Shown: positions 1-64,000 of the stretch, piece after piece | Layout of the letters: each line of letters opens with the position of its first letter | Numbering within the stretch: position 1 is the stretch's first letter | Source of the DNA: an uncultured Candidatus Micrarchaeota archaeon | GTDB lineage: Archaea > Micrarchaeota > Micrarchaeia > Anstonellales > Bilamarchaeaceae | DNA length: 64,000 nt | Assembly: GCA_963714085.1 (NCBI GenBank) | Contig: OY970229.1 | Location: 100,849-164,848, forward strand | Direction of reading: 5' to 3' | Position numbers and translations under genes: made by a program | Notes under the pieces: generated by a model | Seen by the model: only the letters and a program-made list of their open reading frames with translations | What the model was told of the DNA's origin: nothing | Database searches by the model: none

Positions 1-2510
1 TGTAGGTGGTGGAGATTATTACAGAACCGAATGGACTGATTGGTGCGAGTCCTGTGATGGTGCCGTTAAGGGATTGCCCTTGTGCGACGGAGGATGGTGA
101 GAGGGTGAGCGGAGCTATGATAGGATTCACTGTCACGTTGAATGACGCATTGGCTGTGTTACCGTAGGGGTCCGTAGCGCTGCAGTTGACCGGGGTGGTC
201 CCTATCGGGAACATTGAGCCGGATGGAGGCACGCATGAGACGTTGATAGATACGTTGTACTCGTCCTTTGCCGTTGGAGCGTATGTCTCGATTGTACCGT
301 TTGAGGTCGCTGTTGTTACGTTTATGTTGGAGATGCCGCTGATCGTTGGCGGGGTCGTGCCTGGGTTCTCTGTCACCCTGAAGGATGCATTGGCCGTATT
401 GCCGTAGATGTCCGTCGCATTGCAGTTGACCGTGGTGTTACCTATCGGGAACAATGAACCGGATACTGGGGTGCATAAGACCGGTACTGATACGTTGTAC
501 TCGTCCTTTGCCGTCGGGCTGTAGGTCACGTTGTTCGTCAGGTTGGTTGCGGTATTAGTTATATTGGAGATCCCTGAGATGGTCGGCGGGGTCGTGCCTG
601 GGTTCTCTGTCACCCTGAAGGATGCATTGGCCGTATTGCCGTAGATGTCCGTCGCATTGCAGTTGACCGTGGTGTTACCTATCGGGAACAATGAACCGGA
701 TACTGGGGTGCATAAGACCGGTACTGATACGTTGTACTCGTCCTTTGCCGTCGGGCTGTAGGTCACGTTGTTCGTCAGATTGGTTGCTGTCTGGGTGATG
801 TTGGAGATGCCGCTGATCGTTGGCGGGGTCGTGCCTGGATTCTCTGTCACTCTGAAGGATGCATTGGCCGTATTGCCGTAGATGTCCGTCGCATTGCAGT
901 TGACCGTGGTGTTACCTATCGGGAACAATGAACCGGATACTGGGGTGCATAAGACCGGTACTGATACGTTGTACTCGTCCTTTGCCGTCGGGCTGTAGGT
1001 CTCGGTGGAGCCGGTGTAATTCGTTGCGGTGTCGTTTATGTTAGAGATCCCTGAGATAATCGGTGCCACTGTACCTGGGTTCTCAGTCACGTTGAATGAT
1101 TCATTGGCCTGGTTTCCGTAGATGTCGGTTGCGGTGCAGTTCACCGTGGTGTTTCCTATGGGGAACATCGAGCCTGACACCGGGTTGCATATCACAGGCA
1201 CCGACACGTTGTACTCGTCCGTTGCAGTCGGGCTGTAGGTCACGTTGTTCGTCAGGTTGGTCGCGGTCTGGGTGATGTTGGAGATGCCGCTGATCGTTGG
1301 CGGGGTCGTGCCTGGGTTCTCTGTCACCCTGAAGGATGCATTGGCCGTATTGCCGTAGATGTCCGTCGCATTGCAGTTGACCGTGGTGTTTCCTATGGGG
1401 AACATCGAGCCTGACACCGGGTTGCATATCACAGGCACCGACACGTTGTACTCGTCCGTTGCAGTCGGGCTGTAGGTCACGTTGTTCGTCAGGTTGGTTG
1501 CTGTCTGGGTGATGTTGGAGATGCCGCTGATTGTTGGCGGGGTCGTGCCTGGATTCTCTGTCACTCTGAAGGATGCATTGGCCGTATTGCCGTAGATGTC
1601 CGTCGCATTGCAGTTGACCGTGGTGTTACCTATCGGGAACAATGAACCGGATACTGGGGTGCATAAGACCGGTACTGATACGTTGTACTCGTCCTTTGCC
1701 GTCGGGCTGTAGGTCTCGGTGGAGCCGGTGTAATTCGTTGCGGTGTCGTTTATGTTAGAGATCCCTGAGAAGGTCGGCGGGGTGGTGCCCGGGTTCTCAG
1801 TCACGTTGAATGATTCATTGGCCTGGTTTCCGTAGATGTCGGTTGCGGTGCAGTTCACCGTGGTGTTTCCTATGGGGAACATCGAGCCTGACACCGGGTT
1901 GCATATCACAGGCACTGAGACATTGTATTCATCCTTTGCAGTCGGGCTGTAGGTCTCGGTGGAGCCGGTGTAATTCGTTGCGGTGTCGTTTATGTTAGAG
2001 ATCCCTGAGATAATCGGTGCCACTGTACCTGGGTTCTCAGTCACGTTGAATGATTCATTGGCCTGGTTTCCGTAGATGTCGGTTGCGGTGCAGTTCACCG
2101 TGGTGTTTCCTATGGGGAACATAGAGCCTGACACCGGGTTGCATATCACAGGCACCGACACGTTGTACTCGTCCGTTGCAGTCGGGCTGTAGGTCTCGGT
2201 GGAGCCGGTGTAATTCGTTGCGGTGTCGTTTATGTTAGAGATCCCTGAGATGGTCGGCGGGGTCGTGCCTGGATTCTCTGTCACCCTGAAGGATGCATTG
2301 GCCGTATTGCCGTAGATGTCCGTCGCATTGCAGTTGACCGTTGTGTTACCTATCGGGAACATCGAGCCTGACACCGGGTTGCATATCACAGGCACTGATA
2401 CGTTGTACTCGTCCTTTGCCGTCGGGCTGTAGGTCACGTTGTTCGTCAGGTTGGTTGCTGTCTGGGTGATGTTGGAGATGCCTGAGATTACTGGTGGAAT
2501 TGTGTCCACC
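1..2510 (-). repeat. About 10.5 tandem copies of a 240-bp coding repeat (two alternating subtypes, >90% nucleotide identity) encoding the HYR/Ig-like modules of the giant protein
   Basis: The marker string gggttctctgtcaccctgaaggatgcattggccgtattgccgtagatgtcc... (or the variant gggttctcagtcacgttgaatgattcattggcc...) recurs at about 360, 596, 836, 1075, 1313, 1552, 1791, 2033 and 2273. The period is 238-242 bp. Confidence 0.85.
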
Positions 2511-5500
2511 GTGAAGCTCCTTGTTTCTGAGAAGTTGGTTTCGTTTGCAAGGTCGGTGCAGTTTATGAACCAGTTGTGATAGCCGTCTGCGATGCCTAAA
2601 AGCGGGAAGTCGGTTGCCGTGCTGTTCTGGGTAGTCGCATTCGTCTGGTTCAGGTTCCCGTCCAGGTATAACGAGCAGCTCAGGGTTGGATAATAGTCGT
2701 CGCTCGCATTGAATGCGAAGTCGATCGAACCCGAGTTCGTGATATAGGCATCTGGCGGGAACATGAGGTTGATCGTCGGTATGGTTGTGACATTGTTTTG
2801 CAGTATACCATAGGTGCTTGACGGGATCAGGCCCGTGAAGCCGAGCGTGTCCGCGACGGTGTCGGGGGTGTTGTTCAGCCTGGTCCAGCCTGAGGCGTCG
2901 GACTCCCAGAGCTCGAATTTGGTGTCGTTGTATCCGCTAAGCTCGGAATCCTGCCAGCTCCAGGTAACGGAATCGATGGAAACGCCCGCGCTCTGGTTTT
3001 TTATGTCGACGAATTTGTTGAAACTGATGGGAGCGCTGGCAGGCAGCGCGGTGGAGTTCCTGCTCCAGTTTATCGTGTAGGACTCCCCGCCTGCCGCGAG
3101 GGAATCGTTTATTGATAGCGAGGTGTTGGCCATGGAGCCGGACGGGTCCAGGAAGGTCGTGTTTGCCATGTTGTAGGTGACGCCGTTGTTGCTGTAGGCA
3201 TAGAAGTCGTAGTCGTTCCGGAAGAGCGTGGTGTTCCAGAACTGGTTCCCGGCCGAGCCGCCGAACTGGCTTATTATCGCCATGCCATATGCGGGATTGC
3301 CTGGAGAACCGGTATTGTTGTACGCGCTGTTCCCGATGAACGTATTGCCGTTGGCGTCGAAAAGCCGGAAGCCGTACTGCGTGTTGTTGTACGCGTTGTT
3401 GTAGAGGTAGGTGTCATTGGTGCAGCTGATGGCGAAGCCGTACAGCGTGTTGTTGTACGCGTTGTTCCCGGTGAAGGTGTTGTTCTCGCATGAGATGAGA
3501 TGGAAGCCCTCGCTGCCGCCGGAGACGTTGTTCCCGCTGAAGGAGTTGTTGTTCGCGAGCCCGCCCAGGTAGAAGCCGTAGTCCGCGTTCCCCAAGACGA
3601 CGTTGTCCGTGAACGTGTTGTCGGAGGCGCCGGATTCGATGCGGAATCCGGCATAGGAATCGTTATACACCGTGTTGCCGCTGAAGATGCTGGCCGAAGC
3701 GCCAGAGGCGTAGAAGCCGTTGAAGCACTGGGATACGGAATTGTTGGAATAGACGTTTCCGGTCCCGAGCGAGGCGATGCAGGTATCGGTGTCGTTGTAC
3801 ACGCTATTGTTGGAGATGTCGCCTCCTGAGAGGGAACCCGTGTAAATGCCGTAGTAATAGCCGCTGATTCCTGCGCAGTTCTCCACCGTGACGTTGGTGA
3901 GCGAGCCGTTGATGGCTATGCCGAAGGTCGTCCCTGCGGTGCCGTTGTTGGCTATGCTGTAGCCGTTGCAGTCGAAGACCACGTCGGATGCGGCTATTTT
4001 CACGCAGACCGTGCCGCTCAGCTCCGGAGCGCCGTTCGGCGCCCCGGTGTAGTTCATGTCCTGGGTGTATGTTCCGCTCTCGTTGATGACCGGGCAGTTG
4101 ATGGTGCTGTTCCCGAATATGCCATAGTCGCTTCCAGGAGAGAGATCAGTCAAGGCTAAGGTATCCGAAGAGAGGTCGGGGGTGACGTTCAGCGGGGTCC
4201 AGCCGCTGGAGTTGTACACCCACAGCTGGAAAGTGCTCTGGTCGTATCCGTTGGCTTCCCCATCGGTCCAGCTCCAGACGATGCTGTCGATGGACACCGG
4301 GGGGCTTAACGCGGAGATGTTCACGAACGTCTGGGCGAAGGGCTGGTAGGGGGGCGCGGTCTCGTTGGCCGTCCAGTTTATGGCGTATTCCTCGCCGTTG
4401 TTGACGATGTCGTTGATGCTCAGGTTGGTGAAGTTCTCCATCGAGCCGGTCGGGTTGTCGAAGACGATGCCGGAGAGGTTGATCGTGATAGGGGGGCCGG
4501 AATAATCCGCCACGTCCAGGTCATAGCCGTTGTTGGACAGGTATTGGCCCGTCACAGAGGTCTGGTCGGAGCCCATGGACAAGCCGACATGTGAGTTGTT
4601 GGTAGCGCGGTTGTCATCCATGGAATTATTGGTCCCGGATATCGTGATGCCGGTGTGACCGTTGTTGTCGGCGCTGTTGTTGGACAGGCTGTTGTTGCCG
4701 CCATAGAGCCCGATGCCGTCCCATGCGTTGTTGTCAGCGCTGTTGCCGTACAGGGTGTTGTTGTCGCCACCGAGCCCGATGCCGTCATCCCCGTTGTTGT
4801 CGGCGCTGTTGTTGGACAGGGTGTTGTTGCCGCCACTGAGCCCGATGCCCTCGTAAGACTCGTTGTCGCAGCTGTTGTTCGTGATGTTGTTATTGGAACC
4901 TGTGATCTCAATTCCGAGGTTATTGCCGTCCAAGTCATTATTATATATGGCAGTATTGTCCGTTGGAGGAGAACTGGAGTGGATGCCACCATAACTGTTA
5001 TTGTTGACGCGATTGCCGGATATCGTCTCCTGGCTCGAATTATCGAGCGCGATGGCGTCTTCGTTGTTGTATATGCTGTTGTCATCAAGCGTATTCTGGT
5101 CCGATGAGGAATAGAGGGCGATGGCCGAGTAGCCGCCGTTGGTGAACGTGTTGTTGGCGATGGTATTGTTGCTCGAGGTATCGAGCACGAGGCCGATGTT
5201 GCTGTCGTTGCTCACGCTGTTGTTATACAAGGTATTGTTGTTGCTCCCGAAACCGAAGAAGATGCCGTAATCGTTGTTGTGGTCGATGCTATTGTCGTAT
5301 ATGACATTGTTGCTCGATGAATCGGTGTCGTTATTGTAACCGCCCAGGCCGATGCTGTAATCACTGTCGTAGTCGAGATGGTTGTCGTATATGCGGTTGT
5401 TGTTGGATTTGTTGAGGTATATGCCGTTCGCGTTCGAGAAGCTGTTGTTGGAGAAATCATTGCCATGCAGGGCGTTACTGTCCGATGAATCGAGCACGAT

Positions 5501-6715
5501 GCCGGCACCGCGGTTGTAGTACGCGTTGATGTTCGTGAATTCGCTGCCGTCGGACTGGTTGGCGTAGATGCCGTCTTCGTATCTGGATATCCAGGGGCAG
5601 TTCTCCACCGTGACGTCTGTGAGGGGCCCGACCAGCAGGATGCCGTAGGTGGGGCCGCCGGTGCCGCCATTGGTGATGCTGTGGCCGTTGCAGTTGTAGA
5701 CGACGTCGGAGGCCGTGATCTCCACGCAGGCCGAGCCGGCGAGCGGAGACGCATCGTTCGGTTCACCGACGTAGTCCATGCCCTGGGTATAGGTGCCGCC
5801 CGAGCTGATGACCGGGCAGCCAACGGAGATTATGCCGCCCTGGAGTATGCCGTACTCGCCCGCCGGAGTGAAGTTCGTCAAGGCCAAAGTGTGCGAAGAT
5901 GTGTCCGGGGTCTCGTTCACCACGTACCAATACCCTCCGTAGAGACCGTTCCAGAGGCTGAGGTTGCTCTCGTTGTATCCTAAGGCTTCCGTGGCGGTCC
6001 AGCTCCATACTGCGCTGTCGATCGTCAGCGGGGGGGAGGCGTACAAATCGATGCGCACGAACTTCTGGATGAAAGACTCGCGGGGAGTCGGGGTATCATT
6101 GGCCATCCAGCTGATGGAGAAGCCTCCGACGTCGTTCAAGGTGTCGTTGACGCTCAGATTCGTGTAGTTCTCCATGGTGCCTGAAGGATTATCGAAGATC
6201 ATGCCGGATAGGCTGACCGAGAACGGGTTGCCGATATCGTCATGGACTATCAGGTCGTTGGTGTTGTTGGAGAAGTACTGGCCCTGCACCACGGTCTGGT
6301 CGGAGTCCTGTATATACAATCCGGTATTGGAATTGTTCATTGCTGCGTCATTGATCAGGCTGATGATTGCTGACTGGTAGACGAAGATGCCATTGGAGTA
6401 GCCGGAAATCCCCGGGCAGTTCTGTATCGTGACGTTGCTGACCTCCGAGGGGACCGCGATGCCGTAGGTGGTGCCGCCCGTGCCGTCATTTATTATGTAG
6501 TGGCCGTCGCAGTCTAAGACGACGTCAGAAGCCAAGATCTTCACGCAGGCCAAGCCGCCATCGGGCATCTCTGAAGCGCTGTTGGGGGCTCCGGTCAGGT
6601 CCGCCGTCAGCGTGTAAGAGTCAGAGGCGCTTATCACCTGGCAGCTTCCGATTCCGGTCGGGTACGATACGCCCATCAGGAGCAGGAACACCACGAGGAC
6701 AAAAATGGATTTCAT
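1..6715 (-). CDS. Giant secreted surface/adhesin-like protein, partial (C-terminus beyond position 1). Domain order: signal peptide, three NosD-like right-handed beta-helix modules each followed by a WSW-containing beta domain, then at least 10 tandem 80-aa HYR/Ig-like repeats.
   Basis: My own translation of the minus strand gives an uninterrupted frame from ATG at 6715..6713 (MKSIFVLVVFLLLMGVSYPTGIGSCQ...) to position 1, more than 2,230 aa. The motif C[VT][KE]I.ASDVV.[DN]C[DN]G[HY]SI.N.GTGG.TYGI recurs three times. Stretches of NNS/NNT beta-helix rungs (NosD/pectin-lyase-like) follow. The repeat unit ...TVNCNATDIYGNTANASFRVTENPG... is HYR-like. N-x-S/T sequons are abundant. It is absent from the supplied ORF track only because no stop lies inside the window. 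A TATA-like ATTAATAAAG sits about 25-35 nt upstream. Confidence 0.8.
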   Translation of the reverse strand, partial: MKSIFVLVVFLLLMGVSYPTGIGSCQVISASDSYTLTADLTGAPNSASEMPDGGLACVKILASDVVLDCDGHYIINDGTGGTTYGIAVPSEVSNVTIQNCPGISGYSNGIFVYQSAIISLINDAAMNNSNTGLYIQDSDQTVVQGQYFSNNTNDLIVHDDIGNPFSVSLSGMIFDNPSGTMENYTNLSVNDTLNDVGGFSISWMANDTPTPRESFIQKFVRIDLYASPPLTIDSAVWSWTATEALGYNESNLSLWNGLYGGYWYVVNETPDTSSHTLALTNFTPAGEYGILQGGIISVGCPVISSGGTYTQGMDYVGEPNDASPLAGSACVEITASDVVYNCNGHSITNGGTGGPTYGILLVGPLTDVTVENCPWISRYEDGIYANQSDGSEFTNINAYYNRGAGIVLDSSDSNALHGNDFSNNSFSNANGIYLNKSNNNRIYDNHLDYDSDYSIGLGGYNNDTDSSSNNVIYDNSIDHNNDYGIFFGFGSNNNTLYNNSVSNDSNIGLVLDTSSNNTIANNTFTNGGYSAIALYSSSDQNTLDDNSIYNNEDAIALDNSSQETISGNRVNNNSYGGIHSSSPPTDNTAIYNNDLDGNNLGIEITGSNNNITNNSCDNESYEGIGLSGGNNTLSNNSADNNGDDGIGLGGDNNTLYGNSADNNAWDGIGLYGGNNSLSNNSADNNGHTGITISGTNNSMDDNRATNNSHVGLSMGSDQTSVTGQYLSNNGYDLDVADYSGPPITINLSGIVFDNPTGSMENFTNLSINDIVNNGEEYAINWTANETAPPYQPFAQTFVNISALSPPVSIDSIVWSWTDGEANGYDQSTFQLWVYNSSGWTPLNVTPDLSSDTLALTDLSPGSDYGIFGNSTINCPVINESGTYTQDMNYTGAPNGAPELSGTVCVKIAASDVVFDCNGYSIANNGTAGTTFGIAINGSLTNVTVENCAGISGYYYGIYTGSLSGGDISNNSVYNDTDTCIASLGTGNVYSNNSVSQCFNGFYASGASASIFSGNTVYNDSYAGFRIESGASDNTFTDNVVLGNADYGFYLGGLANNNSFSGNNVSGGSEGFHLISCENNTFTGNNAYNNTLYGFAISCTNDTYLYNNAYNNTQYGFRLFDANGNTFIGNSAYNNTGSPGNPAYGMAIISQFGGSAGNQFWNTTLFRNDYDFYAYSNNGVTYNMANTTFLDPSGSMANTSLSINDSLAAGGESYTINWSRNSTALPASAPISFNKFVDIKNQSAGVSIDSVTWSWQDSELSGYNDTKFELWESDASGWTRLNNTPDTVADTLGFTGLIPSSTYGILQNNVTTIPTINLMFPPDAYITNSGSIDFAFNASDDYYPTLSCSLYLDGNLNQTNATTQNSTATDFPLLGIADGYHNWFINCTDLANETNFSETRSFTVDTIPPVISGISNITQTATNLTNNVTYSPTAKDEYNVSVPVICNPVSGSMFPIGNTTVNCNATDIYGNTANASFRVTENPGTTPPTISGISNINDTATNYTGSTETYSPTATDEYNVSVPVICNPVSGSMFPIGNTTVNCTATDIYGNQANESFNVTENPGTVAPIISGISNINDTATNYTGSTETYSPTAKDEYNVSVPVICNPVSGSMFPIGNTTVNCTATDIYGNQANESFNVTENPGTTPPTFSGISNINDTATNYTGSTETYSPTAKDEYNVSVPVLCTPVSGSLFPIGNTTVNCNATDIYGNTANASFRVTENPGTTPPTISGISNITQTATNLTNNVTYSPTATDEYNVSVPVICNPVSGSMFPIGNTTVNCNATDIYGNTANASFRVTENPGTTPPTISGISNITQTATNLTNNVTYSPTATDEYNVSVPVICNPVSGSMFPIGNTTVNCTATDIYGNQANESFNVTENPGTVAPIISGISNINDTATNYTGSTETYSPTAKDEYNVSVPVLCTPVSGSLFPIGNTTVNCNATDIYGNTANASFRVTENPGTTPPTISGISNITQTATNLTNNVTYSPTAKDEYNVSVPVLCTPVSGSLFPIGNTTVNCNATDIYGNTANASFRVTENPGTTPPTISGISNITNTATNLTNNVTYSPTAKDEYNVSVPVLCTPVSGSLFPIGNTTVNCNATDIYGNTANASFRVTENPGTTPPTISGISNINVTTATSNGTIETYAPTAKDEYNVSINVSCVPPSGSMFPIGTTPVNCSATDPYGNTANASFNVTVNPIIAPLTLSPSSVAQGQSLNGTITGLAPISPFGSVIISTTY

Positions 6716-6780
6716 ATTGCCCCTATCGGAATTAACTTTATTAATGTTGCTCATCGAGCACCCGGCATCGCGACGCAGCC

Positions 6781-7497
6781 CTAGAGCTTCAAATCCTTGG
6801 CCAATCGCACGACCTGGAAGAGCTCGTTGAGCTTCTCGTAGTCGGATATCCTGCCGATGTCGAACCATACGTCGTCGAAGACGTAGGGCGCGATGCGCTC
6901 GCCCTTCTCGAGCATGCGGGGGAAGACGCTCTTCGCGAAGTCCTCCTTCTCGCGGATGTAGCCGAAGACCTCGGGCTCGAACACGTACATGGCCACGTTG
7001 TAGTTCTCCTGCAGCAGGGGCTTCTCCTTGAACGATTTTATGCCGTGAGCGTCGACCTCCGCGACCCCGTACTCTATTGGGAGCATGTGCTTGAGCAGCG
7101 CGATGGTCGCGACCGCCTTCTCTTTCTTATGGTGCTCCACCATGGCCTTGAGGTCTATGTTCGTGATATGGTCGCCCATGACCACCAGGAAGGTCTCGCT
7201 GATCTTCCCCCTGCATGGCAGTATGGAGCCCGCGGTGCTGAGCGGCTCCTTCTCCACCGAGTACTCTATCTTGACGCCGGAGTCCTTCCCGTCCCCGAAA
7301 TAACCCTCTATCTGCTCGTGCTTGTAGCCGACCGTGAGCACCAGGTCCTTGAAGCCGTTCCTCTTCAGGTTCTCTATCACGTACCAGAGTATCGGCTTCC
7401 CCCCGACCATGAGCATCGGTTTCGGCGTGTAATATGTGTACGGCTTGAGCCGGGTGCCTTCCCCACCGCAGAGTACGAATGCCTTCATTTCAATCAC
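6781..7497 (-). CDS. Sugar-phosphate nucleotidyltransferase (NTP-transferase family; glucose-1-P thymidylyl/uridylyl or mannose-1-P guanylyltransferase-like)
   Basis: The N-terminus is LCGGEGTRLKPYT, a G-G-x-G-T-R-L nucleotide-binding signature. The 238-aa length fits the family. It lies immediately upstream of the giant glycoprotein gene and on the same strand. Confidence 0.8.
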   Translation of the reverse strand: MIEMKAFVLCGGEGTRLKPYTYYTPKPMLMVGGKPILWYVIENLKRNGFKDLVLTVGYKHEQIEGYFGDGKDSGVKIEYSVEKEPLSTAGSILPCRGKISETFLVVMGDHITNIDLKAMVEHHKKEKAVATIALLKHMLPIEYGVAEVDAHGIKSFKEKPLLQENYNVAMYVFEPEVFGYIREKEDFAKSVFPRMLEKGERIAPYVFDDVWFDIGRISDYEKLNELFQVVRLAKDLKL

Positions 7498-7501
7498 CTT
7501 G

Positions 7502-8119
7502 TCATCTTAGCAGGAAAAAACCTATTAATGCTCCGGTGAGCGAGCACACGAAGTTCGTGGTGCCCTTGGTGCCCAGCCCCCTCTCCTCCAGGACCCCGAA
7601 TAGGCTGTCCACCAGGGAGCCGGCGAACCCGGCGAGCCCTATGAATAGCGCGACGCTCGCGTTTATGTCGAACACGTACATGGCGCAGAACCCTATGGCG
7701 GTCGCCCCGGCCAGCGATGCGACGGTCCCCATGAGCGTGATCGCGCCGCTCCGGCCGGGCTTGGCGGGCTTCATGGTCGCCAGGTCCACGGGGTTCCCGC
7801 CCAGCACGCCGATCTCGGATGCGAACTTGTCCGCGGTCACGGCCGCCACGCAGCAGAGGTACGGCATCGGACCGATGGCCGGGTTGATCAGCGCGAGCAC
7901 GGTCGGCAGGAAGCCGTTCGAGAGCACGTTCTCCCAGCCGCGCTCGTGCTCGTAGATGCCCATTTCGCGCTTTGATTCGTGCTCGTAGCCGGTAACCGCG
8001 AGCGCGAGCACGAAGAAGACGAGCATGAGCGCCAGGTACGGCGCGCCCCCGCTCCAGAATATGAGGATGCCCATGGCCACCGCGAGGATTATGCCCTCCT
8101 TGTCAAGCGGCCTGGCCAC
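7502..8119 (-). CDS. DUF92/TIGR00297-family polytopic membrane protein
   Basis: 205 aa. It has multiple hydrophobic helices and Gly-rich segments (GAITLMGTVASLAGATAIGF). The gap to the downstream nucleotidyltransferase is 4 nt on the same strand. Confidence 0.6.
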   Translation of the reverse strand: MARPLDKEGIILAVAMGILIFWSGGAPYLALMLVFFVLALAVTGYEHESKREMGIYEHERGWENVLSNGFLPTVLALINPAIGPMPYLCCVAAVTADKFASEIGVLGGNPVDLATMKPAKPGRSGAITLMGTVASLAGATAIGFCAMYVFDINASVALFIGLAGFAGSLVDSLFGVLEERGLGTKGTTNFVCSLTGALIGFFLLR

Positions 8120-8147
8120 CCGTTCACCTTTTGGGACTAAGAAAAGA

Positions 8148-8456
8148 TCATTTGACCAGCGTTATCTCGATGGCCGAGACCTTGGACAGCGAGCCGTCCT
8201 CGGAGGTCAGCTCCTCGGTCGAGATGTTGATGCCCTTGAGCTGGGCGTTCGGCATGAACCTGTGCCTCACGATCTCCGCGACGTCCACGGCCCTGGAGAT
8301 CAGCTTGCCCCTGGCCTTGACCGAGACCTCGTTCGCGCCGTTGTTGAACTGGGTCACGACCGCCAGCACGTAGCCCATCGCGCTTTTCTTCCCGACGTAG
8401 ACTATGTTGTCGTCCCTTCTCCGTTCTGGCAATTCTTCCTGCGCTTCGGTTTCCAT
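8148..8456 (-). CDS. albA: Chromatin protein Alba (DNA/RNA-binding)
   Basis: [21 protein letters not shown]...[24 protein letters not shown] matches the Alba core. The true start is the internal Met (METEAQ...) of the 216-aa track ORF. The upstream extension of that ORF overlaps the abcE1 promoter and gene. Confidence 0.85.
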
Positions 8457-8541
8457 TGAAATACCCCCCTGCTCGTTGATGAAGTCGTAGAACTTAGCTA
8501 AGACAAGTAATTTAAAGGTTTGTCCGGTCCAATCCACTCTT

Positions 8542-10308
8542 ATGCCTACGAGAATCGCAGTGATAGACAGGAACATCTGCATCAGGGCCAAGTGCGGGTA
8601 CCTCTGTGCCAAGGTCTGCCCGCCGAACAGGATGGGGGAGGAATGCATCACCGTGGAGAAGGAGAGCGACTTCCCGGTCATATCCGAGGAGCTCTGCATA
8701 GGCTGCGGGCTCTGCGTGAAGAAGTGCCCTGTCAGCTGCATCACCATCATAAACCTCGCCGGCGAGCTGGAGGACCCGATATACCAGTACGGCATCAACG
8801 CCTTCAGGCTCTACGGGCTCCCGCTGCCCAAGGAGGGCGGCGCGGTGTCGCTCGTGGGCAAGAACGGCATAGGGAAGACGACCGCGATCAGGCTGCTGAG
8901 CAGGCAGCTGAGGCCGAATTTCGCGTCCTTCGGAACCGAACTCACGGACGCCCAGATGCTGGGGAAGCTGTCCATGGAGGTGCGCCGCTATTTCGAGGGG
9001 CTGACCGGCGAGCTGAGGATAAGCTCCAAGCCGCAGTACATAGACAGGATAAGGGAGCTCTCCAAGGGGACCGTGCGCACCCTGCTCAAGAGCTCCAAGG
9101 CCGGCGATGCGAAGATAGAGGAGGCGGTGAGGACATTCGCACTTGACGAGATACTCTCGCGCCGCATCTCCCAGCTGAGCGGCGGGGAGCTGCAGAAGGC
9201 CGCCATCGCGACCGCCTGGCTCAAGGACGCGGACATCTACTATTTCGACGAGGTGACCAATTACCTCGACATAGAGGAGCGCCTGCGCATGGCGGTGATA
9301 CTCCGGGACCTTGCCGAGCGCAAGAGCGTGCTCATGGCGGAGCACGACCTCACGATACTGGATTATGTCAGCACCTACGTATATCTCTTGTATGGCGAGG
9401 AGAACACCTACGGTGTGGTCTCCCACGTGAAGAACGCCCGCTCCGGGATAAACGAGTACCTGGGCGGCTTCCTCAAAGACGAGAACGTCAGGTTCCGCGA
9501 CATCGAGATAGAGTTCAGCAGGCACAGCGAGTCCGAGATAAAGACCGCCGCGGTGCTCAAGTACGAGCCGCTCTCCAAGTCCTTCGGCAGCGGAGGCGGG
9601 TTCTCATTCACGTCGGATGCGGGCGAGCTGAGGAAGGGGGAGATACTCGGCCTGGTGGGCAAGAACGCCTTGGGGAAATCGCTCTTCGTCAAGATGCTCG
9701 CGGGCGTGGAGAAGCCGGATTCCGGCCTGGCGATAAGCAAGAAGGTCTCCTACAAGCCGCAGTACATATCCGCGGAGGAGGTCCAGGTGCAGGAGATGTT
9801 CGCGTCGCGGAAGATAGAAGGCGCGGTGTTCGAGGAGGCCAAGAGGAGGCTGAAGCTCGGCCCGCTCATGGAGAAGAAACTGACCGAGCTCTCCGGAGGG
9901 GAGTTGCAGCGGGTCGCGTGCACGCTCGCGCTCAGCCAGGAGGCGGACATCTATCTTTTCGACGAGCCGAGCGCGTTCCTTGACATCGAGCAGAGGTTCG
10001 AGTTCGCGAAGCTGCTCCGCAGCGTGATAAGCGAGTCGGAGAAAGCCGCGTTCGTGGTCGACCACGACATCGTGTTCGTGGACGCGATCGCGAACAGATT
10101 GGTTGTTTTCGACGGCCACAGCTCTGTGAAAGGACATGCGTCCAAGCCCATGGACAAGCGCGAGGGCATGAACGGGTTCCTGAAAGTCGCGGGCGTGACC
10201 ATGAGGCGCGACAAGGACACGAACCGGCCGAGGATAAACAAGCCCGGGAGCCAGCTGGACGCCGAGCAGAAGGCCGCTGGCGAGTACTTCTATTTCGAGA
10301 GGAAATGA
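8542..10308 (+). CDS. abcE1: ABCE1/RNase L inhibitor-type ribosome-recycling ATPase (N-terminal 4Fe-4S ferredoxin-like domain plus twin ABC cassettes)
   Basis: The N-terminus has [17 protein letters not shown] and [12 protein letters not shown] cysteine clusters. Two Walker A motifs ([17 protein letters not shown]) and two LSGGELQ signatures are present. The 588-aa length is typical. Confidence 0.9.
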
Positions 10309-10315
10309 GCCGGGT

Positions 10316-11158
10316 TCAATAGAAGCGTATGTCGGTCAAAAGTGTATTGCCCATCTGCCCGAGGGATACGGTCACCCTGCCATCGCCAAGGCCGAACTCC
10401 CTCTGTTCGCCGACATGCAGGCCGAAATGCCTCGCGTAGGGGACGTCCGGGGTCGGGTGCCCGAAACAAAGGCAGAAACCCCTGTCTTCCTTATGCGCTT
10501 GGGGATCCACGTAGAACAGTATGTATCCCTGGCCCGCATTCGTGACCGCTCTGTTCTCGATGCGGAACATGGCGCCGCCCTGCATGATGAAGAACCCGTG
10601 GCCAAGGTCGCCAAGCCTGACATTGGAGGGGCTTTCCACGAGCAGCTGGTTTGAAAGGACGGCGCTGCGCCTTGCCGCCGCATCGTCCGTTTTCACCGGC
10701 GTCGCTTCGCGGGACGAGAATCTAGGGATCACGGTTGCTGCCGGTTCCCCCACCTCGGCCTCCATGAGGCCGTGTTTTCCGGAAACCTTTATCAGCAGCC
10801 CCTCGTCGGAAACAAACGAGAAACTCCCCCCGCCGAGGCTCACTCCGCCGCACTCCTGGGTGGTGCCTGAGGCAGTATGCTGGATCCTGAACTGCGGATG
10901 GCCATGCAAGCTATTGAGGACGATGGAGCATGAGGGGATTATCCCCATGACATCCCCTTCCCGGGAGGCCGACGTGAACAGGCTGACCTTGCGTCCGACC
11001 AGATGCGCCGCATCCTCAGTGGCGGCGGGGACCGGGGCGGCCTGCGGATCGCTGCGCCCGAATGTCCTCACGCTGGATCGGAGTGCGGCTCCAAGTCTGG
11101 CGACGGCGTCGCCATCACTGTGCGGGGTCGGGACGGTTTTCTGGGTTGGGTTGACCAT
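10316..11158 (-). CDS. Hypothetical protein (weak metallophosphoesterase-like motif order; function not assigned)
   Basis: 280-aa ORF with balanced composition. The opposite-strand ORF 10521..11219 is S/P-rich junk. The motifs LHGH, GDLGHG and GHPT are only suggestive. Confidence 0.45.
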   Translation of the reverse strand: MVNPTQKTVPTPHSDGDAVARLGAALRSSVRTFGRSDPQAAPVPAATEDAAHLVGRKVSLFTSASREGDVMGIIPSCSIVLNSLHGHPQFRIQHTASGTTQECGGVSLGGGSFSFVSDEGLLIKVSGKHGLMEAEVGEPAATVIPRFSSREATPVKTDDAAARRSAVLSNQLLVESPSNVRLGDLGHGFFIMQGGAMFRIENRAVTNAGQGYILFYVDPQAHKEDRGFCLCFGHPTPDVPYARHFGLHVGEQREFGLGDGRVTVSLGQMGNTLLTDIRFY

Positions 11159-11254
11159 AGATCATCGTATTGATTGTGTTCCAAAGTATATAAAAAAGTA
11201 TCTTTTGTGGGAATCGTGACTTCGAAATATAAATGTTACTACTTATGATATATC

Positions 11255-12298
11255 TTGATTACTATGCGGAGAAACACACCTGTTACAATATCCAAGACAT
11301 CCATGATAGCCTTGTCCGTCGCCGCGCTCACGGTTTTCGGGGCCTGGAAGGCCGGCGCCGATCCCGATCATGCCAAGAAGCCGGACCCGGTCCAGAAAGC
11401 GGCGGATGTCCCTGCCGCAACGCTCACCCCGGAGCACTGCACCGTCCATCCCGAGCTCGAGCTCTACGCGGGCAAGCGGAAGCTGGACCCGAAGCTCGTG
11501 CGCGCCGTGGCCATAGCGGAGAGCAACCTGGACGCATGCGCGGCCGCACGCGCAGGAAGCAGCTGGGGCCCGAACTGCTATTCGCTCGGCTATGATTATG
11601 TGCCTGACCCGGAGTCCAGATGCAACAACGCCTCCGAGAGCCCGGGACAGGCCGGCTCGCCCCTCTGGCGCTACTGCGGCCTGGGGCTCATGCAGACCCT
11701 GGAGCCCCCTTACACTTTCTGGCCCGCACTAGTTCCGGACGGGAAATACGGCCCGTACAGCTCCGGCGGCCAGAAGCAGCTCTTCCAGGAGGCGCAGCTC
11801 AGAGGCAGGATGAGCTTCCTGCTGGACGCGAAGGCGTGCTCGCCAGCGTTCAATCCGTTCAATCCGGAGCACTCCGCCTGCCTGGGGACCCACAAGCTCG
11901 CGGCAGCCATGGACGGGGCGGGGAAGCTGGCTGAGTCCAGCACGCAGGAGCTCGGGAATCCTGGCCTGGCGGCAACGAAAGCGATAACGGCGTATCTCGC
12001 GCTGCACTACTACTACGGCGACGGCGGCTATGCCCAGGGCTGGATAGCCGAGTTCGGAAGGCGCCGCGCGCAGACAAAGGAGTTCTGCGACAGGAAAGCT
12101 AGGAAGAAGGACCCGGTATGCGTGGAGCGGAAAATCTCCGCGCGCCCGGAATGCTACGGCATGGACGATTTCATCGCGTTCGTGCGGGAGTGCAGGTTCC
12201 GGGACGGCCCGGGGCAGAGCGAAGCGCCGTTCTACGGGGACTACGGCTCTAAGGTCCTCTCCGTGGCCAGGGGATTGGAGAACACCTGCGGGAAATAG
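11255..12298 (+). CDS. Secreted lysozyme-like / lytic transglycosylase (SLT family 1)-domain protein
   Basis: N-terminal hydrophobic anchor or signal (MIALSVAALTVFGAW). AIAESNLDACA carries the catalytic Glu-Ser. GLGLMQT is the GLMQ motif. AITAYLAL resembles the AYNAG region. The protein is Cys-rich. Confidence 0.55.
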   Translation: MITMRRNTPVTISKTSMIALSVAALTVFGAWKAGADPDHAKKPDPVQKAADVPAATLTPEHCTVHPELELYAGKRKLDPKLVRAVAIAESNLDACAAARAGSSWGPNCYSLGYDYVPDPESRCNNASESPGQAGSPLWRYCGLGLMQTLEPPYTFWPALVPDGKYGPYSSGGQKQLFQEAQLRGRMSFLLDAKACSPAFNPFNPEHSACLGTHKLAAAMDGAGKLAESSTQELGNPGLAATKAITAYLALHYYYGDGGYAQGWIAEFGRRRAQTKEFCDRKARKKDPVCVERKISARPECYGMDDFIAFVRECRFRDGPGQSEAPFYGDYGSKVLSVARGLENTCGK

Positions 12299-12396
12299 GA
12301 GCGGGAGGCTGCTTTTTAGTTTGTGCTCTTTATGTGTAAATTAGTGGAAAGGAAGGTTTATAATATGTTTATGCCTTACCTATAAATGGCGCAGTC

Positions 12397-14220
12397 ATGG
12401 GATCCAAACTCAGAAGTGATGCTAGAGGCAACGACACCAGGCCTAGCGCCAGCCCGGACATCTCAGCTGCGATAAGGGCATCAAAAAGAGGACCTGATAG
12501 GAACAGCGCCGCATTCAATGACGATTCCAGATTGGTAGTCAACGCAGGCAAGATAACGACCTTGATCACGGACCTCGACCGTACACTCTGGGAGGGTGTT
12601 CTCGCAGAGAAGCAGAAGGTGAGGGTAAACGACGAGTACTACGACTTTTTGAGATCGTTGCATAGAAAAGGGATAACTGTATTTGCCGTATCGAAGAACG
12701 ACGAAGAGGAGGTAAATGCGGCATTTGACAGGCTGGCGATAGACAAGGGATTGTTCACTGCGGTCATCGCGAACTGGGATCCGAAATATTTAACGATAGA
12801 GAGGCTTGTCCAGTGCACCGGATTAAGGCCTGAAACCGTCGTATTGGTAGATGATAATCCATTGGAAAGGACCGAGGTGAAGGCCCGGACTCCGCAGATA
12901 TACTGCATTGATAGTTCCAATTGGGATGTGTTACGCGGAGTCCCGTATATCATGCGGCGCAGGAACCAGGCATCGAGCGAGATACGGTCCAGGGCCAACC
13001 GCTACAAAACCGCCATCTATGCCTCGGATTCGAGACTCCGGGCTGCTGATGACGCCGAATTTTACCGGGGATTGAAAAGAGAGATCAGCATCGGCCAGAT
13101 AGGCGTGGATGATATCGGCCGTTATACCCGCCTGCTGGTGGAGACGCATCGCATCAACTTCAATCCAGGGAAATTCGCTGAGTACGGCGCAGCGCTGGAA
13201 TATCTGCACGAAAGGTTGAACGCGGGGGACAGGTTATTCGCGATTTCCACCAAAGAGCGCGGCATGTCATTGGGGCTCACCGGGGCCCTGGTCGTGCATC
13301 ACGAAAACGGCCGGGCCCGGATTACCGACGGGACCTTTTCCTGCGGCATAATCGGCAGGGATTTCGAGCAGAGGTCCATCCTTGCGTTGATTGAGATCCT
13401 GAAACGGGAGGCCGTAGCCACGCTCGAGGTCTGCGTGACCCCCACAGGGACGAACAAGCGGATGAAAGACATACTGGTCAGCCTTGGTTTTTCGGAAGAA
13501 AGACAAGAAGATGGCAAAATCATATACTCGATGGATATCACGCACTACGCACCCAAAGAGACTTATGGCTGGATCGCATTGAGCACCGAAGCTCCGGAAT
13601 TGGACTATGAGGGTCATCCTGCGGTAATCGGATTTTTCGATGCGCACGTCAAGCCGCTGATCCGGGAAAGATCCAACCTGGTGAACATCGGTTCAAGCCG
13701 CGGGGAGGTCCTGGGTTTCCTTCAAGATGACGTCCGGGAGGAGTTTGACCGGTTTTTAGCTGCCAGAAAGGCGAATTATCTGAAGATAGACAAAATCGCA
13801 TACCCGGGCGAGGATAACATTGTCGCTGACGCAGAGGATCTCAAGGGAATCGTACCCAACAGAAGCCAGGACCTGGTGATGGCAGTCGAATTGCTCGAGC
13901 ACACGGAGCATTTCTGGCTGGTGATAAACGAGATGAACAGGATTGCCAAACAGGACGGCCTCATATTCCTGACCGTGCCCTCGTTCAACTATCCGAAACA
14001 TGAATACCCTATTGATCTCTGGCGTATCGGCCCCGAAACAATCTCCAAATTTTTCCCTCCCGCATATTTCGAGACCTTGCGTCTTGAGACCGAAGGGATG
14101 GAAAAGAGCCCGAGGAGAACGATGATCCTCGTGAGAAAATTAAAGGACGGGTCCCCGGAGCAAGGCATGCCTGAAGGGGGAAGAACAAACTGGAAAACGG
14201 GATTGACTCTTTTCCCCTGA
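12397..14220 (+). CDS. FkbH-like multidomain protein: HAD-IIIC phosphatase-like N-domain, GNAT-like middle domain, and a C-terminal SAM-methyltransferase-like domain
   Basis: LITDLDRTLW is HAD motif I (DxDxT). VSKND and VDDNP give HAD motifs II and III. LEVCVTPTGTNKRMKDILVSLGF is GNAT-like. VMAVELLEHTEHFWLVINEMNRIAKQDGLIFLTVP is a class-I MTase post-II/III-like region. Confidence 0.55.
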   Translation: MGSKLRSDARGNDTRPSASPDISAAIRASKRGPDRNSAAFNDDSRLVVNAGKITTLITDLDRTLWEGVLAEKQKVRVNDEYYDFLRSLHRKGITVFAVSKNDEEEVNAAFDRLAIDKGLFTAVIANWDPKYLTIERLVQCTGLRPETVVLVDDNPLERTEVKARTPQIYCIDSSNWDVLRGVPYIMRRRNQASSEIRSRANRYKTAIYASDSRLRAADDAEFYRGLKREISIGQIGVDDIGRYTRLLVETHRINFNPGKFAEYGAALEYLHERLNAGDRLFAISTKERGMSLGLTGALVVHHENGRARITDGTFSCGIIGRDFEQRSILALIEILKREAVATLEVCVTPTGTNKRMKDILVSLGFSEERQEDGKIIYSMDITHYAPKETYGWIALSTEAPELDYEGHPAVIGFFDAHVKPLIRERSNLVNIGSSRGEVLGFLQDDVREEFDRFLAARKANYLKIDKIAYPGEDNIVADAEDLKGIVPNRSQDLVMAVELLEHTEHFWLVINEMNRIAKQDGLIFLTVPSFNYPKHEYPIDLWRIGPETISKFFPPAYFETLRLETEGMEKSPRRTMILVRKLKDGSPEQGMPEGGRTNWKTGLTLFP

Positions 14221-14389
14221 TACGGCATCTTGGCATGCGGAACCGCGCCGCCGGACGGCATATTCAAGAATCAACGCAACACATACTTTTCTATAATTTA
14301 CGTTGATCCGAGAAAAAGGCGTTTAGCGCCCCTTCCGCGCTCCTGCCACGAAAAAAAAGCTTATAAAACTAGTCTGAGTAAGCCCCCCA

Positions 14390-15100
14390 ATGGCCGGAAT
14401 AACGCTCATCCTCGCTTTCATCGCGGGCGTCGTCTCGTTCCTCAGCCCGTGCGTCCTGCCGCTCATACCGGCATACCTCACCTTCCTGGCAGGCACTACG
14501 GTGCAGAAGACGTATTCCCCGAAGATACGGACCGAGATATTCCTGAGCAGCGTCTCGTTCGTGCTCGGCTTCTCGGTCTTGTTCTCCATCCTGGGCATAT
14601 TGCTCCAGAGCGTCCTGTCCAAGTTCGCGTACTCCGTGCTCACCTACCTGAGCTACATCGGCGGCGCCGTGATAATCTTCTTCGGCCTGATGATGATAGG
14701 CTTGATAGAGATACCCGCGCTGTCCATCGAGCACAAGGTCAAGGTGGAGCGGACGAACATATCTTACATCACGTCATTCATCTTCGGGGCCGCATTCGCG
14801 GTGGGCTGGACCCCGTGCGTGGGCGCGGTGCTGGGCAGCATCCTCACGCTGGCGATAACCCAGCCAGGGTCCTCGTTCCCGCTCATGCTCAGCTACTCCG
14901 TAGGGTTGGGCGTTCCGTTCCTGCTGGTCGGGCTTTTCGTGTCCCAGGCGTCCAGGGCCATACAGTACATCGGCCCGTACCTGAAGTGGCTCAACCTGAT
15001 CTTCGGGATCGTACTCATAATACTCGGGATCCTCGTCTTCACCCAGACCCTGCCCCTGGTGGCTAACATAGGGTTCCTCAACGACTGGCTCCTCAAGTGA
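14390..15100 (+). CDS. ccdA: Cytochrome c-type biogenesis / thiol-disulfide transmembrane electron transporter CcdA (DsbD family)
   Basis: LSPCVLPLIPAYL and the WTPCVGAVLG signature. Six predicted TM helices. A leaderless-type TATA (GCTTATAAAA) lies about 28 nt upstream. Confidence 0.9.
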   Translation: MAGITLILAFIAGVVSFLSPCVLPLIPAYLTFLAGTTVQKTYSPKIRTEIFLSSVSFVLGFSVLFSILGILLQSVLSKFAYSVLTYLSYIGGAVIIFFGLMMIGLIEIPALSIEHKVKVERTNISYITSFIFGAAFAVGWTPCVGAVLGSILTLAITQPGSSFPLMLSYSVGLGVPFLLVGLFVSQASRAIQYIGPYLKWLNLIFGIVLIILGILVFTQTLPLVANIGFLNDWLLK

Positions 15101-15104
15101 TTCT

Positions 15105-16229
15105 ATGAAAGCCAACGACCCGGTGACAATAGTAATAGCGATCCTGATCATCATCGCCGCCATACTGTTCATCAGGTGGACCGGCGCAGGCGCGGTGGTG
15201 ACCACGCCGGTGGTGAACACGGTGGCTAACGGCATCGGCAACGCCCTGAACGTGACTTCCAACCAAAGCGCGGTCGGCGAGGGCTCCCTGTTCCAGAAGG
15301 CGCCGGAGCTCACGGGGATATCCGGCTACATAAACGCTCCGAGCAATCTCACCATCGCGAGCCTCGGGGGCGACGTGGTGCTCGTGGATTTCTGGACCTA
15401 CTCGTGCATAAACTGCATACGCACCCTCCCCTACCTGGAGGCGTGGGAGCAGAAGTACGGCCCCATGGGCTTCGTCATAATAGGCGTGCAGTCCCCTGAA
15501 TTCGAGTTCGAGAAGGATTTCAACAACGTCCAGGCGGCGGTCACGAAGTACAACATCACCTATCCGGTCGTGCTGGACAACGACCACGCGACCTGGAACG
15601 CGTACCAGAACCTCTACTGGCCCGAGGATTACCTGGTGGACGCCGACGGCTACATAAGATACACCCACATCGGCGAGGGCGACTATGACACCACGGAGTC
15701 GGAGATCCAGCAGCTGCTCATGGAGAGGAACCAGAACGCGTCGCCGGGCGGGATCGTGGCGAGCAACATCAGCGCGAACTACGACCTCTCTAAAATCGGC
15801 ACCCCGGAGATATATCTGGGCTATTCCTTCGCAAGGCAGCCCATCGGCAACCCGCAGGGCTTCGTGCGGGACCAGGTCGTGGACTATTCCATCCCCCAGG
15901 CCATGCAGACCAATGTCGTCTATTTCTCCGGGTCCTGGCTGAACAACCCGGACAACATGGAGCTCTCTTCGGACACCGGCAAGATAATCCTGACATACTA
16001 CGCGAAGAACGTGAACATCGTGGCCGGAGGGAACGGCACACTCAACCTCCTGCTGGACGACGCCGCGCCGTCCCCTGACCAGTACGGCCTGGACGATGCG
16101 AATGGGACCGTGACCGTGAACCAGGAGCGGCTCTACAGTTTGATAGACGACACGGGCTACAACCAGAGGACGCTGGAGATAGATGCCACTGGGAAAGGAT
16201 TCAGGATTTACACATTCACGTTCGGCTAG
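15105..16229 (+). CDS. Membrane-anchored extracytoplasmic thioredoxin-fold thiol:disulfide oxidoreductase (TlpA/ResA-like) with a C-terminal beta-rich domain
   Basis: N-terminal TM helix. VVLVDFWTYSCINCIRTLPYL contains the CxxC (C-I-N-C) redox motif of redoxins. It starts 5 nt after ccdA. Confidence 0.8.
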   Translation: MKANDPVTIVIAILIIIAAILFIRWTGAGAVVTTPVVNTVANGIGNALNVTSNQSAVGEGSLFQKAPELTGISGYINAPSNLTIASLGGDVVLVDFWTYSCINCIRTLPYLEAWEQKYGPMGFVIIGVQSPEFEFEKDFNNVQAAVTKYNITYPVVLDNDHATWNAYQNLYWPEDYLVDADGYIRYTHIGEGDYDTTESEIQQLLMERNQNASPGGIVASNISANYDLSKIGTPEIYLGYSFARQPIGNPQGFVRDQVVDYSIPQAMQTNVVYFSGSWLNNPDNMELSSDTGKIILTYYAKNVNIVAGGNGTLNLLLDDAAPSPDQYGLDDANGTVTVNQERLYSLIDDTGYNQRTLEIDATGKGFRIYTFTFG

Positions 16230-16265
16230 GCCGCGGATCGGGCCCGTCTTTTTGCCTTCGATGCG

Positions 16266-17189
16266 TCAAACCGACAGCCTATCCAGCGTATCGCAGATTA
16301 TCTCGAGCGACTCCTTGAAGGTTTCTTCGTTCAGGATGGAACCGGGCAGTATGTAGGCCGCCCGTTCGTTGGTTATATTGAATAACGCCCATTGTCCGTC
16401 AAAACGCGTGCTTCTCCAAAGAATCGAGTACATCCCGAGCTTGTCGATGCGCTGGTAGATGTCCTCCAGGCCGGCGGCCACCATCCGCTCTTTGCTGTCG
16501 AAGATCATCTTCGGATCCCTTCCCGATCTGTTCGGGGTCTTGATGCTCAATCCGACGCTTTGGCCCAAGCCGCTCGGGGTGAACAGCTGGATATTGAAAT
16601 CCCGTCCCCTGTAAGCGCCATCCCATCCGGTCGCGACCTTGGCAAAACCGTTTTTTTGCAGGACCGGTTCTATCGAAGACGCCGCGGTATCTTTTGATTT
16701 TTTAGCCTCGGCGCTGAGAACGAAGAATAGCAAGACCGCTATCGGGATTATGAATCCGATGAGGATGTAACCGGATTGGGTGGTGAAGAGGGTGGAAGCG
16801 AGCCGTGATTGGTCCGGTGCATCGGGATTCACGAGGATTCCGATTTCGGACTCTCCGGTGTTCGCATTCGTTGTGCCTCCGACCTCGCCTACGAACTGGA
16901 TGGTGGACGGTGCGACATCGCTTGAGCAGCAATGGCCCGAATACTGGTTTTCGTTATAGGGATAAGCGTAGGTCATATTGACTATGTGCGAGCAGGATCC
17001 GTGCGTATCGCAGTTTGAAATCGCGTTTTCATCGAAGTGGGTGACCGTCGCATTGACTGGTCTCCAGGTGCTGAGGATGACATAGTCGGAATACAGCGAC
17101 TGTACGCCGATGAAGATGAAGCAGAGGCCTATGAGCACCGCGAGACAGATTACGTACTTTGCGTAGTACGGCATTGCCATGGCCAGCAT
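16266..17189 (-). CDS. Hypothetical membrane protein (two TM segments, Cys/His-rich extracytoplasmic loop)
   Basis: 307-aa ORF with hydrophobic N-terminal and central helices. No recognisable catalytic motif. Confidence 0.5.
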   Translation of the reverse strand: MLAMAMPYYAKYVICLAVLIGLCFIFIGVQSLYSDYVILSTWRPVNATVTHFDENAISNCDTHGSCSHIVNMTYAYPYNENQYSGHCCSSDVAPSTIQFVGEVGGTTNANTGESEIGILVNPDAPDQSRLASTLFTTQSGYILIGFIIPIAVLLFFVLSAEAKKSKDTAASSIEPVLQKNGFAKVATGWDGAYRGRDFNIQLFTPSGLGQSVGLSIKTPNRSGRDPKMIFDSKERMVAAGLEDIYQRIDKLGMYSILWRSTRFDGQWALFNITNERAAYILPGSILNEETFKESLEIICDTLDRLSV

Positions 17190-17251
17190 AGGGACTGGTT
17201 ATTATTTTAAGGTTTGGCACGCCACCGGGATTGAGCCGGCCATGCCAAGCT

Positions 17252-18178
17252 CTACCGCTTCTTCTGCAGCCACTCGTACGCGCAATACGAGGCCAGCACC
17301 GCCTCCCCTGCGCCCACTATCGCCTGCTTGAACACCGTGTCCGCGACGTCGCCGCACGCGTACACGCCAGGGACGCTCGTCTCCGCGCGCCTGTTGATCA
17401 TGATCTCTCCTTTTTCGTTGAGCTTGGCACCCAGCTGCTTCGCGAGCTCGGAGTTCGGAGTCCTCCCGATCTCCACGAACACGCCGTCCACCTTGAAGTC
17501 ATGAGAGCCGTTGTACGGCTTGTCCAGGACGAGATTCTCGAGCCGCCCCTTCCCAGCGAACTCCTTCACGTTCGTCTTGTTCATTATCTCTATCTTGCTG
17601 TTCGCCATCGCGCGCTCGAGGTTGACCGGCTCCGCGCGCACCTTCTCGCCCCTGTAGATGATGTAGACCTTCTTCGCCCATTGCGTGAGCAATAAAGCCT
17701 CCTTGACCGCGGAGTCGCTCCCGCCTATCACCGCTATGCTCTTGTCCCTGTAGAAGACCCCGTCGCAGAGCGCGCAGGTGTGCACGCCCTTGTTCTCCAG
17801 CTCGGTCTCGCCCGGGATGCCCATCTTGCGCGTGGCGCTGCCTGTCGCGAGTATGAGCGCCCTGGAGGAGTATGTTTTGCCCTCGGCGTCCGTGACCGTG
17901 AACCCGTCCTTGGTCTTCTCGGCCTTGACCGCCTTCGCATCCACGATCTCCGGCTTGTACTCGTTGGCGTGCTGCTCTATGTTATTGGCCAGGTCCATGC
18001 CGTTGATGGACTTTATGCCGGGCCAGTTCGTGACGTGGTTGGTGAGGATTATCGTGCCGCCACGGCTCTCCGCTATGACGAGCGTGCTCAGCTTCAGCCT
18101 GCCGCAGTACATGGCCGCGGAGAAACCCGCGACCCCGCCCCCGATGATGGCGATGTCGTATTCCATGCGCTCACGCAA
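17252..18178 (-). CDS. trxB: Thioredoxin-disulfide reductase (NADPH/FAD)
   Basis: DIAIIGGGVAGFSAA is the FAD GxGxxG motif. CALCDG is the redox-active CxxC. AVIGGSDSAVKEAL is the NADPH site. An alternative start is the Met at 18166. Confidence 0.9.
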   Translation of the reverse strand: MRERMEYDIAIIGGGVAGFSAAMYCGRLKLSTLVIAESRGGTIILTNHVTNWPGIKSINGMDLANNIEQHANEYKPEIVDAKAVKAEKTKDGFTVTDAEGKTYSSRALILATGSATRKMGIPGETELENKGVHTCALCDGVFYRDKSIAVIGGSDSAVKEALLLTQWAKKVYIIYRGEKVRAEPVNLERAMANSKIEIMNKTNVKEFAGKGRLENLVLDKPYNGSHDFKVDGVFVEIGRTPNSELAKQLGAKLNEKGEIMINRRAETSVPGVYACGDVADTVFKQAIVGAGEAVLASYCAYEWLQKKR

Positions 18179-18434
18179 GGCCGAGCGCCTTCTTTATCGC
18201 CGGCTGGTTGAAGCCGATTATCACGTCCTTGTCTATCAGGATGACCGGGATGCCGGTCTGGCCGGAGACCTGCTGGACCTCGGCCGCGTACTTCTGGTTC
18301 ACGCCCACGTCCCTCATCTCGAACTTTATCTTGTTCGCGTTGAGGAAATCCATGGCCTTGTGGCACCAGGGGCACCATTCCGCCGAATAGACGATCACCT
18401 TTTTCTCCGCAGCTTTTTTTTCCGCCATAAACAC
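18171..18434 (-). CDS. Glutaredoxin/NrdH-like small redoxin
   Basis: 87 aa with VIVYSAEWCPWCHKA (CPWC active site) and a thioredoxin-fold C-terminus GIPVILID. It overlaps the trxB start by 8 nt. Confidence 0.85.
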   Translation of the reverse strand: MFMAEKKAAEKKVIVYSAEWCPWCHKAMDFLNANKIKFEMRDVGVNQKYAAEVQQVSGQTGIPVILIDKDVIIGFNQPAIKKALGLA

Positions 18435-18499
18435 TACCTCTCTGTCCGTGTTTAGGCTAGCTATATTTTAAAACCTGTTACTGAGGTTCGTTCCGACTG

Positions 18500-18545
18500 G
18501 CGGCGAAAAATCGCGGAATAAAAAAAATGAAGAAATGCCTGGCCT
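18500..18545 (-). terminator. Hairpin (GCCTG-GCCT-CAGGC) followed on the minus strand by an oligo-T tract, located 3' of the GH19-like gene
   Basis: The minus-strand reading is ...gcctgaggccaggcatttcttcattttttttattcc. A hairpin followed by a T run is an archaeal-style terminator. Confidence 0.4.
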
Positions 18546-19312
18546 CAGGCAAAAGACGTTGCGTATATGTCCCTCCTCGAGTTCAGGTAGGCCAGCAGCG
18601 CGCTCGTTTTGGCCGGGTTGTTCTTGAACAGAGCGAGATATGCGTTCGCCTTGTTCTGGAAATCGTTCGCATACGCATCTCCGCCGTTTATCGCCTTTCC
18701 GACCGACCAGTAGCTCTTGGATTGCGCCAGGGATACCAGTCCCTTCCCCTTATAATACGCCACGAATATCTTCGCTGCGTAATTCGGCTGCAGGGCCTTG
18801 ATCTGGGGGCACACCGCCGCGTTGGTCGCAGTGCACTTCCACTGGTTTTTGCATCCACATACGTTGGTCTGTGGCGTCGAGGTGCCGATACAGTCAGAGC
18901 CGCAGTACGTCTGATAATTGTACTTGTGCGTTATCTGTATGTAGCCCCTGCCTTTGTAATCAACGCCTCCGTCATAGGGCGTCGATCTGCACGCGCCGTT
19001 GATCTTGTAGGTGCATCCCGGCCCCATGCCGTAATCCCCGTTCTCCTCGCCAGGCACATAGCCTATCCCTCCAACCTCCTTATCCAGCGTCGCCATGGTC
19101 GCGGCAAGCAGTTCTGGAGTCATGCTCATCCCGTTGTCGTTGAACGACAGGGAGATTGACCGCAACGCGGTTTGCAAATTCGCGTTCGAGGTCGAGCCAT
19201 GATTGAACAGCGCAGGGAAGTCGCTGCTTCCCGTGTACGCAAATGCCGCCCCCGCCATCTGGCATAAGACCAGGATGGCAAACACCAGTCCGAATCTTTT
19301 CATGGTTTTCAT
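18545..19312 (-). CDS. Secreted glycoside hydrolase family 19-like (chitinase/lysozyme-like) protein
   Basis: Signal peptide MKTMKRFGLVFAILVLCQMAGAAFA. DYKGRGYIQITHKYNY matches the GH19 GRGPIQL(S/T)WNYNY core. The mature protein is Cys-rich. The track ORF starts 12 codons further upstream (19348). Confidence 0.6.
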   Translation of the reverse strand: MKTMKRFGLVFAILVLCQMAGAAFAYTGSSDFPALFNHGSTSNANLQTALRSISLSFNDNGMSMTPELLAATMATLDKEVGGIGYVPGEENGDYGMGPGCTYKINGACRSTPYDGGVDYKGRGYIQITHKYNYQTYCGSDCIGTSTPQTNVCGCKNQWKCTATNAAVCPQIKALQPNYAAKIFVAYYKGKGLVSLAQSKSYWSVGKAINGGDAYANDFQNKANAYLALFKNNPAKTSALLAYLNSRRDIYATSFA

Positions 19313-19335
19313 AGATACCACGTAATCATCTGGGA

Positions 19336-20010
19336 GTGCCGGGTGCATTAGGCTGGCGCCGCTGTCGGACGGCCCCAGACCGCTTCCTGGCCGCTGTGGA
19401 GCGGTGGCAGGATGATATTCTTGCGTGCCATCAGCATATCATGGCAAGGGGCGAGGCGGCGGGCGCAAGGCTCATGGAGGTGTCGGACCGGCTCGTCGGG
19501 ATACGCGCCGGCATCCGGAGGCCGAACGTGGAATCCAAGATACGCGTGCTTAGGGAGAAGGTGCGCAGGATCGCGTCCGGGCGCTGCACCGCGGAGCAGG
19601 CGGACAGGTTGATTGAGATACTCTGCCTTCCGGTGGACCTGGATTTCCGCCAGAGGATGGAACTCGAGTCGTTCGACGCCGCGAGCCTGGCGAAGAAGAG
19701 CCTGGCTCTCGCGGAGCTGATGGCCTGCACCCCGGAGCTCGGGGCGCTCCAGTTCTGGCGGCCCGGCCTTGGCCCGGCGGCCCTGGGGGGCGCGGACGCG
19801 AAAAAGAGGATGTCCAGGCTGAGGCTCATGCCAGAGGTAAGGCGAAGGAAGAAGGATCGCATATTCCGCATGTTGAAGATCCCGGCATCCGTGGAGACGC
19901 TAGTCCATGACATAGAGCGCGATTACATGGTCCTTGACGAATGCCGGAAGCTCGAGGAGAAAATCGACCATTGCCTTTCGAAGATAAAGGAAAACCTGGC
20001 GCGGCTTTAA
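19336..20010 (+). CDS. Hypothetical protein
   Basis: 224-aa ORF divergent from the GH19-like gene. The C-terminal half is protein-like (charged, helical). The N-terminus is uncertain. Confidence 0.4.
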   Translation: MPGALGWRRCRTAPDRFLAAVERWQDDILACHQHIMARGEAAGARLMEVSDRLVGIRAGIRRPNVESKIRVLREKVRRIASGRCTAEQADRLIEILCLPVDLDFRQRMELESFDAASLAKKSLALAELMACTPELGALQFWRPGLGPAALGGADAKKRMSRLRLMPEVRRRKKDRIFRMLKIPASVETLVHDIERDYMVLDECRKLEEKIDHCLSKIKENLARL

Positions 20011-20055
20011 GCCTTCAGGGCGCTTTTTAAACTGTATTACTAAAAATGTTAAAGT

Positions 20056-21378
20056 ATGGCTGCAACGCCTAGGTGCGGGCTTCAGATACCGAAAAGATGC
20101 CCCGAATGGCTCCACATCCCCAGCGATACCGCGGCATGGCATAGCAAGAGGCCGTGGGTCGACCGGCCGGAATGCGACTATTACGACTGGGCCAGGGGCG
20201 TGCGCTCCGCCGACGCCGCACACCAGCTGGCGCACAGGAGCTTCGAATCGCTTTTCAGCCTCAGCCTCCGCGAGGTTGCGGACAGGCACGCCCAGGTGGC
20301 AGAAGAAGTGCGGGGAAAGATCTGCAGCGCGTTCAACAGGAACCCGGCGAACAGCGTCAGGCCCGAGCACGTCGTTCTGGGGCAAAGCATCTCCGAGCTG
20401 TCCAATCTGGCCGCGTATCTGCTGTTCTTGAGCTTCCAGAAATTCTGCATTCCGGAGGAAGGCAGGTACACGTATCAGCAGTTTTTCAACGCATTATACC
20501 TTCCAGCCGAGGTGGCGAGAAAAAAGGCCACGCAACAGGTTTTCCGCGTCAATGCCGGTTATCCGTTCTATGAGTACAAACCTGAAAAAATCGAAGCATG
20601 CGGAGGCAATCCTTACGACTGCTATTGCGACTTCAGCCGTATGGCGGCTGGCAGGGAACTGCCCATAAGCGCATGGGAACTCGCTACCCGGGAGGTTTCC
20701 CATGACGGTTTTTGTTCGTGCGTCCATCACAAGCGAATGCCACGCATCGATAAAGAACCGGAAGGCATTTTTAGATTTGGCGACGGGGCGCATGTGAGCA
20801 ATTTTTCCGAGATTGACCTCGCGCGATGGGACGCGTTATTCGGCAGTTTCGGAAAGTTTTTGGGCGGGGAACCGCTTGCCTTTGCGATAATGAGCGACCG
20901 GATGCTCGATCATCTGGAAAAATCCGGGCACGGGCTCAGAAAAATCGCAGGCCAATTCGCACCAGAAGCAGGTTTAGGTGCGGATTGCACCGAAACCGCC
21001 CATTGGATATCTTTGCCGGAATTGGAGGCTGCGAATGCCGTTTTGGGCCATTATCTGTCTTTGCCGCAACTGCCCATGCATTATGCATATTCTCATTGCG
21101 CCACGTCTGGCAGTTACTATGAAGGTTACGCGCGGCTGCTCAGGGTCGTTTCGGAATCATTCGCCGAATACAAGGGCCTCGGAATAGGCTATATCGAAAA
21201 TGCATGTGACAATCCAGTTTGTTGGTCCTACAGGTTCCGGGTGTCATTTTCACAGTACCAGGCTGTGGACCCCGAACGGGCCAGGAAGATGCTCGATGAC
21301 GCCAATCAGGTCTATCAGCATTTGAGGACCCGGGAAGCGTTGGAGAGGAAAGTGCTATGGGTTCCGAAATCCGAATAG
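20056..21378 (+). CDS. Divergent paralogue of the 22107..23798 protein (degenerate PLP-dependent class-V aminotransferase fold plus shared C-terminal domain)
   Basis: GSFGKFLGGEPLAFAIMSD and CTETAHWISLPELEAANAVLG align with NSSKALGGEPTVGMCYVSD and AAGCAHWVSLPELFSLYATIE of the convergent gene. Confidence 0.5.
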   Translation: MAATPRCGLQIPKRCPEWLHIPSDTAAWHSKRPWVDRPECDYYDWARGVRSADAAHQLAHRSFESLFSLSLREVADRHAQVAEEVRGKICSAFNRNPANSVRPEHVVLGQSISELSNLAAYLLFLSFQKFCIPEEGRYTYQQFFNALYLPAEVARKKATQQVFRVNAGYPFYEYKPEKIEACGGNPYDCYCDFSRMAAGRELPISAWELATREVSHDGFCSCVHHKRMPRIDKEPEGIFRFGDGAHVSNFSEIDLARWDALFGSFGKFLGGEPLAFAIMSDRMLDHLEKSGHGLRKIAGQFAPEAGLGADCTETAHWISLPELEAANAVLGHYLSLPQLPMHYAYSHCATSGSYYEGYARLLRVVSESFAEYKGLGIGYIENACDNPVCWSYRFRVSFSQYQAVDPERARKMLDDANQVYQHLRTREALERKVLWVPKSE

Positions 21379-22110
21379 CTACCTCATCACCCTCATTATG
21401 TCGCTCATTATCGGCATGAGCTTTCGCTCCGACTTCCTGAGCAGCTCCGCGGCAGTGCTTTCGCTTATGCCGAGCTTCGCGCCCAGCTCCTGGAGGCTTA
21501 CCTTCTTCGGTTCCTCATAATATCCGTACCTGCACGCAAGGTCGAACAGCTCGTACTGGCGCGGCGTGAGGAGCTCTGACGCGGATTTGAGCTGGAGGTA
21601 GCCGCTGGAAGAGAATATGTCGAAATTGACCTTCTCCTTCGTAGTTATGAACCTCTTGGACTTGAGCCTTATGTCGTAGTTGCCCTCCACAATCTCCAGG
21701 AATTTCCGGTAGTTATGGTAGCTCGGCGCGAAGAGCGTGACCACGTCCGTGCCGTTCTGGCTGTAGGTCGGCTGGAGCCATGCAACCCCCGAGCTTGCGA
21801 GCTTTGGGGCAGTGGATATGCAGTTGTCCGCTCGTATCGCGACCCAGCTCGTCCGCTCGCCCTTCTGGACCACCCGCACCTCCCTTACCTCCTTCAATGA
21901 CCTGGACCGCTCCAGCATCCCCGCAAGCTCGTCGCTGCCTATCTCGAACAGGTTGGTTACGGTGTTCCTGTCGCTGGACAGCGTCATCAGCCACCGTATC
22001 TTGATGCCGTGGAGCCTTTCGCTGGCGTCGCAGCTGACGCACTTATGGACCTGCTCCAGTTCCACGATCAGAGGCGATTCCCCCATGACCCTGTTTTCGT
22101 CTTTTTTCAT
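21379..22110 (-). CDS. HTH_10 (Bat-type) family archaeal transcription regulator
   Basis: C-terminal LTPRQYELFDLACRYGYYEEPKKVSLQELGAKLGISESTAAELLRKSERKL is the HTH_10 DNA-binding domain. Confidence 0.8.
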   Translation of the reverse strand: MKKDENRVMGESPLIVELEQVHKCVSCDASERLHGIKIRWLMTLSSDRNTVTNLFEIGSDELAGMLERSRSLKEVREVRVVQKGERTSWVAIRADNCISTAPKLASSGVAWLQPTYSQNGTDVVTLFAPSYHNYRKFLEIVEGNYDIRLKSKRFITTKEKVNFDIFSSSGYLQLKSASELLTPRQYELFDLACRYGYYEEPKKVSLQELGAKLGISESTAAELLRKSERKLMPIMSDIMRVMR

Positions 22111-23798
22111 TTATTAACCTTCCCCCGCTCTGGAGCGATGCGCGCCTCGGCTGCATTCCGTATGGCCTGGTCGCCATGATAGCCGGCTACTGCCCGCAAC
22201 AGCCACTCGTCCTGCGTGGATTGGACCAGTGCCATCGCCCGGCTCGGCTCTGCGAAGAAAATCGCATCGAGCTTCTCGAGATTTTTCATGATTCTGCCGT
22301 CATTTTTTCTATTCACGGAGGCGTCTTCGATCAGGCCCCTCTCTAGGGAATATGCAAGCCTGCTTGCCAAACCCCTCACATGCTCGATGCTGTGCTCCGG
22401 GGACAAGCTTATCCTGATAGCATACGCCACGTACAAGAAACCTGTGAGCACGGGCCTGCCCGAAATGTCGTGCTCGGACAGGTTCTCGAATGTTATCGCG
22501 TATGGTGCCATGTCCTTCCTGAACGTGATTTTCAGCTCGAAATCCATCGATTGGTATCCGGGGTCGTTCTTCATGATCGCGAAACTGACGAAATGGGGCG
22601 CTGAATCCACCGAAGGAAGCCGGATGCCCGACCAGGCAGCATTGAACGAAAACACCGCCGCGCAGAGATAGTCCTTGAGCTTCTTCATCTGCCTAGCCCG
22701 CTCTTCCACATCCAGGCTTTCTATCGTAGCATACAGGGAAAACAACTCGGGCAACGATACCCAGTGCGCGCATCCTGCCGCGTCCTTCGGTCCCACTGCC
22801 AGGCTGGTTTCAGGGCTGAACTGGAACGCGATCCTCGGCCAGGATGTCCTCGGCAGCTCCTTCTCCATGATGCCGAGTACCTCGTCGCTGACATAGCACA
22901 TGCCGACGGTGGGCTCTCCGCCGAGTGCTTTCGATGAGTTCATCACCACCACATCGCCTAATTCAGCGGCCTTGAACCTCAATGCTCCGACAGAATGGCT
23001 GGCATCGACGATATGCAGCCACACGGGCCCGATCCTTTCTATCTCCTGCCAAATCGCCCGGAGGTCTTTCTCACCGCTAATTCGGTTGACGTGCGAGCAG
23101 TACGCCACGTTCGGCCCGCCACCGAGTTTTCCAGCCGCAGGTCTGCCACTCGGGGGCATGGGGCTCCGATGCAGGTCGGCATCCGAAACATACTCGAATT
23201 CCCCCGTTATTTCAGACGAACCGGTATTCGTGACGAATTTCAAACCAAACCGCTCTCTGAAGTGACGCATTTCTGCGATATCGTCGAAACTCCGCAACAG
23301 CTGGTCCTTTGCCCCGAAATTCTGGAAGGTCAGCCTGTCCGCGGTCCGGCGATTCTCCGTTACAAATATCTCAAGAGCATTGAATTCGCTGCGATCAGCA
23401 ACAAGGTTGTATCTTCTTTGCCGCCCCAGGCTCAACAGTACGGGTATCAATGTCCGCATCGCAGAATTCCCGAAAAAGATATTCCTGGGTTCGCATTCCA
23501 AAAGCTCTGCCATTCGTTTCCGCGCTGCTTCCGCAAGATTAAATCCGCCGCTTGCAACCGCCGCGGCCCCCTTTTCACTAAGCAGCCTGGGTGTTATGTC
23601 ATTGTAATATTCAAGAGCCGCCTCATGGCCCGCGTCGCTTCCCCGTATGCCGGAAGCAACATCGAAATACCATTTCATCGGTATGTCATTTGGATCGCGG
23701 CCGTGTTTTTGTGTTCTGTCGAGAAGGGGCGTTTCGCTCGCCGTTGCGCTATGCTGCCAGCGCTCTTTGTGTTTCCACAGCCCCTGACTCTTAAACAT
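22107..23798 (-). CDS. PLP-dependent class-V aminotransferase-fold enzyme (cysteine desulfurase/epimerase-like) with a C-terminal extension of about 200 aa
   Basis: WLHIVDASHSVGALRFKAAELGDVVVMNSSKALGGEPTVG is the class-V core with the PLP-lysine in the SSK motif. Its start overlaps the stop of the HTH_10 gene (ATGA). Confidence 0.6.
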   Translation of the reverse strand: MFKSQGLWKHKERWQHSATASETPLLDRTQKHGRDPNDIPMKWYFDVASGIRGSDAGHEAALEYYNDITPRLLSEKGAAAVASGGFNLAEAARKRMAELLECEPRNIFFGNSAMRTLIPVLLSLGRQRRYNLVADRSEFNALEIFVTENRRTADRLTFQNFGAKDQLLRSFDDIAEMRHFRERFGLKFVTNTGSSEITGEFEYVSDADLHRSPMPPSGRPAAGKLGGGPNVAYCSHVNRISGEKDLRAIWQEIERIGPVWLHIVDASHSVGALRFKAAELGDVVVMNSSKALGGEPTVGMCYVSDEVLGIMEKELPRTSWPRIAFQFSPETSLAVGPKDAAGCAHWVSLPELFSLYATIESLDVEERARQMKKLKDYLCAAVFSFNAAWSGIRLPSVDSAPHFVSFAIMKNDPGYQSMDFELKITFRKDMAPYAITFENLSEHDISGRPVLTGFLYVAYAIRISLSPEHSIEHVRGLASRLAYSLERGLIEDASVNRKNDGRIMKNLEKLDAIFFAEPSRAMALVQSTQDEWLLRAVAGYHGDQAIRNAAEARIAPERGKVNK

Positions 23799-23851
23799 GT
23801 TTTAATTTATGTCAACAAAAGCTTAAAAACTCGCTTGAAGATAGTCTAACC

Positions 23852-24433
23852 ATGATAGCCGGGCTCGACCTTGCGGGAAGCGGAATGCGCGATACCGGGT
23901 ACTGCCTGCTTGATGGCAGGAAAGCGAAGGTAGCGATACTGCACAGCGACAGGGACATACTCGCCGCGCTCAGGAGCGACAGGCCGGACATCGTGGCGAT
24001 AGACGCCCCGCTCTCGCTCCCCAAAGGCAGGAGGAGCATAGACGTGCGCGACGCTCACCATTTCCGCGGATGCGACCTGGAGCTGCGCAAGCTGGGCATA
24101 CGCTTTTTCCCCATCACATTGGGACCCATGCGCATGCTCACCAAAAGGGGCATGTCGCTGAAAAAGAAGATCGCCCGCGCGCTTCCGAAGGCCCGCGTGA
24201 TCGAGGCGTATCCCGGGGCGGCCTACGACCTGCTCGGAGCGGAGCGCAAAAACAAGAAGGCGATACGCTCGCTTTTCCGAAAATACGCGCTCACGCTTCC
24301 TGGACGCCCGCTTTCGCAGGACGAGCTGGACGGAGTCTGCTGCGCGCTGGTCGGGAGGATGTTCGCGGAAGGGGATGCGGTCGAGATAGGCGACAAGAAG
24401 GAGGGGACCATCATAATACCGAAAGCCAAATGA
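23852..24433 (+). CDS. DUF429-like RNase H-fold protein
   Basis: IAGLDLAGSGMRDTGYCLLDG...IVAIDAPLSLP resembles YqgF/DUF429-type nuclease-fold openings. Confidence 0.4.
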   Translation: MIAGLDLAGSGMRDTGYCLLDGRKAKVAILHSDRDILAALRSDRPDIVAIDAPLSLPKGRRSIDVRDAHHFRGCDLELRKLGIRFFPITLGPMRMLTKRGMSLKKKIARALPKARVIEAYPGAAYDLLGAERKNKKAIRSLFRKYALTLPGRPLSQDELDGVCCALVGRMFAEGDAVEIGDKKEGTIIIPKAK

Positions 24434-24457
24434 ATGCCTTCGCGATGCAGAATCGCT

Positions 24458-25699
24458 TCATCGCGAATATTTTTCCCGTATCTCATTGACCGCGGTCTCG
24501 AAGTGGCTCACATGGACCGGCCCGTGGCGGTACGCCTTTCCGGAATAGGTCTCGCGCGTGTCGCTCCAGCCGCCCAGGTGCCCGTTGCTGTTGAACGCCA
24601 GGAGGTCCAATGCGTTATTGAACATGCGGAGGGACGCTGGCGAGGCCATCATTCTCATATAAGCGGCCGCATCCGGGAAGTACACGAGCGCGCCGCCCGT
24701 GCTGAAGTCCGGGCAGCCGTAATCCCCAGGCACTCCCTGGATCCCCTGCCCGTCCCCTGGGAAGATATCGTACACGGACATGGGATGGCGTCCGGCCAGG
24801 GCGTGCGCCACGTCCTCGTTGATGACGACCTTGGGCTTTCCAGATGCCGCGGCGTAGATCCCTCCGAAGGCGAACGCTTCCAGGTCGCAGTACTCCCTGG
24901 GGTAGCATCCGTCCATGGAGTCGTGCATGAAGAATATGTCGGTTTTCAATGCGATGCCATGGGGGACGTGGAGCGGAAGCGCGTCGTTCTTTTCCACGAA
25001 CACGTATCTCACGGTCGCGGGTTTCCCGAAGACCTCGAGTTCGAAAACAGCGCCGCCGTCGCTCTTGTGGAAATCCTTTTGCACTATGTACGGCGCGATG
25101 AGGAGCTTCGCGAATTCCTCGGCAAACTCTTCCGCGTGGGCTTTGAGCTCGGTGAAAGTGTACGAAACCCTGACATCCGCTATCCGCTGCAGCATGAGCC
25201 CGAATTGTAGCACCGCGATGTGCGTCCCTGCCGCGGGATACGTTATATCGACCGTGTCCCCGCTTTTGAGGCCGAGGAAGCGCACCATGTCGGCATAGGG
25301 GAGCCTGGAGATGGTCTCGAGCGAGTTCATGGGCGCGCCATCCATCCTTATGCGGCTGAAATGCTTCAGGAAATCCGGGTTCTCCAGGGAACAGATGTCC
25401 GTGCTTCCGGACGATCCTTTCTTGCATTTTTCCATCTGCCCGCCCGCGGGTCTTTCCGCGGCCAGAGCCTGGGAAGACGGGGTTTTTTGCTCCTGATGCC
25501 GCTTGTTTCCTTTCGACATCAATTTGAAGAAGGCCGAACTCAGCGGGCCATGGTCACGTGTTCCGTCCGAGGCTGGTTTGAGCGAGCACGCGCCCGATGC
25601 AAGGGCGCCTCCCAGAGCGAGGAGCGGAAGATATCTAGCCAGCTTGCGCTGCAGGCGCCCGGTTCGGGCTCTCTCTGGCTGCATCTGGCGGACAGGCAT
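24458..25699 (-). CDS. Secreted hypothetical protein with a lipobox-type signal peptide
   Basis: LLALGGALASGACS is L-A-S-G-A-C after a hydrophobic stretch. 413 aa. The overlapping plus-strand ORFs are antisense artefacts. Confidence 0.5.
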   Translation of the reverse strand: MPVRQMQPERARTGRLQRKLARYLPLLALGGALASGACSLKPASDGTRDHGPLSSAFFKLMSKGNKRHQEQKTPSSQALAAERPAGGQMEKCKKGSSGSTDICSLENPDFLKHFSRIRMDGAPMNSLETISRLPYADMVRFLGLKSGDTVDITYPAAGTHIAVLQFGLMLQRIADVRVSYTFTELKAHAEEFAEEFAKLLIAPYIVQKDFHKSDGGAVFELEVFGKPATVRYVFVEKNDALPLHVPHGIALKTDIFFMHDSMDGCYPREYCDLEAFAFGGIYAAASGKPKVVINEDVAHALAGRHPMSVYDIFPGDGQGIQGVPGDYGCPDFSTGGALVYFPDAAAYMRMMASPASLRMFNNALDLLAFNSNGHLGGWSDTRETYSGKAYRHGPVHVSHFETAVNEIREKYSR

Positions 25700-25859
25700 A
25701 TAGTATAATATGGTTAGAAGTGTTTAAAAATAAGACTTTGTGGCCATATCTCCGGGCAGGTACGCGATCCGGATCCGGACGGACTAAATCGGCTCGCTTA
25801 GCTAAAGATTATAAAAAGATTCAATTCATGTATGAGCAACATATAATGGGAGTGAGCAT

Positions 25860-26807
25860 ATGGCAAACGCAATTGGAGGCATGCCTCTTCAGCACAGTAC
25901 GCGCAAGGACGTGATAAGCGTCGGATGGAGACCGGCAGTGGAACGCCGATTTGACGCGAACCGGTACAGGCCGATCACCGGATGCATCGAAAAGCTGGAC
26001 CGCGGCAAGTCGTTGGTAGTGAAGGCCGCGTTCGAGATGGACCCGAATGGATGGACGGGTTATGACTATCACCTGGGCACAGCAATAAACCGCACCGAGC
26101 GCCACTCGGGCGGAGGCTTCATGCAGCTGGAGTGCATGGAAGACGGGATAAAGGCCGTTGATTTGCTGCAGCAGGTCTACGACCTGTGCGCCCTTCTCTC
26201 CCATCCGCGGATCTGGTACGACCAGTCCTGGTTCAGGGCCTCGCGCGGGGAATACGCCATCGAAGAGGCCAGGGCCGTGCTCAGCATCGAGAAATCCGAT
26301 CCGGTCTTCGGCAGGCGTGATAGGACATTCGCCGGAGCCTATTATCCGAGCCGTGCCAAGATCCTGAGGATCATAGAAAGGCTTACGACGCCCGAGGCGC
26401 AGGATGACATAACCGCCATGGTGGACATGAGGCGCATGATAAACTTCGACTCGTTCTGCATCTCCACGCACCCTGGAAGGACCGACGATGGCAAGAATTG
26501 GGAGCTCGCGCATGAGAAGATGGCCGCGAGGGCGATCTGGTACATGAGGAACAACCCCTGGCTGGAGACCTGCTGGGAGCACTGGATGGACGTATCCGGG
26601 CCGCTCGATATGCCGAGACCCTACGCCTCCATCAATGAGCTCGGCATGCTGGATAGGACCGACAGGCTCAAACTCCTCGTCCCATTGCTGAGCCTGCTGA
26701 AAAAGGACCAGAGCATACACCTGGTCAAGGCGAATACGTCGGTGCAGTCGTACCTGGTTGACATCACGGGCAAAGACAGGCTGGATGGAGACCATCAGCG
26801 AAAGTGA
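25860..26807 (+). CDS. Hypothetical protein A1 (first of two tandem paralogues)
   Basis: 315 aa. It shares HxGGGFMxLxCxEGGIxAxxLLxxVYDLCAxLxHPRIWYxxxxxxxxRGEYAIEEARAVL and INFDSFCISTHPGRTDxGKNWELAxEKMAAR with A2. Confidence 0.6.
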   Translation: MANAIGGMPLQHSTRKDVISVGWRPAVERRFDANRYRPITGCIEKLDRGKSLVVKAAFEMDPNGWTGYDYHLGTAINRTERHSGGGFMQLECMEDGIKAVDLLQQVYDLCALLSHPRIWYDQSWFRASRGEYAIEEARAVLSIEKSDPVFGRRDRTFAGAYYPSRAKILRIIERLTTPEAQDDITAMVDMRRMINFDSFCISTHPGRTDDGKNWELAHEKMAARAIWYMRNNPWLETCWEHWMDVSGPLDMPRPYASINELGMLDRTDRLKLLVPLLSLLKKDQSIHLVKANTSVQSYLVDITGKDRLDGDHQRK

Positions 26808-26811
26808 CGCT

Positions 26812-27708
26812 ATGAAAAACACGGCTGAAAGGGAGTTTCTCGGATGCAGCAAGCGCGGGGATGCGATAAGCATCGGATGGAGAGCGAAGGACCGTGAGCC
26901 CATCATCGAATTCATCAAAAGCCCGGGCACCCCCCTGGAAGTGAAGATGGCGTTCGAGGTGGACGGCCGGAGCAAGAAAAGACATGATTATCGCTCGGCC
27001 AAAACAACGGACTGCCCGGATGCCCACTTGGGCGGCGGGTTCATGAGGCTCAAGTGCGTGGAAGGCGGGATAACGGCCGCGGAACTGCTACGGCCGGTCT
27101 ACGACCTGTGCGCCTGGCTCCCCCATCCGCGGATCTGGTACGAGCGGTACATCTGGCCCGAGCCAATGCGCTCCCGCGGGGAATACGCCATCGAAGAGGC
27201 CAGGGCCGTGCTCGGTCATGGGCAATCGAAAGCGATCTTCGGCAGCCGGGAATTCGCCGGGGTGTTTTACCCCAGCTACGCCAAGGTCCTGGGCATCCTG
27301 GAAGAGTTTACCACGCCCGGGGAAGAAGCGAATGATGAAATAACGAGGATGATCAACTTCGACTCGTTCTGCATCTCCACGCACCCCGGAAGGACCGACG
27401 CTGGCAAGAACTGGGAGCTCGCGCAGGAGAAGATGGCCGCGAGGGTCATCTGGTACATGAAAAACAATCCTTTCGCGAACAGCGGCTTTGACCGCTGGCT
27501 GGACATAGTGGGGCCGCTGGAGATGCCAGACGGCTTCCATTCCATCGATGAGCTGGGCAAGCTGGATGGGGCCGACAGGTTCCACCTCCTCGTCTCAGTG
27601 CTGAGCATGCTGAAGGGGGACGACAGGCTGCACCTAGTCAGGACAGGGATACCGGTGGAGCTCTACCTCAACGGCGTGATAACCAGGCACAGGCCGGGCG
27701 ACGACTGA
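26812..27708 (+). CDS. Hypothetical protein A2 (paralogue of A1)
   Basis: The start was moved to the MKNTAE Met by alignment with A1. It lies 4 nt after the A1 stop, so they form an operon. Confidence 0.6.
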   Translation: MKNTAEREFLGCSKRGDAISIGWRAKDREPIIEFIKSPGTPLEVKMAFEVDGRSKKRHDYRSAKTTDCPDAHLGGGFMRLKCVEGGITAAELLRPVYDLCAWLPHPRIWYERYIWPEPMRSRGEYAIEEARAVLGHGQSKAIFGSREFAGVFYPSYAKVLGILEEFTTPGEEANDEITRMINFDSFCISTHPGRTDAGKNWELAQEKMAARVIWYMKNNPFANSGFDRWLDIVGPLEMPDGFHSIDELGKLDGADRFHLLVSVLSMLKGDDRLHLVRTGIPVELYLNGVITRHRPGDD

Positions 27709-27735
27709 TCCTGCGTGGAGGATCAGGCCCGAAGT

Positions 27736-27797
27736 GAATGTGTCAAAAGAAGGTAAGACATAATTTTATAAAAGGTTTTCAGCAATAGATAACGATG
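27736..27797 (+). promoter_or_regulatory. Conserved promoter/leader element with TATA box TTTTATAAAA about 22 nt upstream of the B1 ATG. It is repeated upstream of B2.
   Basis: gaatgtgtcaaaagaaggtaagacataattttataaaaggttttcagcaatagataacgATG is about 85% identical to 29062..29126. Confidence 0.55.
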
Positions 27798-29036
27798 GCA
27801 GAAGGACCAGTTCATTCACCTCCAATCGCAAGGCCGGCTGCGCCCAGGACGCTGTTGGATGTCGTCAAACGCCACGCGCCAGAGATCCACGAGCGCATCG
27901 CAGGGCCGAGAAATCCGGAACTTGATGCGCTCTCCTATATCGTGAAACGGGCCATGGCCTCCCAAAGCGAGGACGACCCCGCGCTGAGGTCGCAGATACA
28001 CTCGCTGCCGCCGGAATCCATCGCGACGATACTGCTCAAAGCATACCGGCCCAAAGAGAGCTACGCCATAATGATGAGCGGCCCGGAGATCATCGAGTTC
28101 ATCGCCCGCTGGAAAGGGGACGCGGAGAGCATCCCATCGCCCTGGCCCGCGTGGTTTATCCCGAGCCGGCCAGCTTGCGGGGAAACAAGACCCGGTTCTT
28201 TGCAGTCATTCGCGGAATTTGTGGAGAGATGGCATGCTGAACCGAAGCCCGGATGCGACGCGGACCCCGAGGTGGCGTCCTCCGAGTTTTCGGCTGTTTT
28301 CGCCAATGTCCTGAAAGGCGTGGAAAGCCTGGCCGCCAGGAACTCCGGACTGCTCGCGGGGCTGGCCGCGGACGCGTGCGAGTTCATCGCCTGCCTCCTG
28401 GCCACGCAGCCGGAAGCCGCGGCCGCACGTTTCGTGATTACGGACATGTTGATCGCGGATAAGCGCACCATCTCGGATATGCAGCCCGAGGGAACGTATG
28501 CCGACATCGGTTGCGGAATGAGCGGCGTCGCCTGCATGCATGCGCTGGACAGGCGGCTTGTGCTGGTCGACAATGACGCGCTGATGACCGGGATCCTCGC
28601 GTCATACGCGCGGAGGACGGGCAGGGGGAATGCGGAGGTCAGGAACACGGACATCACCTCGGGCACCTGCGATGAGGGCTCGTTGGGATTGGCGAACGTG
28701 GAATACGTGCTCCATTACCTGTCCGAGGGGCAGATAGTCGATGCGATACGCAATCTGGCCCCTGCGCTCGCGGACAACGGGCTGATGCACATATGGGAAC
28801 CCGAGGAAGGATGCTGCAGATTCGAGAGCCCGGAGAAGATAAACGCGATAAGAATGGGGCTGGCGGGGAGCGGCCTTTTTTTCTTTGAGAGGAGGATAGA
28901 ACTGCGTTCCATCTGGTCGCCCTTGGTCAGGTCGAAATGGGACGTCGAGTTCGTCGCCGCGAGGAGAAGGGAGGAGCTTGAGAGGGCGATGGCTGTGCGG
29001 GATTCGGCGTTGCAGTCGCAGGATCCGGATCCTTAG
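27795..29036 (+). CDS. Class-I SAM-dependent methyltransferase B1 with an N-terminal helical (dimerisation-like) domain
   Basis: YADIGCGMSGVACMHAL is motif I. LVLVDND is the motif II acidic loop. EYVLHYL is motif III. Confidence 0.6.
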   Translation: MAEGPVHSPPIARPAAPRTLLDVVKRHAPEIHERIAGPRNPELDALSYIVKRAMASQSEDDPALRSQIHSLPPESIATILLKAYRPKESYAIMMSGPEIIEFIARWKGDAESIPSPWPAWFIPSRPACGETRPGSLQSFAEFVERWHAEPKPGCDADPEVASSEFSAVFANVLKGVESLAARNSGLLAGLAADACEFIACLLATQPEAAAARFVITDMLIADKRTISDMQPEGTYADIGCGMSGVACMHALDRRLVLVDNDALMTGILASYARRTGRGNAEVRNTDITSGTCDEGSLGLANVEYVLHYLSEGQIVDAIRNLAPALADNGLMHIWEPEEGCCRFESPEKINAIRMGLAGSGLFFFERRIELRSIWSPLVRSKWDVEFVAARRREELERAMAVRDSALQSQDPDP

Positions 29037-29061
29037 CCGCGCGCCGGAGAATTCAAAACCA

Positions 29062-29126
29062 ACCCGGACGATATGTGTCCAAAAACGGTAAGACATAATT
29101 TTATAAAAGGTTTCCGCCAATAGATG
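29062..29126 (+). promoter_or_regulatory. Second copy of the conserved TATA-containing promoter element (upstream of B2)
   Basis: gatatgtgtccaaaaacggtaagacataattttataaaaggtttccgccaatagatgataATG. Confidence 0.55.
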
Positions 29127-30287
29127 ATAATGGCGATCATACGCACTGCCCATTCCACTCCAGGCCCAGCGCAATCCAAGCCGGAAGCCGTCCGCGCACC
29201 GGGGATACTCGAGCCCATCATCGGGCAGAGGAGGCGGGGGCTGGACGAACTCTCCAGCGCGGTGAAGAGCGCCATCGCTTCCCAGCGCGGGGTGGATTCC
29301 ACACTGAGGGAGCAGATAGACTCGCTGTCTCCGGCATGCGTCGCAATGATCCTGCTCGGCACATACCGGCCCAGGGAGACTCATGAGCTTGGCATCAAAG
29401 ACCCGGAAGTCATGGCGTTCGTGGCTCGCTGGAAATGGGGCGGGGAGAGCGTCCAGCTGCCTCTGCCCCGGCTCGATGAGACTTCCGGTGAAGGGGACAT
29501 AGGAAAAGTTTTGGATTTCATCAAGGTCATGGCGGCAAAATCGGCTTTTTTCAACGAGGTCGTGGAAAGGATCGGAAAGCTGACCGCGAGGAACACCGGA
29601 CTCCTGAGGAGGATAGCCGCGGACGCTGGCGAGTTCCTCTCCTGTTTCCTGACAGAGCAGCCCGAAGCCGCTGGCTCGCAGTTCAGTTTCGAGGAGGTGT
29701 CGTTCGTGAACAAGCTGCGGATATCCTCCATACAGCCGGAAGGGGTTTTCGCGGACATCGGCTGCGGCGAGGACGGCCTCATCTGCGTGGACGTATTGGA
29801 CAGGCCGCTCCTGCTCACGGACAAGAACGCGCTGGTGACCGGGATGCTCGCGTCCTATTCGTCGAGACAGGGCAGGGAGGACGTGGACGTCAGGACCGAC
29901 GACATCGTTTCAACGTCGTACGAACCCGGCTCCCTGGGACTGATCAACATGCAGCTCGTGCTGCATTACCTTTCCGAAAGGCGGATAGCGCGTGCGATAG
30001 GCAACCTGGCCCCCGCGCTCGCGTACAACGGGCTGATGCACATAGTGGAACCGGAAGCGGGATGCTGCGGCTTTGACAGCCCTGGGAAGATAAGCGTGAT
30101 AAGGAGGGAGCTCAGAAGGCACGGCCTTTTCGTGGCTGAGGGGCTGATGGAAGAGAGGAACCACCCTTCGTGCCGGTTGGAAAAGCGGTCCATCGTGGAG
30201 ATCGTCGCCGCGAGGAGGGAGGAGGACTTCGGGAGAACCTCGGCCACCAGGGATCCGGACGGGTCCTGGAAGCTTGGCGAAAGTTAA
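29124..30287 (+). CDS. Class-I SAM-dependent methyltransferase B2 (paralogue of B1)
   Basis: FADIGCGEDGLICVDVL and LLLTDKN are present. It is collinear with B1 but strongly diverged. Confidence 0.6.
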   Translation: MIMAIIRTAHSTPGPAQSKPEAVRAPGILEPIIGQRRRGLDELSSAVKSAIASQRGVDSTLREQIDSLSPACVAMILLGTYRPRETHELGIKDPEVMAFVARWKWGGESVQLPLPRLDETSGEGDIGKVLDFIKVMAAKSAFFNEVVERIGKLTARNTGLLRRIAADAGEFLSCFLTEQPEAAGSQFSFEEVSFVNKLRISSIQPEGVFADIGCGEDGLICVDVLDRPLLLTDKNALVTGMLASYSSRQGREDVDVRTDDIVSTSYEPGSLGLINMQLVLHYLSERRIARAIGNLAPALAYNGLMHIVEPEAGCCGFDSPGKISVIRRELRRHGLFVAEGLMEERNHPSCRLEKRSIVEIVAARREEDFGRTSATRDPDGSWKLGES

Positions 30288-30306
30288 AAAAGCATGACGG
30301 GGTTAG

Positions 30307-31236
30307 GTGAGCAGTGGTGAAATGCCCCCTGCCAAAAAAATCTGGATGAACGGTAAGTTTGTGAACTGGAAGGACGCTCATGTCCACGTGCTCACCCACG
30401 CGCTCAACTACGGGACCGCGATATTCGAGGGCATACGATGCTACGACACGCCCGACGGACCGGCCGTGTTCAGGCTGAAAGACCATCTTCATCGGCTGCA
30501 CGACGGCATAAAGTCGTACGAGTTCGAGTTCGACTTATCGATAGATAAGATGTCCGCCAACGTGAAGAAGCTGATACGCATCAACAAGCTCAGGTCCTGC
30601 TACATCAGGCCGATATGCTATGTGTCCAGGGTCGGCATCGGGCTCGACACTAGGGGCTCGTCCTACGGATTCGCGGTCACCGCGATCCCCTTCGGCAAGT
30701 ACTACGGAACCAAGTCCGACAATGGCATCACAGCAATGGTCTCGAGCTGGAGGAGGATAAAGGCCACGATACTCTCCCCGCACGTGAAGGCGAGCGCGAA
30801 CTACATGAACTCCGTGCTCGCGAAAAAAGAGGCCATGGAAGAAGGTTTCGACGAGGCGGTGATGCTCAGCGACGAGGGCCACGTGTCCGAGGGCACGGGC
30901 GAGAACATCTTCGTGGTCAAGGACGGCGCGCTCTACACCCCGCCGCTCTACGACGCGGTCCTGGCCGGCATAACCAGGGACTCGCTGATGAAGGTCGCGA
31001 GGGACATGGGGATAGCGGTCTACGAGCAGTCCATGCTCAGGGACGAGCTTTACACCGCGGACGAGGTCTTCCTGAGCGGCACCGCGGCGGAGATAACCCC
31101 GGTCAACCAGGTGGACCACCGGAGGATATCCAAGGGCCCGGGCCCCATGACGAAAAAGCTCAAGGACACGTTCTTCAATATAGTGAACGGCAAGGACGAG
31201 AGATACATGAACTGGCTGGACTACGTGGGGAAGTAG
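30307..31236 (+). CDS. ilvE: Branched-chain amino acid aminotransferase
   Basis: IWMNGKFVNWKDAHVHVLTHALNYGTAIFEGIR and the class-IV PLP fold core. 309 aa. Confidence 0.85.
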   Translation: MSSGEMPPAKKIWMNGKFVNWKDAHVHVLTHALNYGTAIFEGIRCYDTPDGPAVFRLKDHLHRLHDGIKSYEFEFDLSIDKMSANVKKLIRINKLRSCYIRPICYVSRVGIGLDTRGSSYGFAVTAIPFGKYYGTKSDNGITAMVSSWRRIKATILSPHVKASANYMNSVLAKKEAMEEGFDEAVMLSDEGHVSEGTGENIFVVKDGALYTPPLYDAVLAGITRDSLMKVARDMGIAVYEQSMLRDELYTADEVFLSGTAAEITPVNQVDHRRISKGPGPMTKKLKDTFFNIVNGKDERYMNWLDYVGK

Positions 31237-31265
31237 GCCGGTTCCAAGCCAGAATGATCCGCGAG

Positions 31266-32264
31266 TCAGTCCGGCTGTGTGTTATTCAATGTGACCAGTA
31301 TCGTCCTGACCGCCGTGACGTTGTTGGCGTTGTCATTGATATACAGGGTCACTTCCGAAGGCATCTGTGCGGCCCCCAGGTCGAATAGGGCAGTGCCCTT
31401 GACCTCGGCTTCGGGTTCGATGATTCCGCTCTGGAAAGTGCCGCCGTCGACAGCGTACTGGTTGTTGTTATAGTCCACTATCCTCATGTCGGAATCGAAG
31501 AGGTACGTCGGCTGGCTTCCGCGGTTCGTGACCTGCAGGTCGAGCCGGATGTACCGCTCGGTGGCCGCGGGCTGCACCTCCTGGTAATACCCTGCCCGGA
31601 CGACCGTGAAATCCAGGCCGAGGTTGGTCAGCTCCACATACCTGTTCTGGAGGACCGAGGCGTTCAGGTAGGTGTCCTCGGGCGTCAGCACATAGACCGC
31701 GCAGGCGGAGCCGTTGAGCACGTATCCGCTCGGGCAGCCGCAGGCCCCTGGGTTGTCCGTCAGCGTGCCGTTGTGGCATTGCTCGGGCTTGGTGATGCTG
31801 CACTGGCCGGAGAGCGTGCCGTCGGAGCACCTGAGCAGGCACGTGTCCTCGTAGGCATCAGAATTCGCCGGGCATCCGCACCTGCTGGCCTTCTCCACGA
31901 GATTGAGGTTGAGATCGCAGAACATGGGCTTGTCCGTGGCGCACGCGAGCTGCTTGGTCCCGTCGCTGCACGTACCGCTGGATACGTTGGCTGCCTTCAC
32001 CGGGGGGCATTCGGACGGGTTGTCCACGGTCGAATTGTCCGGGCACACGTATTTAGTCACGCTGGCGTTCTGCGCTGGCGCCTGCGGAGGACAGTTGGCC
32101 AGGTTCGTGACGATCGTCCCGTCCGGGCACGCATACGTCTGCACCGGCGCCTGGGGCTGGACCGTCTGGTTAGCCGGAGCCTGGCTTTGCATCGTGCAGC
32201 CAGAGACGAGGATCCCCATAAGGAGCAATACGCACACCACGAGGTTCGATGTTGTCGGTTTCAT
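31266..32264 (-). CDS. Cys-rich secreted glycoprotein/lipoprotein, hypothetical
   Basis: The signal with LVSGC is lipobox-like. Many CP..C pairs and N-x-T/S sequons. The C-terminal beta domain is unassigned. Confidence 0.5.
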   Translation of the reverse strand: MKPTTSNLVVCVLLLMGILVSGCTMQSQAPANQTVQPQAPVQTYACPDGTIVTNLANCPPQAPAQNASVTKYVCPDNSTVDNPSECPPVKAANVSSGTCSDGTKQLACATDKPMFCDLNLNLVEKASRCGCPANSDAYEDTCLLRCSDGTLSGQCSITKPEQCHNGTLTDNPGACGCPSGYVLNGSACAVYVLTPEDTYLNASVLQNRYVELTNLGLDFTVVRAGYYQEVQPAATERYIRLDLQVTNRGSQPTYLFDSDMRIVDYNNNQYAVDGGTFQSGIIEPEAEVKGTALFDLGAAQMPSEVTLYINDNANNVTAVRTILVTLNNTQPD

Positions 32265-32371
32265 GATACCATAAAGAAGTCAAGCGATTTAAATGTAACG
32301 TACGCCCTTTCCGGGCCCGCAGCACCGCCACTTTTTAAAACCCAACTAACCTAACCCCATAACTTAGCGAT

Positions 32372-32485
32372 GGGGTCATGGGCTAACCTGGTAGACTGAA
32401 GCCTTCGGGTGGAGCTTCTGACTTGCAAAAAAAGTCCGAGCTTCAGTAAAAGGCTTTGATCTGTGTTCAAATCACAGTGACCCCA
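32372..32485 (+). tRNA. Intron-containing tRNA candidate (probable tRNA-Pro, anticodon CGG; about 41-nt intron near the anticodon loop)
   Basis: Acceptor GGGGTCA / TGACCCC has 7 bp complementarity. The T-arm is canonical: CTGTG-TTCAAAT-CACAG. The D-loop AACCTGGTA carries G18G19. The anticodon stem AAGCC/GGCTT brackets TTCGGG plus 41 extra nt. Exact splice sites are unresolved because the bulge-helix-bulge is not canonical under my fold. Confidence 0.45.
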
Positions 32486-32542
32486 ATTCCTATTTCTCTC
32501 CGTCCGCACCCAAAAGCTATTTTAACCAGTTTCAAGCCTAAT

Positions 32543-33766
32543 ATGCGCATGCAGCTCACCCCGAAGATATCGAAACTGAGCCCCGAGCTCATGGAAAGCT
32601 TCATCGAACTGGGCAGGAAGCTCGGCATGGAAGTCACCACCAATACGTCGATCGCGTTCTTCGAGCTGGAGGACATAGAGAACGCGAAGGTCCGCAAGCA
32701 CGCGGAGAAGCTGCTCAAGAAGGCCGAGGAGGAGGTCAACGCGCTCTCGGCCTCGAGGCTGTCCGGGATGCAGGAGGAGCGCGTGCCGGCCATGCGGCAG
32801 GACAAGCTGCGGCGGGTCCTTCCGGGAGTGCGCGAGGAGCCGGCCAGGCCGTCCAGGCAGGCCGAGATCGTGGAGGAGTCGAGGATGCGCCTGCTGCAGG
32901 GGAACAGAAAATTCGTCTCCGAGTCCGGCGCGTTCCGCGCAGCCCCGGAGCCCACGGAATACAACGCCATAGTAATAACATGCAGCGATGCGAGGTGCGA
33001 GATAACCAGGGTCGAGGACTACGGCAGCGGCATGCTGGTGCTCCAGGTCGCTGGGAACGTGGTTTGCGACGAGGTCAAGGACGCGCTCTCGAAACTCGCC
33101 AAGGGGGGCGAGATCATAGTGTGCGGCCATGAGGACTGCGGCGCGTGCAAGGCCAAGAAGGACAAGCCTGCTGCGAGCGACGGGCTGCTCGGCAGCGTGA
33201 GGATAGAGCGCAAGGGCACGGACGACATATTCGGTGCCAACGCGCTCAACCAGGCGGACATCATCGCGGCACTTCCGGAGGTCCGGGCGAAGAACGCCAA
33301 GGTCAGCACCGTCCTTCTGGACAGCAGGAGGCTCTCGCTCCTCTCCGGGGACCCCCACGGTTTCGTGGAGCAGCTGCAGACCAGCTCCATGGCGCTCATG
33401 CGCGAGGACAGGGCGGCCGGCAAGAAGCTCTCGCACCAGAGAGCGCACACGATAGTCATCGCGGACCCGCTGGACCTTGGCAGGTTCACCAATCCGCGCA
33501 GGATATTCGGCGCGGGCAAGAACGAAATCTTCGTAGTGAGCGCGGTGAATGGGAAGTTCAGCCCCGAGGCCATCGGCAGCATAGAATACGCGCTCTCCCA
33601 CGTGGAGGGCCTGAAGGATACGCCGCACATCGTGATACTGCACACGAACAAGGAGATAGCGGACGAGATGGAGAGGGTGCTCAGGAGGAAGCTAGGCACC
33701 AGGTGGCTGGGCATGACCATCATGGTGTACAATCCGAAGAGCGGCGAGGCCAACATAGCGATTTAA
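32543..33766 (+). CDS. Beta-class carbonic anhydrase-like protein with a second degenerate repeat of the fold
   Basis: ITCSDARCE is the CxDxR motif and CGHEDCGACKA is HxxC, the zinc ligands of beta-CA. The start was moved to the MRMQL Met at 32543. ATTTTAAC is TATA-like about 25 nt upstream. Confidence 0.55.
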   Translation: MRMQLTPKISKLSPELMESFIELGRKLGMEVTTNTSIAFFELEDIENAKVRKHAEKLLKKAEEEVNALSASRLSGMQEERVPAMRQDKLRRVLPGVREEPARPSRQAEIVEESRMRLLQGNRKFVSESGAFRAAPEPTEYNAIVITCSDARCEITRVEDYGSGMLVLQVAGNVVCDEVKDALSKLAKGGEIIVCGHEDCGACKAKKDKPAASDGLLGSVRIERKGTDDIFGANALNQADIIAALPEVRAKNAKVSTVLLDSRRLSLLSGDPHGFVEQLQTSSMALMREDRAAGKKLSHQRAHTIVIADPLDLGRFTNPRRIFGAGKNEIFVVSAVNGKFSPEAIGSIEYALSHVEGLKDTPHIVILHTNKEIADEMERVLRRKLGTRWLGMTIMVYNPKSGEANIAI

Positions 33767-33799
33767 ATACAGTTCGCCACGTAATATAACTATATACAA

Positions 33800-34546
33800 G
33801 TGATTCTTATGGTCCCAAACCCGAATAGCGGACGCGCTTACGCGTTCATCAACTGCACGAAGCCCAAGAGCGACGTCGAGTGGATAGCGAACGACATAAG
33901 GGGAATGTTCGCGCAGGAGATACCGCTGCTAGAGCGCATGACCCTGAAAGTGAACCGGGGCCTCACGTTCCTGAGCGCCAGGGGGCGGATGGTCGAGGCG
34001 AAGTCCGAGCTGCTCAAGGTCGTGCGCGATGCCGAGGCCAGGTGCGCGCTGTTCACGAAGAGGGAAGAGGACGAGCTGATAAAACCCGTGCGCGCCTGTG
34101 ACCCTGCGATGGCATTGGTCGAACCCCAGGGCCCCATGGCGATAGACGCGAGGGTCTTCGCAAGCATCCGTCGCCGTGCCGCCTCAGACCTCTACGCGAT
34201 CCGCGCCTCGCTGCCGAACACGCCGAACAAGACCGTGGCCGACGAGCTAGCGGCGATAGTGAACCAGATGTACCAATCCCCGTTATACTCGGAAGGCGAG
34301 AGGTTCTGGGGGATAATAGCGTATCTCGATGAGGGATCGTTCACAGTTCCTATCAAGTCATTGATCGACGGGCCGGTGTCTGAATTCGATTCCCTCCTTC
34401 TCCGCGCCATTAACGCCGGGAAGGGAGCTGCAAACGTGGAGGAGAGGGGCGCATTCGCTGGTAAGGATGGCAGGGAGTACTCGTTCGAAAAACAAGGCGA
34501 CGATCTGATCATCTGCAAGAAGAGGGCGTACGTGCTCCGCGAGTGA
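33800..34546 (+). CDS. Hypothetical protein
   Basis: 248-aa ORF with protein-like composition. The antisense ORFs are Ser-rich. Confidence 0.45.
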   Translation: MILMVPNPNSGRAYAFINCTKPKSDVEWIANDIRGMFAQEIPLLERMTLKVNRGLTFLSARGRMVEAKSELLKVVRDAEARCALFTKREEDELIKPVRACDPAMALVEPQGPMAIDARVFASIRRRAASDLYAIRASLPNTPNKTVADELAAIVNQMYQSPLYSEGERFWGIIAYLDEGSFTVPIKSLIDGPVSEFDSLLLRAINAGKGAANVEERGAFAGKDGREYSFEKQGDDLIICKKRAYVLRE

Positions 34547-34572
34547 AGATTTTTAATCGCCAGCGCTGATTC

Positions 34573-34791
34573 TTGACCATGGACAGGCCAATCCTCGGTC
34601 CCGGGACGCAGATGCGCATGGTCGGCAGGACCAACAGCATCGAAGAAGCCAATTTAATCGCCGAGCGCTACGAGGCCGAGGGCTACGAGACGCAGATAGT
34701 GAAGAAAAAGCAGGCCTCGCTTACGATATACGAGGTCTGGGCCGGGAAGAAGCCGGACGTTTTCACGGGCGCGCCGAATCAGCGTATGTAG
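34573..34791 (+). CDS. Small hypothetical protein (72 aa)
   Basis: Balanced composition. It sits in an intergenic slot between convergent genes. Confidence 0.3.
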   Translation: MTMDRPILGPGTQMRMVGRTNSIEEANLIAERYEAEGYETQIVKKKQASLTIYEVWAGKKPDVFTGAPNQRM

Positions 34792-35126
34792 GGCATCGGC
34801 ATGGGCGCCAGCTGCGGCGCGGATTCCGCCTTGCTCTTCCTCTTGCTGTATTCCTTGCCGAATTCGTCCCATATCTGTTTGCCCAGTTCCCCGCGCACGA
34901 TCTTGGTCACCACCATGCGCCTCTGGGGCGAGTTGGGCGCCAGGGGCGAATAGTCCGCGATGATGTAGTCCTTCTCCCGGATGTCCTTGGCTATCCTCCT
35001 GTCCACTTCGAGGAGGAGCAGGTTCTCGTCCCACATCTTCACCATGGCCTGGACGGACTTGTCCGCGCTGATTATGCCCTTGCCCTTGGGCAGCACTATT
35101 TTCATGACCTTGCCTATATGGAACAT
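34779..35126 (-). CDS. Small hypothetical protein (115 aa), possibly nucleic-acid binding
   Basis: MFHIGKVMKIVLPKGKGIISADKSVQAMVKMWDENLLLLEV... with a Lys-rich C-terminus. The start was chosen at the internal Met. The upstream part of the track ORF is Arg/Pro-rich and unlikely to be coding. Confidence 0.4.
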   Translation of the reverse strand: MFHIGKVMKIVLPKGKGIISADKSVQAMVKMWDENLLLLEVDRRIAKDIREKDYIIADYSPLAPNSPQRRMVVTKIVRGELGKQIWDEFGKEYSKRKSKAESAPQLAPMPMPYIR

Positions 35127-35254
35127 TCTCGCACCTCGTAGAAGAAACGGAGATAGGGTATTTAAACAAATGTCTTGCAGGAAAGAAGCTCCCCTTCTCC
35201 TCCAGCCGAAGCATTCCGCAAGCAATTTAAACCTGAAGAGGGCTAGCCATAGCG

Positions 35255-35908
35255 ATGGACCAGGACAGGATCGTGCTCGACAAGAAGGCGTTCGGCGCCC
35301 TGGCGGTCGACTCAAGGGTGAAGCTGCTCAAGGCGCTCACCTTGCGCAGGAAGATGCTGACGGAACTCGCGGCAGAGCTCAAGCTCTCCGCATCGGCCAC
35401 CAAGGAGCACCTGGACACGCTGGTGGAGGCCGGCCTGATCGAGAAATTCGACGAGGGCCACAAGTGGAAGTACTACGCGCTCACAAGGAAAGGCGCGGGC
35501 ATAGTCACGCCTGACAGGGAGATAAAGGTCTGGGTGATACTCGGCATCTCCATAATCGGGCTCATCCTCTCGTCCTTGCTCATGCTCAACTCGCTGCCCG
35601 CCAGCGCGACGATGCAAGCGCCGCAGGTCGCGACGGCAGCGGTGCCGGCTCCCGCGGCCGTAGAGGCGCCCGGGACCAATGCGCAGGCCGGGCCGAGCCT
35701 TGGGACCACTGCCATAGAGATCACCAACACGAGCGTCGGGGCGGCCGAGGCAGCTGCGAACAACGTGTCCGCGGAGGTCGTCCCAGAGGGCCTCGCGGCG
35801 CCGCTCGAAGGCAATCCGCCGTTTTCGCCCTACATGGCGCTGTCCGCGCTCTGCGCGCTCGTCGCGGCCGTGTGCGTGGTCTACCTCGTCATAGACAGGA
35901 TGCGCTGA
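35255..35908 (+). CDS. ArsR-type winged-helix regulator fused to a membrane-spanning C-terminal region
   Basis: The N-terminal wHTH is RVKLLKALTLRRKMLTELAAELKLSASATKEHLDTLVEAGLIEK. Two hydrophobic segments follow, separated by an Ala/Pro-rich linker. Confidence 0.65.
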   Translation: MDQDRIVLDKKAFGALAVDSRVKLLKALTLRRKMLTELAAELKLSASATKEHLDTLVEAGLIEKFDEGHKWKYYALTRKGAGIVTPDREIKVWVILGISIIGLILSSLLMLNSLPASATMQAPQVATAAVPAPAAVEAPGTNAQAGPSLGTTAIEITNTSVGAAEAAANNVSAEVVPEGLAAPLEGNPPFSPYMALSALCALVAAVCVVYLVIDRMR

Positions 35909-35923
35909 AACGAATATTTTTAT

Positions 35924-36736
35924 ATGTGCGCTGCGTTAGCCCTGATTATGGCGGGCGAAGATCTCTGTTGCATGGGCATATTCCTGGCAGGCATAGTGGT
36001 CTTCGTGATCATCCCCGCGTTCGTGCGGATAATCTACGACTACCAGAAGGGCCTCGTGCTGACATTGGGCAAATTCTCCGGCATGCGCAACAGCGGGGTC
36101 CAGATCATAATCCCGCTGCTCCAGAGCCTGCGCGTCGTGGACCTGCGGATACAGACCATAGACATCCCCAAGCAGGAGGTCCTCTCCAAGGACAACGTGA
36201 GCGCGTTCATAAACGCGGTCGTCTATTTCAAGATAGTGAACCCCGAGGTCGCGGTCTTCAACGTCCAGGACTACCGGGCCGCGGTGTACCAGCACAGCCA
36301 GACCGCGATAAGGGACGTGGTCGGGAGCAGGACGCTGGACCAGCTCCTCATGGACCGCAAGTCCATATCAGACTCCATCTCGACCGCGGTGGACAAGGAC
36401 GCCCAGGGCTGGGGTGTGGACATAACCGGCATCAAGATACAGGACATCGTGCTCCCTGACACCATGAAGCGCGCAATGGCCAGGCAGGCGCAGGCTGAGA
36501 GGGAGAAGCGCGCGTCCATCATAGTGGCCGAGGGAGAGAACATGGCCGCCGAGAAGCTGGCTCTCGCGGCGAAGATACTGAGCGAATCGCCGGGCGCCAT
36601 GCACCTGCGCACGCTGCAGATGGTGTCCAGCATCTCCGCGGACAAGACCAATGTGATGAACTTCGTGCTACCGATAGAAGGGGTGCAGATCCCGGACCGG
36701 CCCGAGCCGAAGGTGGAGGCCAAGCCCAAGAAGTGA
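35924..36736 (+). CDS. SPFH/Band-7 (stomatin/prohibitin-like) membrane protein
   Basis: N-terminal TM helix followed by the Band-7 core KQEVLSKDNVSAFINAVVYFKIVNPEVAVFNV...AQAEREKRA. Confidence 0.8.
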   Translation: MCAALALIMAGEDLCCMGIFLAGIVVFVIIPAFVRIIYDYQKGLVLTLGKFSGMRNSGVQIIIPLLQSLRVVDLRIQTIDIPKQEVLSKDNVSAFINAVVYFKIVNPEVAVFNVQDYRAAVYQHSQTAIRDVVGSRTLDQLLMDRKSISDSISTAVDKDAQGWGVDITGIKIQDIVLPDTMKRAMARQAQAEREKRASIIVAEGENMAAEKLALAAKILSESPGAMHLRTLQMVSSISADKTNVMNFVLPIEGVQIPDRPEPKVEAKPKK

Positions 36737-36740
36737 TGCT

Positions 36741-37442
36741 ATGGTATTCACGATCATAAACCAGTACGAGAAGGGCGTCCGGTTCATGCTGGGCAAGTAC
36801 GACAAGGTGCTCGAGCCGGGATTCGCCTGGAACATCCCGTTCTTCCACAGCGTCCGCACGCTGGACATGCGCGTGAAAACCATTCCCATACAGCCGCAGG
36901 AGGCCATGACCAAGGACAACGTGCCGGTCAAGATCGCCGCCGTGGTCTACTACAAGATAGTGGACCCGCTCAAAGTCGTCATGGCCATCTACGACTACAA
37001 CTTCGCGATCGCGCAGTACGCCCAGACCGCGGTCCGGGACGTCATAGGCAACAACGAGCTGGACTTCGTCCTGGCCGACCGCGACAAGATAGCCGACGAG
37101 ATAGAGAAGCTCGTGGACGTGGAGACCACTGCCTGGGGGGTGGACGTGTCCGCGATAAAGCTCCAGGACATAGAGCTCCCTGAGGACATGAAGCGCGCCA
37201 TGGCCAAGCAGGCCGAAGCGGAAAGGGAGAAGCGCGCGACCATAATCCTGAGCGAGGGGGAGTTCCAGTCCGCGAACAACTACGCCGAGGCGGCGAGGAA
37301 GCTCTCCTCCATACACGGGGCGCTCCACCTGAGGACGCTCCAGACGCTCGCGACCAACGTGTCGTCCGAGGATTCGCCCACGCACCTGTGGCTGCTGCCC
37401 ACCCAGATAATGAAGTTCTTCGAGAGCTGGGGAAGGAAGTAG
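36741..37442 (+). CDS. SPFH/Band-7 family protein (paralogue of the upstream gene)
   Basis: PQEAMTKDNVPVKIAAVVYYKIVDPLKVVMAI...AEAEREKRA. It starts 5 nt after the upstream stop. Confidence 0.8.
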   Translation: MVFTIINQYEKGVRFMLGKYDKVLEPGFAWNIPFFHSVRTLDMRVKTIPIQPQEAMTKDNVPVKIAAVVYYKIVDPLKVVMAIYDYNFAIAQYAQTAVRDVIGNNELDFVLADRDKIADEIEKLVDVETTAWGVDVSAIKLQDIELPEDMKRAMAKQAEAEREKRATIILSEGEFQSANNYAEAARKLSSIHGALHLRTLQTLATNVSSEDSPTHLWLLPTQIMKFFESWGRK

Positions 37443-37544
37443 GTTCCTGGTTCTTCCAATTTTTTCTTCTATCCAGTCCGTTCCAATCCGGATATTGTCG
37501 CTATTTACGGTAAAAAGGTAAGGTTTAAATAGATGGAATGAGTA

Positions 37545-37973
37545 ATGAATCCGGTAATGCTCATGGCAAAAAAGACTTTAGAATACCAAAACCAGAGGAC
37601 CCGGAGGGACGGCGCGACCGTGCATTCAAGCCTGACCGGGCGGTTTTTCAAGACTGCAGACGTCCGGGTCGACTACCCCCGGAACCTTTCGGTCCATGCG
37701 GTATTGACGAAAAGCCCTCTTCACCGCGAAATGATCGCGGCCGTCGCCACGGTATCGGGCAAATCCGCGGCCAATGGAACTGCTGTGGTGGGCGAGATAC
37801 AAAAAACCAAGTGGCCGCGTTCACCAGACGGCTATCATGCTCTAGCGTATGAGATCGCCATCCCCGATATAGCCGGTAAAAAAATCAACGGCCAGGCGGT
37901 GAGACGGGCGATAATGACGGCGGTCAGCGAATTGATAGAAGCGTATCTGGAATTCGAAACGCACGCTGAATGA
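37545..37973 (+). CDS. Hypothetical protein (142 aa)
   Basis: ORF with protein-like composition. No motif recognised. Confidence 0.35.
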   Translation: MNPVMLMAKKTLEYQNQRTRRDGATVHSSLTGRFFKTADVRVDYPRNLSVHAVLTKSPLHREMIAAVATVSGKSAANGTAVVGEIQKTKWPRSPDGYHALAYEIAIPDIAGKKINGQAVRRAIMTAVSELIEAYLEFETHAE

Positions 37974-38010
37974 ATCATTCAGAAAACCCCATTCTTTCAT
38001 CGGGATTAAA

Positions 38011-38652
38011 TTGTTTTTGCATCATCATACCTACATGGATCAAGTGCGGGTCCGGCTCGTCTATCCGGGTTTCCTCTCAGAGAGGTACGTGAGGGCCGCC
38101 CAGGAGGGGCTCCGGTCATTCGAGAAATTCGGCGCCCTGGTGGAAAACAGGTGCGCGATGGATGGGGCCGCGTTCAGGGGGCTCAGATACCCGGGCCTGG
38201 TGCGCAGGATAGCACTGGCGGAGCACGACATACATTTCAGCCGCCTGAAGAGGCCGCATGACCATCCCTGGAACGCCTTCGGTATCGCGATCACGCCCCA
38301 TTTCCTGTTACTGTCAGACGACACCATGGACAGGTTCTCCGGATTCGCAGGATACCAGACGCTGGGGGTCGTTTCGCTCGCAGTGCCGCTGCGGCTCGAG
38401 GAGCCGGGCCCTGCCATCACCGCCATGGTCAAGTGCCAGGCGGGCAGGCTGCTGATCCCGTTGCCGGACGAAAAAGAACCTCCTGGGCCCGACAACAAAC
38501 CTGCGGGCTGCCATGATGATTGCCTGATGCAGCCAATCGGCGGTTTTTTCGATTTCGTAGACCGGGTCGTGGCCCGCGACCTGGATTTCTGCGAAGCGTG
38601 CAAAGGCGCCATAAGCAGGACGATAGTGCGGCTGAGCCATGGCATGAACTGA
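38011..38652 (+). CDS. Hypothetical protein, possibly an inactive archaemetzincin-like fold (C-terminal Cys cluster GCHDDCLMQ...FCEACK, but no HExxH)
   Basis: The C-terminal C..C......C..C spacing resembles the archaemetzincin zinc-ribbon. The catalytic HExxH is absent. Confidence 0.3.
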   Translation: MFLHHHTYMDQVRVRLVYPGFLSERYVRAAQEGLRSFEKFGALVENRCAMDGAAFRGLRYPGLVRRIALAEHDIHFSRLKRPHDHPWNAFGIAITPHFLLLSDDTMDRFSGFAGYQTLGVVSLAVPLRLEEPGPAITAMVKCQAGRLLIPLPDEKEPPGPDNKPAGCHDDCLMQPIGGFFDFVDRVVARDLDFCEACKGAISRTIVRLSHGMN

Positions 38653-38658
38653 TTTCCG

Positions 38659-39633
38659 CTAGGCCCTCAGGTACATCGCGAGCATCACTACGGCGACGAG
38701 CGCCTCGAGCCCCATGAAGAAGAACACCAGGTTGCGCTCGGTTATGCCGTTGAACGCCTTCATGACGAGCTGGCAGAAGCCGCGGACCTTGCCTTCGAGC
38801 GGGTAGAGCTTCCCGTCACGGTATTCGCCCCACCACTTGCTCGAGGGGAACCGGTTGTACGCCTTGATGAAGAAGTCGATGACATACGGGATCATGAGTA
38901 TGGCGCCCGCGGTGTCGAAGTTCCCGATTATCACGGCGGCCGCGAGCGCCGCGCCTATCGTGAGGTTGCCCACGTCGCCTGGGAACACGCTGGAGGGGTT
39001 CTTGTTGAACACCATGAACGCGGCCAGGGCCGCCATCATGGATATTGATATGAGCGCCATGTCGGTCGAGCCGTGCGCCACTGCGAGTATGGTCATTGCC
39101 CCGAATACCACGATGCCCATGCCGGCCTCCAGGCCGTTGAAACCTGCGAGCATGTTCGTGAGGTTGGACGCGACCGCCACGCCGACCGGTATGAGCACCA
39201 GGATGTAGAAGACGCCGAAATTCACCACCCCGATGAGCGGGATGAGCAGCGTGGTCTTTCCCGTGGCCTTTACCGCGACCAGCGGGATGGCGGCGAACAG
39301 CGGGAGGAACGCCTTGTACTTCTGGGGTATGTCTATGAGGTCGTCCACCACGCCTATGAACGCGACCGAGTGTATCGTTATGAGAGCGGCGAGGAGCTTG
39401 ATAAGGTCGAACTGGAAACCGAGGAAGGTGTTGAAGCATATGGCGAGCAGGATGCCGCCCGTGAACCCGGCGACTATCGATATGCCGCCCATCTCAGCCA
39501 CTTCCGGCCTGTCAGGCTTGTTCACGTCCCTGCCAGTGATGCCGAAGCGTTTCAGGCGCGGTATCAGGAAGTGCGAGAGCACGAGCGTGGCGAGGAAGGA
39601 TACGACGGCGATGGCGAGGTAGTATAGGAGCAT
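38659..39633 (-). CDS. aglH: UDP-GlcNAc:dolichyl-phosphate GlcNAc-1-phosphate transferase (MraY/WecA/GPT family, AglH-like)
   Basis: IGVVDDLIDI (the DDxxD Mg site) and NMLAGFNGLE signature. About 10 TM helices. The start was moved to MLLYYLAIA. Confidence 0.85.
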   Translation of the reverse strand: MLLYYLAIAVVSFLATLVLSHFLIPRLKRFGITGRDVNKPDRPEVAEMGGISIVAGFTGGILLAICFNTFLGFQFDLIKLLAALITIHSVAFIGVVDDLIDIPQKYKAFLPLFAAIPLVAVKATGKTTLLIPLIGVVNFGVFYILVLIPVGVAVASNLTNMLAGFNGLEAGMGIVVFGAMTILAVAHGSTDMALISISMMAALAAFMVFNKNPSSVFPGDVGNLTIGAALAAAVIIGNFDTAGAILMIPYVIDFFIKAYNRFPSSKWWGEYRDGKLYPLEGKVRGFCQLVMKAFNGITERNLVFFFMGLEALVAVVMLAMYLRA

Positions 39634-39637
39634 CGGA

Positions 39638-40906
39638 TCACTTCTTCGAGCGTATCCCCTCAAGGACCTCCTTGGCGAAGTCCGAGCCGAAGTTCTTCTT
39701 CTCAGCGAGCTCCGCGGCGACCGCGTCTATCTCCTGGGGGGTCTGCGCCCCGGCTATCACCGCGACGTTCTTCGCATGGAGCTTCATGTGGCCGGCCTGT
39801 ATGCCGACGCTGCTCAATGCGGCCAGCGCGGCGAAGTTGTTCGCGAGGCCGACGCACGCGCACGCCATGGCCAGTTCCTTGGACGTCTTTATCCCGGCTA
39901 TCTTGAGCGCGATCCTGGCTGTCGGGCTGGAGTTCACCGCGCCTCCGACCGTGGCGACCGCCATCGGCAATTCGATGCTTCCGAGCAGGTCGCCCTTCTC
40001 CGTCGCCTCGTAGCGCGTCAGCGGATGGTACTCGCCCATGGACGCGTAGGCGTGCGCCCCGGCCTCCACGGCGCGCCAGTCGTTGCCGGTCGCGAGCACG
40101 ACCGCGTCTATCCCGTTCATCACGCCCTTGTTGTGGGTCGCGCAGCGGTAGATGTCGGCTTTCGCGAGCTCGTAGCCGTCCAGGATGCCCTCGACGACCT
40201 TGTCGCCGATGACGCCCTTCTTCCAGACCGCGGACGCGCGGACCTTGCGCTTCACCGCGAGGTTCGTGATTATGCGCAGGCACACCCTGCCGTTCGTGAG
40301 CGTCGCGAGGGTCGGGGCCACGCCCTCGAGAGTGGTGTTCACCATGTTCGCGCCCATCGCGTCGCTCACGTTTATGTCGAACTCCACGAGCAGCATCTTC
40401 CCCCTCCGGGTCTCGAGCGCCCTCTCGCGGAAGCCGAGCACCTTGCCTCCCCACCTCTCGTGGGGCTTCATGTACTCGGCGGCTATCTTGATTATCTCGT
40501 GCCTGTTCGTGTCCAGGTTCCTGATCGCCAGGTCCATGTCAGGCACGTCCATGAGCTGCACCTGGCCTGTCATCACCGGCTCCTCGGCCTCTGCCTTGAA
40601 CCCCTCGGGCAGGCAGAGCTTGGCCGCCCTGCACGCCGCTGCTATCACCGAGGGCTCCTCCAGAGCCATGGGGATGACCAAAGACTTGCCGTTTATCTTG
40701 AAATTAGTAGCCATGCCGAGCGGCAGGTGGACCGCGCCTATCACGTTCTCCACCATCCGGTCCGCTAATTCCGGCTTGAGCGCGCCCATGTCGCTGAGCG
40801 CTGCCATCTCCTCGTCCGAGACGCCGGAATTCTCCTTTATCAGCTTCCGCCTCTCCGGAATAGTGAGCTTGTAAAAGCCTGAAAAGTCAGCCATGGTGCG
40901 ATTCAT
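39638..40906 (-). CDS. hmgA: Hydroxymethylglutaryl-CoA reductase (class I, NADPH)
   Basis: ELPMAVATVGGA, GANMVNTTLEGVAP and DAMGANMV-type motifs. The start is at MNRTMADF. The 160 codons upstream in the track ORF are Arg/Ala/Pro-rich and non-coding. Confidence 0.9.
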   Translation of the reverse strand: MNRTMADFSGFYKLTIPERRKLIKENSGVSDEEMAALSDMGALKPELADRMVENVIGAVHLPLGMATNFKINGKSLVIPMALEEPSVIAAACRAAKLCLPEGFKAEAEEPVMTGQVQLMDVPDMDLAIRNLDTNRHEIIKIAAEYMKPHERWGGKVLGFRERALETRRGKMLLVEFDINVSDAMGANMVNTTLEGVAPTLATLTNGRVCLRIITNLAVKRKVRASAVWKKGVIGDKVVEGILDGYELAKADIYRCATHNKGVMNGIDAVVLATGNDWRAVEAGAHAYASMGEYHPLTRYEATEKGDLLGSIELPMAVATVGGAVNSSPTARIALKIAGIKTSKELAMACACVGLANNFAALAALSSVGIQAGHMKLHAKNVAVIAGAQTPQEIDAVAAELAEKKNFGSDFAKEVLEGIRSKK

Positions 40907-40917
40907 CTCCAAAGAAG

Positions 40918-41373
40918 TTATAAACTGTAGCTGTCCTCGAGTTTTTTCAGCGCTGCGTCTATGTTCCCGAACGCGGAATCCGCCTTGCGGAAGTAGAAAT
41001 CGCGGAACAGGGAGTTGAGGCTCTTGCCCTCGTCCTCCGAAAGCGCGTAGCGCCCCTTCTTCCTTGTGAGCATGCCCGCGTTCTTGAGCCTCAGCAGGTG
41101 GTAGTACACCGCCTTGGCGTTCGGCTTGGCGCGCGTCTCTGCCTCCAGCCGGTCGAGTATGTCCTTGGTGGTCGGCGACTCCTTCCTCACGTGGAAATAC
41201 AGCAACGCGTCGAACACGTCGAGGAGCAGCGTCCTGGACTCGTTTGGCAGTATGAGCCCCAGCGAGAGCGCGACCCAGCGCACCAGCGACTTCCGCGCGA
41301 GCAGCACGTCCTGGGGGAGCGCCATGTCCCGCAGCACGAGCTCCGACCTTATGAGCCTTGATTCTGGAATCAT
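40918..41373 (-). CDS. Winged-helix (MarR/PadR-like) transcription regulator
   Basis: YYHLLRLKNAGMLTRKKGRYALSEDEG is a recognition helix plus wing. It lies upstream of hmgA on the same strand, with an 11-nt gap. Confidence 0.55.
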   Translation of the reverse strand: MIPESRLIRSELVLRDMALPQDVLLARKSLVRWVALSLGLILPNESRTLLLDVFDALLYFHVRKESPTTKDILDRLEAETRAKPNAKAVYYHLLRLKNAGMLTRKKGRYALSEDEGKSLNSLFRDFYFRKADSAFGNIDAALKKLEDSYSL

Positions 41374-41449
41374 GTTTGAATCTCCATGCCATACAATAAA
41401 AACCTTATCAATCACGTTAGTAACCAGATGGAAGGCGGGTTTTGAGAAA

Positions 41450-41821
41450 ATGGTCAACTTCGACGTTGTGACGCATCCGGACGTGGTGTTCGCCTATTCC
41501 CCTAATTATGTCGAGAGCACGATAAAGGTGAGCAACCCGGTCGGCGAGGCGTCCTGGGCAGAGGCCGACGTCTACGTCCCGAGCAAATTGTCCCTCAGCC
41601 CTGACAGCATGCTCAGGAAGGGGAGGATACGCGTCGGCGTGGTGGAGAAGAGCGAGACCAGGGAGAAGGCCGTGCGCATATACGCGAACCCGTATACCAG
41701 CCCCCAGGTCTACAGGTGCAAGATCGTGCTCTACATCTACAGCAAGGACGGCGTCATCGCCTCGCGGCTGGAGAAGGCGATGGACATACGGTGCGAGATG
41801 AAGAAGGCCGACACGATCTGA
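41450..41821 (+). CDS. Hypothetical protein (123 aa)
   Basis: MVNFDVVTHPDVVFAYSPNYVESTIKVSNPVGEASWAEADVYVP... The upstream part of the 235-aa track ORF is antisense to the regulator gene and Ser-rich. Confidence 0.4.
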   Translation: MVNFDVVTHPDVVFAYSPNYVESTIKVSNPVGEASWAEADVYVPSKLSLSPDSMLRKGRIRVGVVEKSETREKAVRIYANPYTSPQVYRCKIVLYIYSKDGVIASRLEKAMDIRCEMKKADTI

Positions 41822-41824
41822 TCC

Positions 41825-42328
41825 TCACTTAGCCGGGCGCCTGGAGCGGCGTGCGTAGCTCTTCGCGTAATCCTTCTTCGTGTTGAACTGTATCAATGAT
41901 TCCGTCTGGGCCACGGTGTCGAACGTCCTCAGGTATCCGAATATGAAGTCGCTCAGCTCGTCGTTGTCCCGCACGCGCACCTTTATCAGGAAGTCGAACT
42001 GGCCCCCGGTCACGGCCATGTCCTCCACTGCCTCCTGCTTCGGCGCGTCCTCGAGCAGCTCGTTGTAGTCGGTGCCCGCCTTGCACCGGATCAGGATGTA
42101 TGCGATCGTCTTCTTCCCCAGTTTCTCGTAGTCCAGGACCGTGACGAACTTCTTGATTATGCCCTCCTTGATGAGCTTCTTGAGGCGCCGGTTCACGGTC
42201 GCGACGGGTATGCCGGTCTTGCGCCCGATCTGCCTGCTGGATAATCTCGCGTTGTCCTTTATCGCATCTATTATCTCCAGGTCTATCCGGTCGGGTTCCA
42301 TAATTTGATTCATTTGTACCATACGCAT
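41825..42328 (-). CDS. lrp: Lrp/AsnC family transcription regulator
   Basis: The HTH is DLEIIDAIKDNARLSSRQIGRKTGIPVATVNRRLKKLIKEGII. The C-terminal RAM domain has FDFLIKVRVRD. The start may be the internal MEPDR Met (42298). Confidence 0.85.
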   Translation of the reverse strand: MRMVQMNQIMEPDRIDLEIIDAIKDNARLSSRQIGRKTGIPVATVNRRLKKLIKEGIIKKFVTVLDYEKLGKKTIAYILIRCKAGTDYNELLEDAPKQEAVEDMAVTGGQFDFLIKVRVRDNDELSDFIFGYLRTFDTVAQTESLIQFNTKKDYAKSYARRSRRPAK

Positions 42329-42431
42329 TATAAAATATGCTGCTTTTGCGCCTTTTGAGCCATTTTCGTGAGGAATAATTTATATAACTCATCCAAAGCA
42401 TGAGTTGGATTATGAAAAAGGAGGTGGGGAT

Positions 42432-43985
42432 ATGGTTTTGCTGAGCGAACTGAAAAAAAAGCGGGGATCCAACGATACGGGATCGCAGAGCCGGGTTCCG
42501 CCGGGAAACTCCCTGGAGCGCGATCGGAATTATGTTAGATTCGTCAAATTGCCCACGAGCCTGCTCAACGAACCTGCGACTGGAAGCGCTGCGAAACCGA
42601 CGAAGGAGACGCTTAACGCAGAGCTCCTGGATGCCGTCGAGGCGAGGAATCTCAATGCCGTGAAAAGGGCGCTGGACGGCGGGGCGGATCCCAACACGAA
42701 GGGCTTCATGGGGCGTTCGGTATGGAATATCGCCGATGGCAACGGCTACGGAGAGATCGCAGACGAATTGAAGAGCCGCGGGGCCATCACCGCTCCAGAC
42801 GAGCCAGGACGTGAGATCCCGGACTCCACGGTCCAGCAGCTTTGCATAAAGAGCCTGTTGCAAACGCCGCAACCTCCGGCTGCACCGTCCCTTGCTGCGG
42901 AACCGCCGATGTGCCTGACTCCTGCGCCGGTGGGCGCGGTGAGCGAGGACGGGGACGACGAAGCCGGCATATACAGGTTCGGGGCGCTCCGCAGAACGCT
43001 CAGAGAACTGGCATCGAGCAGGATGACGGCACTTTATACTGGACTGATGGCTGGGATACTCGGCTTGGCTGCCGCCCATGGAATCTCGAACAAGATCGAC
43101 GAACACCGCTCCGCGAAAGCCGAGATGGTGGGCCGGAAGGCCCCGGAAGCGTCTGCCCGGGCCGAGAAACCAAAGGCTCCGATAACTGAGCAGGAACTGA
43201 GGGCGAACAACAAAAAGCTCATCGATGCGGTGCGGGGAGGCGATGAGGGTTCCGCATGGGGCGCTTACCAAGACGGGGTGAGCAGGGAAGCGGTGAACGA
43301 AGCACGGCGGCTCGCTGCGTTGGGTAAGAACGAGAAGATGCTGAAATTAACATATGATATACGCGAGCGTATGCGCGTCCTGGATCCGGACCAGGCCAAA
43401 CCGCAGTACGATGGGAAAAATGAGAACAACGCAGACCTCATCAGGGCCGCGCATCCGGTGCTAATCCCCAGGGATACCTACTGGGACTGGAAGACCGGCC
43501 CCATAAAGCGCGCTCTGAGTAAGGGAACGAGCAAGGAAGCGTTGTCCGACGCACTGCTGACGGTTACGGCGTACAATCCACCAGACAGGTTGAAGCCCGC
43601 CAGGATGGAGATCGCGTACCTGATCGCGCAGCGCATGGAGCCGATGGCCGAACCCGGAGCCAAGGCGGAAGGGAAACCGAAGGACCCGCAGCAGGCTGAG
43701 CCGAAGGAGGCTTCTCGTGCCCAGCCGGTTCCAAAAACCCCAGGGGCATCGCTCGCGCCCGGAGAGAAACAGGAGCTGCGCGGATCTTACGGCATCAACA
43801 TGCCCGGGGGGAAGGCAGCCGAGAGCCAGCATGCGGCGACGGCCCGGGGCAGGGCGCTCACGCCCGGAGAGAAGCAGAAGCTGCGCGAAGAGCTCGGCGA
43901 TGCCATGAAACGGGACGATGGGGAGGCAGTTAATAGGATACTGAAAAAAGCCGGTTTGGGTTCCCGGATACCTACGGCTGAGTAG
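42432..43985 (+). CDS. Ankyrin-repeat-containing membrane protein (Pro/Ala/Lys-rich low-complexity C-terminal half)
   Basis: An SD-like AAGGAGGTG lies 5 nt before the ATG at 42432. LNAELLDAVEARNLNAVKRALDGGADPNTKGFMGRSVWNIA is an ANK repeat. MTALYTGLMAGILGLAAAHG is a TM helix. Confidence 0.6.
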   Translation: MVLLSELKKKRGSNDTGSQSRVPPGNSLERDRNYVRFVKLPTSLLNEPATGSAAKPTKETLNAELLDAVEARNLNAVKRALDGGADPNTKGFMGRSVWNIADGNGYGEIADELKSRGAITAPDEPGREIPDSTVQQLCIKSLLQTPQPPAAPSLAAEPPMCLTPAPVGAVSEDGDDEAGIYRFGALRRTLRELASSRMTALYTGLMAGILGLAAAHGISNKIDEHRSAKAEMVGRKAPEASARAEKPKAPITEQELRANNKKLIDAVRGGDEGSAWGAYQDGVSREAVNEARRLAALGKNEKMLKLTYDIRERMRVLDPDQAKPQYDGKNENNADLIRAAHPVLIPRDTYWDWKTGPIKRALSKGTSKEALSDALLTVTAYNPPDRLKPARMEIAYLIAQRMEPMAEPGAKAEGKPKDPQQAEPKEASRAQPVPKTPGASLAPGEKQELRGSYGINMPGGKAAESQHAATARGRALTPGEKQKLREELGDAMKRDDGEAVNRILKKAGLGSRIPTAE

Positions 43986-44004
43986 CCGCGCGGGGTTTAC
44001 GGAT

Positions 44005-45609
44005 ATGGCCAGGCATAAGGCCGGAAGGCTCGGCTTCCAGCAATCACGCATGGTTACGCCCCCTGCAGGCGCTTTCAGTCCGTATCTGGCAGGGCCGGAC
44101 ACGGGGATGCGGACCGGCGCGCCTCACGGATCCGTGCCGGCGAAGCGCTTGTGGAGGCGCCGCATGCTCGGCCCGGTCGCCGGCCTCATGCTGGGCGCGC
44201 TTTTTGTTTGCGGGATACAGGGCGGGGCGCAGGGGCGCACGCACCATGGGATGCGCGCGGACGGCCTGCTTTCCGAGGCTCTTGTCATGGCGGTAATGGA
44301 CAAACATGCCGCCATAGCGGAGATGCTCCTCAAGCGCGGGGCGGATGCGAACGCAACCGGTCCTTTCAACAAGACCGTCCTGATGTGGGCTGCGGAAAAC
44401 GGGGATGTAGAGACGGTGAACCTGCTCTTGGACCGCAATGTCGACGTGAACCTCAAGGACACCTGGTTCAGCGGCACCGCGCTGATGCGGGCCGCGGAGA
44501 GGGGCCACGGCGAGATCGTGGACCTGCTGCTGAGCAACTATGCGGATGTCAATGCCAGGAACAAGAACGGCGATACCGCGCTGACCTTGGCGGTCAGAAG
44601 CGGGAGTCCGAGGGTGGTGAACAGCCTGATCGTCGGAGGGGCAGAGATAGACGCCAAGAACGCCAACTGGGACACCGCACTGGGCCTGGCGGTGAAGAAG
44701 CCGGACGAGGCCCTCGTAGACCTGCTGCTGAGGAAGGGGGCAGACCCCAACGTGAGGGACAGATCCGGCGTCAGCCTGCTTGAGATCGCCTCTGCGACCG
44801 GGGACAGGAGGGATGTCACGCTGCTGATACGGAACGGGGCCCGCGTAGATCCGAATCTGAAGGACACGGTCACCATGTGGAACGCCTACCAGAAGAGGAG
44901 GACGGCGATAGAGCGGTCCGAGAAGCCTGGACTGGGCGAGAAAGACGACGGGGAGACCGCGCTCAAGCGCGCGTACGGAGAGCTGGTCATAGGCGAGAAA
45001 GAGGCGCTGGAATTGCACGAGAGGTTCGGGATAGAGGAGTTCGACAGGTATCCCAAAGGGGTGCTCGAGAGCATGTACGCTAACCTCGGCAGGCAGGCCG
45101 CCAGGCCGCCCATCCTCCACGTAGTCGCGAGATCGGATTACAGCGGCGCGGTCTATGACTACATCGGCTGGGTGTTCAAGCTGGACCATTACAAGGCGTT
45201 CATAGCCGAAGCGGAAAGCGTGGTGGACCTACGGTCCCGGGTGAGGTATACCGCAGAGACCTACGGCAGGATCGAGTCGATGGTGCTTGGGGGCCATGGC
45301 GAGAAGGACAGGATACAGCTCGGATACAAGGAGAATGGAGGAATCCTCACGCTGCGCGATGAGAACGACATCGCGCAGCTGAAGCCGTATTTCGTGAGCA
45401 ATCCGACCATCGTGATCGACGCGTGTTCGACCGGGGAAGACGAGATGGCCATAGCCGCCATGTTCTCGAGGGCGCTCGATGCGACCGCGTTCGCACCGGT
45501 CGCGGTCGCGGAGTTCCGTGGATGCGAAGTGGACGACCAGGGAAGGATAACCGGGGCGCGCTTCGACGTGCCGACCGCCAAGTTCGTGAGCGGCAAGCTG
45601 GTGAAGTGA
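44005..45609 (+). CDS. Ankyrin-repeat protein with a C-terminal CHAT/caspase-like (C14-fold) peptidase domain
   Basis: At least five ANK repeats (GADANATGPFNKTVLMWAAENGDVETVNLLL..., TALMRAAERGHGEIVDLLL..., DTALTLAVRSG...). A C-terminal His motif VLGGHGEKDRIQLG and Cys motif IVIDACSTGED match the GHG...L.L.D / D-A-C-x-G dyad of CHAT/caspases. The N-terminus has a hydrophobic segment. Confidence 0.55.
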   Translation: MARHKAGRLGFQQSRMVTPPAGAFSPYLAGPDTGMRTGAPHGSVPAKRLWRRRMLGPVAGLMLGALFVCGIQGGAQGRTHHGMRADGLLSEALVMAVMDKHAAIAEMLLKRGADANATGPFNKTVLMWAAENGDVETVNLLLDRNVDVNLKDTWFSGTALMRAAERGHGEIVDLLLSNYADVNARNKNGDTALTLAVRSGSPRVVNSLIVGGAEIDAKNANWDTALGLAVKKPDEALVDLLLRKGADPNVRDRSGVSLLEIASATGDRRDVTLLIRNGARVDPNLKDTVTMWNAYQKRRTAIERSEKPGLGEKDDGETALKRAYGELVIGEKEALELHERFGIEEFDRYPKGVLESMYANLGRQAARPPILHVVARSDYSGAVYDYIGWVFKLDHYKAFIAEAESVVDLRSRVRYTAETYGRIESMVLGGHGEKDRIQLGYKENGGILTLRDENDIAQLKPYFVSNPTIVIDACSTGEDEMAIAAMFSRALDATAFAPVAVAEFRGCEVDDQGRITGARFDVPTAKFVSGKLVK

Positions 45610-45642
45610 TTCTTCGGATATCCGAACGTTGATGCCACGGAA

Positions 45643-45894
45643 GTGACCATCATGGGAACTGGGGCGGGTGGACGGCGGGGCAGGTACATCGGGATAATGC
45701 GGCGGCTGGAAGAGGGATACGGCGCCGTGAAAACCATGGAGGGCTACGAGGCGGTCTTCAGGGAGCAGCTGGGTGCGGTGAGGCGCATGAGGGACAGGAA
45801 GGCGCTGAGAAGGCTGGATGCCTGCATCAATTCCGTCCTGAACGCCAGGAAGGAGGCGCTGGACAGGGTGTCGCAGAGGGCCAAAAAACCGTGA
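45643..45894 (+). CDS. Small hypothetical protein (83 aa)
   Basis: Helical, Arg/Glu-rich. It is followed immediately by an inverted repeat and T-tract. Confidence 0.35.
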   Translation: MTIMGTGAGGRRGRYIGIMRRLEEGYGAVKTMEGYEAVFREQLGAVRRMRDRKALRRLDACINSVLNARKEALDRVSQRAKKP

Positions 45895-45913
45895 CCCGGA
45901 CCGGTTTTTTCGG
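45881..45913 (+). terminator. Near-perfect inverted repeat CCAAAAAACCG(n9)CGGTTTTTTCGG forming a hairpin with a T-run (bidirectional terminator-like)
   Basis: Read directly. It overlaps the stop codon of the small ORF. Confidence 0.4.
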
Positions 45914-46139
45914 CGTTGGAAGTGTCCCTGATACAAACATTTATATATTTCGCGTTTGTTACCAACCATCCCCATGTGAAAAGTTGTGCAGGTGACCAGT
46001 ATGTTCGGTTGGATATTGAAGACGAATTGGGATATAGGAAGGATAATGAGGTACTACAGGCAGCACAGGCGCATGCGCTCCTGAATCTGCCGATCTTCAT
46101 TCTTTTTTCCGTTCTTCCAGCCTTGCCCTTACGCGATTT

Positions 46140-46880
46140 TCACGCCGTGGTCCTGCGGTCTCCGGTGAGCCTCAGTTTCTCCGCCAGCAGCGGGACGCGG
46201 AGCGTCTTCACGCCCCTCGGATGGCTGCGGCAATTGGTGTCCGTATCCACGATTGCGCCGTGCTGTATATGGTCCAGCGCATCGAGAAGCTTCGCTTTCG
46301 CGGGCTTGTCGTGCCCCAGCCTCTCCATATTCCTCTGCAGCGCAGGGACCGCGATGGCATCGAACCTCTCCTCGCGGGAATCGAGCTCGGAGCGGGGCCA
46401 GTCCAGACGCACGGCCCTCACCAGCTCGGCGCATCTCTGCGCGATGATCGGCTCGTCCGAGAGGCCGTTTATGACCACTTCCATCTCGCCATCGGTCCTG
46501 CGCAATCCCCTCTGCAACGCGGTCTCCAGCGCGCCCAGCGCCGCCAGCCTCAATCCCGCTTCATCCGGAGCCGTCTTTTCCCCGGCGTAGCGCACGACCG
46601 TCCGCATCACCCCGGCGGATTCAAGGAGGCTCATCGCCGGCAGGTAGTCCCGGGCGGAATCGATGCTTTCCATCTCTCCGGTCGGCGCGTCCATCTGCCC
46701 GATCCGCGTGTCCATCTCCCTGAGGACGAAGGCCTTGCCGGAAGCGTCCAGGGCCAGCTCGGACAGCGCCTTGAGGAGCTGCGTGGCCGAAGCGCTGCGG
46801 ACCGCGAGCTCGAAATCGCCCTCGAAATAGGGTCTGACCGTTTCCCATGGATGTTTGTAAAAATTCTTCAGATATTCCAT
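46140..46880 (-). CDS. Hypothetical helical protein
   Basis: The N-terminus MEYLKNFYKHPWETVRPYFEGDFELAV is protein-like. Overlapping plus-strand ORFs are R/P/H-rich antisense artefacts. Confidence 0.45.
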   Translation of the reverse strand: MEYLKNFYKHPWETVRPYFEGDFELAVRSASATQLLKALSELALDASGKAFVLREMDTRIGQMDAPTGEMESIDSARDYLPAMSLLESAGVMRTVVRYAGEKTAPDEAGLRLAALGALETALQRGLRRTDGEMEVVINGLSDEPIIAQRCAELVRAVRLDWPRSELDSREERFDAIAVPALQRNMERLGHDKPAKAKLLDALDHIQHGAIVDTDTNCRSHPRGVKTLRVPLLAEKLRLTGDRRTTA

Positions 46881-46967
46881 AATCTGACCTCGTTGAAATA
46901 ATCATTATAACGATGGTATTAAAAATGCAATCTTGTGACGAGCTGCGGCGGATTTCAACCCGGGTTT

Positions 46968-47363
46968 TCACGCTTCTATCCTTCCCTTGTCGGCGTCCAC
47001 TTCGACCCGCATCCCGTCCTTGAGTTCCTTGAAGACGTCCTTCTCGGGCTTGTCCACCATGGGTATCTTCGAGATTATGGCGCCCACCGCGATTATCGGC
47101 TCGGCCGAGACGTTTATTATGGCCGCCGGAGCCTTGCCGTTCTTCGCGAGCTGGAGCATGACGTACGAGCCGACCGTGGAGCCCTTGCCGTTCGGGAAGA
47201 CCAGCACCTTGCCTGCGACGTTCTTCCCTTCCAGGGGATGGCCCTTCTCGATGATGACGCCGGTCTCCGGGTCCACGCCGCCGAGGAATCCTATCGGCGC
47301 GTGGCTGATGAGCGCCTCGCCCGAGGCCTTGCCGCGCGATATGCTCCTGGCCTTGATGTCCAT
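46968..47363 (-). CDS. Phosphomevalonate dehydratase small subunit (AcnX-type, DUF126)
   Basis: MDIKARSISRGKASGEALISHAPIGFLGGVDPETGVI...VLVFPNGKGSTVGSYVM is the DUF126 core. The start was moved to the internal Met. ATGA overlap with the upstream membrane-protein gene. Confidence 0.75.
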   Translation of the reverse strand: MDIKARSISRGKASGEALISHAPIGFLGGVDPETGVIIEKGHPLEGKNVAGKVLVFPNGKGSTVGSYVMLQLAKNGKAPAAIINVSAEPIIAVGAIISKIPMVDKPEKDVFKELKDGMRVEVDADKGRIEA

Positions 47364-47923
47364 CAGTATCCCCTTAGCGCCTTCAGCGCCATCAGGAGCG
47401 GGTTGATGGCGAAGATTATGTTGAGCACGACCCATATCGCCGCCACGTCGTGCTTGTCGTAGTAGTAATCCACGAACGAATACAATGCGATGACCAGACT
47501 GCCCACGCCGAGTAACAGCCCGAAGTACAACGGATGCGCGGTGGCATCCGTCGCGAAACCGGCCCCTACGAGGAGCAGCCCCGCGCTGGACACGATGCCC
47601 CATGCGCCGCTATCATATTTTTTGGTCAATCGCAGATAGATTATCCCCACCAGGGCCGCGCCCAGGAGCACGGCGTATTTGACCACGTCGCTGATCGCCA
47701 GGAAGGCGAACATGGAGCCGAGGCTGATGACGATCTCCAGGACGAACAGGGTCCCCTGCCTGCCCAGGTACGCGCATAGGGTCAGCATGAGCGCCCCGAT
47801 GACGAACAGTGACCGCTGCAGCAGCGATGCCGGCTCGGAGACCACCCCGATCAGCAGCAGTATCATCGCGCTTATCCCGATATAAAGAACCAGGATGTCC
47901 GTCCCTTTTGGTGTTGGCCTCAT
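47363..47923 (-). CDS. Hypothetical polytopic membrane protein inserted between the two dehydratase subunit genes
   Basis: 186 aa with about 6 hydrophobic helices. Confidence 0.55.
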   Translation of the reverse strand: MRPTPKGTDILVLYIGISAMILLLIGVVSEPASLLQRSLFVIGALMLTLCAYLGRQGTLFVLEIVISLGSMFAFLAISDVVKYAVLLGAALVGIIYLRLTKKYDSGAWGIVSSAGLLLVGAGFATDATAHPLYFGLLLGVGSLVIALYSFVDYYYDKHDVAAIWVVLNIIFAINPLLMALKALRGY

Positions 47924-47927
47924 AGAA

Positions 47928-49109
47928 TCACCTGAACAGTATGTCTTCCAGATCGCCGAACGCGACCTTCTGCTTGCAGAGGTTCGGGAGGTAGGCGGCC
48001 GCCTTGCCGGAGTTCGTGCCGGTCACGACGTGGCCCATCTCCTCCAGCGGGCAGACCACCATGCAGGTGTCCGCGACTATCAGGCCGCCCGCGCCTTCTA
48101 TCGCCTTCCTGTAGCCGAGCCTGTCAGCCTCCTTCCTGAGCTTCCCGGACGTGCACACCCAGAACTCGCAGGTGGGCTTCCTTTCGGAGACGAGCTCCGC
48201 GACCTCTTTGATCTCTTCGAGCGATGCGTGCGGGCATCCTATGGTCACCAGATCCGGCTTGAGGCCGCTGTCCAGCCCCTTCCTGGAAGCGGACAGGTCC
48301 GCCTCCGTGAATTCGATGCGCTGCGCGTCCTGCGCAACGCTCCATTCAGGAGTGATGCCTTCCATGAAGAACAGCGGCACGGAGCCCGTGGCTGCCATGG
48401 ACGCGCCCAGGACTTTCAGCATGTGCTCGCCCGCTCTCTTTATCCCGCGGAACGCGGGATACTTGTTCTTCGCCATCTTGCCCACTGCGGAACCTATGGC
48501 GCCGAAATCCGCCATGGACTTGAGCTCGCAGCGCACGTCAATGAGTACGTCCGCCACGCGGTTCTCCTCCATATGGAGGCCGTAATACGGCGTCACTCCG
48601 CATATGGCCGCAGCCAATGCGCTCGGCCCGCCCTCGCGGTTCGTCCTCGCCCCGAGCACGGAGTTCGCGAACGCTATGGCGCTGGATTCTGACCATGCCA
48701 CGTGCTCGCCCTTCCCCGGGCGTATGCCTATGAAATACGGCGCGCAGGTGCAGGTCTTCATTATGCCCATGCTGGAGTACGCGTCCAGTATGGCTATCTG
48801 TTTTTTCGCGAAATCCTCCGGTATCTTCATCTCCCTCCACTGCTCCCTGTCCATTCCGGCGGGATTCAGGAACGATGGAACAACGGTCTTCGCGCCCTTG
48901 GAGGAGAGATCCTGGAGGTATTCCAATCCAGCGTCTCCGATCGTCTTGTACGATACTCCGGCTATCTGGGCGCTGGTGACCGGGATCATTTTTTGCGCGC
49001 CGTATATGTTGCCCAGTGCGACGAGGATCTCCATGGACTGCCGTGCGGCCTCGCCCAGTTCACCGTCATACATCTTCTGCTCTTGCTTCTTTAGGAGCAT
49101 CGGGTCCAC
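47928..49109 (-). CDS. Phosphomevalonate dehydratase large subunit (aconitase X catalytic domain, DUF521)
   Basis: AcnX signatures KTCTCAPYF and DTCMVVCP (cysteine ligands). 393 aa. It is adjacent to the UbiD/UbiX homologues as in archaeal alternative mevalonate pathway clusters. Confidence 0.8.
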   Translation of the reverse strand: MDPMLLKKQEQKMYDGELGEAARQSMEILVALGNIYGAQKMIPVTSAQIAGVSYKTIGDAGLEYLQDLSSKGAKTVVPSFLNPAGMDREQWREMKIPEDFAKKQIAILDAYSSMGIMKTCTCAPYFIGIRPGKGEHVAWSESSAIAFANSVLGARTNREGGPSALAAAICGVTPYYGLHMEENRVADVLIDVRCELKSMADFGAIGSAVGKMAKNKYPAFRGIKRAGEHMLKVLGASMAATGSVPLFFMEGITPEWSVAQDAQRIEFTEADLSASRKGLDSGLKPDLVTIGCPHASLEEIKEVAELVSERKPTCEFWVCTSGKLRKEADRLGYRKAIEGAGGLIVADTCMVVCPLEEMGHVVTGTNSGKAAAYLPNLCKQKVAFGDLEDILFR

Positions 49110-49110
49110 A

Positions 49111-50418
49111 TCAGATATAGCGGCTGGGGTCGACGGCCATCCACCCCGCCTTGTCGAAGTTCTTGCCGTGCGCCACCAGCGGCTTCGTGGCGTCCACGCC
49201 CATCTTCGTGGTCGCGTAGGTGTGCGGGTCCGCGCTCGGGTCCAGCGACGAGCCCTTCTCGTTCCTCTTTATGAGCAGGGACTTGTCCGCTTGCACCCTT
49301 GTCGCGATCGCCCATTCCACGGACGAGGGGTCGTAGATGTCTATGTCTTCGTCCACTATCACCACGTGCTTGAGGGACTTGTGGCCGTGGAACGCGGCCT
49401 CTATGGCCTTCCTGCCGTCGTCGTCGCCCCTCTTCCTTATGGAGACCACAGCGTGGAGCCAGGAGCACCCGCCCGGGGTGATGTTGACGCCCCTGCAGTC
49501 GCAGACCTTGCCCACTTCGTTGAATATCGTCGGCTCCCTCGGCATGCCCATGAGGAGCTTGTGCTCCAGGGCGCCGGGAAGCAATGCGTGGAATATCGGG
49601 TCCTTGCGGTGATGCATCTTCGTTATCTTCATGACCTGCTGCTTGCGCACTATGTCATAGGTCTCCGTGAGGTCTATGAACGGCCCCTCGTCCGCCAGCT
49701 CGTTCGTTATCCTCCCCTCGAACGCGAACTCCGCATCGGCCGGGACCTCTATGCCGTTGCCCAGGCGCACTGTGCTCACCGGCGCGAGCGAGTTTGCGAC
49801 CTGGAGCTCGTCCTTCCCCAGCTCCGTGGACGTCGCCCCTGCGAGGAGCACGTTTATCGGAGCGCCCACCACGAACGCGACGTCGAGCTCGCCGCCCGAC
49901 CTTTTCAGGTATTCAGCCAGGTGCCTGGGCAGTATCCTCATGACGACCCTGTCCTTCCCTATCACCATCATCCTGTGGAAGGAGCAGTTCCTGCCCAGCC
50001 CGCTGTCGTTGGCGATCACGACCGCGGACGCGAAATACGGGCCGCCGTCCTTTTCGGCATGGAACGGAATCGGGAGCTTGCCCAGATCGACCTCTTTCTC
50101 GGTCACTTCGAGCACCGGGCCGGTGGAGACGACTTTCGGATTCGTCGGATTTTTTATCGCTTCCGCGAGCCTTGGCATGAGCTCCTTCTCCTTTATGCCC
50201 AGGTATCTGCACACCAGCGCGCGCGTGGAGAATAAATTCCCCGCGACCCTCGCGCCGGGATTCTCGGCTATCTTGTCGGTGTAGACCGGCCTTCCGTCCA
50301 GGGCCTTGAGCACGCCTGCGAGCTCCAGCCGCTTCGACACCGGTTTTTTTAGCTCCACGAGCGTCTTCTCCTTCCTCAGGAGGTCTATGAAATCGCGGAA
50401 CGACATCATGCTTTCCAC
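49111..50418 (-). CDS. UbiD-family decarboxylase (probable trans-anhydromevalonate 5-phosphate decarboxylase)
   Basis: UbiD-family length (435 aa) and core motifs. Its start overlaps the ubiX stop by 13 nt. Confidence 0.75.
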   Translation of the reverse strand: MESMMSFRDFIDLLRKEKTLVELKKPVSKRLELAGVLKALDGRPVYTDKIAENPGARVAGNLFSTRALVCRYLGIKEKELMPRLAEAIKNPTNPKVVSTGPVLEVTEKEVDLGKLPIPFHAEKDGGPYFASAVVIANDSGLGRNCSFHRMMVIGKDRVVMRILPRHLAEYLKRSGGELDVAFVVGAPINVLLAGATSTELGKDELQVANSLAPVSTVRLGNGIEVPADAEFAFEGRITNELADEGPFIDLTETYDIVRKQQVMKITKMHHRKDPIFHALLPGALEHKLLMGMPREPTIFNEVGKVCDCRGVNITPGGCSWLHAVVSIRKRGDDDGRKAIEAAFHGHKSLKHVVIVDEDIDIYDPSSVEWAIATRVQADKSLLIKRNEKGSSLDPSADPHTYATTKMGVDATKPLVAHGKNFDKAGWMAVDPSRYI

Positions 50419-50939
50419 CTCTTTCCGATGCTGTGCTTGATACCGAGCTGGTCCAGCACGCGCGCCACCATGAAATCGAGCAGGTCATCTACATCCTTCG
50501 GCTTGCCGTAGAAGCCCGGCGACGCGGGCATTATGACCCCGCCTGCGAGCGTGACTGTCTCCATGTTCCTTATGGTTATGAGCGAATAAGGCGTGTCCCT
50601 CACCACGAGTATGAGCTTCCTCCGCTCCTTGAGGCAGACCTCGGCCGCGCGGGTTATCAGCGAGTTGCCCACTCCGTTCGCGATCTCGCCCAGGGTCTTG
50701 AGCGAGCACGGGCAGACCACCATGGCGTCCGGCGGGTTGGAGCCGGAGGCGTAGGGGCAGCTGAAATCCCTTTCCCCATAATCCGCCCTGGGGAGGGCCA
50801 CGCCTTCGGCCTTGGCGACCTCCTTCGCCCCTGAGCTGACCACGACCGAAACGTCCTGCTTCAGGGCTTTCAACGACCCGAGCAGCGACACCCCGTAAGG
50901 AAGGCCTGACGCTCCCGTGATTGCGAGAAGTATCTTCAT
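50406..50939 (-). CDS. ubiX: Flavin prenyltransferase UbiX (prenyl-FMN synthase)
   Basis: MKILLAITGASGLPYGVSLL is the flavoprotein N-terminus. 177 aa. Confidence 0.85.
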   Translation of the reverse strand: MKILLAITGASGLPYGVSLLGSLKALKQDVSVVVSSGAKEVAKAEGVALPRADYGERDFSCPYASGSNPPDAMVVCPCSLKTLGEIANGVGNSLITRAAEVCLKERRKLILVVRDTPYSLITIRNMETVTLAGGVIMPASPGFYGKPKDVDDLLDFMVARVLDQLGIKHSIGKRWKA

Positions 50940-50977
50940 GACTGTTTTCTGCCTCAGAAGGCTTAAAAAAACCCCTT

Positions 50978-51748
50978 TTGCATGCTTATTCCATGAAACT
51001 GCTCAAACTGGGGGGCTCTGTGATAACCCGGAAGTCGGGATGGCGCGAGGCGGACCTCAAGGCGATAGAGGCGCTGGCGGACGTCGTGGCCTCGGCATGG
51101 AAGAAGTCCGAGCGCGACTGGGTGCTCGTGCACGGGGCAGGCTCGTTCGGCCACCCGCTGGTCGTCAAGTACGGCATCAACGACGGCGTGAAGAACGCTG
51201 CGCAGAAGCTCGGGTTCGCGATGACGCACGAGGCATGCTCGGAATTGTCCGTGCTCGTCGTCGGAACGCTCAACAGCGCCGGAATGCCCGCGGTGCCGGT
51301 TCCGCCCGCCATGGTGATAACCTCCAAGAACAGGCGCATACACTCATTCAACACGAAAGTGGTCGACGATTACCTGAAATCCGGGTACGTGCCAGTGCTT
51401 TTCGGGGACATGGTCCCCGACATAGAGCTCGGCGGCTCGGTGTGCTCCGGGGACCAGATAATATCCTACCTGGGCAAGGCTGCGGAGCGCATACTCCTAG
51501 CCACGAACGTGGACGGGGTGCTCGACGACAAGGGAAAGGTCATTGAGCAGATAACGGGCAGGAACTTCGCGGACGTCTCGCGGCATTTCAAGTCCGCGGA
51601 AGGCGACGTCACCGGGGCAATGGCAGGCAAGATAAAGGAATTGCTCGAGCTTGATACTCCTTCTTACGTGGTCAACGGGCTGAAGCCTGAGCGCGTGGAG
51701 GCGCTCATGCTCGGGAAGAGGGCGGTCTGCACCGAGATAAGGAAATGA
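50978..51748 (+). CDS. ipk: Isopentenyl phosphate kinase (amino-acid-kinase fold)
   Basis: LLKLGGSVIT (the glycine-rich loop) and VLVHGAGSFGHP. 256 aa. It is divergent from the ubiX operon. Confidence 0.8.
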   Translation: MHAYSMKLLKLGGSVITRKSGWREADLKAIEALADVVASAWKKSERDWVLVHGAGSFGHPLVVKYGINDGVKNAAQKLGFAMTHEACSELSVLVVGTLNSAGMPAVPVPPAMVITSKNRRIHSFNTKVVDDYLKSGYVPVLFGDMVPDIELGGSVCSGDQIISYLGKAAERILLATNVDGVLDDKGKVIEQITGRNFADVSRHFKSAEGDVTGAMAGKIKELLELDTPSYVVNGLKPERVEALMLGKRAVCTEIRK

Positions 51749-51787
51749 TGAACACAAAATGTAATCATTTATAAGATAATCCCATCA
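51713..51787 (+). repeat. 75-nt segment (last 12 codons of ipk plus a TATA-containing promoter) duplicated at 53149..53223 with 3 mismatches
   Basis: cgggaagagggcggtctgcaccgagataaggaaatgatgaacacaaaatgtaatcatttataagataatcccatca versus cgggaagaaggcggtctgcaccgggataaggaaatgacgaacacaaaatgtaatcatttataagataatcccatca. Confidence 0.9.
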
Positions 51788-51798
51788 TAACTTTTTTC

Positions 51799-53133
51799 AT
51801 GCCAGAGACAGCAACCGCCAGGGTTATTTTTGCGCCTAAGGCCAGCCGCGCTGTCCCGCCCAGGCGCTGCAAGCCGCATTTCTTCGCATGCCAGACAGAG
51901 GGCATACGCAAGCAGCCAAGGGGCGCCGGCAAAACCCGCAGGAAAGCCCTTCTGAACAGCGAGCTGGCAGGCCTCTGGGAGTTCGCTAAGAAGAGAAAGG
52001 CGACCATCTCGAAGAAAGAGGAGGCGGAGATGTTCGGGATATACCTGCGCGTGGTCAGGCGCATGCAGGAGCTGAAGCATCTGCGGGAAAGGTGGAACGG
52101 ACCCGTGAAACAGGAGCTCGTGCGCCTTTCCGAGGCGAAGGAGCTTGCGGAGAGGGTGGTCGCGAGCAGAGGGGACATGAGATACCTCAGGGAACTCGCT
52201 GCAGAGAAGAGGCGGTCGCTCGAGAAAGAGGAGGAATACGCCGTCTTCCGGATTTATAGGCGGGTGCTCCCCCGCATGATGAACCTCGGGAAGGGAGGCA
52301 TTGCAGCGAACGCGGAACACGGACTCGTGGCTCAGGAGATGGAGCGGCTTTCCGAGGCGAAAAGGCTTGCCGAGACCATAATCATCCAGACCATGGAAAA
52401 GCAGTTCTGGATGACAGCCAAATACGTGATCCACCCCTCGGTCATAGAAAAATCAGACCTCGTTCAGGAGGCCTGCATGGCTGTAGTAAGAAGAGCTATG
52501 CGCACCTTTGACCCTGACCAGGACTGCAGAATCTCCACGTACTGCCAGTTAGGGATAACGCGGGCCATGAAACGCGCGGTTCAGAATCAGGGGAAGACCA
52601 TCAGGATCCCGTGCAATACGTACACCATAAGCGCCAAGGTCAACAGAGCTTACATGGAATGCCGCAAATCTGGCTACGAGCCGACCGCGCAGGAGATAGC
52701 TGATCTTGCCGGACTCGACCTGAAGAAGGTCGTGAGATGCCTCGAAATGCCGGATACGCTCAGCATGGACGTTAGGCCAGAGGACAGGCTTGCATTAATC
52801 GATACGATTCCGGACAATGGCATGGATCCGCTGGAGACGCTTGTCAACGCTGAGGTGGGAAGCGTGGTGGAGACGCTCCTTGGGAAACTGAGGCCCGACC
52901 AGCGCAGGATATTGTGCATGAGGCAGGGCCTGGGCTGCAAAGAGCACACGTTGAAGGAGATCGCAGAAGTAGATGGATGCAGCGGCGAGAACATAAGGCA
53001 GAAGCTGTTCAAGATAGCGAGAAGGATACGCAATGCGAACAAGGCGCTGCTGCGCGAGTACCAGGGCTATGGCCCCGATGACGAAGCGCCATCCCATGAA
53101 CCCGGAGAGCAGGCCAGCGCCGGGCAGCGGTAG
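51799..53133 (+). CDS. Bacterial-type sigma-70 family protein (regions 2, 3 and 4 present) with a novel N-terminal extension of about 200 aa containing two internal repeats
   Basis: DLVQEACMAVVRRAMRTFDPDQDCRISTYCQLGITRAMKRAVQNQGKTIRIP is region 2.1-2.4 including the RTIRIP box. SGYEPTAQEIADLAGLDLKKV is region 3.0. LRPDQRRILCMRQGLGCKEHTLKEIAEVDGCSGENIRQKLFKIARRIR is region 4. The conserved WW of region 2.3 is replaced (YCQLGITR). Confidence 0.8.
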   Translation: MPETATARVIFAPKASRAVPPRRCKPHFFACQTEGIRKQPRGAGKTRRKALLNSELAGLWEFAKKRKATISKKEEAEMFGIYLRVVRRMQELKHLRERWNGPVKQELVRLSEAKELAERVVASRGDMRYLRELAAEKRRSLEKEEEYAVFRIYRRVLPRMMNLGKGGIAANAEHGLVAQEMERLSEAKRLAETIIIQTMEKQFWMTAKYVIHPSVIEKSDLVQEACMAVVRRAMRTFDPDQDCRISTYCQLGITRAMKRAVQNQGKTIRIPCNTYTISAKVNRAYMECRKSGYEPTAQEIADLAGLDLKKVVRCLEMPDTLSMDVRPEDRLALIDTIPDNGMDPLETLVNAEVGSVVETLLGKLRPDQRRILCMRQGLGCKEHTLKEIAEVDGCSGENIRQKLFKIARRIRNANKALLREYQGYGPDDEAPSHEPGEQASAGQR

Positions 53134-53148
53134 CCTGCCATCATGCCC

Positions 53149-53223
53149 GGGAAGAAGGCGGTCTGCACCGGGATAAGGAAATGACGAACACAAAATGTAA
53201 TCATTTATAAGATAATCCCATCA
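53149..53223 (+). repeat. Second copy of the 75-nt ipk-3'-end/promoter element
   Basis: See 51713..51787. It encodes a remnant ...GKKAVCTGIRK* of the ipk C-terminus. Confidence 0.9.
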
Positions 53224-53234
53224 AATGAATTCTC

Positions 53235-54578
53235 ATGCTCGCAGCAGAAACGGCCAGGCGCACTCATATCCAATCAGCCGGCACGGCCCGTCCTGGACGC
53301 AAAGCATTGAGGCTCGTCGCGTGCGAGACGGAGACGATCCGCAAGCATCCAGCCAACATCAACGGGGCCCGCGGGAAGCCGCTGTCTGCGAAGGAGATGA
53401 GATACCTCGAAAGGCTCGCTGCAGAAAGGAAGGAGGTCATCGGGAAAAAGGATGAGGCCGAGGTATCCGCGATATACCTGCGCGTGGTCTGGCGCATGGA
53501 GGAGCTGCAGGCGAAGCGGGCCACCAGGGCCGTGAGACTCGAACTCGAGCAGCTCTCCAATGCCAAGGGGCTTGCCGAGGGAATGGTCGTGAACGAGGCC
53601 GAGCTGCGGCAGCTCCGGGAAATCGCGGCGGAGAGGGCCAAGACGCTCGAGCCAGGAGTGGAACGGTACATCTGCACCATCTATCGGCGCGTGCACCCCC
53701 GCCTCATGAGTCTCAAGGAGGTCAACGAGGCGCAGAAAAAGATACCCGGGCAGCAGGGCTGCAAGGCCGAAAAGGAGCCCGGGCTCATCGAACGGGAGAT
53801 CAAACGGCTCGCAGAGCCGAAGAGGCTTGTCGAGGATATAGTCACCACCGGGTTGAACGCGTTATTCTATGACAGGGCCCGGCGCATCTTAAGGTACCCT
53901 GATTCCATAGAGCGGTGCGATCTCGTCAATGAAACCAAGATTGCTGTCATAAATAACGTCATGCCCCGTTTTGATCCGACCCTCGGTTACAGGCTGTCCA
54001 CGTACTGCAACTTGCCGATGAACCGGGTCATGGTACGCTACGTACAGACTCATAAGAGGGATATCAGGTGGCCGGTCTACATATGCGAGGCGATAGGCAG
54101 GTTGAGCAAGGCTTCGCAACTGCGCCGGAACCTGGAAGGCAGGGAACAGAGCATCGAAGAAATAAGGAAAACCACGGATCTCCCCCCGAGCGTGATCGCA
54201 GCGTGCATGAGAGCGCCGCAAACGGTCAGCCTGAGCGAAAAGCTGCGCCACGGTGAAGGGAAGAAGCGGATCGACCGTATCGAGGATACAAGCAGCGTGA
54301 ATCCGCTGGACGCGGTTTTCGATAGCAAAGCGAAGGATCTGGTGAACGAGTGCCTCGACGTACTCAGCCCGAGGTATGCGAGGATAATGCGCATGAGATA
54401 CGGCCAGGACCAGACGCTCGACGCGATCGCTGACCGGGAGGGCATATCAAGAGAGAGGGTGAGGCAGATACTGGCCAAAGCCTTGAGGACGCTGCGCAGG
54501 AAGAATAGGATGAAGCTGTGCGATTTCTACGGGGGCAAACCGCCCTGTTACGACCAGCAGGCTAATCTTGAGATGTAG
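53235..54578 (+). CDS. Second sigma-70 family paralogue (more divergent), with the same N-terminal repeat architecture
   Basis: DLVNETKIAVINNVMPRFDPTLGYRLSTYCNLPMNRVMVRYVQTHKRDIRWPVY is region 2. LSPRYARIMRMRYGQDQTLDAIADREGISRERVRQILAKALRTLRR is a canonical region 4.2 HTH. Confidence 0.8.
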   Translation: MLAAETARRTHIQSAGTARPGRKALRLVACETETIRKHPANINGARGKPLSAKEMRYLERLAAERKEVIGKKDEAEVSAIYLRVVWRMEELQAKRATRAVRLELEQLSNAKGLAEGMVVNEAELRQLREIAAERAKTLEPGVERYICTIYRRVHPRLMSLKEVNEAQKKIPGQQGCKAEKEPGLIEREIKRLAEPKRLVEDIVTTGLNALFYDRARRILRYPDSIERCDLVNETKIAVINNVMPRFDPTLGYRLSTYCNLPMNRVMVRYVQTHKRDIRWPVYICEAIGRLSKASQLRRNLEGREQSIEEIRKTTDLPPSVIAACMRAPQTVSLSEKLRHGEGKKRIDRIEDTSSVNPLDAVFDSKAKDLVNECLDVLSPRYARIMRMRYGQDQTLDAIADREGISRERVRQILAKALRTLRRKNRMKLCDFYGGKPPCYDQQANLEM

Positions 54579-54640
54579 GCGGGCGCTGGAGAGCAGGGCC
54601 TGAACCAAAACCATAAATATCACCAGCCAGATAACCGCTC

Positions 54641-55306
54641 ATGAACAAAAAGGCGCTCGCGTCCATGGGCTGGATAATCCGGACCATGAGCACCGAAGCC
54701 GGAAAAAGAAATCCTCCGGTCAACAAGGTGGACAGGATAACCCGCAGCAGCCCGTTCCGCGCGCTCGTCTTCACGATCCTTTCAGCGAGGACGAAGGACG
54801 CGAACACCATCGCCGCGGCGGGAAGGCTGCTCGAAAAAGCACCGACCCCGAAAGCGCTCGCGCGCATGCAGATAAAGAAAATAGAAAAACTCGTGCATTC
54901 TTCCGGATTCTACAGGATGAAGGCCAGGAACCTCTCCGCCATGGCGAAGATGCTTCTGACGGATTTCAACGGCAAGGTCCCGTCCGATATCGAGAGCCTG
55001 GTGCGCCTGCCGGGCGTAGGAAGGAAGACCGCTAACATCTTATTGGTCTATTCCTTCGGCAAGGACGCCATTCCGGTGGACACCCACGTGCACAGGATAA
55101 GCAATAGGCTGGGCATAGTGAGAACGAAGACGCCGGAGAAAACGGAGAAGGCGCTCATGTCCGCGGTCCCGAAGAGGCTCTGGAAACCGCTAAACCACGC
55201 GTTCGTGTCCTACGGCCAGACCATATGCCTGCCCAGGAACCCGAAGTGCAGGGAGTGCAAACTGAACAGGGTATGCTGGAGAATCGGCGTGCGCTCCGGT
55301 ATATAA
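54641..55306 (+). CDS. nth: Endonuclease III-type DNA glycosylase/AP lyase (HhH-GPD with 4Fe-4S loop)
   Basis: LPGVGRKTANILL is the HhH. The C-terminus is C-x6-C-x2-C-x5-C (CLPRNPKCRECKLNRVC). Confidence 0.85.
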   Translation: MNKKALASMGWIIRTMSTEAGKRNPPVNKVDRITRSSPFRALVFTILSARTKDANTIAAAGRLLEKAPTPKALARMQIKKIEKLVHSSGFYRMKARNLSAMAKMLLTDFNGKVPSDIESLVRLPGVGRKTANILLVYSFGKDAIPVDTHVHRISNRLGIVRTKTPEKTEKALMSAVPKRLWKPLNHAFVSYGQTICLPRNPKCRECKLNRVCWRIGVRSGI

Positions 55307-55460
55307 CGGTTTATGCTGAAATCAGACCAGGTGTATAAGATGAAAGTGCCTGCCAGCCACATAAAGCACATGAAAGACAAAAGGAAGTTCAACGAGAGCA
55401 AGGCTTATCTTGAGACGAAGAGGGACATGAACAAGCGCAGGAAGCGCAGGGACTGAGCAG

Positions 55461-56570
55461 TCACGGAAGGCAGTTTATCGGCGGCATCTTTCGCGCCGGC
55501 TCGAACGAGTCCCCGATCAAGCCTGCGAACACCCGGGCACCTTTGATTTCGACGCTACGGAGAACCGAAACCAATGGCGCATCGGCCGGGTTCTTCGGAT
55601 TCTCCGCGATCCGCTCTATGCCGCGGGCGAAGAGCTCGTTCTCGTATATCCCGTTCAGCTGGGCCCGCAGGGACGCGAGCTCCTCCAGAGGCAGCTCAGG
55701 CACGGAGACCTCGGAGCCGAGGGAGCCGATCAGCCGCTTGAATTCCCGGAGGCCGCCCAGGACGCCATCGATATTCCCCATGGTGGAATCGACGTATCCC
55801 TTGAAATCCACCGAAGGGTCCGGCTTGTCGATCTCGGCGTCGAGGGCCTTGGTGGATTCGTTCCAGGCCATCAGAAGGTTGCCGGTCCGGACCAGGACCA
55901 CGGCGCAGGATCGCAATGTTCTGGCATCCATGGACTCGCCACCGGAGTCGTCTATGGCGTCCATGCGCTCTTTTACCTTATCGTGCGAATCGAAGAAGGC
56001 GCGGATCAGCCGGCCTTCGATTTCCATGGAGCTCTTCATGAACACGGAGAACGTGTCGAACAGATACCCTTCGAAGACCAGCTCAGACGTGGCGCTGGGC
56101 GTGGTCCTGTCCAGGGCTTGGGCAGCACGCTTCCGGTCGTCGCATCCCATGCGCTCCCAGAGGTAGTGACCCACCTCATGGTCCACGGCGCTGTTTAAGA
56201 TGCGTTGGTCGTAGGTTATCTCGAAAGACGCGACCCGGCCGTCATCCTTGAAGCTGATCCGTCCCTCTAAAGACTGGAGCTTTCTGAGGTAAGCGGCCTC
56301 GGGCTCAGGCATGCGTCTCAAAATGGAGTCCGAAACCGCCCTCGGGACCAGGGAGACGGCGGGTATGGCGTCCGCCACCGGCTGGGGCCATCGCCCAAGC
56401 TCGCGCTCCACCGAGCCGCCGCGGCGTATGCCCTCGCACCGGGCATGCAGGGTCCCGAGCTCCTCCCTGATGGACCTTCTCTCCGCCATTATCGAAAGGC
56501 ATTCGCGGGTCGCGGTAGCGGTAAGCGCCGTGATGGCGACTGCTGCGATGATGCGATTGCGCGGCTTCAT
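55461..56570 (-). CDS. Secreted putative zinc metallopeptidase (HExxH)
   Basis: Signal peptide MKPRNRIIAAVAITALTATA. AVDHEVGHYLWERMGCDD carries HEVGH. Confidence 0.45.
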   Translation of the reverse strand: MKPRNRIIAAVAITALTATATRECLSIMAERRSIREELGTLHARCEGIRRGGSVERELGRWPQPVADAIPAVSLVPRAVSDSILRRMPEPEAAYLRKLQSLEGRISFKDDGRVASFEITYDQRILNSAVDHEVGHYLWERMGCDDRKRAAQALDRTTPSATSELVFEGYLFDTFSVFMKSSMEIEGRLIRAFFDSHDKVKERMDAIDDSGGESMDARTLRSCAVVLVRTGNLLMAWNESTKALDAEIDKPDPSVDFKGYVDSTMGNIDGVLGGLREFKRLIGSLGSEVSVPELPLEELASLRAQLNGIYENELFARGIERIAENPKNPADAPLVSVLRSVEIKGARVFAGLIGDSFEPARKMPPINCLP

Positions 56571-56608
56571 GCGCTTATATTAATCACGACTATTTATAAC
56601 TCACGCGG

Positions 56609-57517
56609 CTAGACCACGGTTGTGTAGAACGCATCGTAGCCGATCTTCTTTATCGCCCGGATTATCTGCTCCGCGTGCTCCTGGTCCTTGGCCAGCGCGA
56701 TGCAGCATCCACCGCCGCCCCCGCCCGTCAGTTTGGCGCCGAGCGCGCCGGCGTCCAGCGCGGCCCTGTTTATCCTGTCGTTGTCCTCGATGGAGACGCC
56801 CAGCTCCGAGAGGAGCGACTGGTTCTGGTTCATTATCTTGCCGAACGCCTCGAGCTTCCCCCTCTCCAGGTCCGCCTTGGCGTTGTGGCAGAGCTCGCGC
56901 GCCTCGTCGAGAAGCTGCTGGAACCCGTCCTCGTCCTTCTCCTTGAACTCGTTGACAAACGCGACCATCTTCGCGGTCGCGCCGAACTTGCCCGTCATGC
57001 CCACGGCCAGGTGCAGGGGCAGGCCGAGCTGGAAGCGGTCCAGCACGTTGTCCGAGTAGGACTTGCCCTTCGTGAACATGATCACTCCCCCGTAGGTCGC
57101 CATGGCGTTGTCTATGCCGCTCGGGTTCCCGTGGAACACCTTCTCGCCCTCGTACGCGAAGCGGTTGACCTGCGCGTCGTTAAGGTCCAGGTGGTGGACA
57201 TAGGACATGTAGCGGACCAGCGCAACGGAGAACGCCGCGGACGAGCCCAGGCCCCCGTAGGTCGGCAGGTCGCTCTCCATGAAGACCTTGTACTTCTGCT
57301 TTATCCCCATGGCGTCGAGGATCGCGGCTATGGCGCGCCTGCTGATCTCCGGTACAACGTGGACGTCCGTGGATATGTCGTTGACCTGCGCCTCCTCGGC
57401 CCAGACGATCGCGCTGTTGGATATGCCCGCGGCTATCGCCGGGCTTCCGTGCACCACGAAGTGCTCCCCGCAGAGTATGATCTTCCCGTAGCCTATGCCT
57501 TTGACCATTGTAATCAC
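56609..57517 (-). CDS. mvk: Mevalonate kinase (GHMP kinase)
   Basis: GKIILCGEHFVVHG N-terminal motif. The GHMP motif is PTYGGLGSSAAFSVAL. Confidence 0.9.
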   Translation of the reverse strand: MITMVKGIGYGKIILCGEHFVVHGSPAIAAGISNSAIVWAEEAQVNDISTDVHVVPEISRRAIAAILDAMGIKQKYKVFMESDLPTYGGLGSSAAFSVALVRYMSYVHHLDLNDAQVNRFAYEGEKVFHGNPSGIDNAMATYGGVIMFTKGKSYSDNVLDRFQLGLPLHLAVGMTGKFGATAKMVAFVNEFKEKDEDGFQQLLDEARELCHNAKADLERGKLEAFGKIMNQNQSLLSELGVSIEDNDRINRAALDAGALGAKLTGGGGGGCCIALAKDQEHAEQIIRAIKKIGYDAFYTTVV

Positions 57518-58413
57518 GCCTTCGCTTTCCTTCCCCTCACCTTCGGGGGCTTTATGTCCGGATACGCGGACGAGAGCATCTCCGGGCTCGCGTAGGGCTT
57601 GAACCCCACTGTTTCGAACGTCTTGCAGATAACGTACGCGTCTGAGAGCCGCTCGCCCTTGAGCTCGGGCAGTATCACGCCCAAAGCTTCCACGAGGTTG
57701 CCGTAGGCCCTCCTTTTGCCGGACGCGGCCTTCGCGACCAGTGCGTCGTCCTTGACGGTCCCGCTCAGATCGAACGCCTTGTTCGCGGCGGTGTGGACCG
57801 CGCTCGCGAGCAGCGCGGAGACCTCGTAGTCCTTCACGTTATCCAGCCCGAGCTTCTTGATGCTTATCCAGCTCTTGTACTTGCCTACGAACATGATGAC
57901 GTCCCCGGCCTCCTCCTTGCTCGGGACGATGGACGTCTTGGCTATGGAATCGCCCATGCGGAAGCTCACCTTCGCCTCCGTGAGCAGCAGGTTGAAGAAG
58001 CAGGATTCGGCTGCAGGGAGTAATTGGATACGACCGGCATAAGCATTAAAACTCTTATCCTGGGCGATATTTATCGTCCCCCCATAGACAGGGCCTTGGC
58101 AGAATTTTTTCAGTTCCTCCTTGATTTGGCTCTGCGGACGGGATTTCAGGAACGCGATGACCGCCTTCAATCCTGTGCCGGACGGCTTGGCGTACGCCCT
58201 TATCCCCGCGACGTCTATGCCCGAGAGCGCGAACGCGTAAGGTTCGGCCGCGTCGCACACCGCGCCCAGCACCTTCGCGACCTCCGAGTCGTCAGCGGAC
58301 GCGAGCCCGTAGCGCAGCTCCTTCCGAAAATCCTTGTACGCCCCGGAGAGTATTATCTCGTCTTCGCCTTCCATCTTCCTGCCTCCGAATATGGATAGGA
58401 AGATGCCACGCAC
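57514..58413 (-). CDS. Hypothetical protein co-transcribed with mvk (4-nt overlap)
   Basis: 299 aa, no motif recognised. Its position immediately upstream of mvk suggests an isoprenoid-related role, but this is unsupported. Confidence 0.45.
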   Translation of the reverse strand: MRGIFLSIFGGRKMEGEDEIILSGAYKDFRKELRYGLASADDSEVAKVLGAVCDAAEPYAFALSGIDVAGIRAYAKPSGTGLKAVIAFLKSRPQSQIKEELKKFCQGPVYGGTINIAQDKSFNAYAGRIQLLPAAESCFFNLLLTEAKVSFRMGDSIAKTSIVPSKEEAGDVIMFVGKYKSWISIKKLGLDNVKDYEVSALLASAVHTAANKAFDLSGTVKDDALVAKAASGKRRAYGNLVEALGVILPELKGERLSDAYVICKTFETVGFKPYASPEMLSSAYPDIKPPKVRGRKAKA

Positions 58414-58483
58414 AATAATAAAAATCTACCCTTATAACAAAGACTGAAACAGCAGTCCACAGCGAGTGATGGGTTTTATTCAG

Positions 58484-58555
58484 GCCCTCGTAGCGCAGTG
58501 GTAGCGCGCGTCCTTGGTAAGGACGAGGTCACGAGTTCAAATCTCGTCGAGGGCT
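58484..58555 (+). tRNA. tRNA-Thr (anticodon GGU)
   Basis: Cloverleaf folded by hand. Acceptor GCCCTCG/CGAGGGC. D-arm GCGC-AGTGGTA-GCGC. Anticodon arm CGTCC-TTGGTAA-GGACG. T-arm ACGAG-TTCAAAT-CTCGT. Discriminator U. No encoded CCA. A T-rich tract follows. Confidence 0.9.
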
Positions 58556-58631
58556 TACTCCAGAACCAAACATGGGATGTTTTTGTTGGACGGCAGAGAG
58601 AAATTAAATATCTTTAGCAAGTAAGGAAAGT

Positions 58632-58991
58632 GTGGAAGAAAAAATTGAAGTGGCTGCGTTTCTGAAGTTACTCAAGCAGAAAACGAGAGATATAGTGTAT
58701 ACCAGGCACTCAATAGTCCAGGCCAGAAAAAGGAATCTGATCGGGGCAGAATTGGATAAGATAGATACGTTTGAATCAGACATCCAGAACACCCCGTATC
58801 TTGTTGTTGAGCAAGTCTCTGAACATCCCGATGAGCGCAAGTTTAAGGTCTTCTATCGGTCGCCAGTCGGGGGATTCTTATGCTATGTGTTTGCGTTGGA
58901 CGGGCAGATACGCGTTATAACTGCGCGCAGGGAAACGAAAAGCCTGCAAAAGAAGATTTTTAAAATAGAAAAGGAGAAAGGATATAGATGA
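58632..58991 (+). CDS. DUF4258-like putative toxin (GTG start)
   Basis: 119 aa. It lies immediately upstream of, and overlaps by 4 nt, a DUF2283-type gene. The locus is low-GC, next to the tRNA. Confidence 0.45.
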   Translation: MEEKIEVAAFLKLLKQKTRDIVYTRHSIVQARKRNLIGAELDKIDTFESDIQNTPYLVVEQVSEHPDERKFKVFYRSPVGGFLCYVFALDGQIRVITARRETKSLQKKIFKIEKEKGYR

Positions 58992-59317
58992 TGAAAAACA
59001 TAGAGTATGATTCCGATGCTGATGCGATCGCAGTACACGTAAGAAGGGAAAAATCAGACATAACCGCAGAGCTAACTGAGCACATCTCAATAGATATGAC
59101 TAACGGCGGGAAGGTTGTTGGTCTTGAGATACTGGATGCAAGTGAAGAGATTTCAAAACTGTTCGGCAGGATTGTCGGTAAAAAGGAAATCCAGCACCTA
59201 TTGTGCCAGGTAATCCAAAAACCCAACGACCAGTATCTGGTACAGTTCAAATCGCCCCAAAACAACCAGCTCGCTAATTTGTTGATTCCATTATACCGGA
59301 GCCCTTTAATCGCATAG
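58988..59317 (+). CDS. DUF2283-family putative antitoxin
   Basis: NIEYDSDADAIAVHVRREKSDITAELTEHISIDMTNGGKVVGLEILDASEEI matches the DUF2283 pattern (YD.eaDalyI...g.vvGiEIl.AS). Confidence 0.55.
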   Translation: MMKNIEYDSDADAIAVHVRREKSDITAELTEHISIDMTNGGKVVGLEILDASEEISKLFGRIVGKKEIQHLLCQVIQKPNDQYLVQFKSPQNNQLANLLIPLYRSPLIA

Positions 59318-59453
59318 ATTTCCATCGCACGAACAAGGAACTTGAACCCGGAGTACATATTCCGTCGAGGGCTTTTTCCATTCAAACCCCGTATTTTCCG
59401 GCATGACGAACCATTTTAAACACTAAAAGCCATAATGGCATACGTGAACTTGA

Positions 59454-60011
59454 ATGAAAACACTGGCCATAAAGCGTGATCCGTTCAAAGCGCCCAAGGG
59501 GATGGAGAGCGTATACGCGATCGTGCGCCAGCAGCAGAAGCGCGAGATGCTGCGCCTCGAGCCCGAGGCGCGCCTCGAATGCGCGCTGGCGGAGAGGCAG
59601 CTTGGAGACGCGGCGGCGGCAGAGCGGAAAAGCGCCGCGAAGACCCTCGGGAAGCTGCGTTATCTGCATTCTTTCGAGCCGCTCCTGCATGCCCTCGCAA
59701 GAGAAAACGCGCCGGGCGACGAAGGCCGGGCGGTGAAGGCCGCCATGCTCAAGGCCCTCCGGAACATCGGTTCCGACCATTGCTGCCATATTGCGCTGGA
59801 GGTCGGGCGCGTGCCGCTCAGGGACTTCGCCATGGCGCACCTGGACGACCACGTGCTCGTGGGAAGCGCCCTCAATGCACTGGCATCGACCTGCTTGAGG
59901 TGCGAATCGCTCGCGGACATGGAAAAAGTCATGAAGGCCGCGGATGAGAAAGGATATAGAGAGACCGGTATCGCGGCGGGCAGCATCTGGCTCGATACTT
60001 TGAGAGACTGA
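59454..60011 (+). CDS. HEAT/PBS-lyase-like repeat protein (paralogue 1 of 3)
   Basis: Repeats of the form ERKSAAKTLGKLRYLHSFEPLLHALARENAPGDEGRAVKAAMLKALRNIGSDH. A conserved upstream leader is present (see finding). Confidence 0.6.
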   Translation: MKTLAIKRDPFKAPKGMESVYAIVRQQQKREMLRLEPEARLECALAERQLGDAAAAERKSAAKTLGKLRYLHSFEPLLHALARENAPGDEGRAVKAAMLKALRNIGSDHCCHIALEVGRVPLRDFAMAHLDDHVLVGSALNALASTCLRCESLADMEKVMKAADEKGYRETGIAAGSIWLDTLRD

Positions 60012-60016
60012 TACCT

Positions 60017-61057
60017 ATGCCAACTTCATCCTTCAGACATCCCGGGCCCAAATCCCCTCCACCGATCGGATTGGAGCGCGAGCGCGCGATCCTGCGCTAT
60101 GCGCACGAGCGGGAGATGTGCCGGCTCCAGGGCCGGAACGGGATCTTGCAGGTCCGGGCGCAGAACAGGCTGTGGAGCGGAGTGGCGGCAGCGCGGAAGA
60201 GCGCCGCCAGGATCCTCGGGCGCCTGCGTTTCATCTATTCCTACGAGCCGCTCGTACAAGCCCTCGCCCGCGAATGCAAGTCCGGCGACGAAGGCAGCGC
60301 AGTGAAGGCCGCGATGCTGAAAAGCCTTGACAAGATCGGCTCCGAGCACTGCGGCCAGAAGACGCTCACTACCGGGCGCGAGCCGCTCAACGAGTTCATC
60401 ATGGCGCACCTGGACGACCACGTGCTCGTGAGAGCCGCCCTCAAGGCGTTGAGATGGACCGGCTCATTCGACGATACGATCCAGGACACGCGCAGTATCG
60501 AGGAGGCGGCCAGGGCTGCAGGATACGAAAAGAGCGCCGGTGTCGCGAGCAAGATCTATCTCGGCCGGATAGAGGCTGGGGCTGAGCTCACCCGGGCAGA
60601 GGCGGAGGTTTTACTTAGAAGCGCCGTGGCGGCAGAACGGAAGCGCGCCGCGAACAACCTCGGGCGACTGCATGATCTCCGTTCCTACCAACCGCTGCTC
60701 AATGCCCTTGCCCAGGAAAGCGGGCCCGCCTTCGGAAACCGGGAGGTGAAGGCCGCCATACTGGAAGCGCTTGAGAGCATCGGCGGAGAGCACGCCGGCC
60801 AGGCGGCGCTCGGTGCAGGGCGTGAGCCGCTCAAGAGGTTCAGCATGGCGCACCTGGACGACGCCGGACTGGTGAGGGCCGCCTTGGAAGCGTCGGGATG
60901 GACGGTTTCCATCACGGGGGACGCGATCCACGACCTGGACGAGGTCAAGGAAGCGGCGAGAAGCGCTGCAGCCAAAGGTGGCCCAGATGCGGAAAAATAC
61001 AGGGCGACTGCCACTGAGGCAACAGATATCTATTTCGACTGGATAAGATCCCGCTGA
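60017..61057 (+). CDS. HEAT/PBS-lyase-like repeat protein (paralogue 2; two tandem units)
   Basis: Unit 1 is RKSAARILGRLRFIYSYEPLVQALARECKSGDEGSAVKAAMLKSLDKIGSEH. Unit 2 is RKRAANNLGRLHDLRSYQPLLNALAQESGPAFGNREVKAAILEALESIGGEH. It starts 5 nt after paralogue 1. Confidence 0.6.
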   Translation: MPTSSFRHPGPKSPPPIGLERERAILRYAHEREMCRLQGRNGILQVRAQNRLWSGVAAARKSAARILGRLRFIYSYEPLVQALARECKSGDEGSAVKAAMLKSLDKIGSEHCGQKTLTTGREPLNEFIMAHLDDHVLVRAALKALRWTGSFDDTIQDTRSIEEAARAAGYEKSAGVASKIYLGRIEAGAELTRAEAEVLLRSAVAAERKRAANNLGRLHDLRSYQPLLNALAQESGPAFGNREVKAAILEALESIGGEHAGQAALGAGREPLKRFSMAHLDDAGLVRAALEASGWTVSITGDAIHDLDEVKEAARSAAAKGGPDAEKYRATATEATDIYFDWIRSR

Positions 61058-61133
61058 GACGCCCCGGGGCTTGGCCCGTCAAGAACGCAAGGTATTTAAA
61101 CACCAAAAGCCATAATAACATACGTGATAATGA

Positions 61134-61685
61134 ATGGGACAGGTAGCCGTCAAACGTCGTGAATCCAGAACGCCGCCTCCTGAAGGATTGGCGCGCGCGA
61201 TTCTGCGCGCACAACAAGAGCGGCAGCTGCGGCGCCTGGAGCCCGATGCGGGAGTTCAACGTGCCGGGGCCGAGAGCCTGCTGAAAGAAGGCACGACTGC
61301 GCAAAGGATAAGCGCCGCGGCCAGCCTCGGGAATCTGCGTTTTCTCTGCTCTTTCGAGCCCCTGCTCAATGCCCTCGCACGCGAAAGCGAACCTGGCTTC
61401 GGAGACCGGAGGGTGAAAACCGCCATACTCCAGGCTCTTGATAATGTCGGTTCCGAGCACGCCGGCCAGACGGCGCTCAGGACAGGGCATGAGCAGCTCA
61501 GGGGATTCATCAATGCGCATCTGTCCGACCCTGAACTCGTGGGAAAGGCCATGAAGGCGTTGGCATGGACTGGCAACAGGGCGGAGTCTATCCACGACGC
61601 GGACGACATCAAAAAGGCGGCTAGGAAGGCCGGATATAAAAGTACCGCCAGTGCGGCGAGCGCCGCCTATTTCAGCAGGATATGA
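61134..61685 (+). CDS. HEAT/PBS-lyase-like repeat protein (paralogue 3)
   Basis: QRISAAASLGNLRFLCSFEPLLNALARESEPGFGDRRVKTAILQALDNVGSEH. It is preceded by a second copy of the leader element. Confidence 0.6.
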   Translation: MGQVAVKRRESRTPPPEGLARAILRAQQERQLRRLEPDAGVQRAGAESLLKEGTTAQRISAAASLGNLRFLCSFEPLLNALARESEPGFGDRRVKTAILQALDNVGSEHAGQTALRTGHEQLRGFINAHLSDPELVGKAMKALAWTGNRAESIHDADDIKKAARKAGYKSTASAASAAYFSRI

Positions 61686-62626
61686 GCCGATTCCGGCTTG
61701 CCGCCTGCGCTCCGCATGATATCGAATATCCTTTTCTTCACTTCGTCATAGCCCACGGCAAGGAGGAATCTGTCGACTACTTCTGCCTTGAATTGCGCGC
61801 CGCGCTCACTCCGCGCGTCTTCCATGGCATCATCGAAAGATTTCACGCCGTGGTCGTATATCCTGTCGGACGTCATGGTGTCCAGGGCATCGCAAAAGCA
61901 GGTGATTGACGCACCGATGGATATGCCGCCTCTCTTGATCTTGCCCGGATACCCTTCACCATCATCCCTCTCATGATGGTGTAAAACGATGTCGGCTATC
62001 GTGTCACGGTGCGCGGGATCGATGCCGGCAAGCGAAGCGAAGACCGCGAGCAGGATGGCCCCGCCATAAATCGGATGCATGTTGATGATGCTGATTTGCG
62101 GTTTTGTCAGCGTTTCATCCTCGCGCAGGATGTGCCCCGGCACCGCAGCCTTCCCGATGTCGTGCATCAGAGCCCCGAGCAGCTGCAAGGCGCGTTCCGA
62201 CTCGTTCACAGACATCTGGTCCAGCAGCATCTCGGCGTATTGCATGGTGCGGTGCTGATGGCCGTAATAGCCGAAGCACGTCCTTTCAGCGATGTCTAGA
62301 AGCGGGATCAGCAGTTTGGCTGCCGCATCGACCGTCCTTTCGTCCCAGATGGTATCGCCCAGTGCGCGGAAATCATGGTCCATGGCTCCGAGAATGGGCA
62401 GCCTGCTGCTCATGGCCTTGGAGATGAACCCGCTGTTCCTGCCCCTGTCGCCCCTCTTGGTGAGCCAGGTCGTGTCATCTGCGTTCTCCCTGACACCCGG
62501 GATCTGTTTAGCCTGGACGATGCGGATGACGGGCTCGACCAGACCAGCGAAGTCCGTCGAGATCTTCTGTCCCATGGTTTCCATGGTTTTAAGATTCGGA
62601 CGGGAGGGCTTCTGTGAAACGCGCAT
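61667..62626 (-). CDS. HD-GYP domain phosphohydrolase (cyclic-dinucleotide phosphodiesterase family)
   Basis: LMHDIGKAAVP is the HD motif. VLHHHERDDGEGYPGK is HHExxDGxGYP. No receiver domain. Confidence 0.75.
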   Translation of the reverse strand: MRVSQKPSRPNLKTMETMGQKISTDFAGLVEPVIRIVQAKQIPGVRENADDTTWLTKRGDRGRNSGFISKAMSSRLPILGAMDHDFRALGDTIWDERTVDAAAKLLIPLLDIAERTCFGYYGHQHRTMQYAEMLLDQMSVNESERALQLLGALMHDIGKAAVPGHILREDETLTKPQISIINMHPIYGGAILLAVFASLAGIDPAHRDTIADIVLHHHERDDGEGYPGKIKRGGISIGASITCFCDALDTMTSDRIYDHGVKSFDDAMEDARSERGAQFKAEVVDRFLLAVGYDEVKKRIFDIMRSAGGKPESAHILLK

Positions 62627-62729
62627 CTGTCTGCACCTGGGCCATATGGTGTTTTATAGTAAATAAATGTGTAATAGTATTTTTAAAGTAGTGGGGTGAT
62701 GCATGCCTGGGAGGCGTGCCGCGCCGAGC

Positions 62730-63701
62730 TCACTGCACGAGCTCGTACACCACGGTGATGGAGCTGCTCATCTGCGTGGTGGTCGGGAAGATCTCGGTCG
62801 GCACTGCGGGAGGCGCTGCGGTCCCTGCGGACTGATACGCGTAGACCGGATATACCGGGTAGTAGTTCGGGTTCACGGAGATTATCTTGCCGAGGCTCGC
62901 GCCCAGCCCGCTGGCGATGTCCTCCCCCTTGGTCTTGGCGTTCGCCGCGGCCTCTGCCTGGAGCTCGGAATCCACCGTATTGCTCATCGCGTCGCTCACG
63001 GAGAAGTAAACGTAATCCACGGATGTCGAGTTCGAGGCTTTCAGCGCGGCGTCCACATATGCGCCGCCATCGCTCGTATTCGCGCTCTGGACCTCTATGG
63101 ACTGGACGGTCTCGTATCCGACTATCGCGCAGCTGCCCAGGGTCTGGCATGGAACTGGCGGAGACGGTACTGGATAACCCGGGGAGACTATCACTCCGGA
63201 AGATGTCGTGCCTGAGGCTCCGGAAGAGGTGCCGGTTCCAGAGACGGCTTCGGGCACCGGAGCGGAACCTTCGCTCGCGCCGTTCGACGGGACAGCCACT
63301 CCGCTGCCGTACGAGTAGTATTGCTGGGTGTAGCAGGAGGAGCAGGACTGGTTGTAGACCGGGGACGTGTAATACGAGACGGTCTGTATCTCCGACTCGT
63401 TCAATCCGGCAGCGAGCAGGGTCGCCTTCACCGCCGCGGTCTGCGCGGCGTTGTCCGACTGCGAGCTCGATGTGTCGTTATCGATAGTGGTTATCGTCAG
63501 CCCGACGTCGATGACGTCCGGGGACACGGTCTGCGACGCCTCGCCGGTGACGGTTATCGTCGCCGGCTGCGCGCTCAGGTTCGTCTGGTTGGCTGGCGGG
63601 ACAACAATTGTGGCCGGAGCCTTGGCCAGGTAATAAGTGAGCCCTGCGGTCAGCAGGACGACAATTATGATCCCCACGACAAGCATCGAGTTTTCAGCCA
63701 T
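62730..63701 (-). CDS. Membrane-anchored SIMPL/DUF541-domain protein
   Basis: N-terminal TM helix. ITVTGEASQTVSPDVIDVGLTITT is the DUF541 opening. Ser/Thr/Gly-rich linker. Confidence 0.55.
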   Translation of the reverse strand: MAENSMLVVGIIIVVLLTAGLTYYLAKAPATIVVPPANQTNLSAQPATITVTGEASQTVSPDVIDVGLTITTIDNDTSSSQSDNAAQTAAVKATLLAAGLNESEIQTVSYYTSPVYNQSCSSCYTQQYYSYGSGVAVPSNGASEGSAPVPEAVSGTGTSSGASGTTSSGVIVSPGYPVPSPPVPCQTLGSCAIVGYETVQSIEVQSANTSDGGAYVDAALKASNSTSVDYVYFSVSDAMSNTVDSELQAEAAANAKTKGEDIASGLGASLGKIISVNPNYYPVYPVYAYQSAGTAAPPAVPTEIFPTTTQMSSSITVVYELVQ

Positions 63702-63772
63702 TTTTATCTCCGCATGGCTAACGCAGCGGATATTTAAATGATGAAGGAATTGCTTCGGCCGGCGCCGAAAGC

Positions 63773-64000
63773 CTAGTCCGCGATGGAGATGTACCCGTCT
63801 TCGGCCAGCTTCTTAAGCTCGACGCGGATCGCGTGCATGAGGAACGCGTGCTTCGTTCCGAGCTCGTCCGCTGGCGCGTTGTCGAGGGAGCGGTTGTCGC
63901 TCAGCATGCTGTACGCGCTTGCGAGATGGCCCAGCGCATCGACGCATACGACCAGTTGCGGAATCGGCGTGCTCAGGTGCTCAGCCAGGATCGCATGGAT
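63773..64000 (-). CDS. C-terminal fragment of an unknown protein (gene continues beyond the window end)
   Basis: The open minus-strand frame ...LKKLAEDGYISIAD* ends at the TAG at 63775..63773. Confidence 0.4.
   Translation of the reverse strand: MHAILAEHLSTPIPQLVVCVDALGHLASAYSMLSDNRSLDNAPADELGTKHAFLMHAIRVELKKLAEDGYISIAD

Follow-up and report, generated by a model that had tools for sequence, protein, structure and literature searches.

A young 83-nt repeat between two older sigma-70-like genes of a Candidatus Micrarchaeota archaeon overlaps a conserved block of their gene family

Results

The window analyzed here is a stretch of 64,000 nucleotides (64 kb) of contig OY970229.1 from an uncultured Candidatus Micrarchaeota archaeon (GenBank assembly GCA_963714085.1, positions 100,849 to 164,848 of the forward strand). 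Archaeal markers in it are ABCE1/RLI (719 bits against a cutoff of 469), the isopentenyl phosphate kinase IPPK_Arch, UbiD/UbiX and mevalonate kinase (MVK); an AcnX-like dehydratase is also encoded, and the Pfam AcnX domain was matched on its counterpart in the P0109 contigs described below. The ipk gene for isopentenyl phosphate kinase (50993..51748, + strand) matches the NCBIfam equivalog IPPK_Arch with 206.5 bits against a cutoff of 120, as well as Pfam AA_kinase, and is followed by two genes for sigma-70-like proteins: sigma-1 (51799..53133, +, 444 aa), with Pfam Sigma70_r2, r3 and r4 above threshold and 59 bits for TIGR02937, and its paralogue sigma-2 (53235..54578, +, 447 aa), with Sigma70_r4 as the only Pfam sigma domain above threshold and 79 bits for TIGR02937, whose cutoff is 42.9. 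These matches bear out the gene names given in the original prediction. The right edge of the slot that holds the pair is nth, for endonuclease III (54641..55306, +), which has Pfam HhH-GPD above threshold and 196 bits for TIGR01083, below the 211.7-bit cutoff; the other neighbors are UbiD, UbiX, a 369-aa protein with no Pfam match, and MVK.

The sigma2-sigma4 domains of sigma-1 lie in its C-terminal half, and its N-terminal extension of ~200 aa is family-specific and contains two internal repeats. Sigma-2 aligns with the HrdB/SigA structures over regions 2-4 (E about 1e-25); its predicted structure, from a 3-sequence alignment, has a mean pLDDT of 48.5, too low for a fold search. When 1.84 billion cluster representatives were searched exhaustively with a profile, ~10 family members were recovered, and the only matches of the family profile to genome contigs were two bacterial (Acidimicrobiia) sigma genes. 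Proteins of the family are 41-55% identical where the neighboring housekeeping genes are 84-96% identical; sigma-2 is 55% identical to its orthologue SigL, the single sigma of a relative (L002/L011), while ipk is 89% identical between the two organisms, and dN/dS is about 0.6. Region 2.3 of sigma-70 contains an aromatic motif, Y-x-x-W-W, that serves the melting of the -10 element; it is lost in both proteins of the window (YCQLG in sigma-1, YCNLP in sigma-2), kept in SigL, P0106, P0107 and P0113, and present as FAMWW in P0111. Loss of the motif was considered as a character uniting sigma-1 with sigma-2 and was rejected: P0108, the second sigma of L009, has lost it too, and the tree described below puts sigma-1 outside.

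An ipk..nth slot holding sigma genes is also found in L011 and in the P0109 contigs. The latter, compared as gene maps only, have the order AcnX-UbiD-UbiX-ipk-sigma-sigma-(337 aa)-nth-40 aa-MVK, which is the synteny of the window with two sigmas in the slot. The nearest relative (the organism of L002, L006 and L011), which is the one close relative with which the locus was compared at the DNA level, has one sigma after ipk, and no orthologue of sigma-1 was found in it. That this organism lacks nth was also considered and rejected: its 500-kb contig L011 reads ipk-sigL-X-nth-MVK, with an unrelated gene X between. Sigma arrays occur in L007, L009 and L010 as well, and the close relatives L008 and L009 differ in their sigma counts, and the sigmas that occupy the same slot in the two are deeply diverged, with a four-fold p of 0.51-0.54 versus 0.26-0.40 in the flanking genes.

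Pairwise alignment shows that the 83 nt at 51705-51787 recur at 53141-53223 with 4 mismatches, which fall at 51711, 51720, 51735 and 51749 of the first copy; the longest stretch free of mismatches spans 38 nt (51750-51787), and a repeat search of the window pairs 51705-51822 with 53141-53258 (118 nt, 86% identity, spacing 1436). The 37-mer 51751-51787 has exactly 2 occurrences in the window even with 3 mismatches allowed (0 expected in shuffles), and none of the 14-mers of the boundary was found elsewhere within the 64 kb. Since the ipk stop codon lies at 51746-51748, the repeat consists of 44 nt of ipk tail and 39 nt of intergenic, putative promoter sequence, which in copy A (51705..51787, +) are 51705-51748 and a core at 51749-51787. 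Copy B begins 7 nt past the sigma-1 stop, inside the sigma-1/sigma-2 spacer, with a non-coding fossil of the ipk 3' end (53141..53184, +; hereafter the ex-ipk tail) that differs from the real tail at 3 of 44 nt. The novel joint, read from the sequence, is the sigma-1 stop and the 7 nt CCTGCCA (53134..53140, +) fused to the last 44 nt of ipk. A 75-nt repeat with 3 mismatches had been predicted, and this is what is found at 51713-51787; the predicted pseudo-ORF remnant (..GKKAVCTGIRK and a stop) can likewise be read in copy B.

The repeat opens two adjoining units, 51705-53140 and 53141-~54590, which are homologous end to end in direct orientation. Their proteins are 37% identical and their codon-aligned coding sequences 55% identical at the nucleotide level, with NG86 estimates of dN 0.63 and dS 0.91, versus the 4 mismatches in 83 nt of the flanks; the sigma proteins are thus, as predicted, far more diverged than the sequence that flanks them. 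The boundary scored 67 in a permutation test that covered the full alignment of the two units (1387 sites, with 55% identity outside the boundary), where the permutations averaged 13.8 and reached 42 at most (P<2e-4). This supports the original view of a tandem-duplication junction whose boundary is better preserved than its genes. The 83-nt repeat is the joint between the two units of a tandem sigma-70-like pair in the ipk..nth slot. A second candidate conversion tract at 52038-52074 (37 nt, 2 mismatches, P<2e-4) was set aside as ambiguous, because 19 nt of it are also identical in L002 and a Met codon is common with P0108.

It is scarcely credible that the arrangement is an artefact, a mis-join or collapsed repeat. 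Assemblers do break at the 38-nt perfect core, and contigs of the Logan assembly of run ERR11594402 end there; but one of these, of 1458 nt, equals window 51758-53215: one of its ends holds the leader of copy A and the other the ex-ipk variants of copy B, and it breaks off within the perfect core on both sides. A second (L005), judged by its gene coordinates, starts within the core of copy B near window 53194, so that both junctions exist beyond the deposited assembly. The misassembly that the original prediction had allowed for is therefore not supported: an independent assembly joins sigma-1 to the copy-B ex-ipk variant, the copies differ at 4 positions between unique flanks, 83 nt is shorter than ordinary reads, and both ORFs are intact.

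The right 39 nt of the repeat are the upstream part of a ~61-nt block, here called block P, that stands before both genes (copy A, 51750..51810, +, 62.6 bits with profile R1; copy B, 53186..53246, +, 70.9 bits). It runs from CACAAA..T through a variable stretch at the BRE position, the TATA-like octamer TTTATAAG, AAT.C.ATCA and an 11-nt variable leader to the ATG, and the octamer (51768-51775 and 53204-53211) lies 31 nt ahead of each sigma ATG, at -31..-24. This position agrees with the general TATA pattern of the genome as seen in the 64-kb window, where, counted from the start codons, a TATA-like hexamer falls within -38..-20 for 21 of 34 genes and the highest AT content, 0.78, is reached at -30..-26. 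Neither a bacterial-type promoter (-35/-10 pair) nor a terminator was found in the boundary. From these sequence features we infer that block P likely gives each paralogue the same archaeal leaderless promoter, and it probably holds a candidate site for a shared regulator.

Matches of 59-71 bits to profile R1 precede sigma-1, sigma-2, sigL of L002/L011, the P0106 gene of L008 and both sigmas of L009, which makes 6 instances in 4 organisms, four of them in three archaeal organisms besides that of the window, and the block is kept despite the 32-43% identity of those proteins to the two sigmas of the window. Beyond these, the profile scores at most 6 bits anywhere in the window and at most 8 bits in the 58 kb searched at other loci; no second copy was found in L011 with this profile, and none before non-sigma genes in about 140 kb (the window plus ~80 kb of related loci). 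In some relatives the gene upstream of the block is PGM/PMM, not ipk, and in these PGM-linked loci the sequence upstream of P is unrelated. Block P goes with the gene family, not with the locus; nearly every family member carries it, and it is maintained by purifying selection. Neither this family specificity nor the archaeal host was noticed in the original prediction. A metagenome search returned the orthologous locus of the relative only, and viral contigs searched with a specific and a degenerate core gave no match. Across window, related loci, metagenome and viral contigs, the further copies that the original prediction had suggested looking for next to other cargo genes came to light solely ahead of sigma-family genes, and a generic promoter on many unrelated genes is not seen there.

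The 38-column core of the block has 24 invariant and 14 variable columns across the six instances; every other pair differs at 4-10 columns (the two L009 blocks at 9), whereas copies A and B are identical across all 38. These columns bear on the possibility that purifying selection alone explains the repeat, with both 83-nt copies old and each held unchanged as promoter or operator, which we consider very unlikely. The 24 invariant positions, in four organisms whose sigma proteins are about 33% identical, do speak for constraint, as does an inverted repeat in the ipk-derived part, CTCGG-N17-CCGAG at 51710..51736 in copy A and CCCGG-N17-CCGGG at 53146-53172 in copy B: two of the three copy-B-specific changes keep its 5-bp arms, so that 2 of the 4 A/B differences preserve pairing (chance of such a compensatory pair 1.3-2.7%, assessed post hoc). 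However, L002 does not conserve the inverted repeat. An RNA element in the boundary was considered as well and rejected, with no Rfam match (best E 0.33, unrelated) and RNA-folding z-scores of -0.77 to +0.13. The real ipk tails of the window and L002 differ at 7 of 44 positions, mostly synonymous sites, and the tail is therefore unconstrained at the nucleotide level; that the PGM-linked loci have an unrelated sequence ahead of P likewise argues against selection over the whole 83 nt. Constraint on the promoter, one of the causes originally put forward, is thus real but partial: it does not suffice, because A and B agree at 14 positions that vary elsewhere and the ex-ipk tail is nearly intact, and for the same reasons another of those causes, a recent homogenization or re-copying of the boundary, is still needed.

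The age of the boundary can be set against that of the genes by counting which two of three sequences agree at each site. The 83 nt differ between the window and L002 at 13-15 positions, and with L for the relative the boundary patterns A=B!=L, B=L!=A and A=L!=B number 12, 1 and 3; the 11-nt leader gives 0, 4 and 2 in the same order, and the coding sequences give 108 (sigma-1 = sigma-2), 312 (sigma-2 = sigL) and 127 (sigma-1 = sigL). The boundary and coding patterns differ with Fisher P = 1.3e-6 (one related species): the boundary groups as ((A,B),relative) and the genes as (sigma-1,(sigma-2,relative)), the latter in agreement with a neighbor-joining tree in which (sigma-2, P0105, SigL) has 100% bootstrap and sigma-1 lies outside. 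Since 108 is close to 127, the split of the paralogues must be at least as old as that of the species, a result independent of the rate of sigma-1. Divergence at four-fold sites is 0.375+-0.054 for sigma-1/sigma-2, 0.264+-0.040 for sigma-2/sigL and 0.361 for a housekeeping pool. Four-fold sites alone separate the ages modestly. The NG86 dS values, 0.91 vs 0.52, were rejected as a measure of the age gap, which they overstate, and the rate-independent pattern test was used instead for that reason. For the ex-ipk tail, neutral divergence of 0.26-0.375 predicts 12-17 differences in 44 nt, against the 3 observed (P = 1e-3 to 3e-6); it is young, and too intact for neutral decay. All 83 nt, freely varying positions included, go back in both copies to an ancestor that postdates the divergence of the nearest sequenced relative, and the sigma-1 and sigma-2 coding sequences split from each other at or before that divergence.

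These ages make it highly improbable that the whole 1436-nt unit was duplicated recently and that one coding sequence then diverged extremely fast. The family does evolve quickly at the protein level, as the figures for sigma-2/SigL and ipk given above illustrate, but the synonymous divergence of sigma-1 from sigma-2 is at least that between the species, the patterns that number 108 and 127 should stand at roughly 5-6 to 1 if the duplication were no older than the boundary, and identity changes abruptly at 51787/51788 rather than declining gradually. The site-pattern test rules out a recent whole-unit duplication of this kind.

Discussion

The history that we favor, at roughly an even chance, is that of a tandem pair older than its present junction: once the nearest sequenced relative had branched off, recombination with its anchor in block P would have re-copied that junction. 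Sigma-1 and sigma-2 would already have been neighbors before the event; recombination anchored in the always-similar P blocks would then have copied the ipk tail and P from before sigma-1 to before sigma-2, by gene conversion or by break repair templated on copy A, with the copied tract stopping sharply where the leaders diverge, at 51787/51788. The lineage of the relative would have lost sigma-1, which P-P recombination would remove scar-free. The pair is probably old and in place, given the synteny of the P0109 contigs with their two sigmas and the arrays in L007, L009 and L010; that the ancestral slot held two sigmas is drawn from the P0109 gene maps, because the sole relative compared at the DNA level has a single one. 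Evidence against this history comes from the tandem pair of L009, whose P blocks are not homogenized (9/38 differences) and in which no obvious remnant of the upstream gene was seen by eye, so that conversion is not a regular feature of sigma arrays. The left end of the tract, in non-homologous sequence, requires either that an old remnant of ipk already lay there or that the end was joined illegitimately, and the P0109 sigmas are not demonstrably orthologues of sigma-1 and sigma-2; both observations weigh against the favored history.

A rather unlikely alternative is that sigma-1 was copy-inserted recently into ipk-P-sigma-2. Sigma-1 would here be an old paralogue from elsewhere with its own P, and a template switch or recombination inside P would have copied in its leader, the gene and 7 nt before a return 44 nt inside ipk, duplicating the 83 nt that lie from one switch point to the other. 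This needs one event rather than two, takes the single sigma of the relative as ancestral, fits with the failure to find a sigma-1 orthologue in the L002 organism, and accounts equally well for a right edge that is sharp and coincides with the end of P homology, for the youth of the 83 nt and for the old divergence of the coding sequences; the differences between L008 and L009 in the number of old, diverged sigmas in one slot show that turnover at P blocks happens. Against it, the P0109 contigs, from another lineage, have two sigmas in the ipk..nth slot and tandem arrays are usual in the family; a donor copy of sigma-1 is not known; and the GC3 of sigma-1 is like that of its neighbors (0.74 vs 0.76), so that nothing flags it as an arrival. 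The use of the element as a recombination target, the remaining cause in the original prediction, fits the data, since the sigmas behind it are not the same, in identity or in number, from one close relative to the next; a dedicated cassette system or other cargo, however, was not seen.

Interparalogue gene conversion of part of a unit is the basis of concerted evolution, as described for the duplicated tuf genes of bacteria and for many tandem families in eukaryotes. The pair described here resembles these in being head-to-tail paralogues with one segment significantly more alike than the rest and sharply bordered, and in that the tract groups by genome and the remainder by orthology (one related species). 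Unlike typical conversion tracts, this one is 83 nt long, lies in the 5' flank rather than in the coding sequence, takes in a fragment of the unrelated gene upstream, and has as its anchor a promoter block that selection holds similar across the family. Bacterial ECF sigma factor genes have family-specific promoter motifs upstream and are autoregulated; block P is likewise a motif directly ahead of the genes of one sigma-like family across genomes, but it is centered on an archaeal TATA-like box at -31 with a predicted leaderless start instead of a -35/-10 pair, and, unlike an ECF regulon motif, it was not found at other genes, either in the window or in about 80 kb from related loci.

Sigma-70 homologues have been described in DPANN archaea that use TBP/TFB/TFE, with no evident anti-sigma partner (Castelle et al. 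2021, PMC8204110). The proteins of the window are likewise sigma-70-family proteins encoded in an archaeal genome, again with no anti-sigma partner in evidence; they differ from those homologues in the subfamily's ~200-aa N-terminal extension, tandem arrays and conserved promoter block, and in the loss of Y-x-x-W-W from both copies. As with integron cassettes, direct repeats surround a gene that is present in the window and absent in a close relative, but no integrase or recombinase was seen among the neighboring genes and, in contrast to integron sites, the repeat is a putative promoter linked to one gene family and not a recombination site common to unrelated cargo.

As a scar the joint is unremarkable, of the kind that textbooks describe for tandem duplication and recombination. 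It is useful for dating: it has ~1/4 of the age of the split from the nearest sequenced relative, and the genes are at least as old as that split. Of greater interest is what emerged alongside it, the combination of a conserved promoter block with variable sigma-like arrays, in a family that is unusual on three counts, namely that tandem arrays are usual in it, that its proteins evolve fast, and that its ~61-nt block is nearly unchanged from organism to organism. An element so tied to sigma-like genes offers a concrete candidate binding site, as judged from sequence, in cells that initiate transcription with TBP/TFB. As an unlikely, speculative extension, block P might be the operator or recognition site of the sigma-like proteins themselves (autoregulation) and also, because selection holds it alike in every copy, a portable homology that drives gain, loss and replacement, and so hypervariable arrays; the hints are different old paralogues in the same slot, the dN/dS of about 0.6 and the loss of DNA-melting residues in some members. 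If this were true, the arrays would be under diversifying selection, and the ex-ipk scrap would be one visible scar of their turnover.

A duplicated junction between diverged sigma-like genes

A repeat marks the two boundaries of the tandem sigma-70-like genes sigma-1 and sigma-2, which lie between ipk (isopentenyl phosphate kinase) and nth (endonuclease III). A repeat search pairs 51705-51822 with 53141-53258 (118 nt, 86% identity, spacing 1436), and pairwise alignment gives the high-identity part as 83 nt, 51705-51787 (copy A, before sigma-1) against 53141-53223 (copy B, before sigma-2), with four mismatches, at 51711, 51720, 51735 and 51749, and a longest perfect run of 38 nt. The 75-nt repeat of the original prediction is real, and three of the four mismatches fall in it; the sigma proteins are indeed far more diverged than their boundary, with 37% protein identity against 4 mismatches in 83 nt. 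Since ipk ends with its stop codon at 51746-51748, copy A comprises 44 nt of ipk coding tail and 39 nt of spacer; copy B is non-coding and begins 7 nt past the sigma-1 stop. The 37-mer at 51751-51787 has just two occurrences in the window at up to 3 mismatches, with none expected by chance, and in a permutation test on the whole unit alignment the boundary scores 67 against a permutation mean of 13.8 and maximum of 42. Nothing suggests a mis-join: in the independent Logan assembly of run ERR11594402, one contig corresponds to window 51758-53215 and carries copy-specific variants at both ends, and a second starts at about 53194, within the copy-B core (position computed from its gene coordinates).

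Coding sequence and boundary have different ages

The sole close homologue from another organism is found in L002, L006 and L011, at least three independent assemblies of one organism, with gene order UbiD-UbiX-ipk-sigL-X-nth-40 aa-MVK (MVK, mevalonate kinase) and one sigma gene, sigL. X (L011 11444-12751), which has a promoter of its own, encodes an unrelated repeat protein of 435 aa with three ~90-aa repeats (YPWE..TP..RVAA..W..WKT), present in L011 only and absent from the window; conversely, a 369-aa protein without Pfam match between nth and MVK (55461-56570, minus strand) is in the window only and absent from L011.

Pooled housekeeping genes of the two organisms show 84-94% protein identity and a four-fold-site divergence of 0.361 (277/767 sites). 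The corresponding values are 55% and 0.264 for sigma-2 versus sigL, 40% and 0.429 for sigma-1 versus sigL, and 37% and 0.375 for sigma-1 versus sigma-2, which identifies sigL as the orthologue of sigma-2. Because the four-fold gaps are modest, we used three-way site patterns, a test independent of the sigma-1 rate. In the coding sequence, sigma-1 and sigma-2 agree against sigL at 108 sites, sigma-2 and sigL against sigma-1 at 312, and sigma-1 and sigL against sigma-2 at 127; the near equality of 108 and 127 is what a sigma-1 branch at least as old as the species split should produce, and a coding duplication as young as the boundary is rejected, since the two counts would then stand at about 5-6 to 1. 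In the 83-nt boundary the same classes number 12 (A=B), 1 (B=relative) and 3 (A=relative), and in the 11-nt leader after it 0, 4 and 2. Coding sequence and boundary thus have opposite topologies (Fisher P = 1.3e-6), with a sharp switch at 51787/51788, and a neighbour-joining tree including more distant family members groups sigma-2, the family protein P0105 and sigL without sigma-1 at 100% bootstrap. On this evidence the sigma-1 and sigma-2 coding sequences predate the species split, and the whole 83 nt is younger.

The ipk tails of window and L002 have 7 differences in 44 nt, mostly synonymous; copy B differs from copy A at just 3 of the 44 although it is non-coding, where neutral divergence of 0.26-0.375 would predict 12-17 differences (P = 1e-3 to 3e-6). 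Polarised against L002, three changes were gained by copy B and one by copy A, placing the 83-nt ancestor at roughly a quarter of the age of the species split. The ipk scrap in copy B is most likely functionless. It contains an inverted repeat (51710-51736 in copy A, 53146-53172 in copy B) whose 5-bp arms change from CTCGG-N17-CCGAG to CCCGG-N17-CCGGG, T:A to C:G, so that two of the four A/B differences preserve the pairing; two of the three copy-B-specific changes are the partners of this one base pair, a coincidence with a chance of 1.3-2.7% that was noticed post hoc, and the inverted repeat is not conserved in L002.

A putative promoter block linked to the sigma-like family

An exhaustive profile search of 1.84 billion cluster representatives returned about ten proteins that carry the N-terminal extension of sigma-1 and sigma-2, and genomic contexts were obtained for several. 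Contigs L008 and L009 have phosphoglucomutase (PGM) in place of ipk as the upstream gene, and their sigma proteins share 32-43% identity with those of the window; despite this, the sequence before the sigma genes is nearly the window core (GAACACAAAATGTAATCATTTATAAGATAATCCCATCA in copies A and B, AATCACAAAATATAATCATTTATAAAATAATCCCATCA in L008). L008 and copy B also agree in every one of the first four codons and in AATG, the four leader bases adjoining the core. Sequence 5' of the block is unrelated in PGM-linked loci, and the ipk-tail half is specific to its locus. Six instances match R1, a profile of the 61-nt block, at 59-71 bits; the best remaining hits reach 6 bits (window) and 8 bits (58 kb of other loci), which links the element to this gene family. 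L011, 21 kb long, yields no further copy, and the block is absent from the viral contigs scanned. The possibility of a generic promoter carried by many genes is countered by this 6-8-bit background, the block not being found before other genes in ~140 kb.

Constraint on the boundary, one of the explanations originally proposed, holds for the promoter half, where 24 of 38 core columns are invariant family-wide and the 14 variable ones lie mainly at the BRE position and just past the TATA-like box. It fails to account for the identity of copies A and B at all 38 columns and for the near-intact ipk scrap; other block pairs differ at 4-10 of 38 (9 within the L009 tandem pair, 6 between the close relatives L008 and L009a). 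On these comparisons constraint alone is insufficient.

A TATA-like hexamer lies 20-38 nt before the start codon in 21 of the 34 window genes with their own upstream spacer, and AT content peaks at 0.78 at -30 to -26, the pattern of archaeal promoters that give leaderless messages. Both sigma genes fit the element sizes given in a review (BRE, 3-5 bp; TATA, 7-8 bp), with TTTATAAG beginning 31 nt before each ATG. We infer that the paralogues receive the same leaderless archaeal promoter, which makes it probable that sigma-1 and sigma-2 are expressed together.

Elsewhere in this genome, too, promoter blocks have outlasted coding similarity. A second tandem paralogue pair (27795-29036 and 29124-30287; proteins just 46% identical, four-fold divergence 0.40; a weak methyltransferase domain in one) has in common ~60 nt of promoter and leader (27738-27799 and 29067-29135, ~88% identity), including a perfect core of 28 nt, GGTAAGACATAATTTTATAAAAGGTTT. 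Three adjacent paralogous genes at 59454-61685 (family D3, 67-73% nucleotide identity, HEAT/PBS-lyase-like repeats in the middle gene) include a first and third with similar upstream regions and a TATA-like box at about -39. Separately, tandem repeats of families D1, D2 and D4, 237-240 nt and 66 nt in length, form long arrays in 1-6600, mostly on the minus strand, probably within at least one very large repetitive surface protein running off the window start.

Sigma-like proteins in an archaeal setting

The upstream gene is confirmed as isopentenyl phosphate kinase (NCBIfam IPPK_Arch, 206 bits versus a cutoff of 120), and its neighbours include archaeal mevalonate-route genes, for a UbiD-family decarboxylase, a UbiX-family prenyltransferase and mevalonate kinase, along with an AcnX-like dehydratase (Pfam AcnX on its counterpart at another locus); the window also encodes ABCE1/RLI (719 bits versus 469). 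Sigma-70 homologues have been reported from DPANN archaea, with no known function (PMC8204110). In sigma-1 and sigma-2 the sigma-70-like part is the C-terminal half: Pfam finds r2, r3 and r4 in sigma-1 and r4 in sigma-2, TIGR02937 is above its cutoff in both, and sigma-2 matches HrdB/SigA structures at E about 1e-25. The family-specific N-terminal extension has no Pfam match, and its AlphaFold model is all-helical at low confidence. Each extension contains two internal repeats (52097-52153 and 52319-52375; 53524-53580 and 53779-53835) with motifs IY(L/R)RV..R and E..RL(S/A)EAK.LAE, spaced 74-85 residues. A 37-nt coding patch (52038-52074 and 53471-53507; IYLRVV.RM.EL) has just 2 mismatches between sigma-1 and sigma-2, and 19 nt of it, including synonymous positions, are identical in the relative as well; either a short conversion tract or nucleotide-level constraint could account for it.

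Bacterial sigma factors melt the -10 element with the region 2.3 motif Y-x-x-W-W. This is replaced by YCQLG in sigma-1 (~52534-52554) and YCNLP in sigma-2 (~53994-54014) and is also lost in P0105 and P0108, the second sigma of L009; it is retained in sigL, P0106, P0107 and P0113, and P0111 has FAMWW. Placed on the tree, the losses would be independent.

Arrays, turnover and the history of the pair

The family is usually found as tandem arrays. L007 has two sigma-like genes (1027-2586), the second 10 nt downstream of the first and without its own promoter; L010 has at least three (1-2077) with a unit length of 1151 nt; the units are most alike at the joints, where identity reaches 0.9, and the L010 promoter-like element overlaps the preceding gene's last codons (..PLNATINK*). 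In a further lineage, the P0109 contigs repeat the window's synteny: AcnX-UbiD-UbiX-ipk, two sigma genes, a 337-aa gene, nth, a 40-aa gene and MVK.

Given this two-sigma synteny and the prevalence of arrays, we favour an old pair that has always occupied the ipk..nth slot. Recombination anchored in ever-similar promoter blocks would have re-copied the ipk tail and block from copy A to copy B, and later recombination joining the relative's two blocks would have scarlessly deleted sigma-1 there. Against this, P0109 was compared by gene map, its sigmas cannot be assigned as orthologues of sigma-1 and sigma-2, and the blocks of the L009 pair are not homogenised. A one-sigma ancestor that recently received a copy of sigma-1 also fits: the copying would have switched within the block and come back inside ipk, duplicating the 83 nt between these two points. 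This second history is supported by turnover in the PGM..Prs slot, which holds one sigma gene in L008 (6001-7305) and two in L009 (657-1982 and 2078-3289). These contigs are as close as window and L002 (Prs 96%, GGR 94%; housekeeping proteins 88-96% identical), and their sigmas have four-fold divergence of 0.51-0.54, near saturation, versus 0.26-0.40 for flanking genes, so different old paralogues occupy the slot.

Whether it arose by in-place re-copying, as we prefer, or by insertion, the scar is nothing unusual for tandem duplication and recombination, and the original finding was correct and soundly framed. Its interest lies in the gene family to which it belongs: the conserved stretches flanking the TATA-like box suggest a shared regulator, for which the sigma-like proteins themselves are one candidate.
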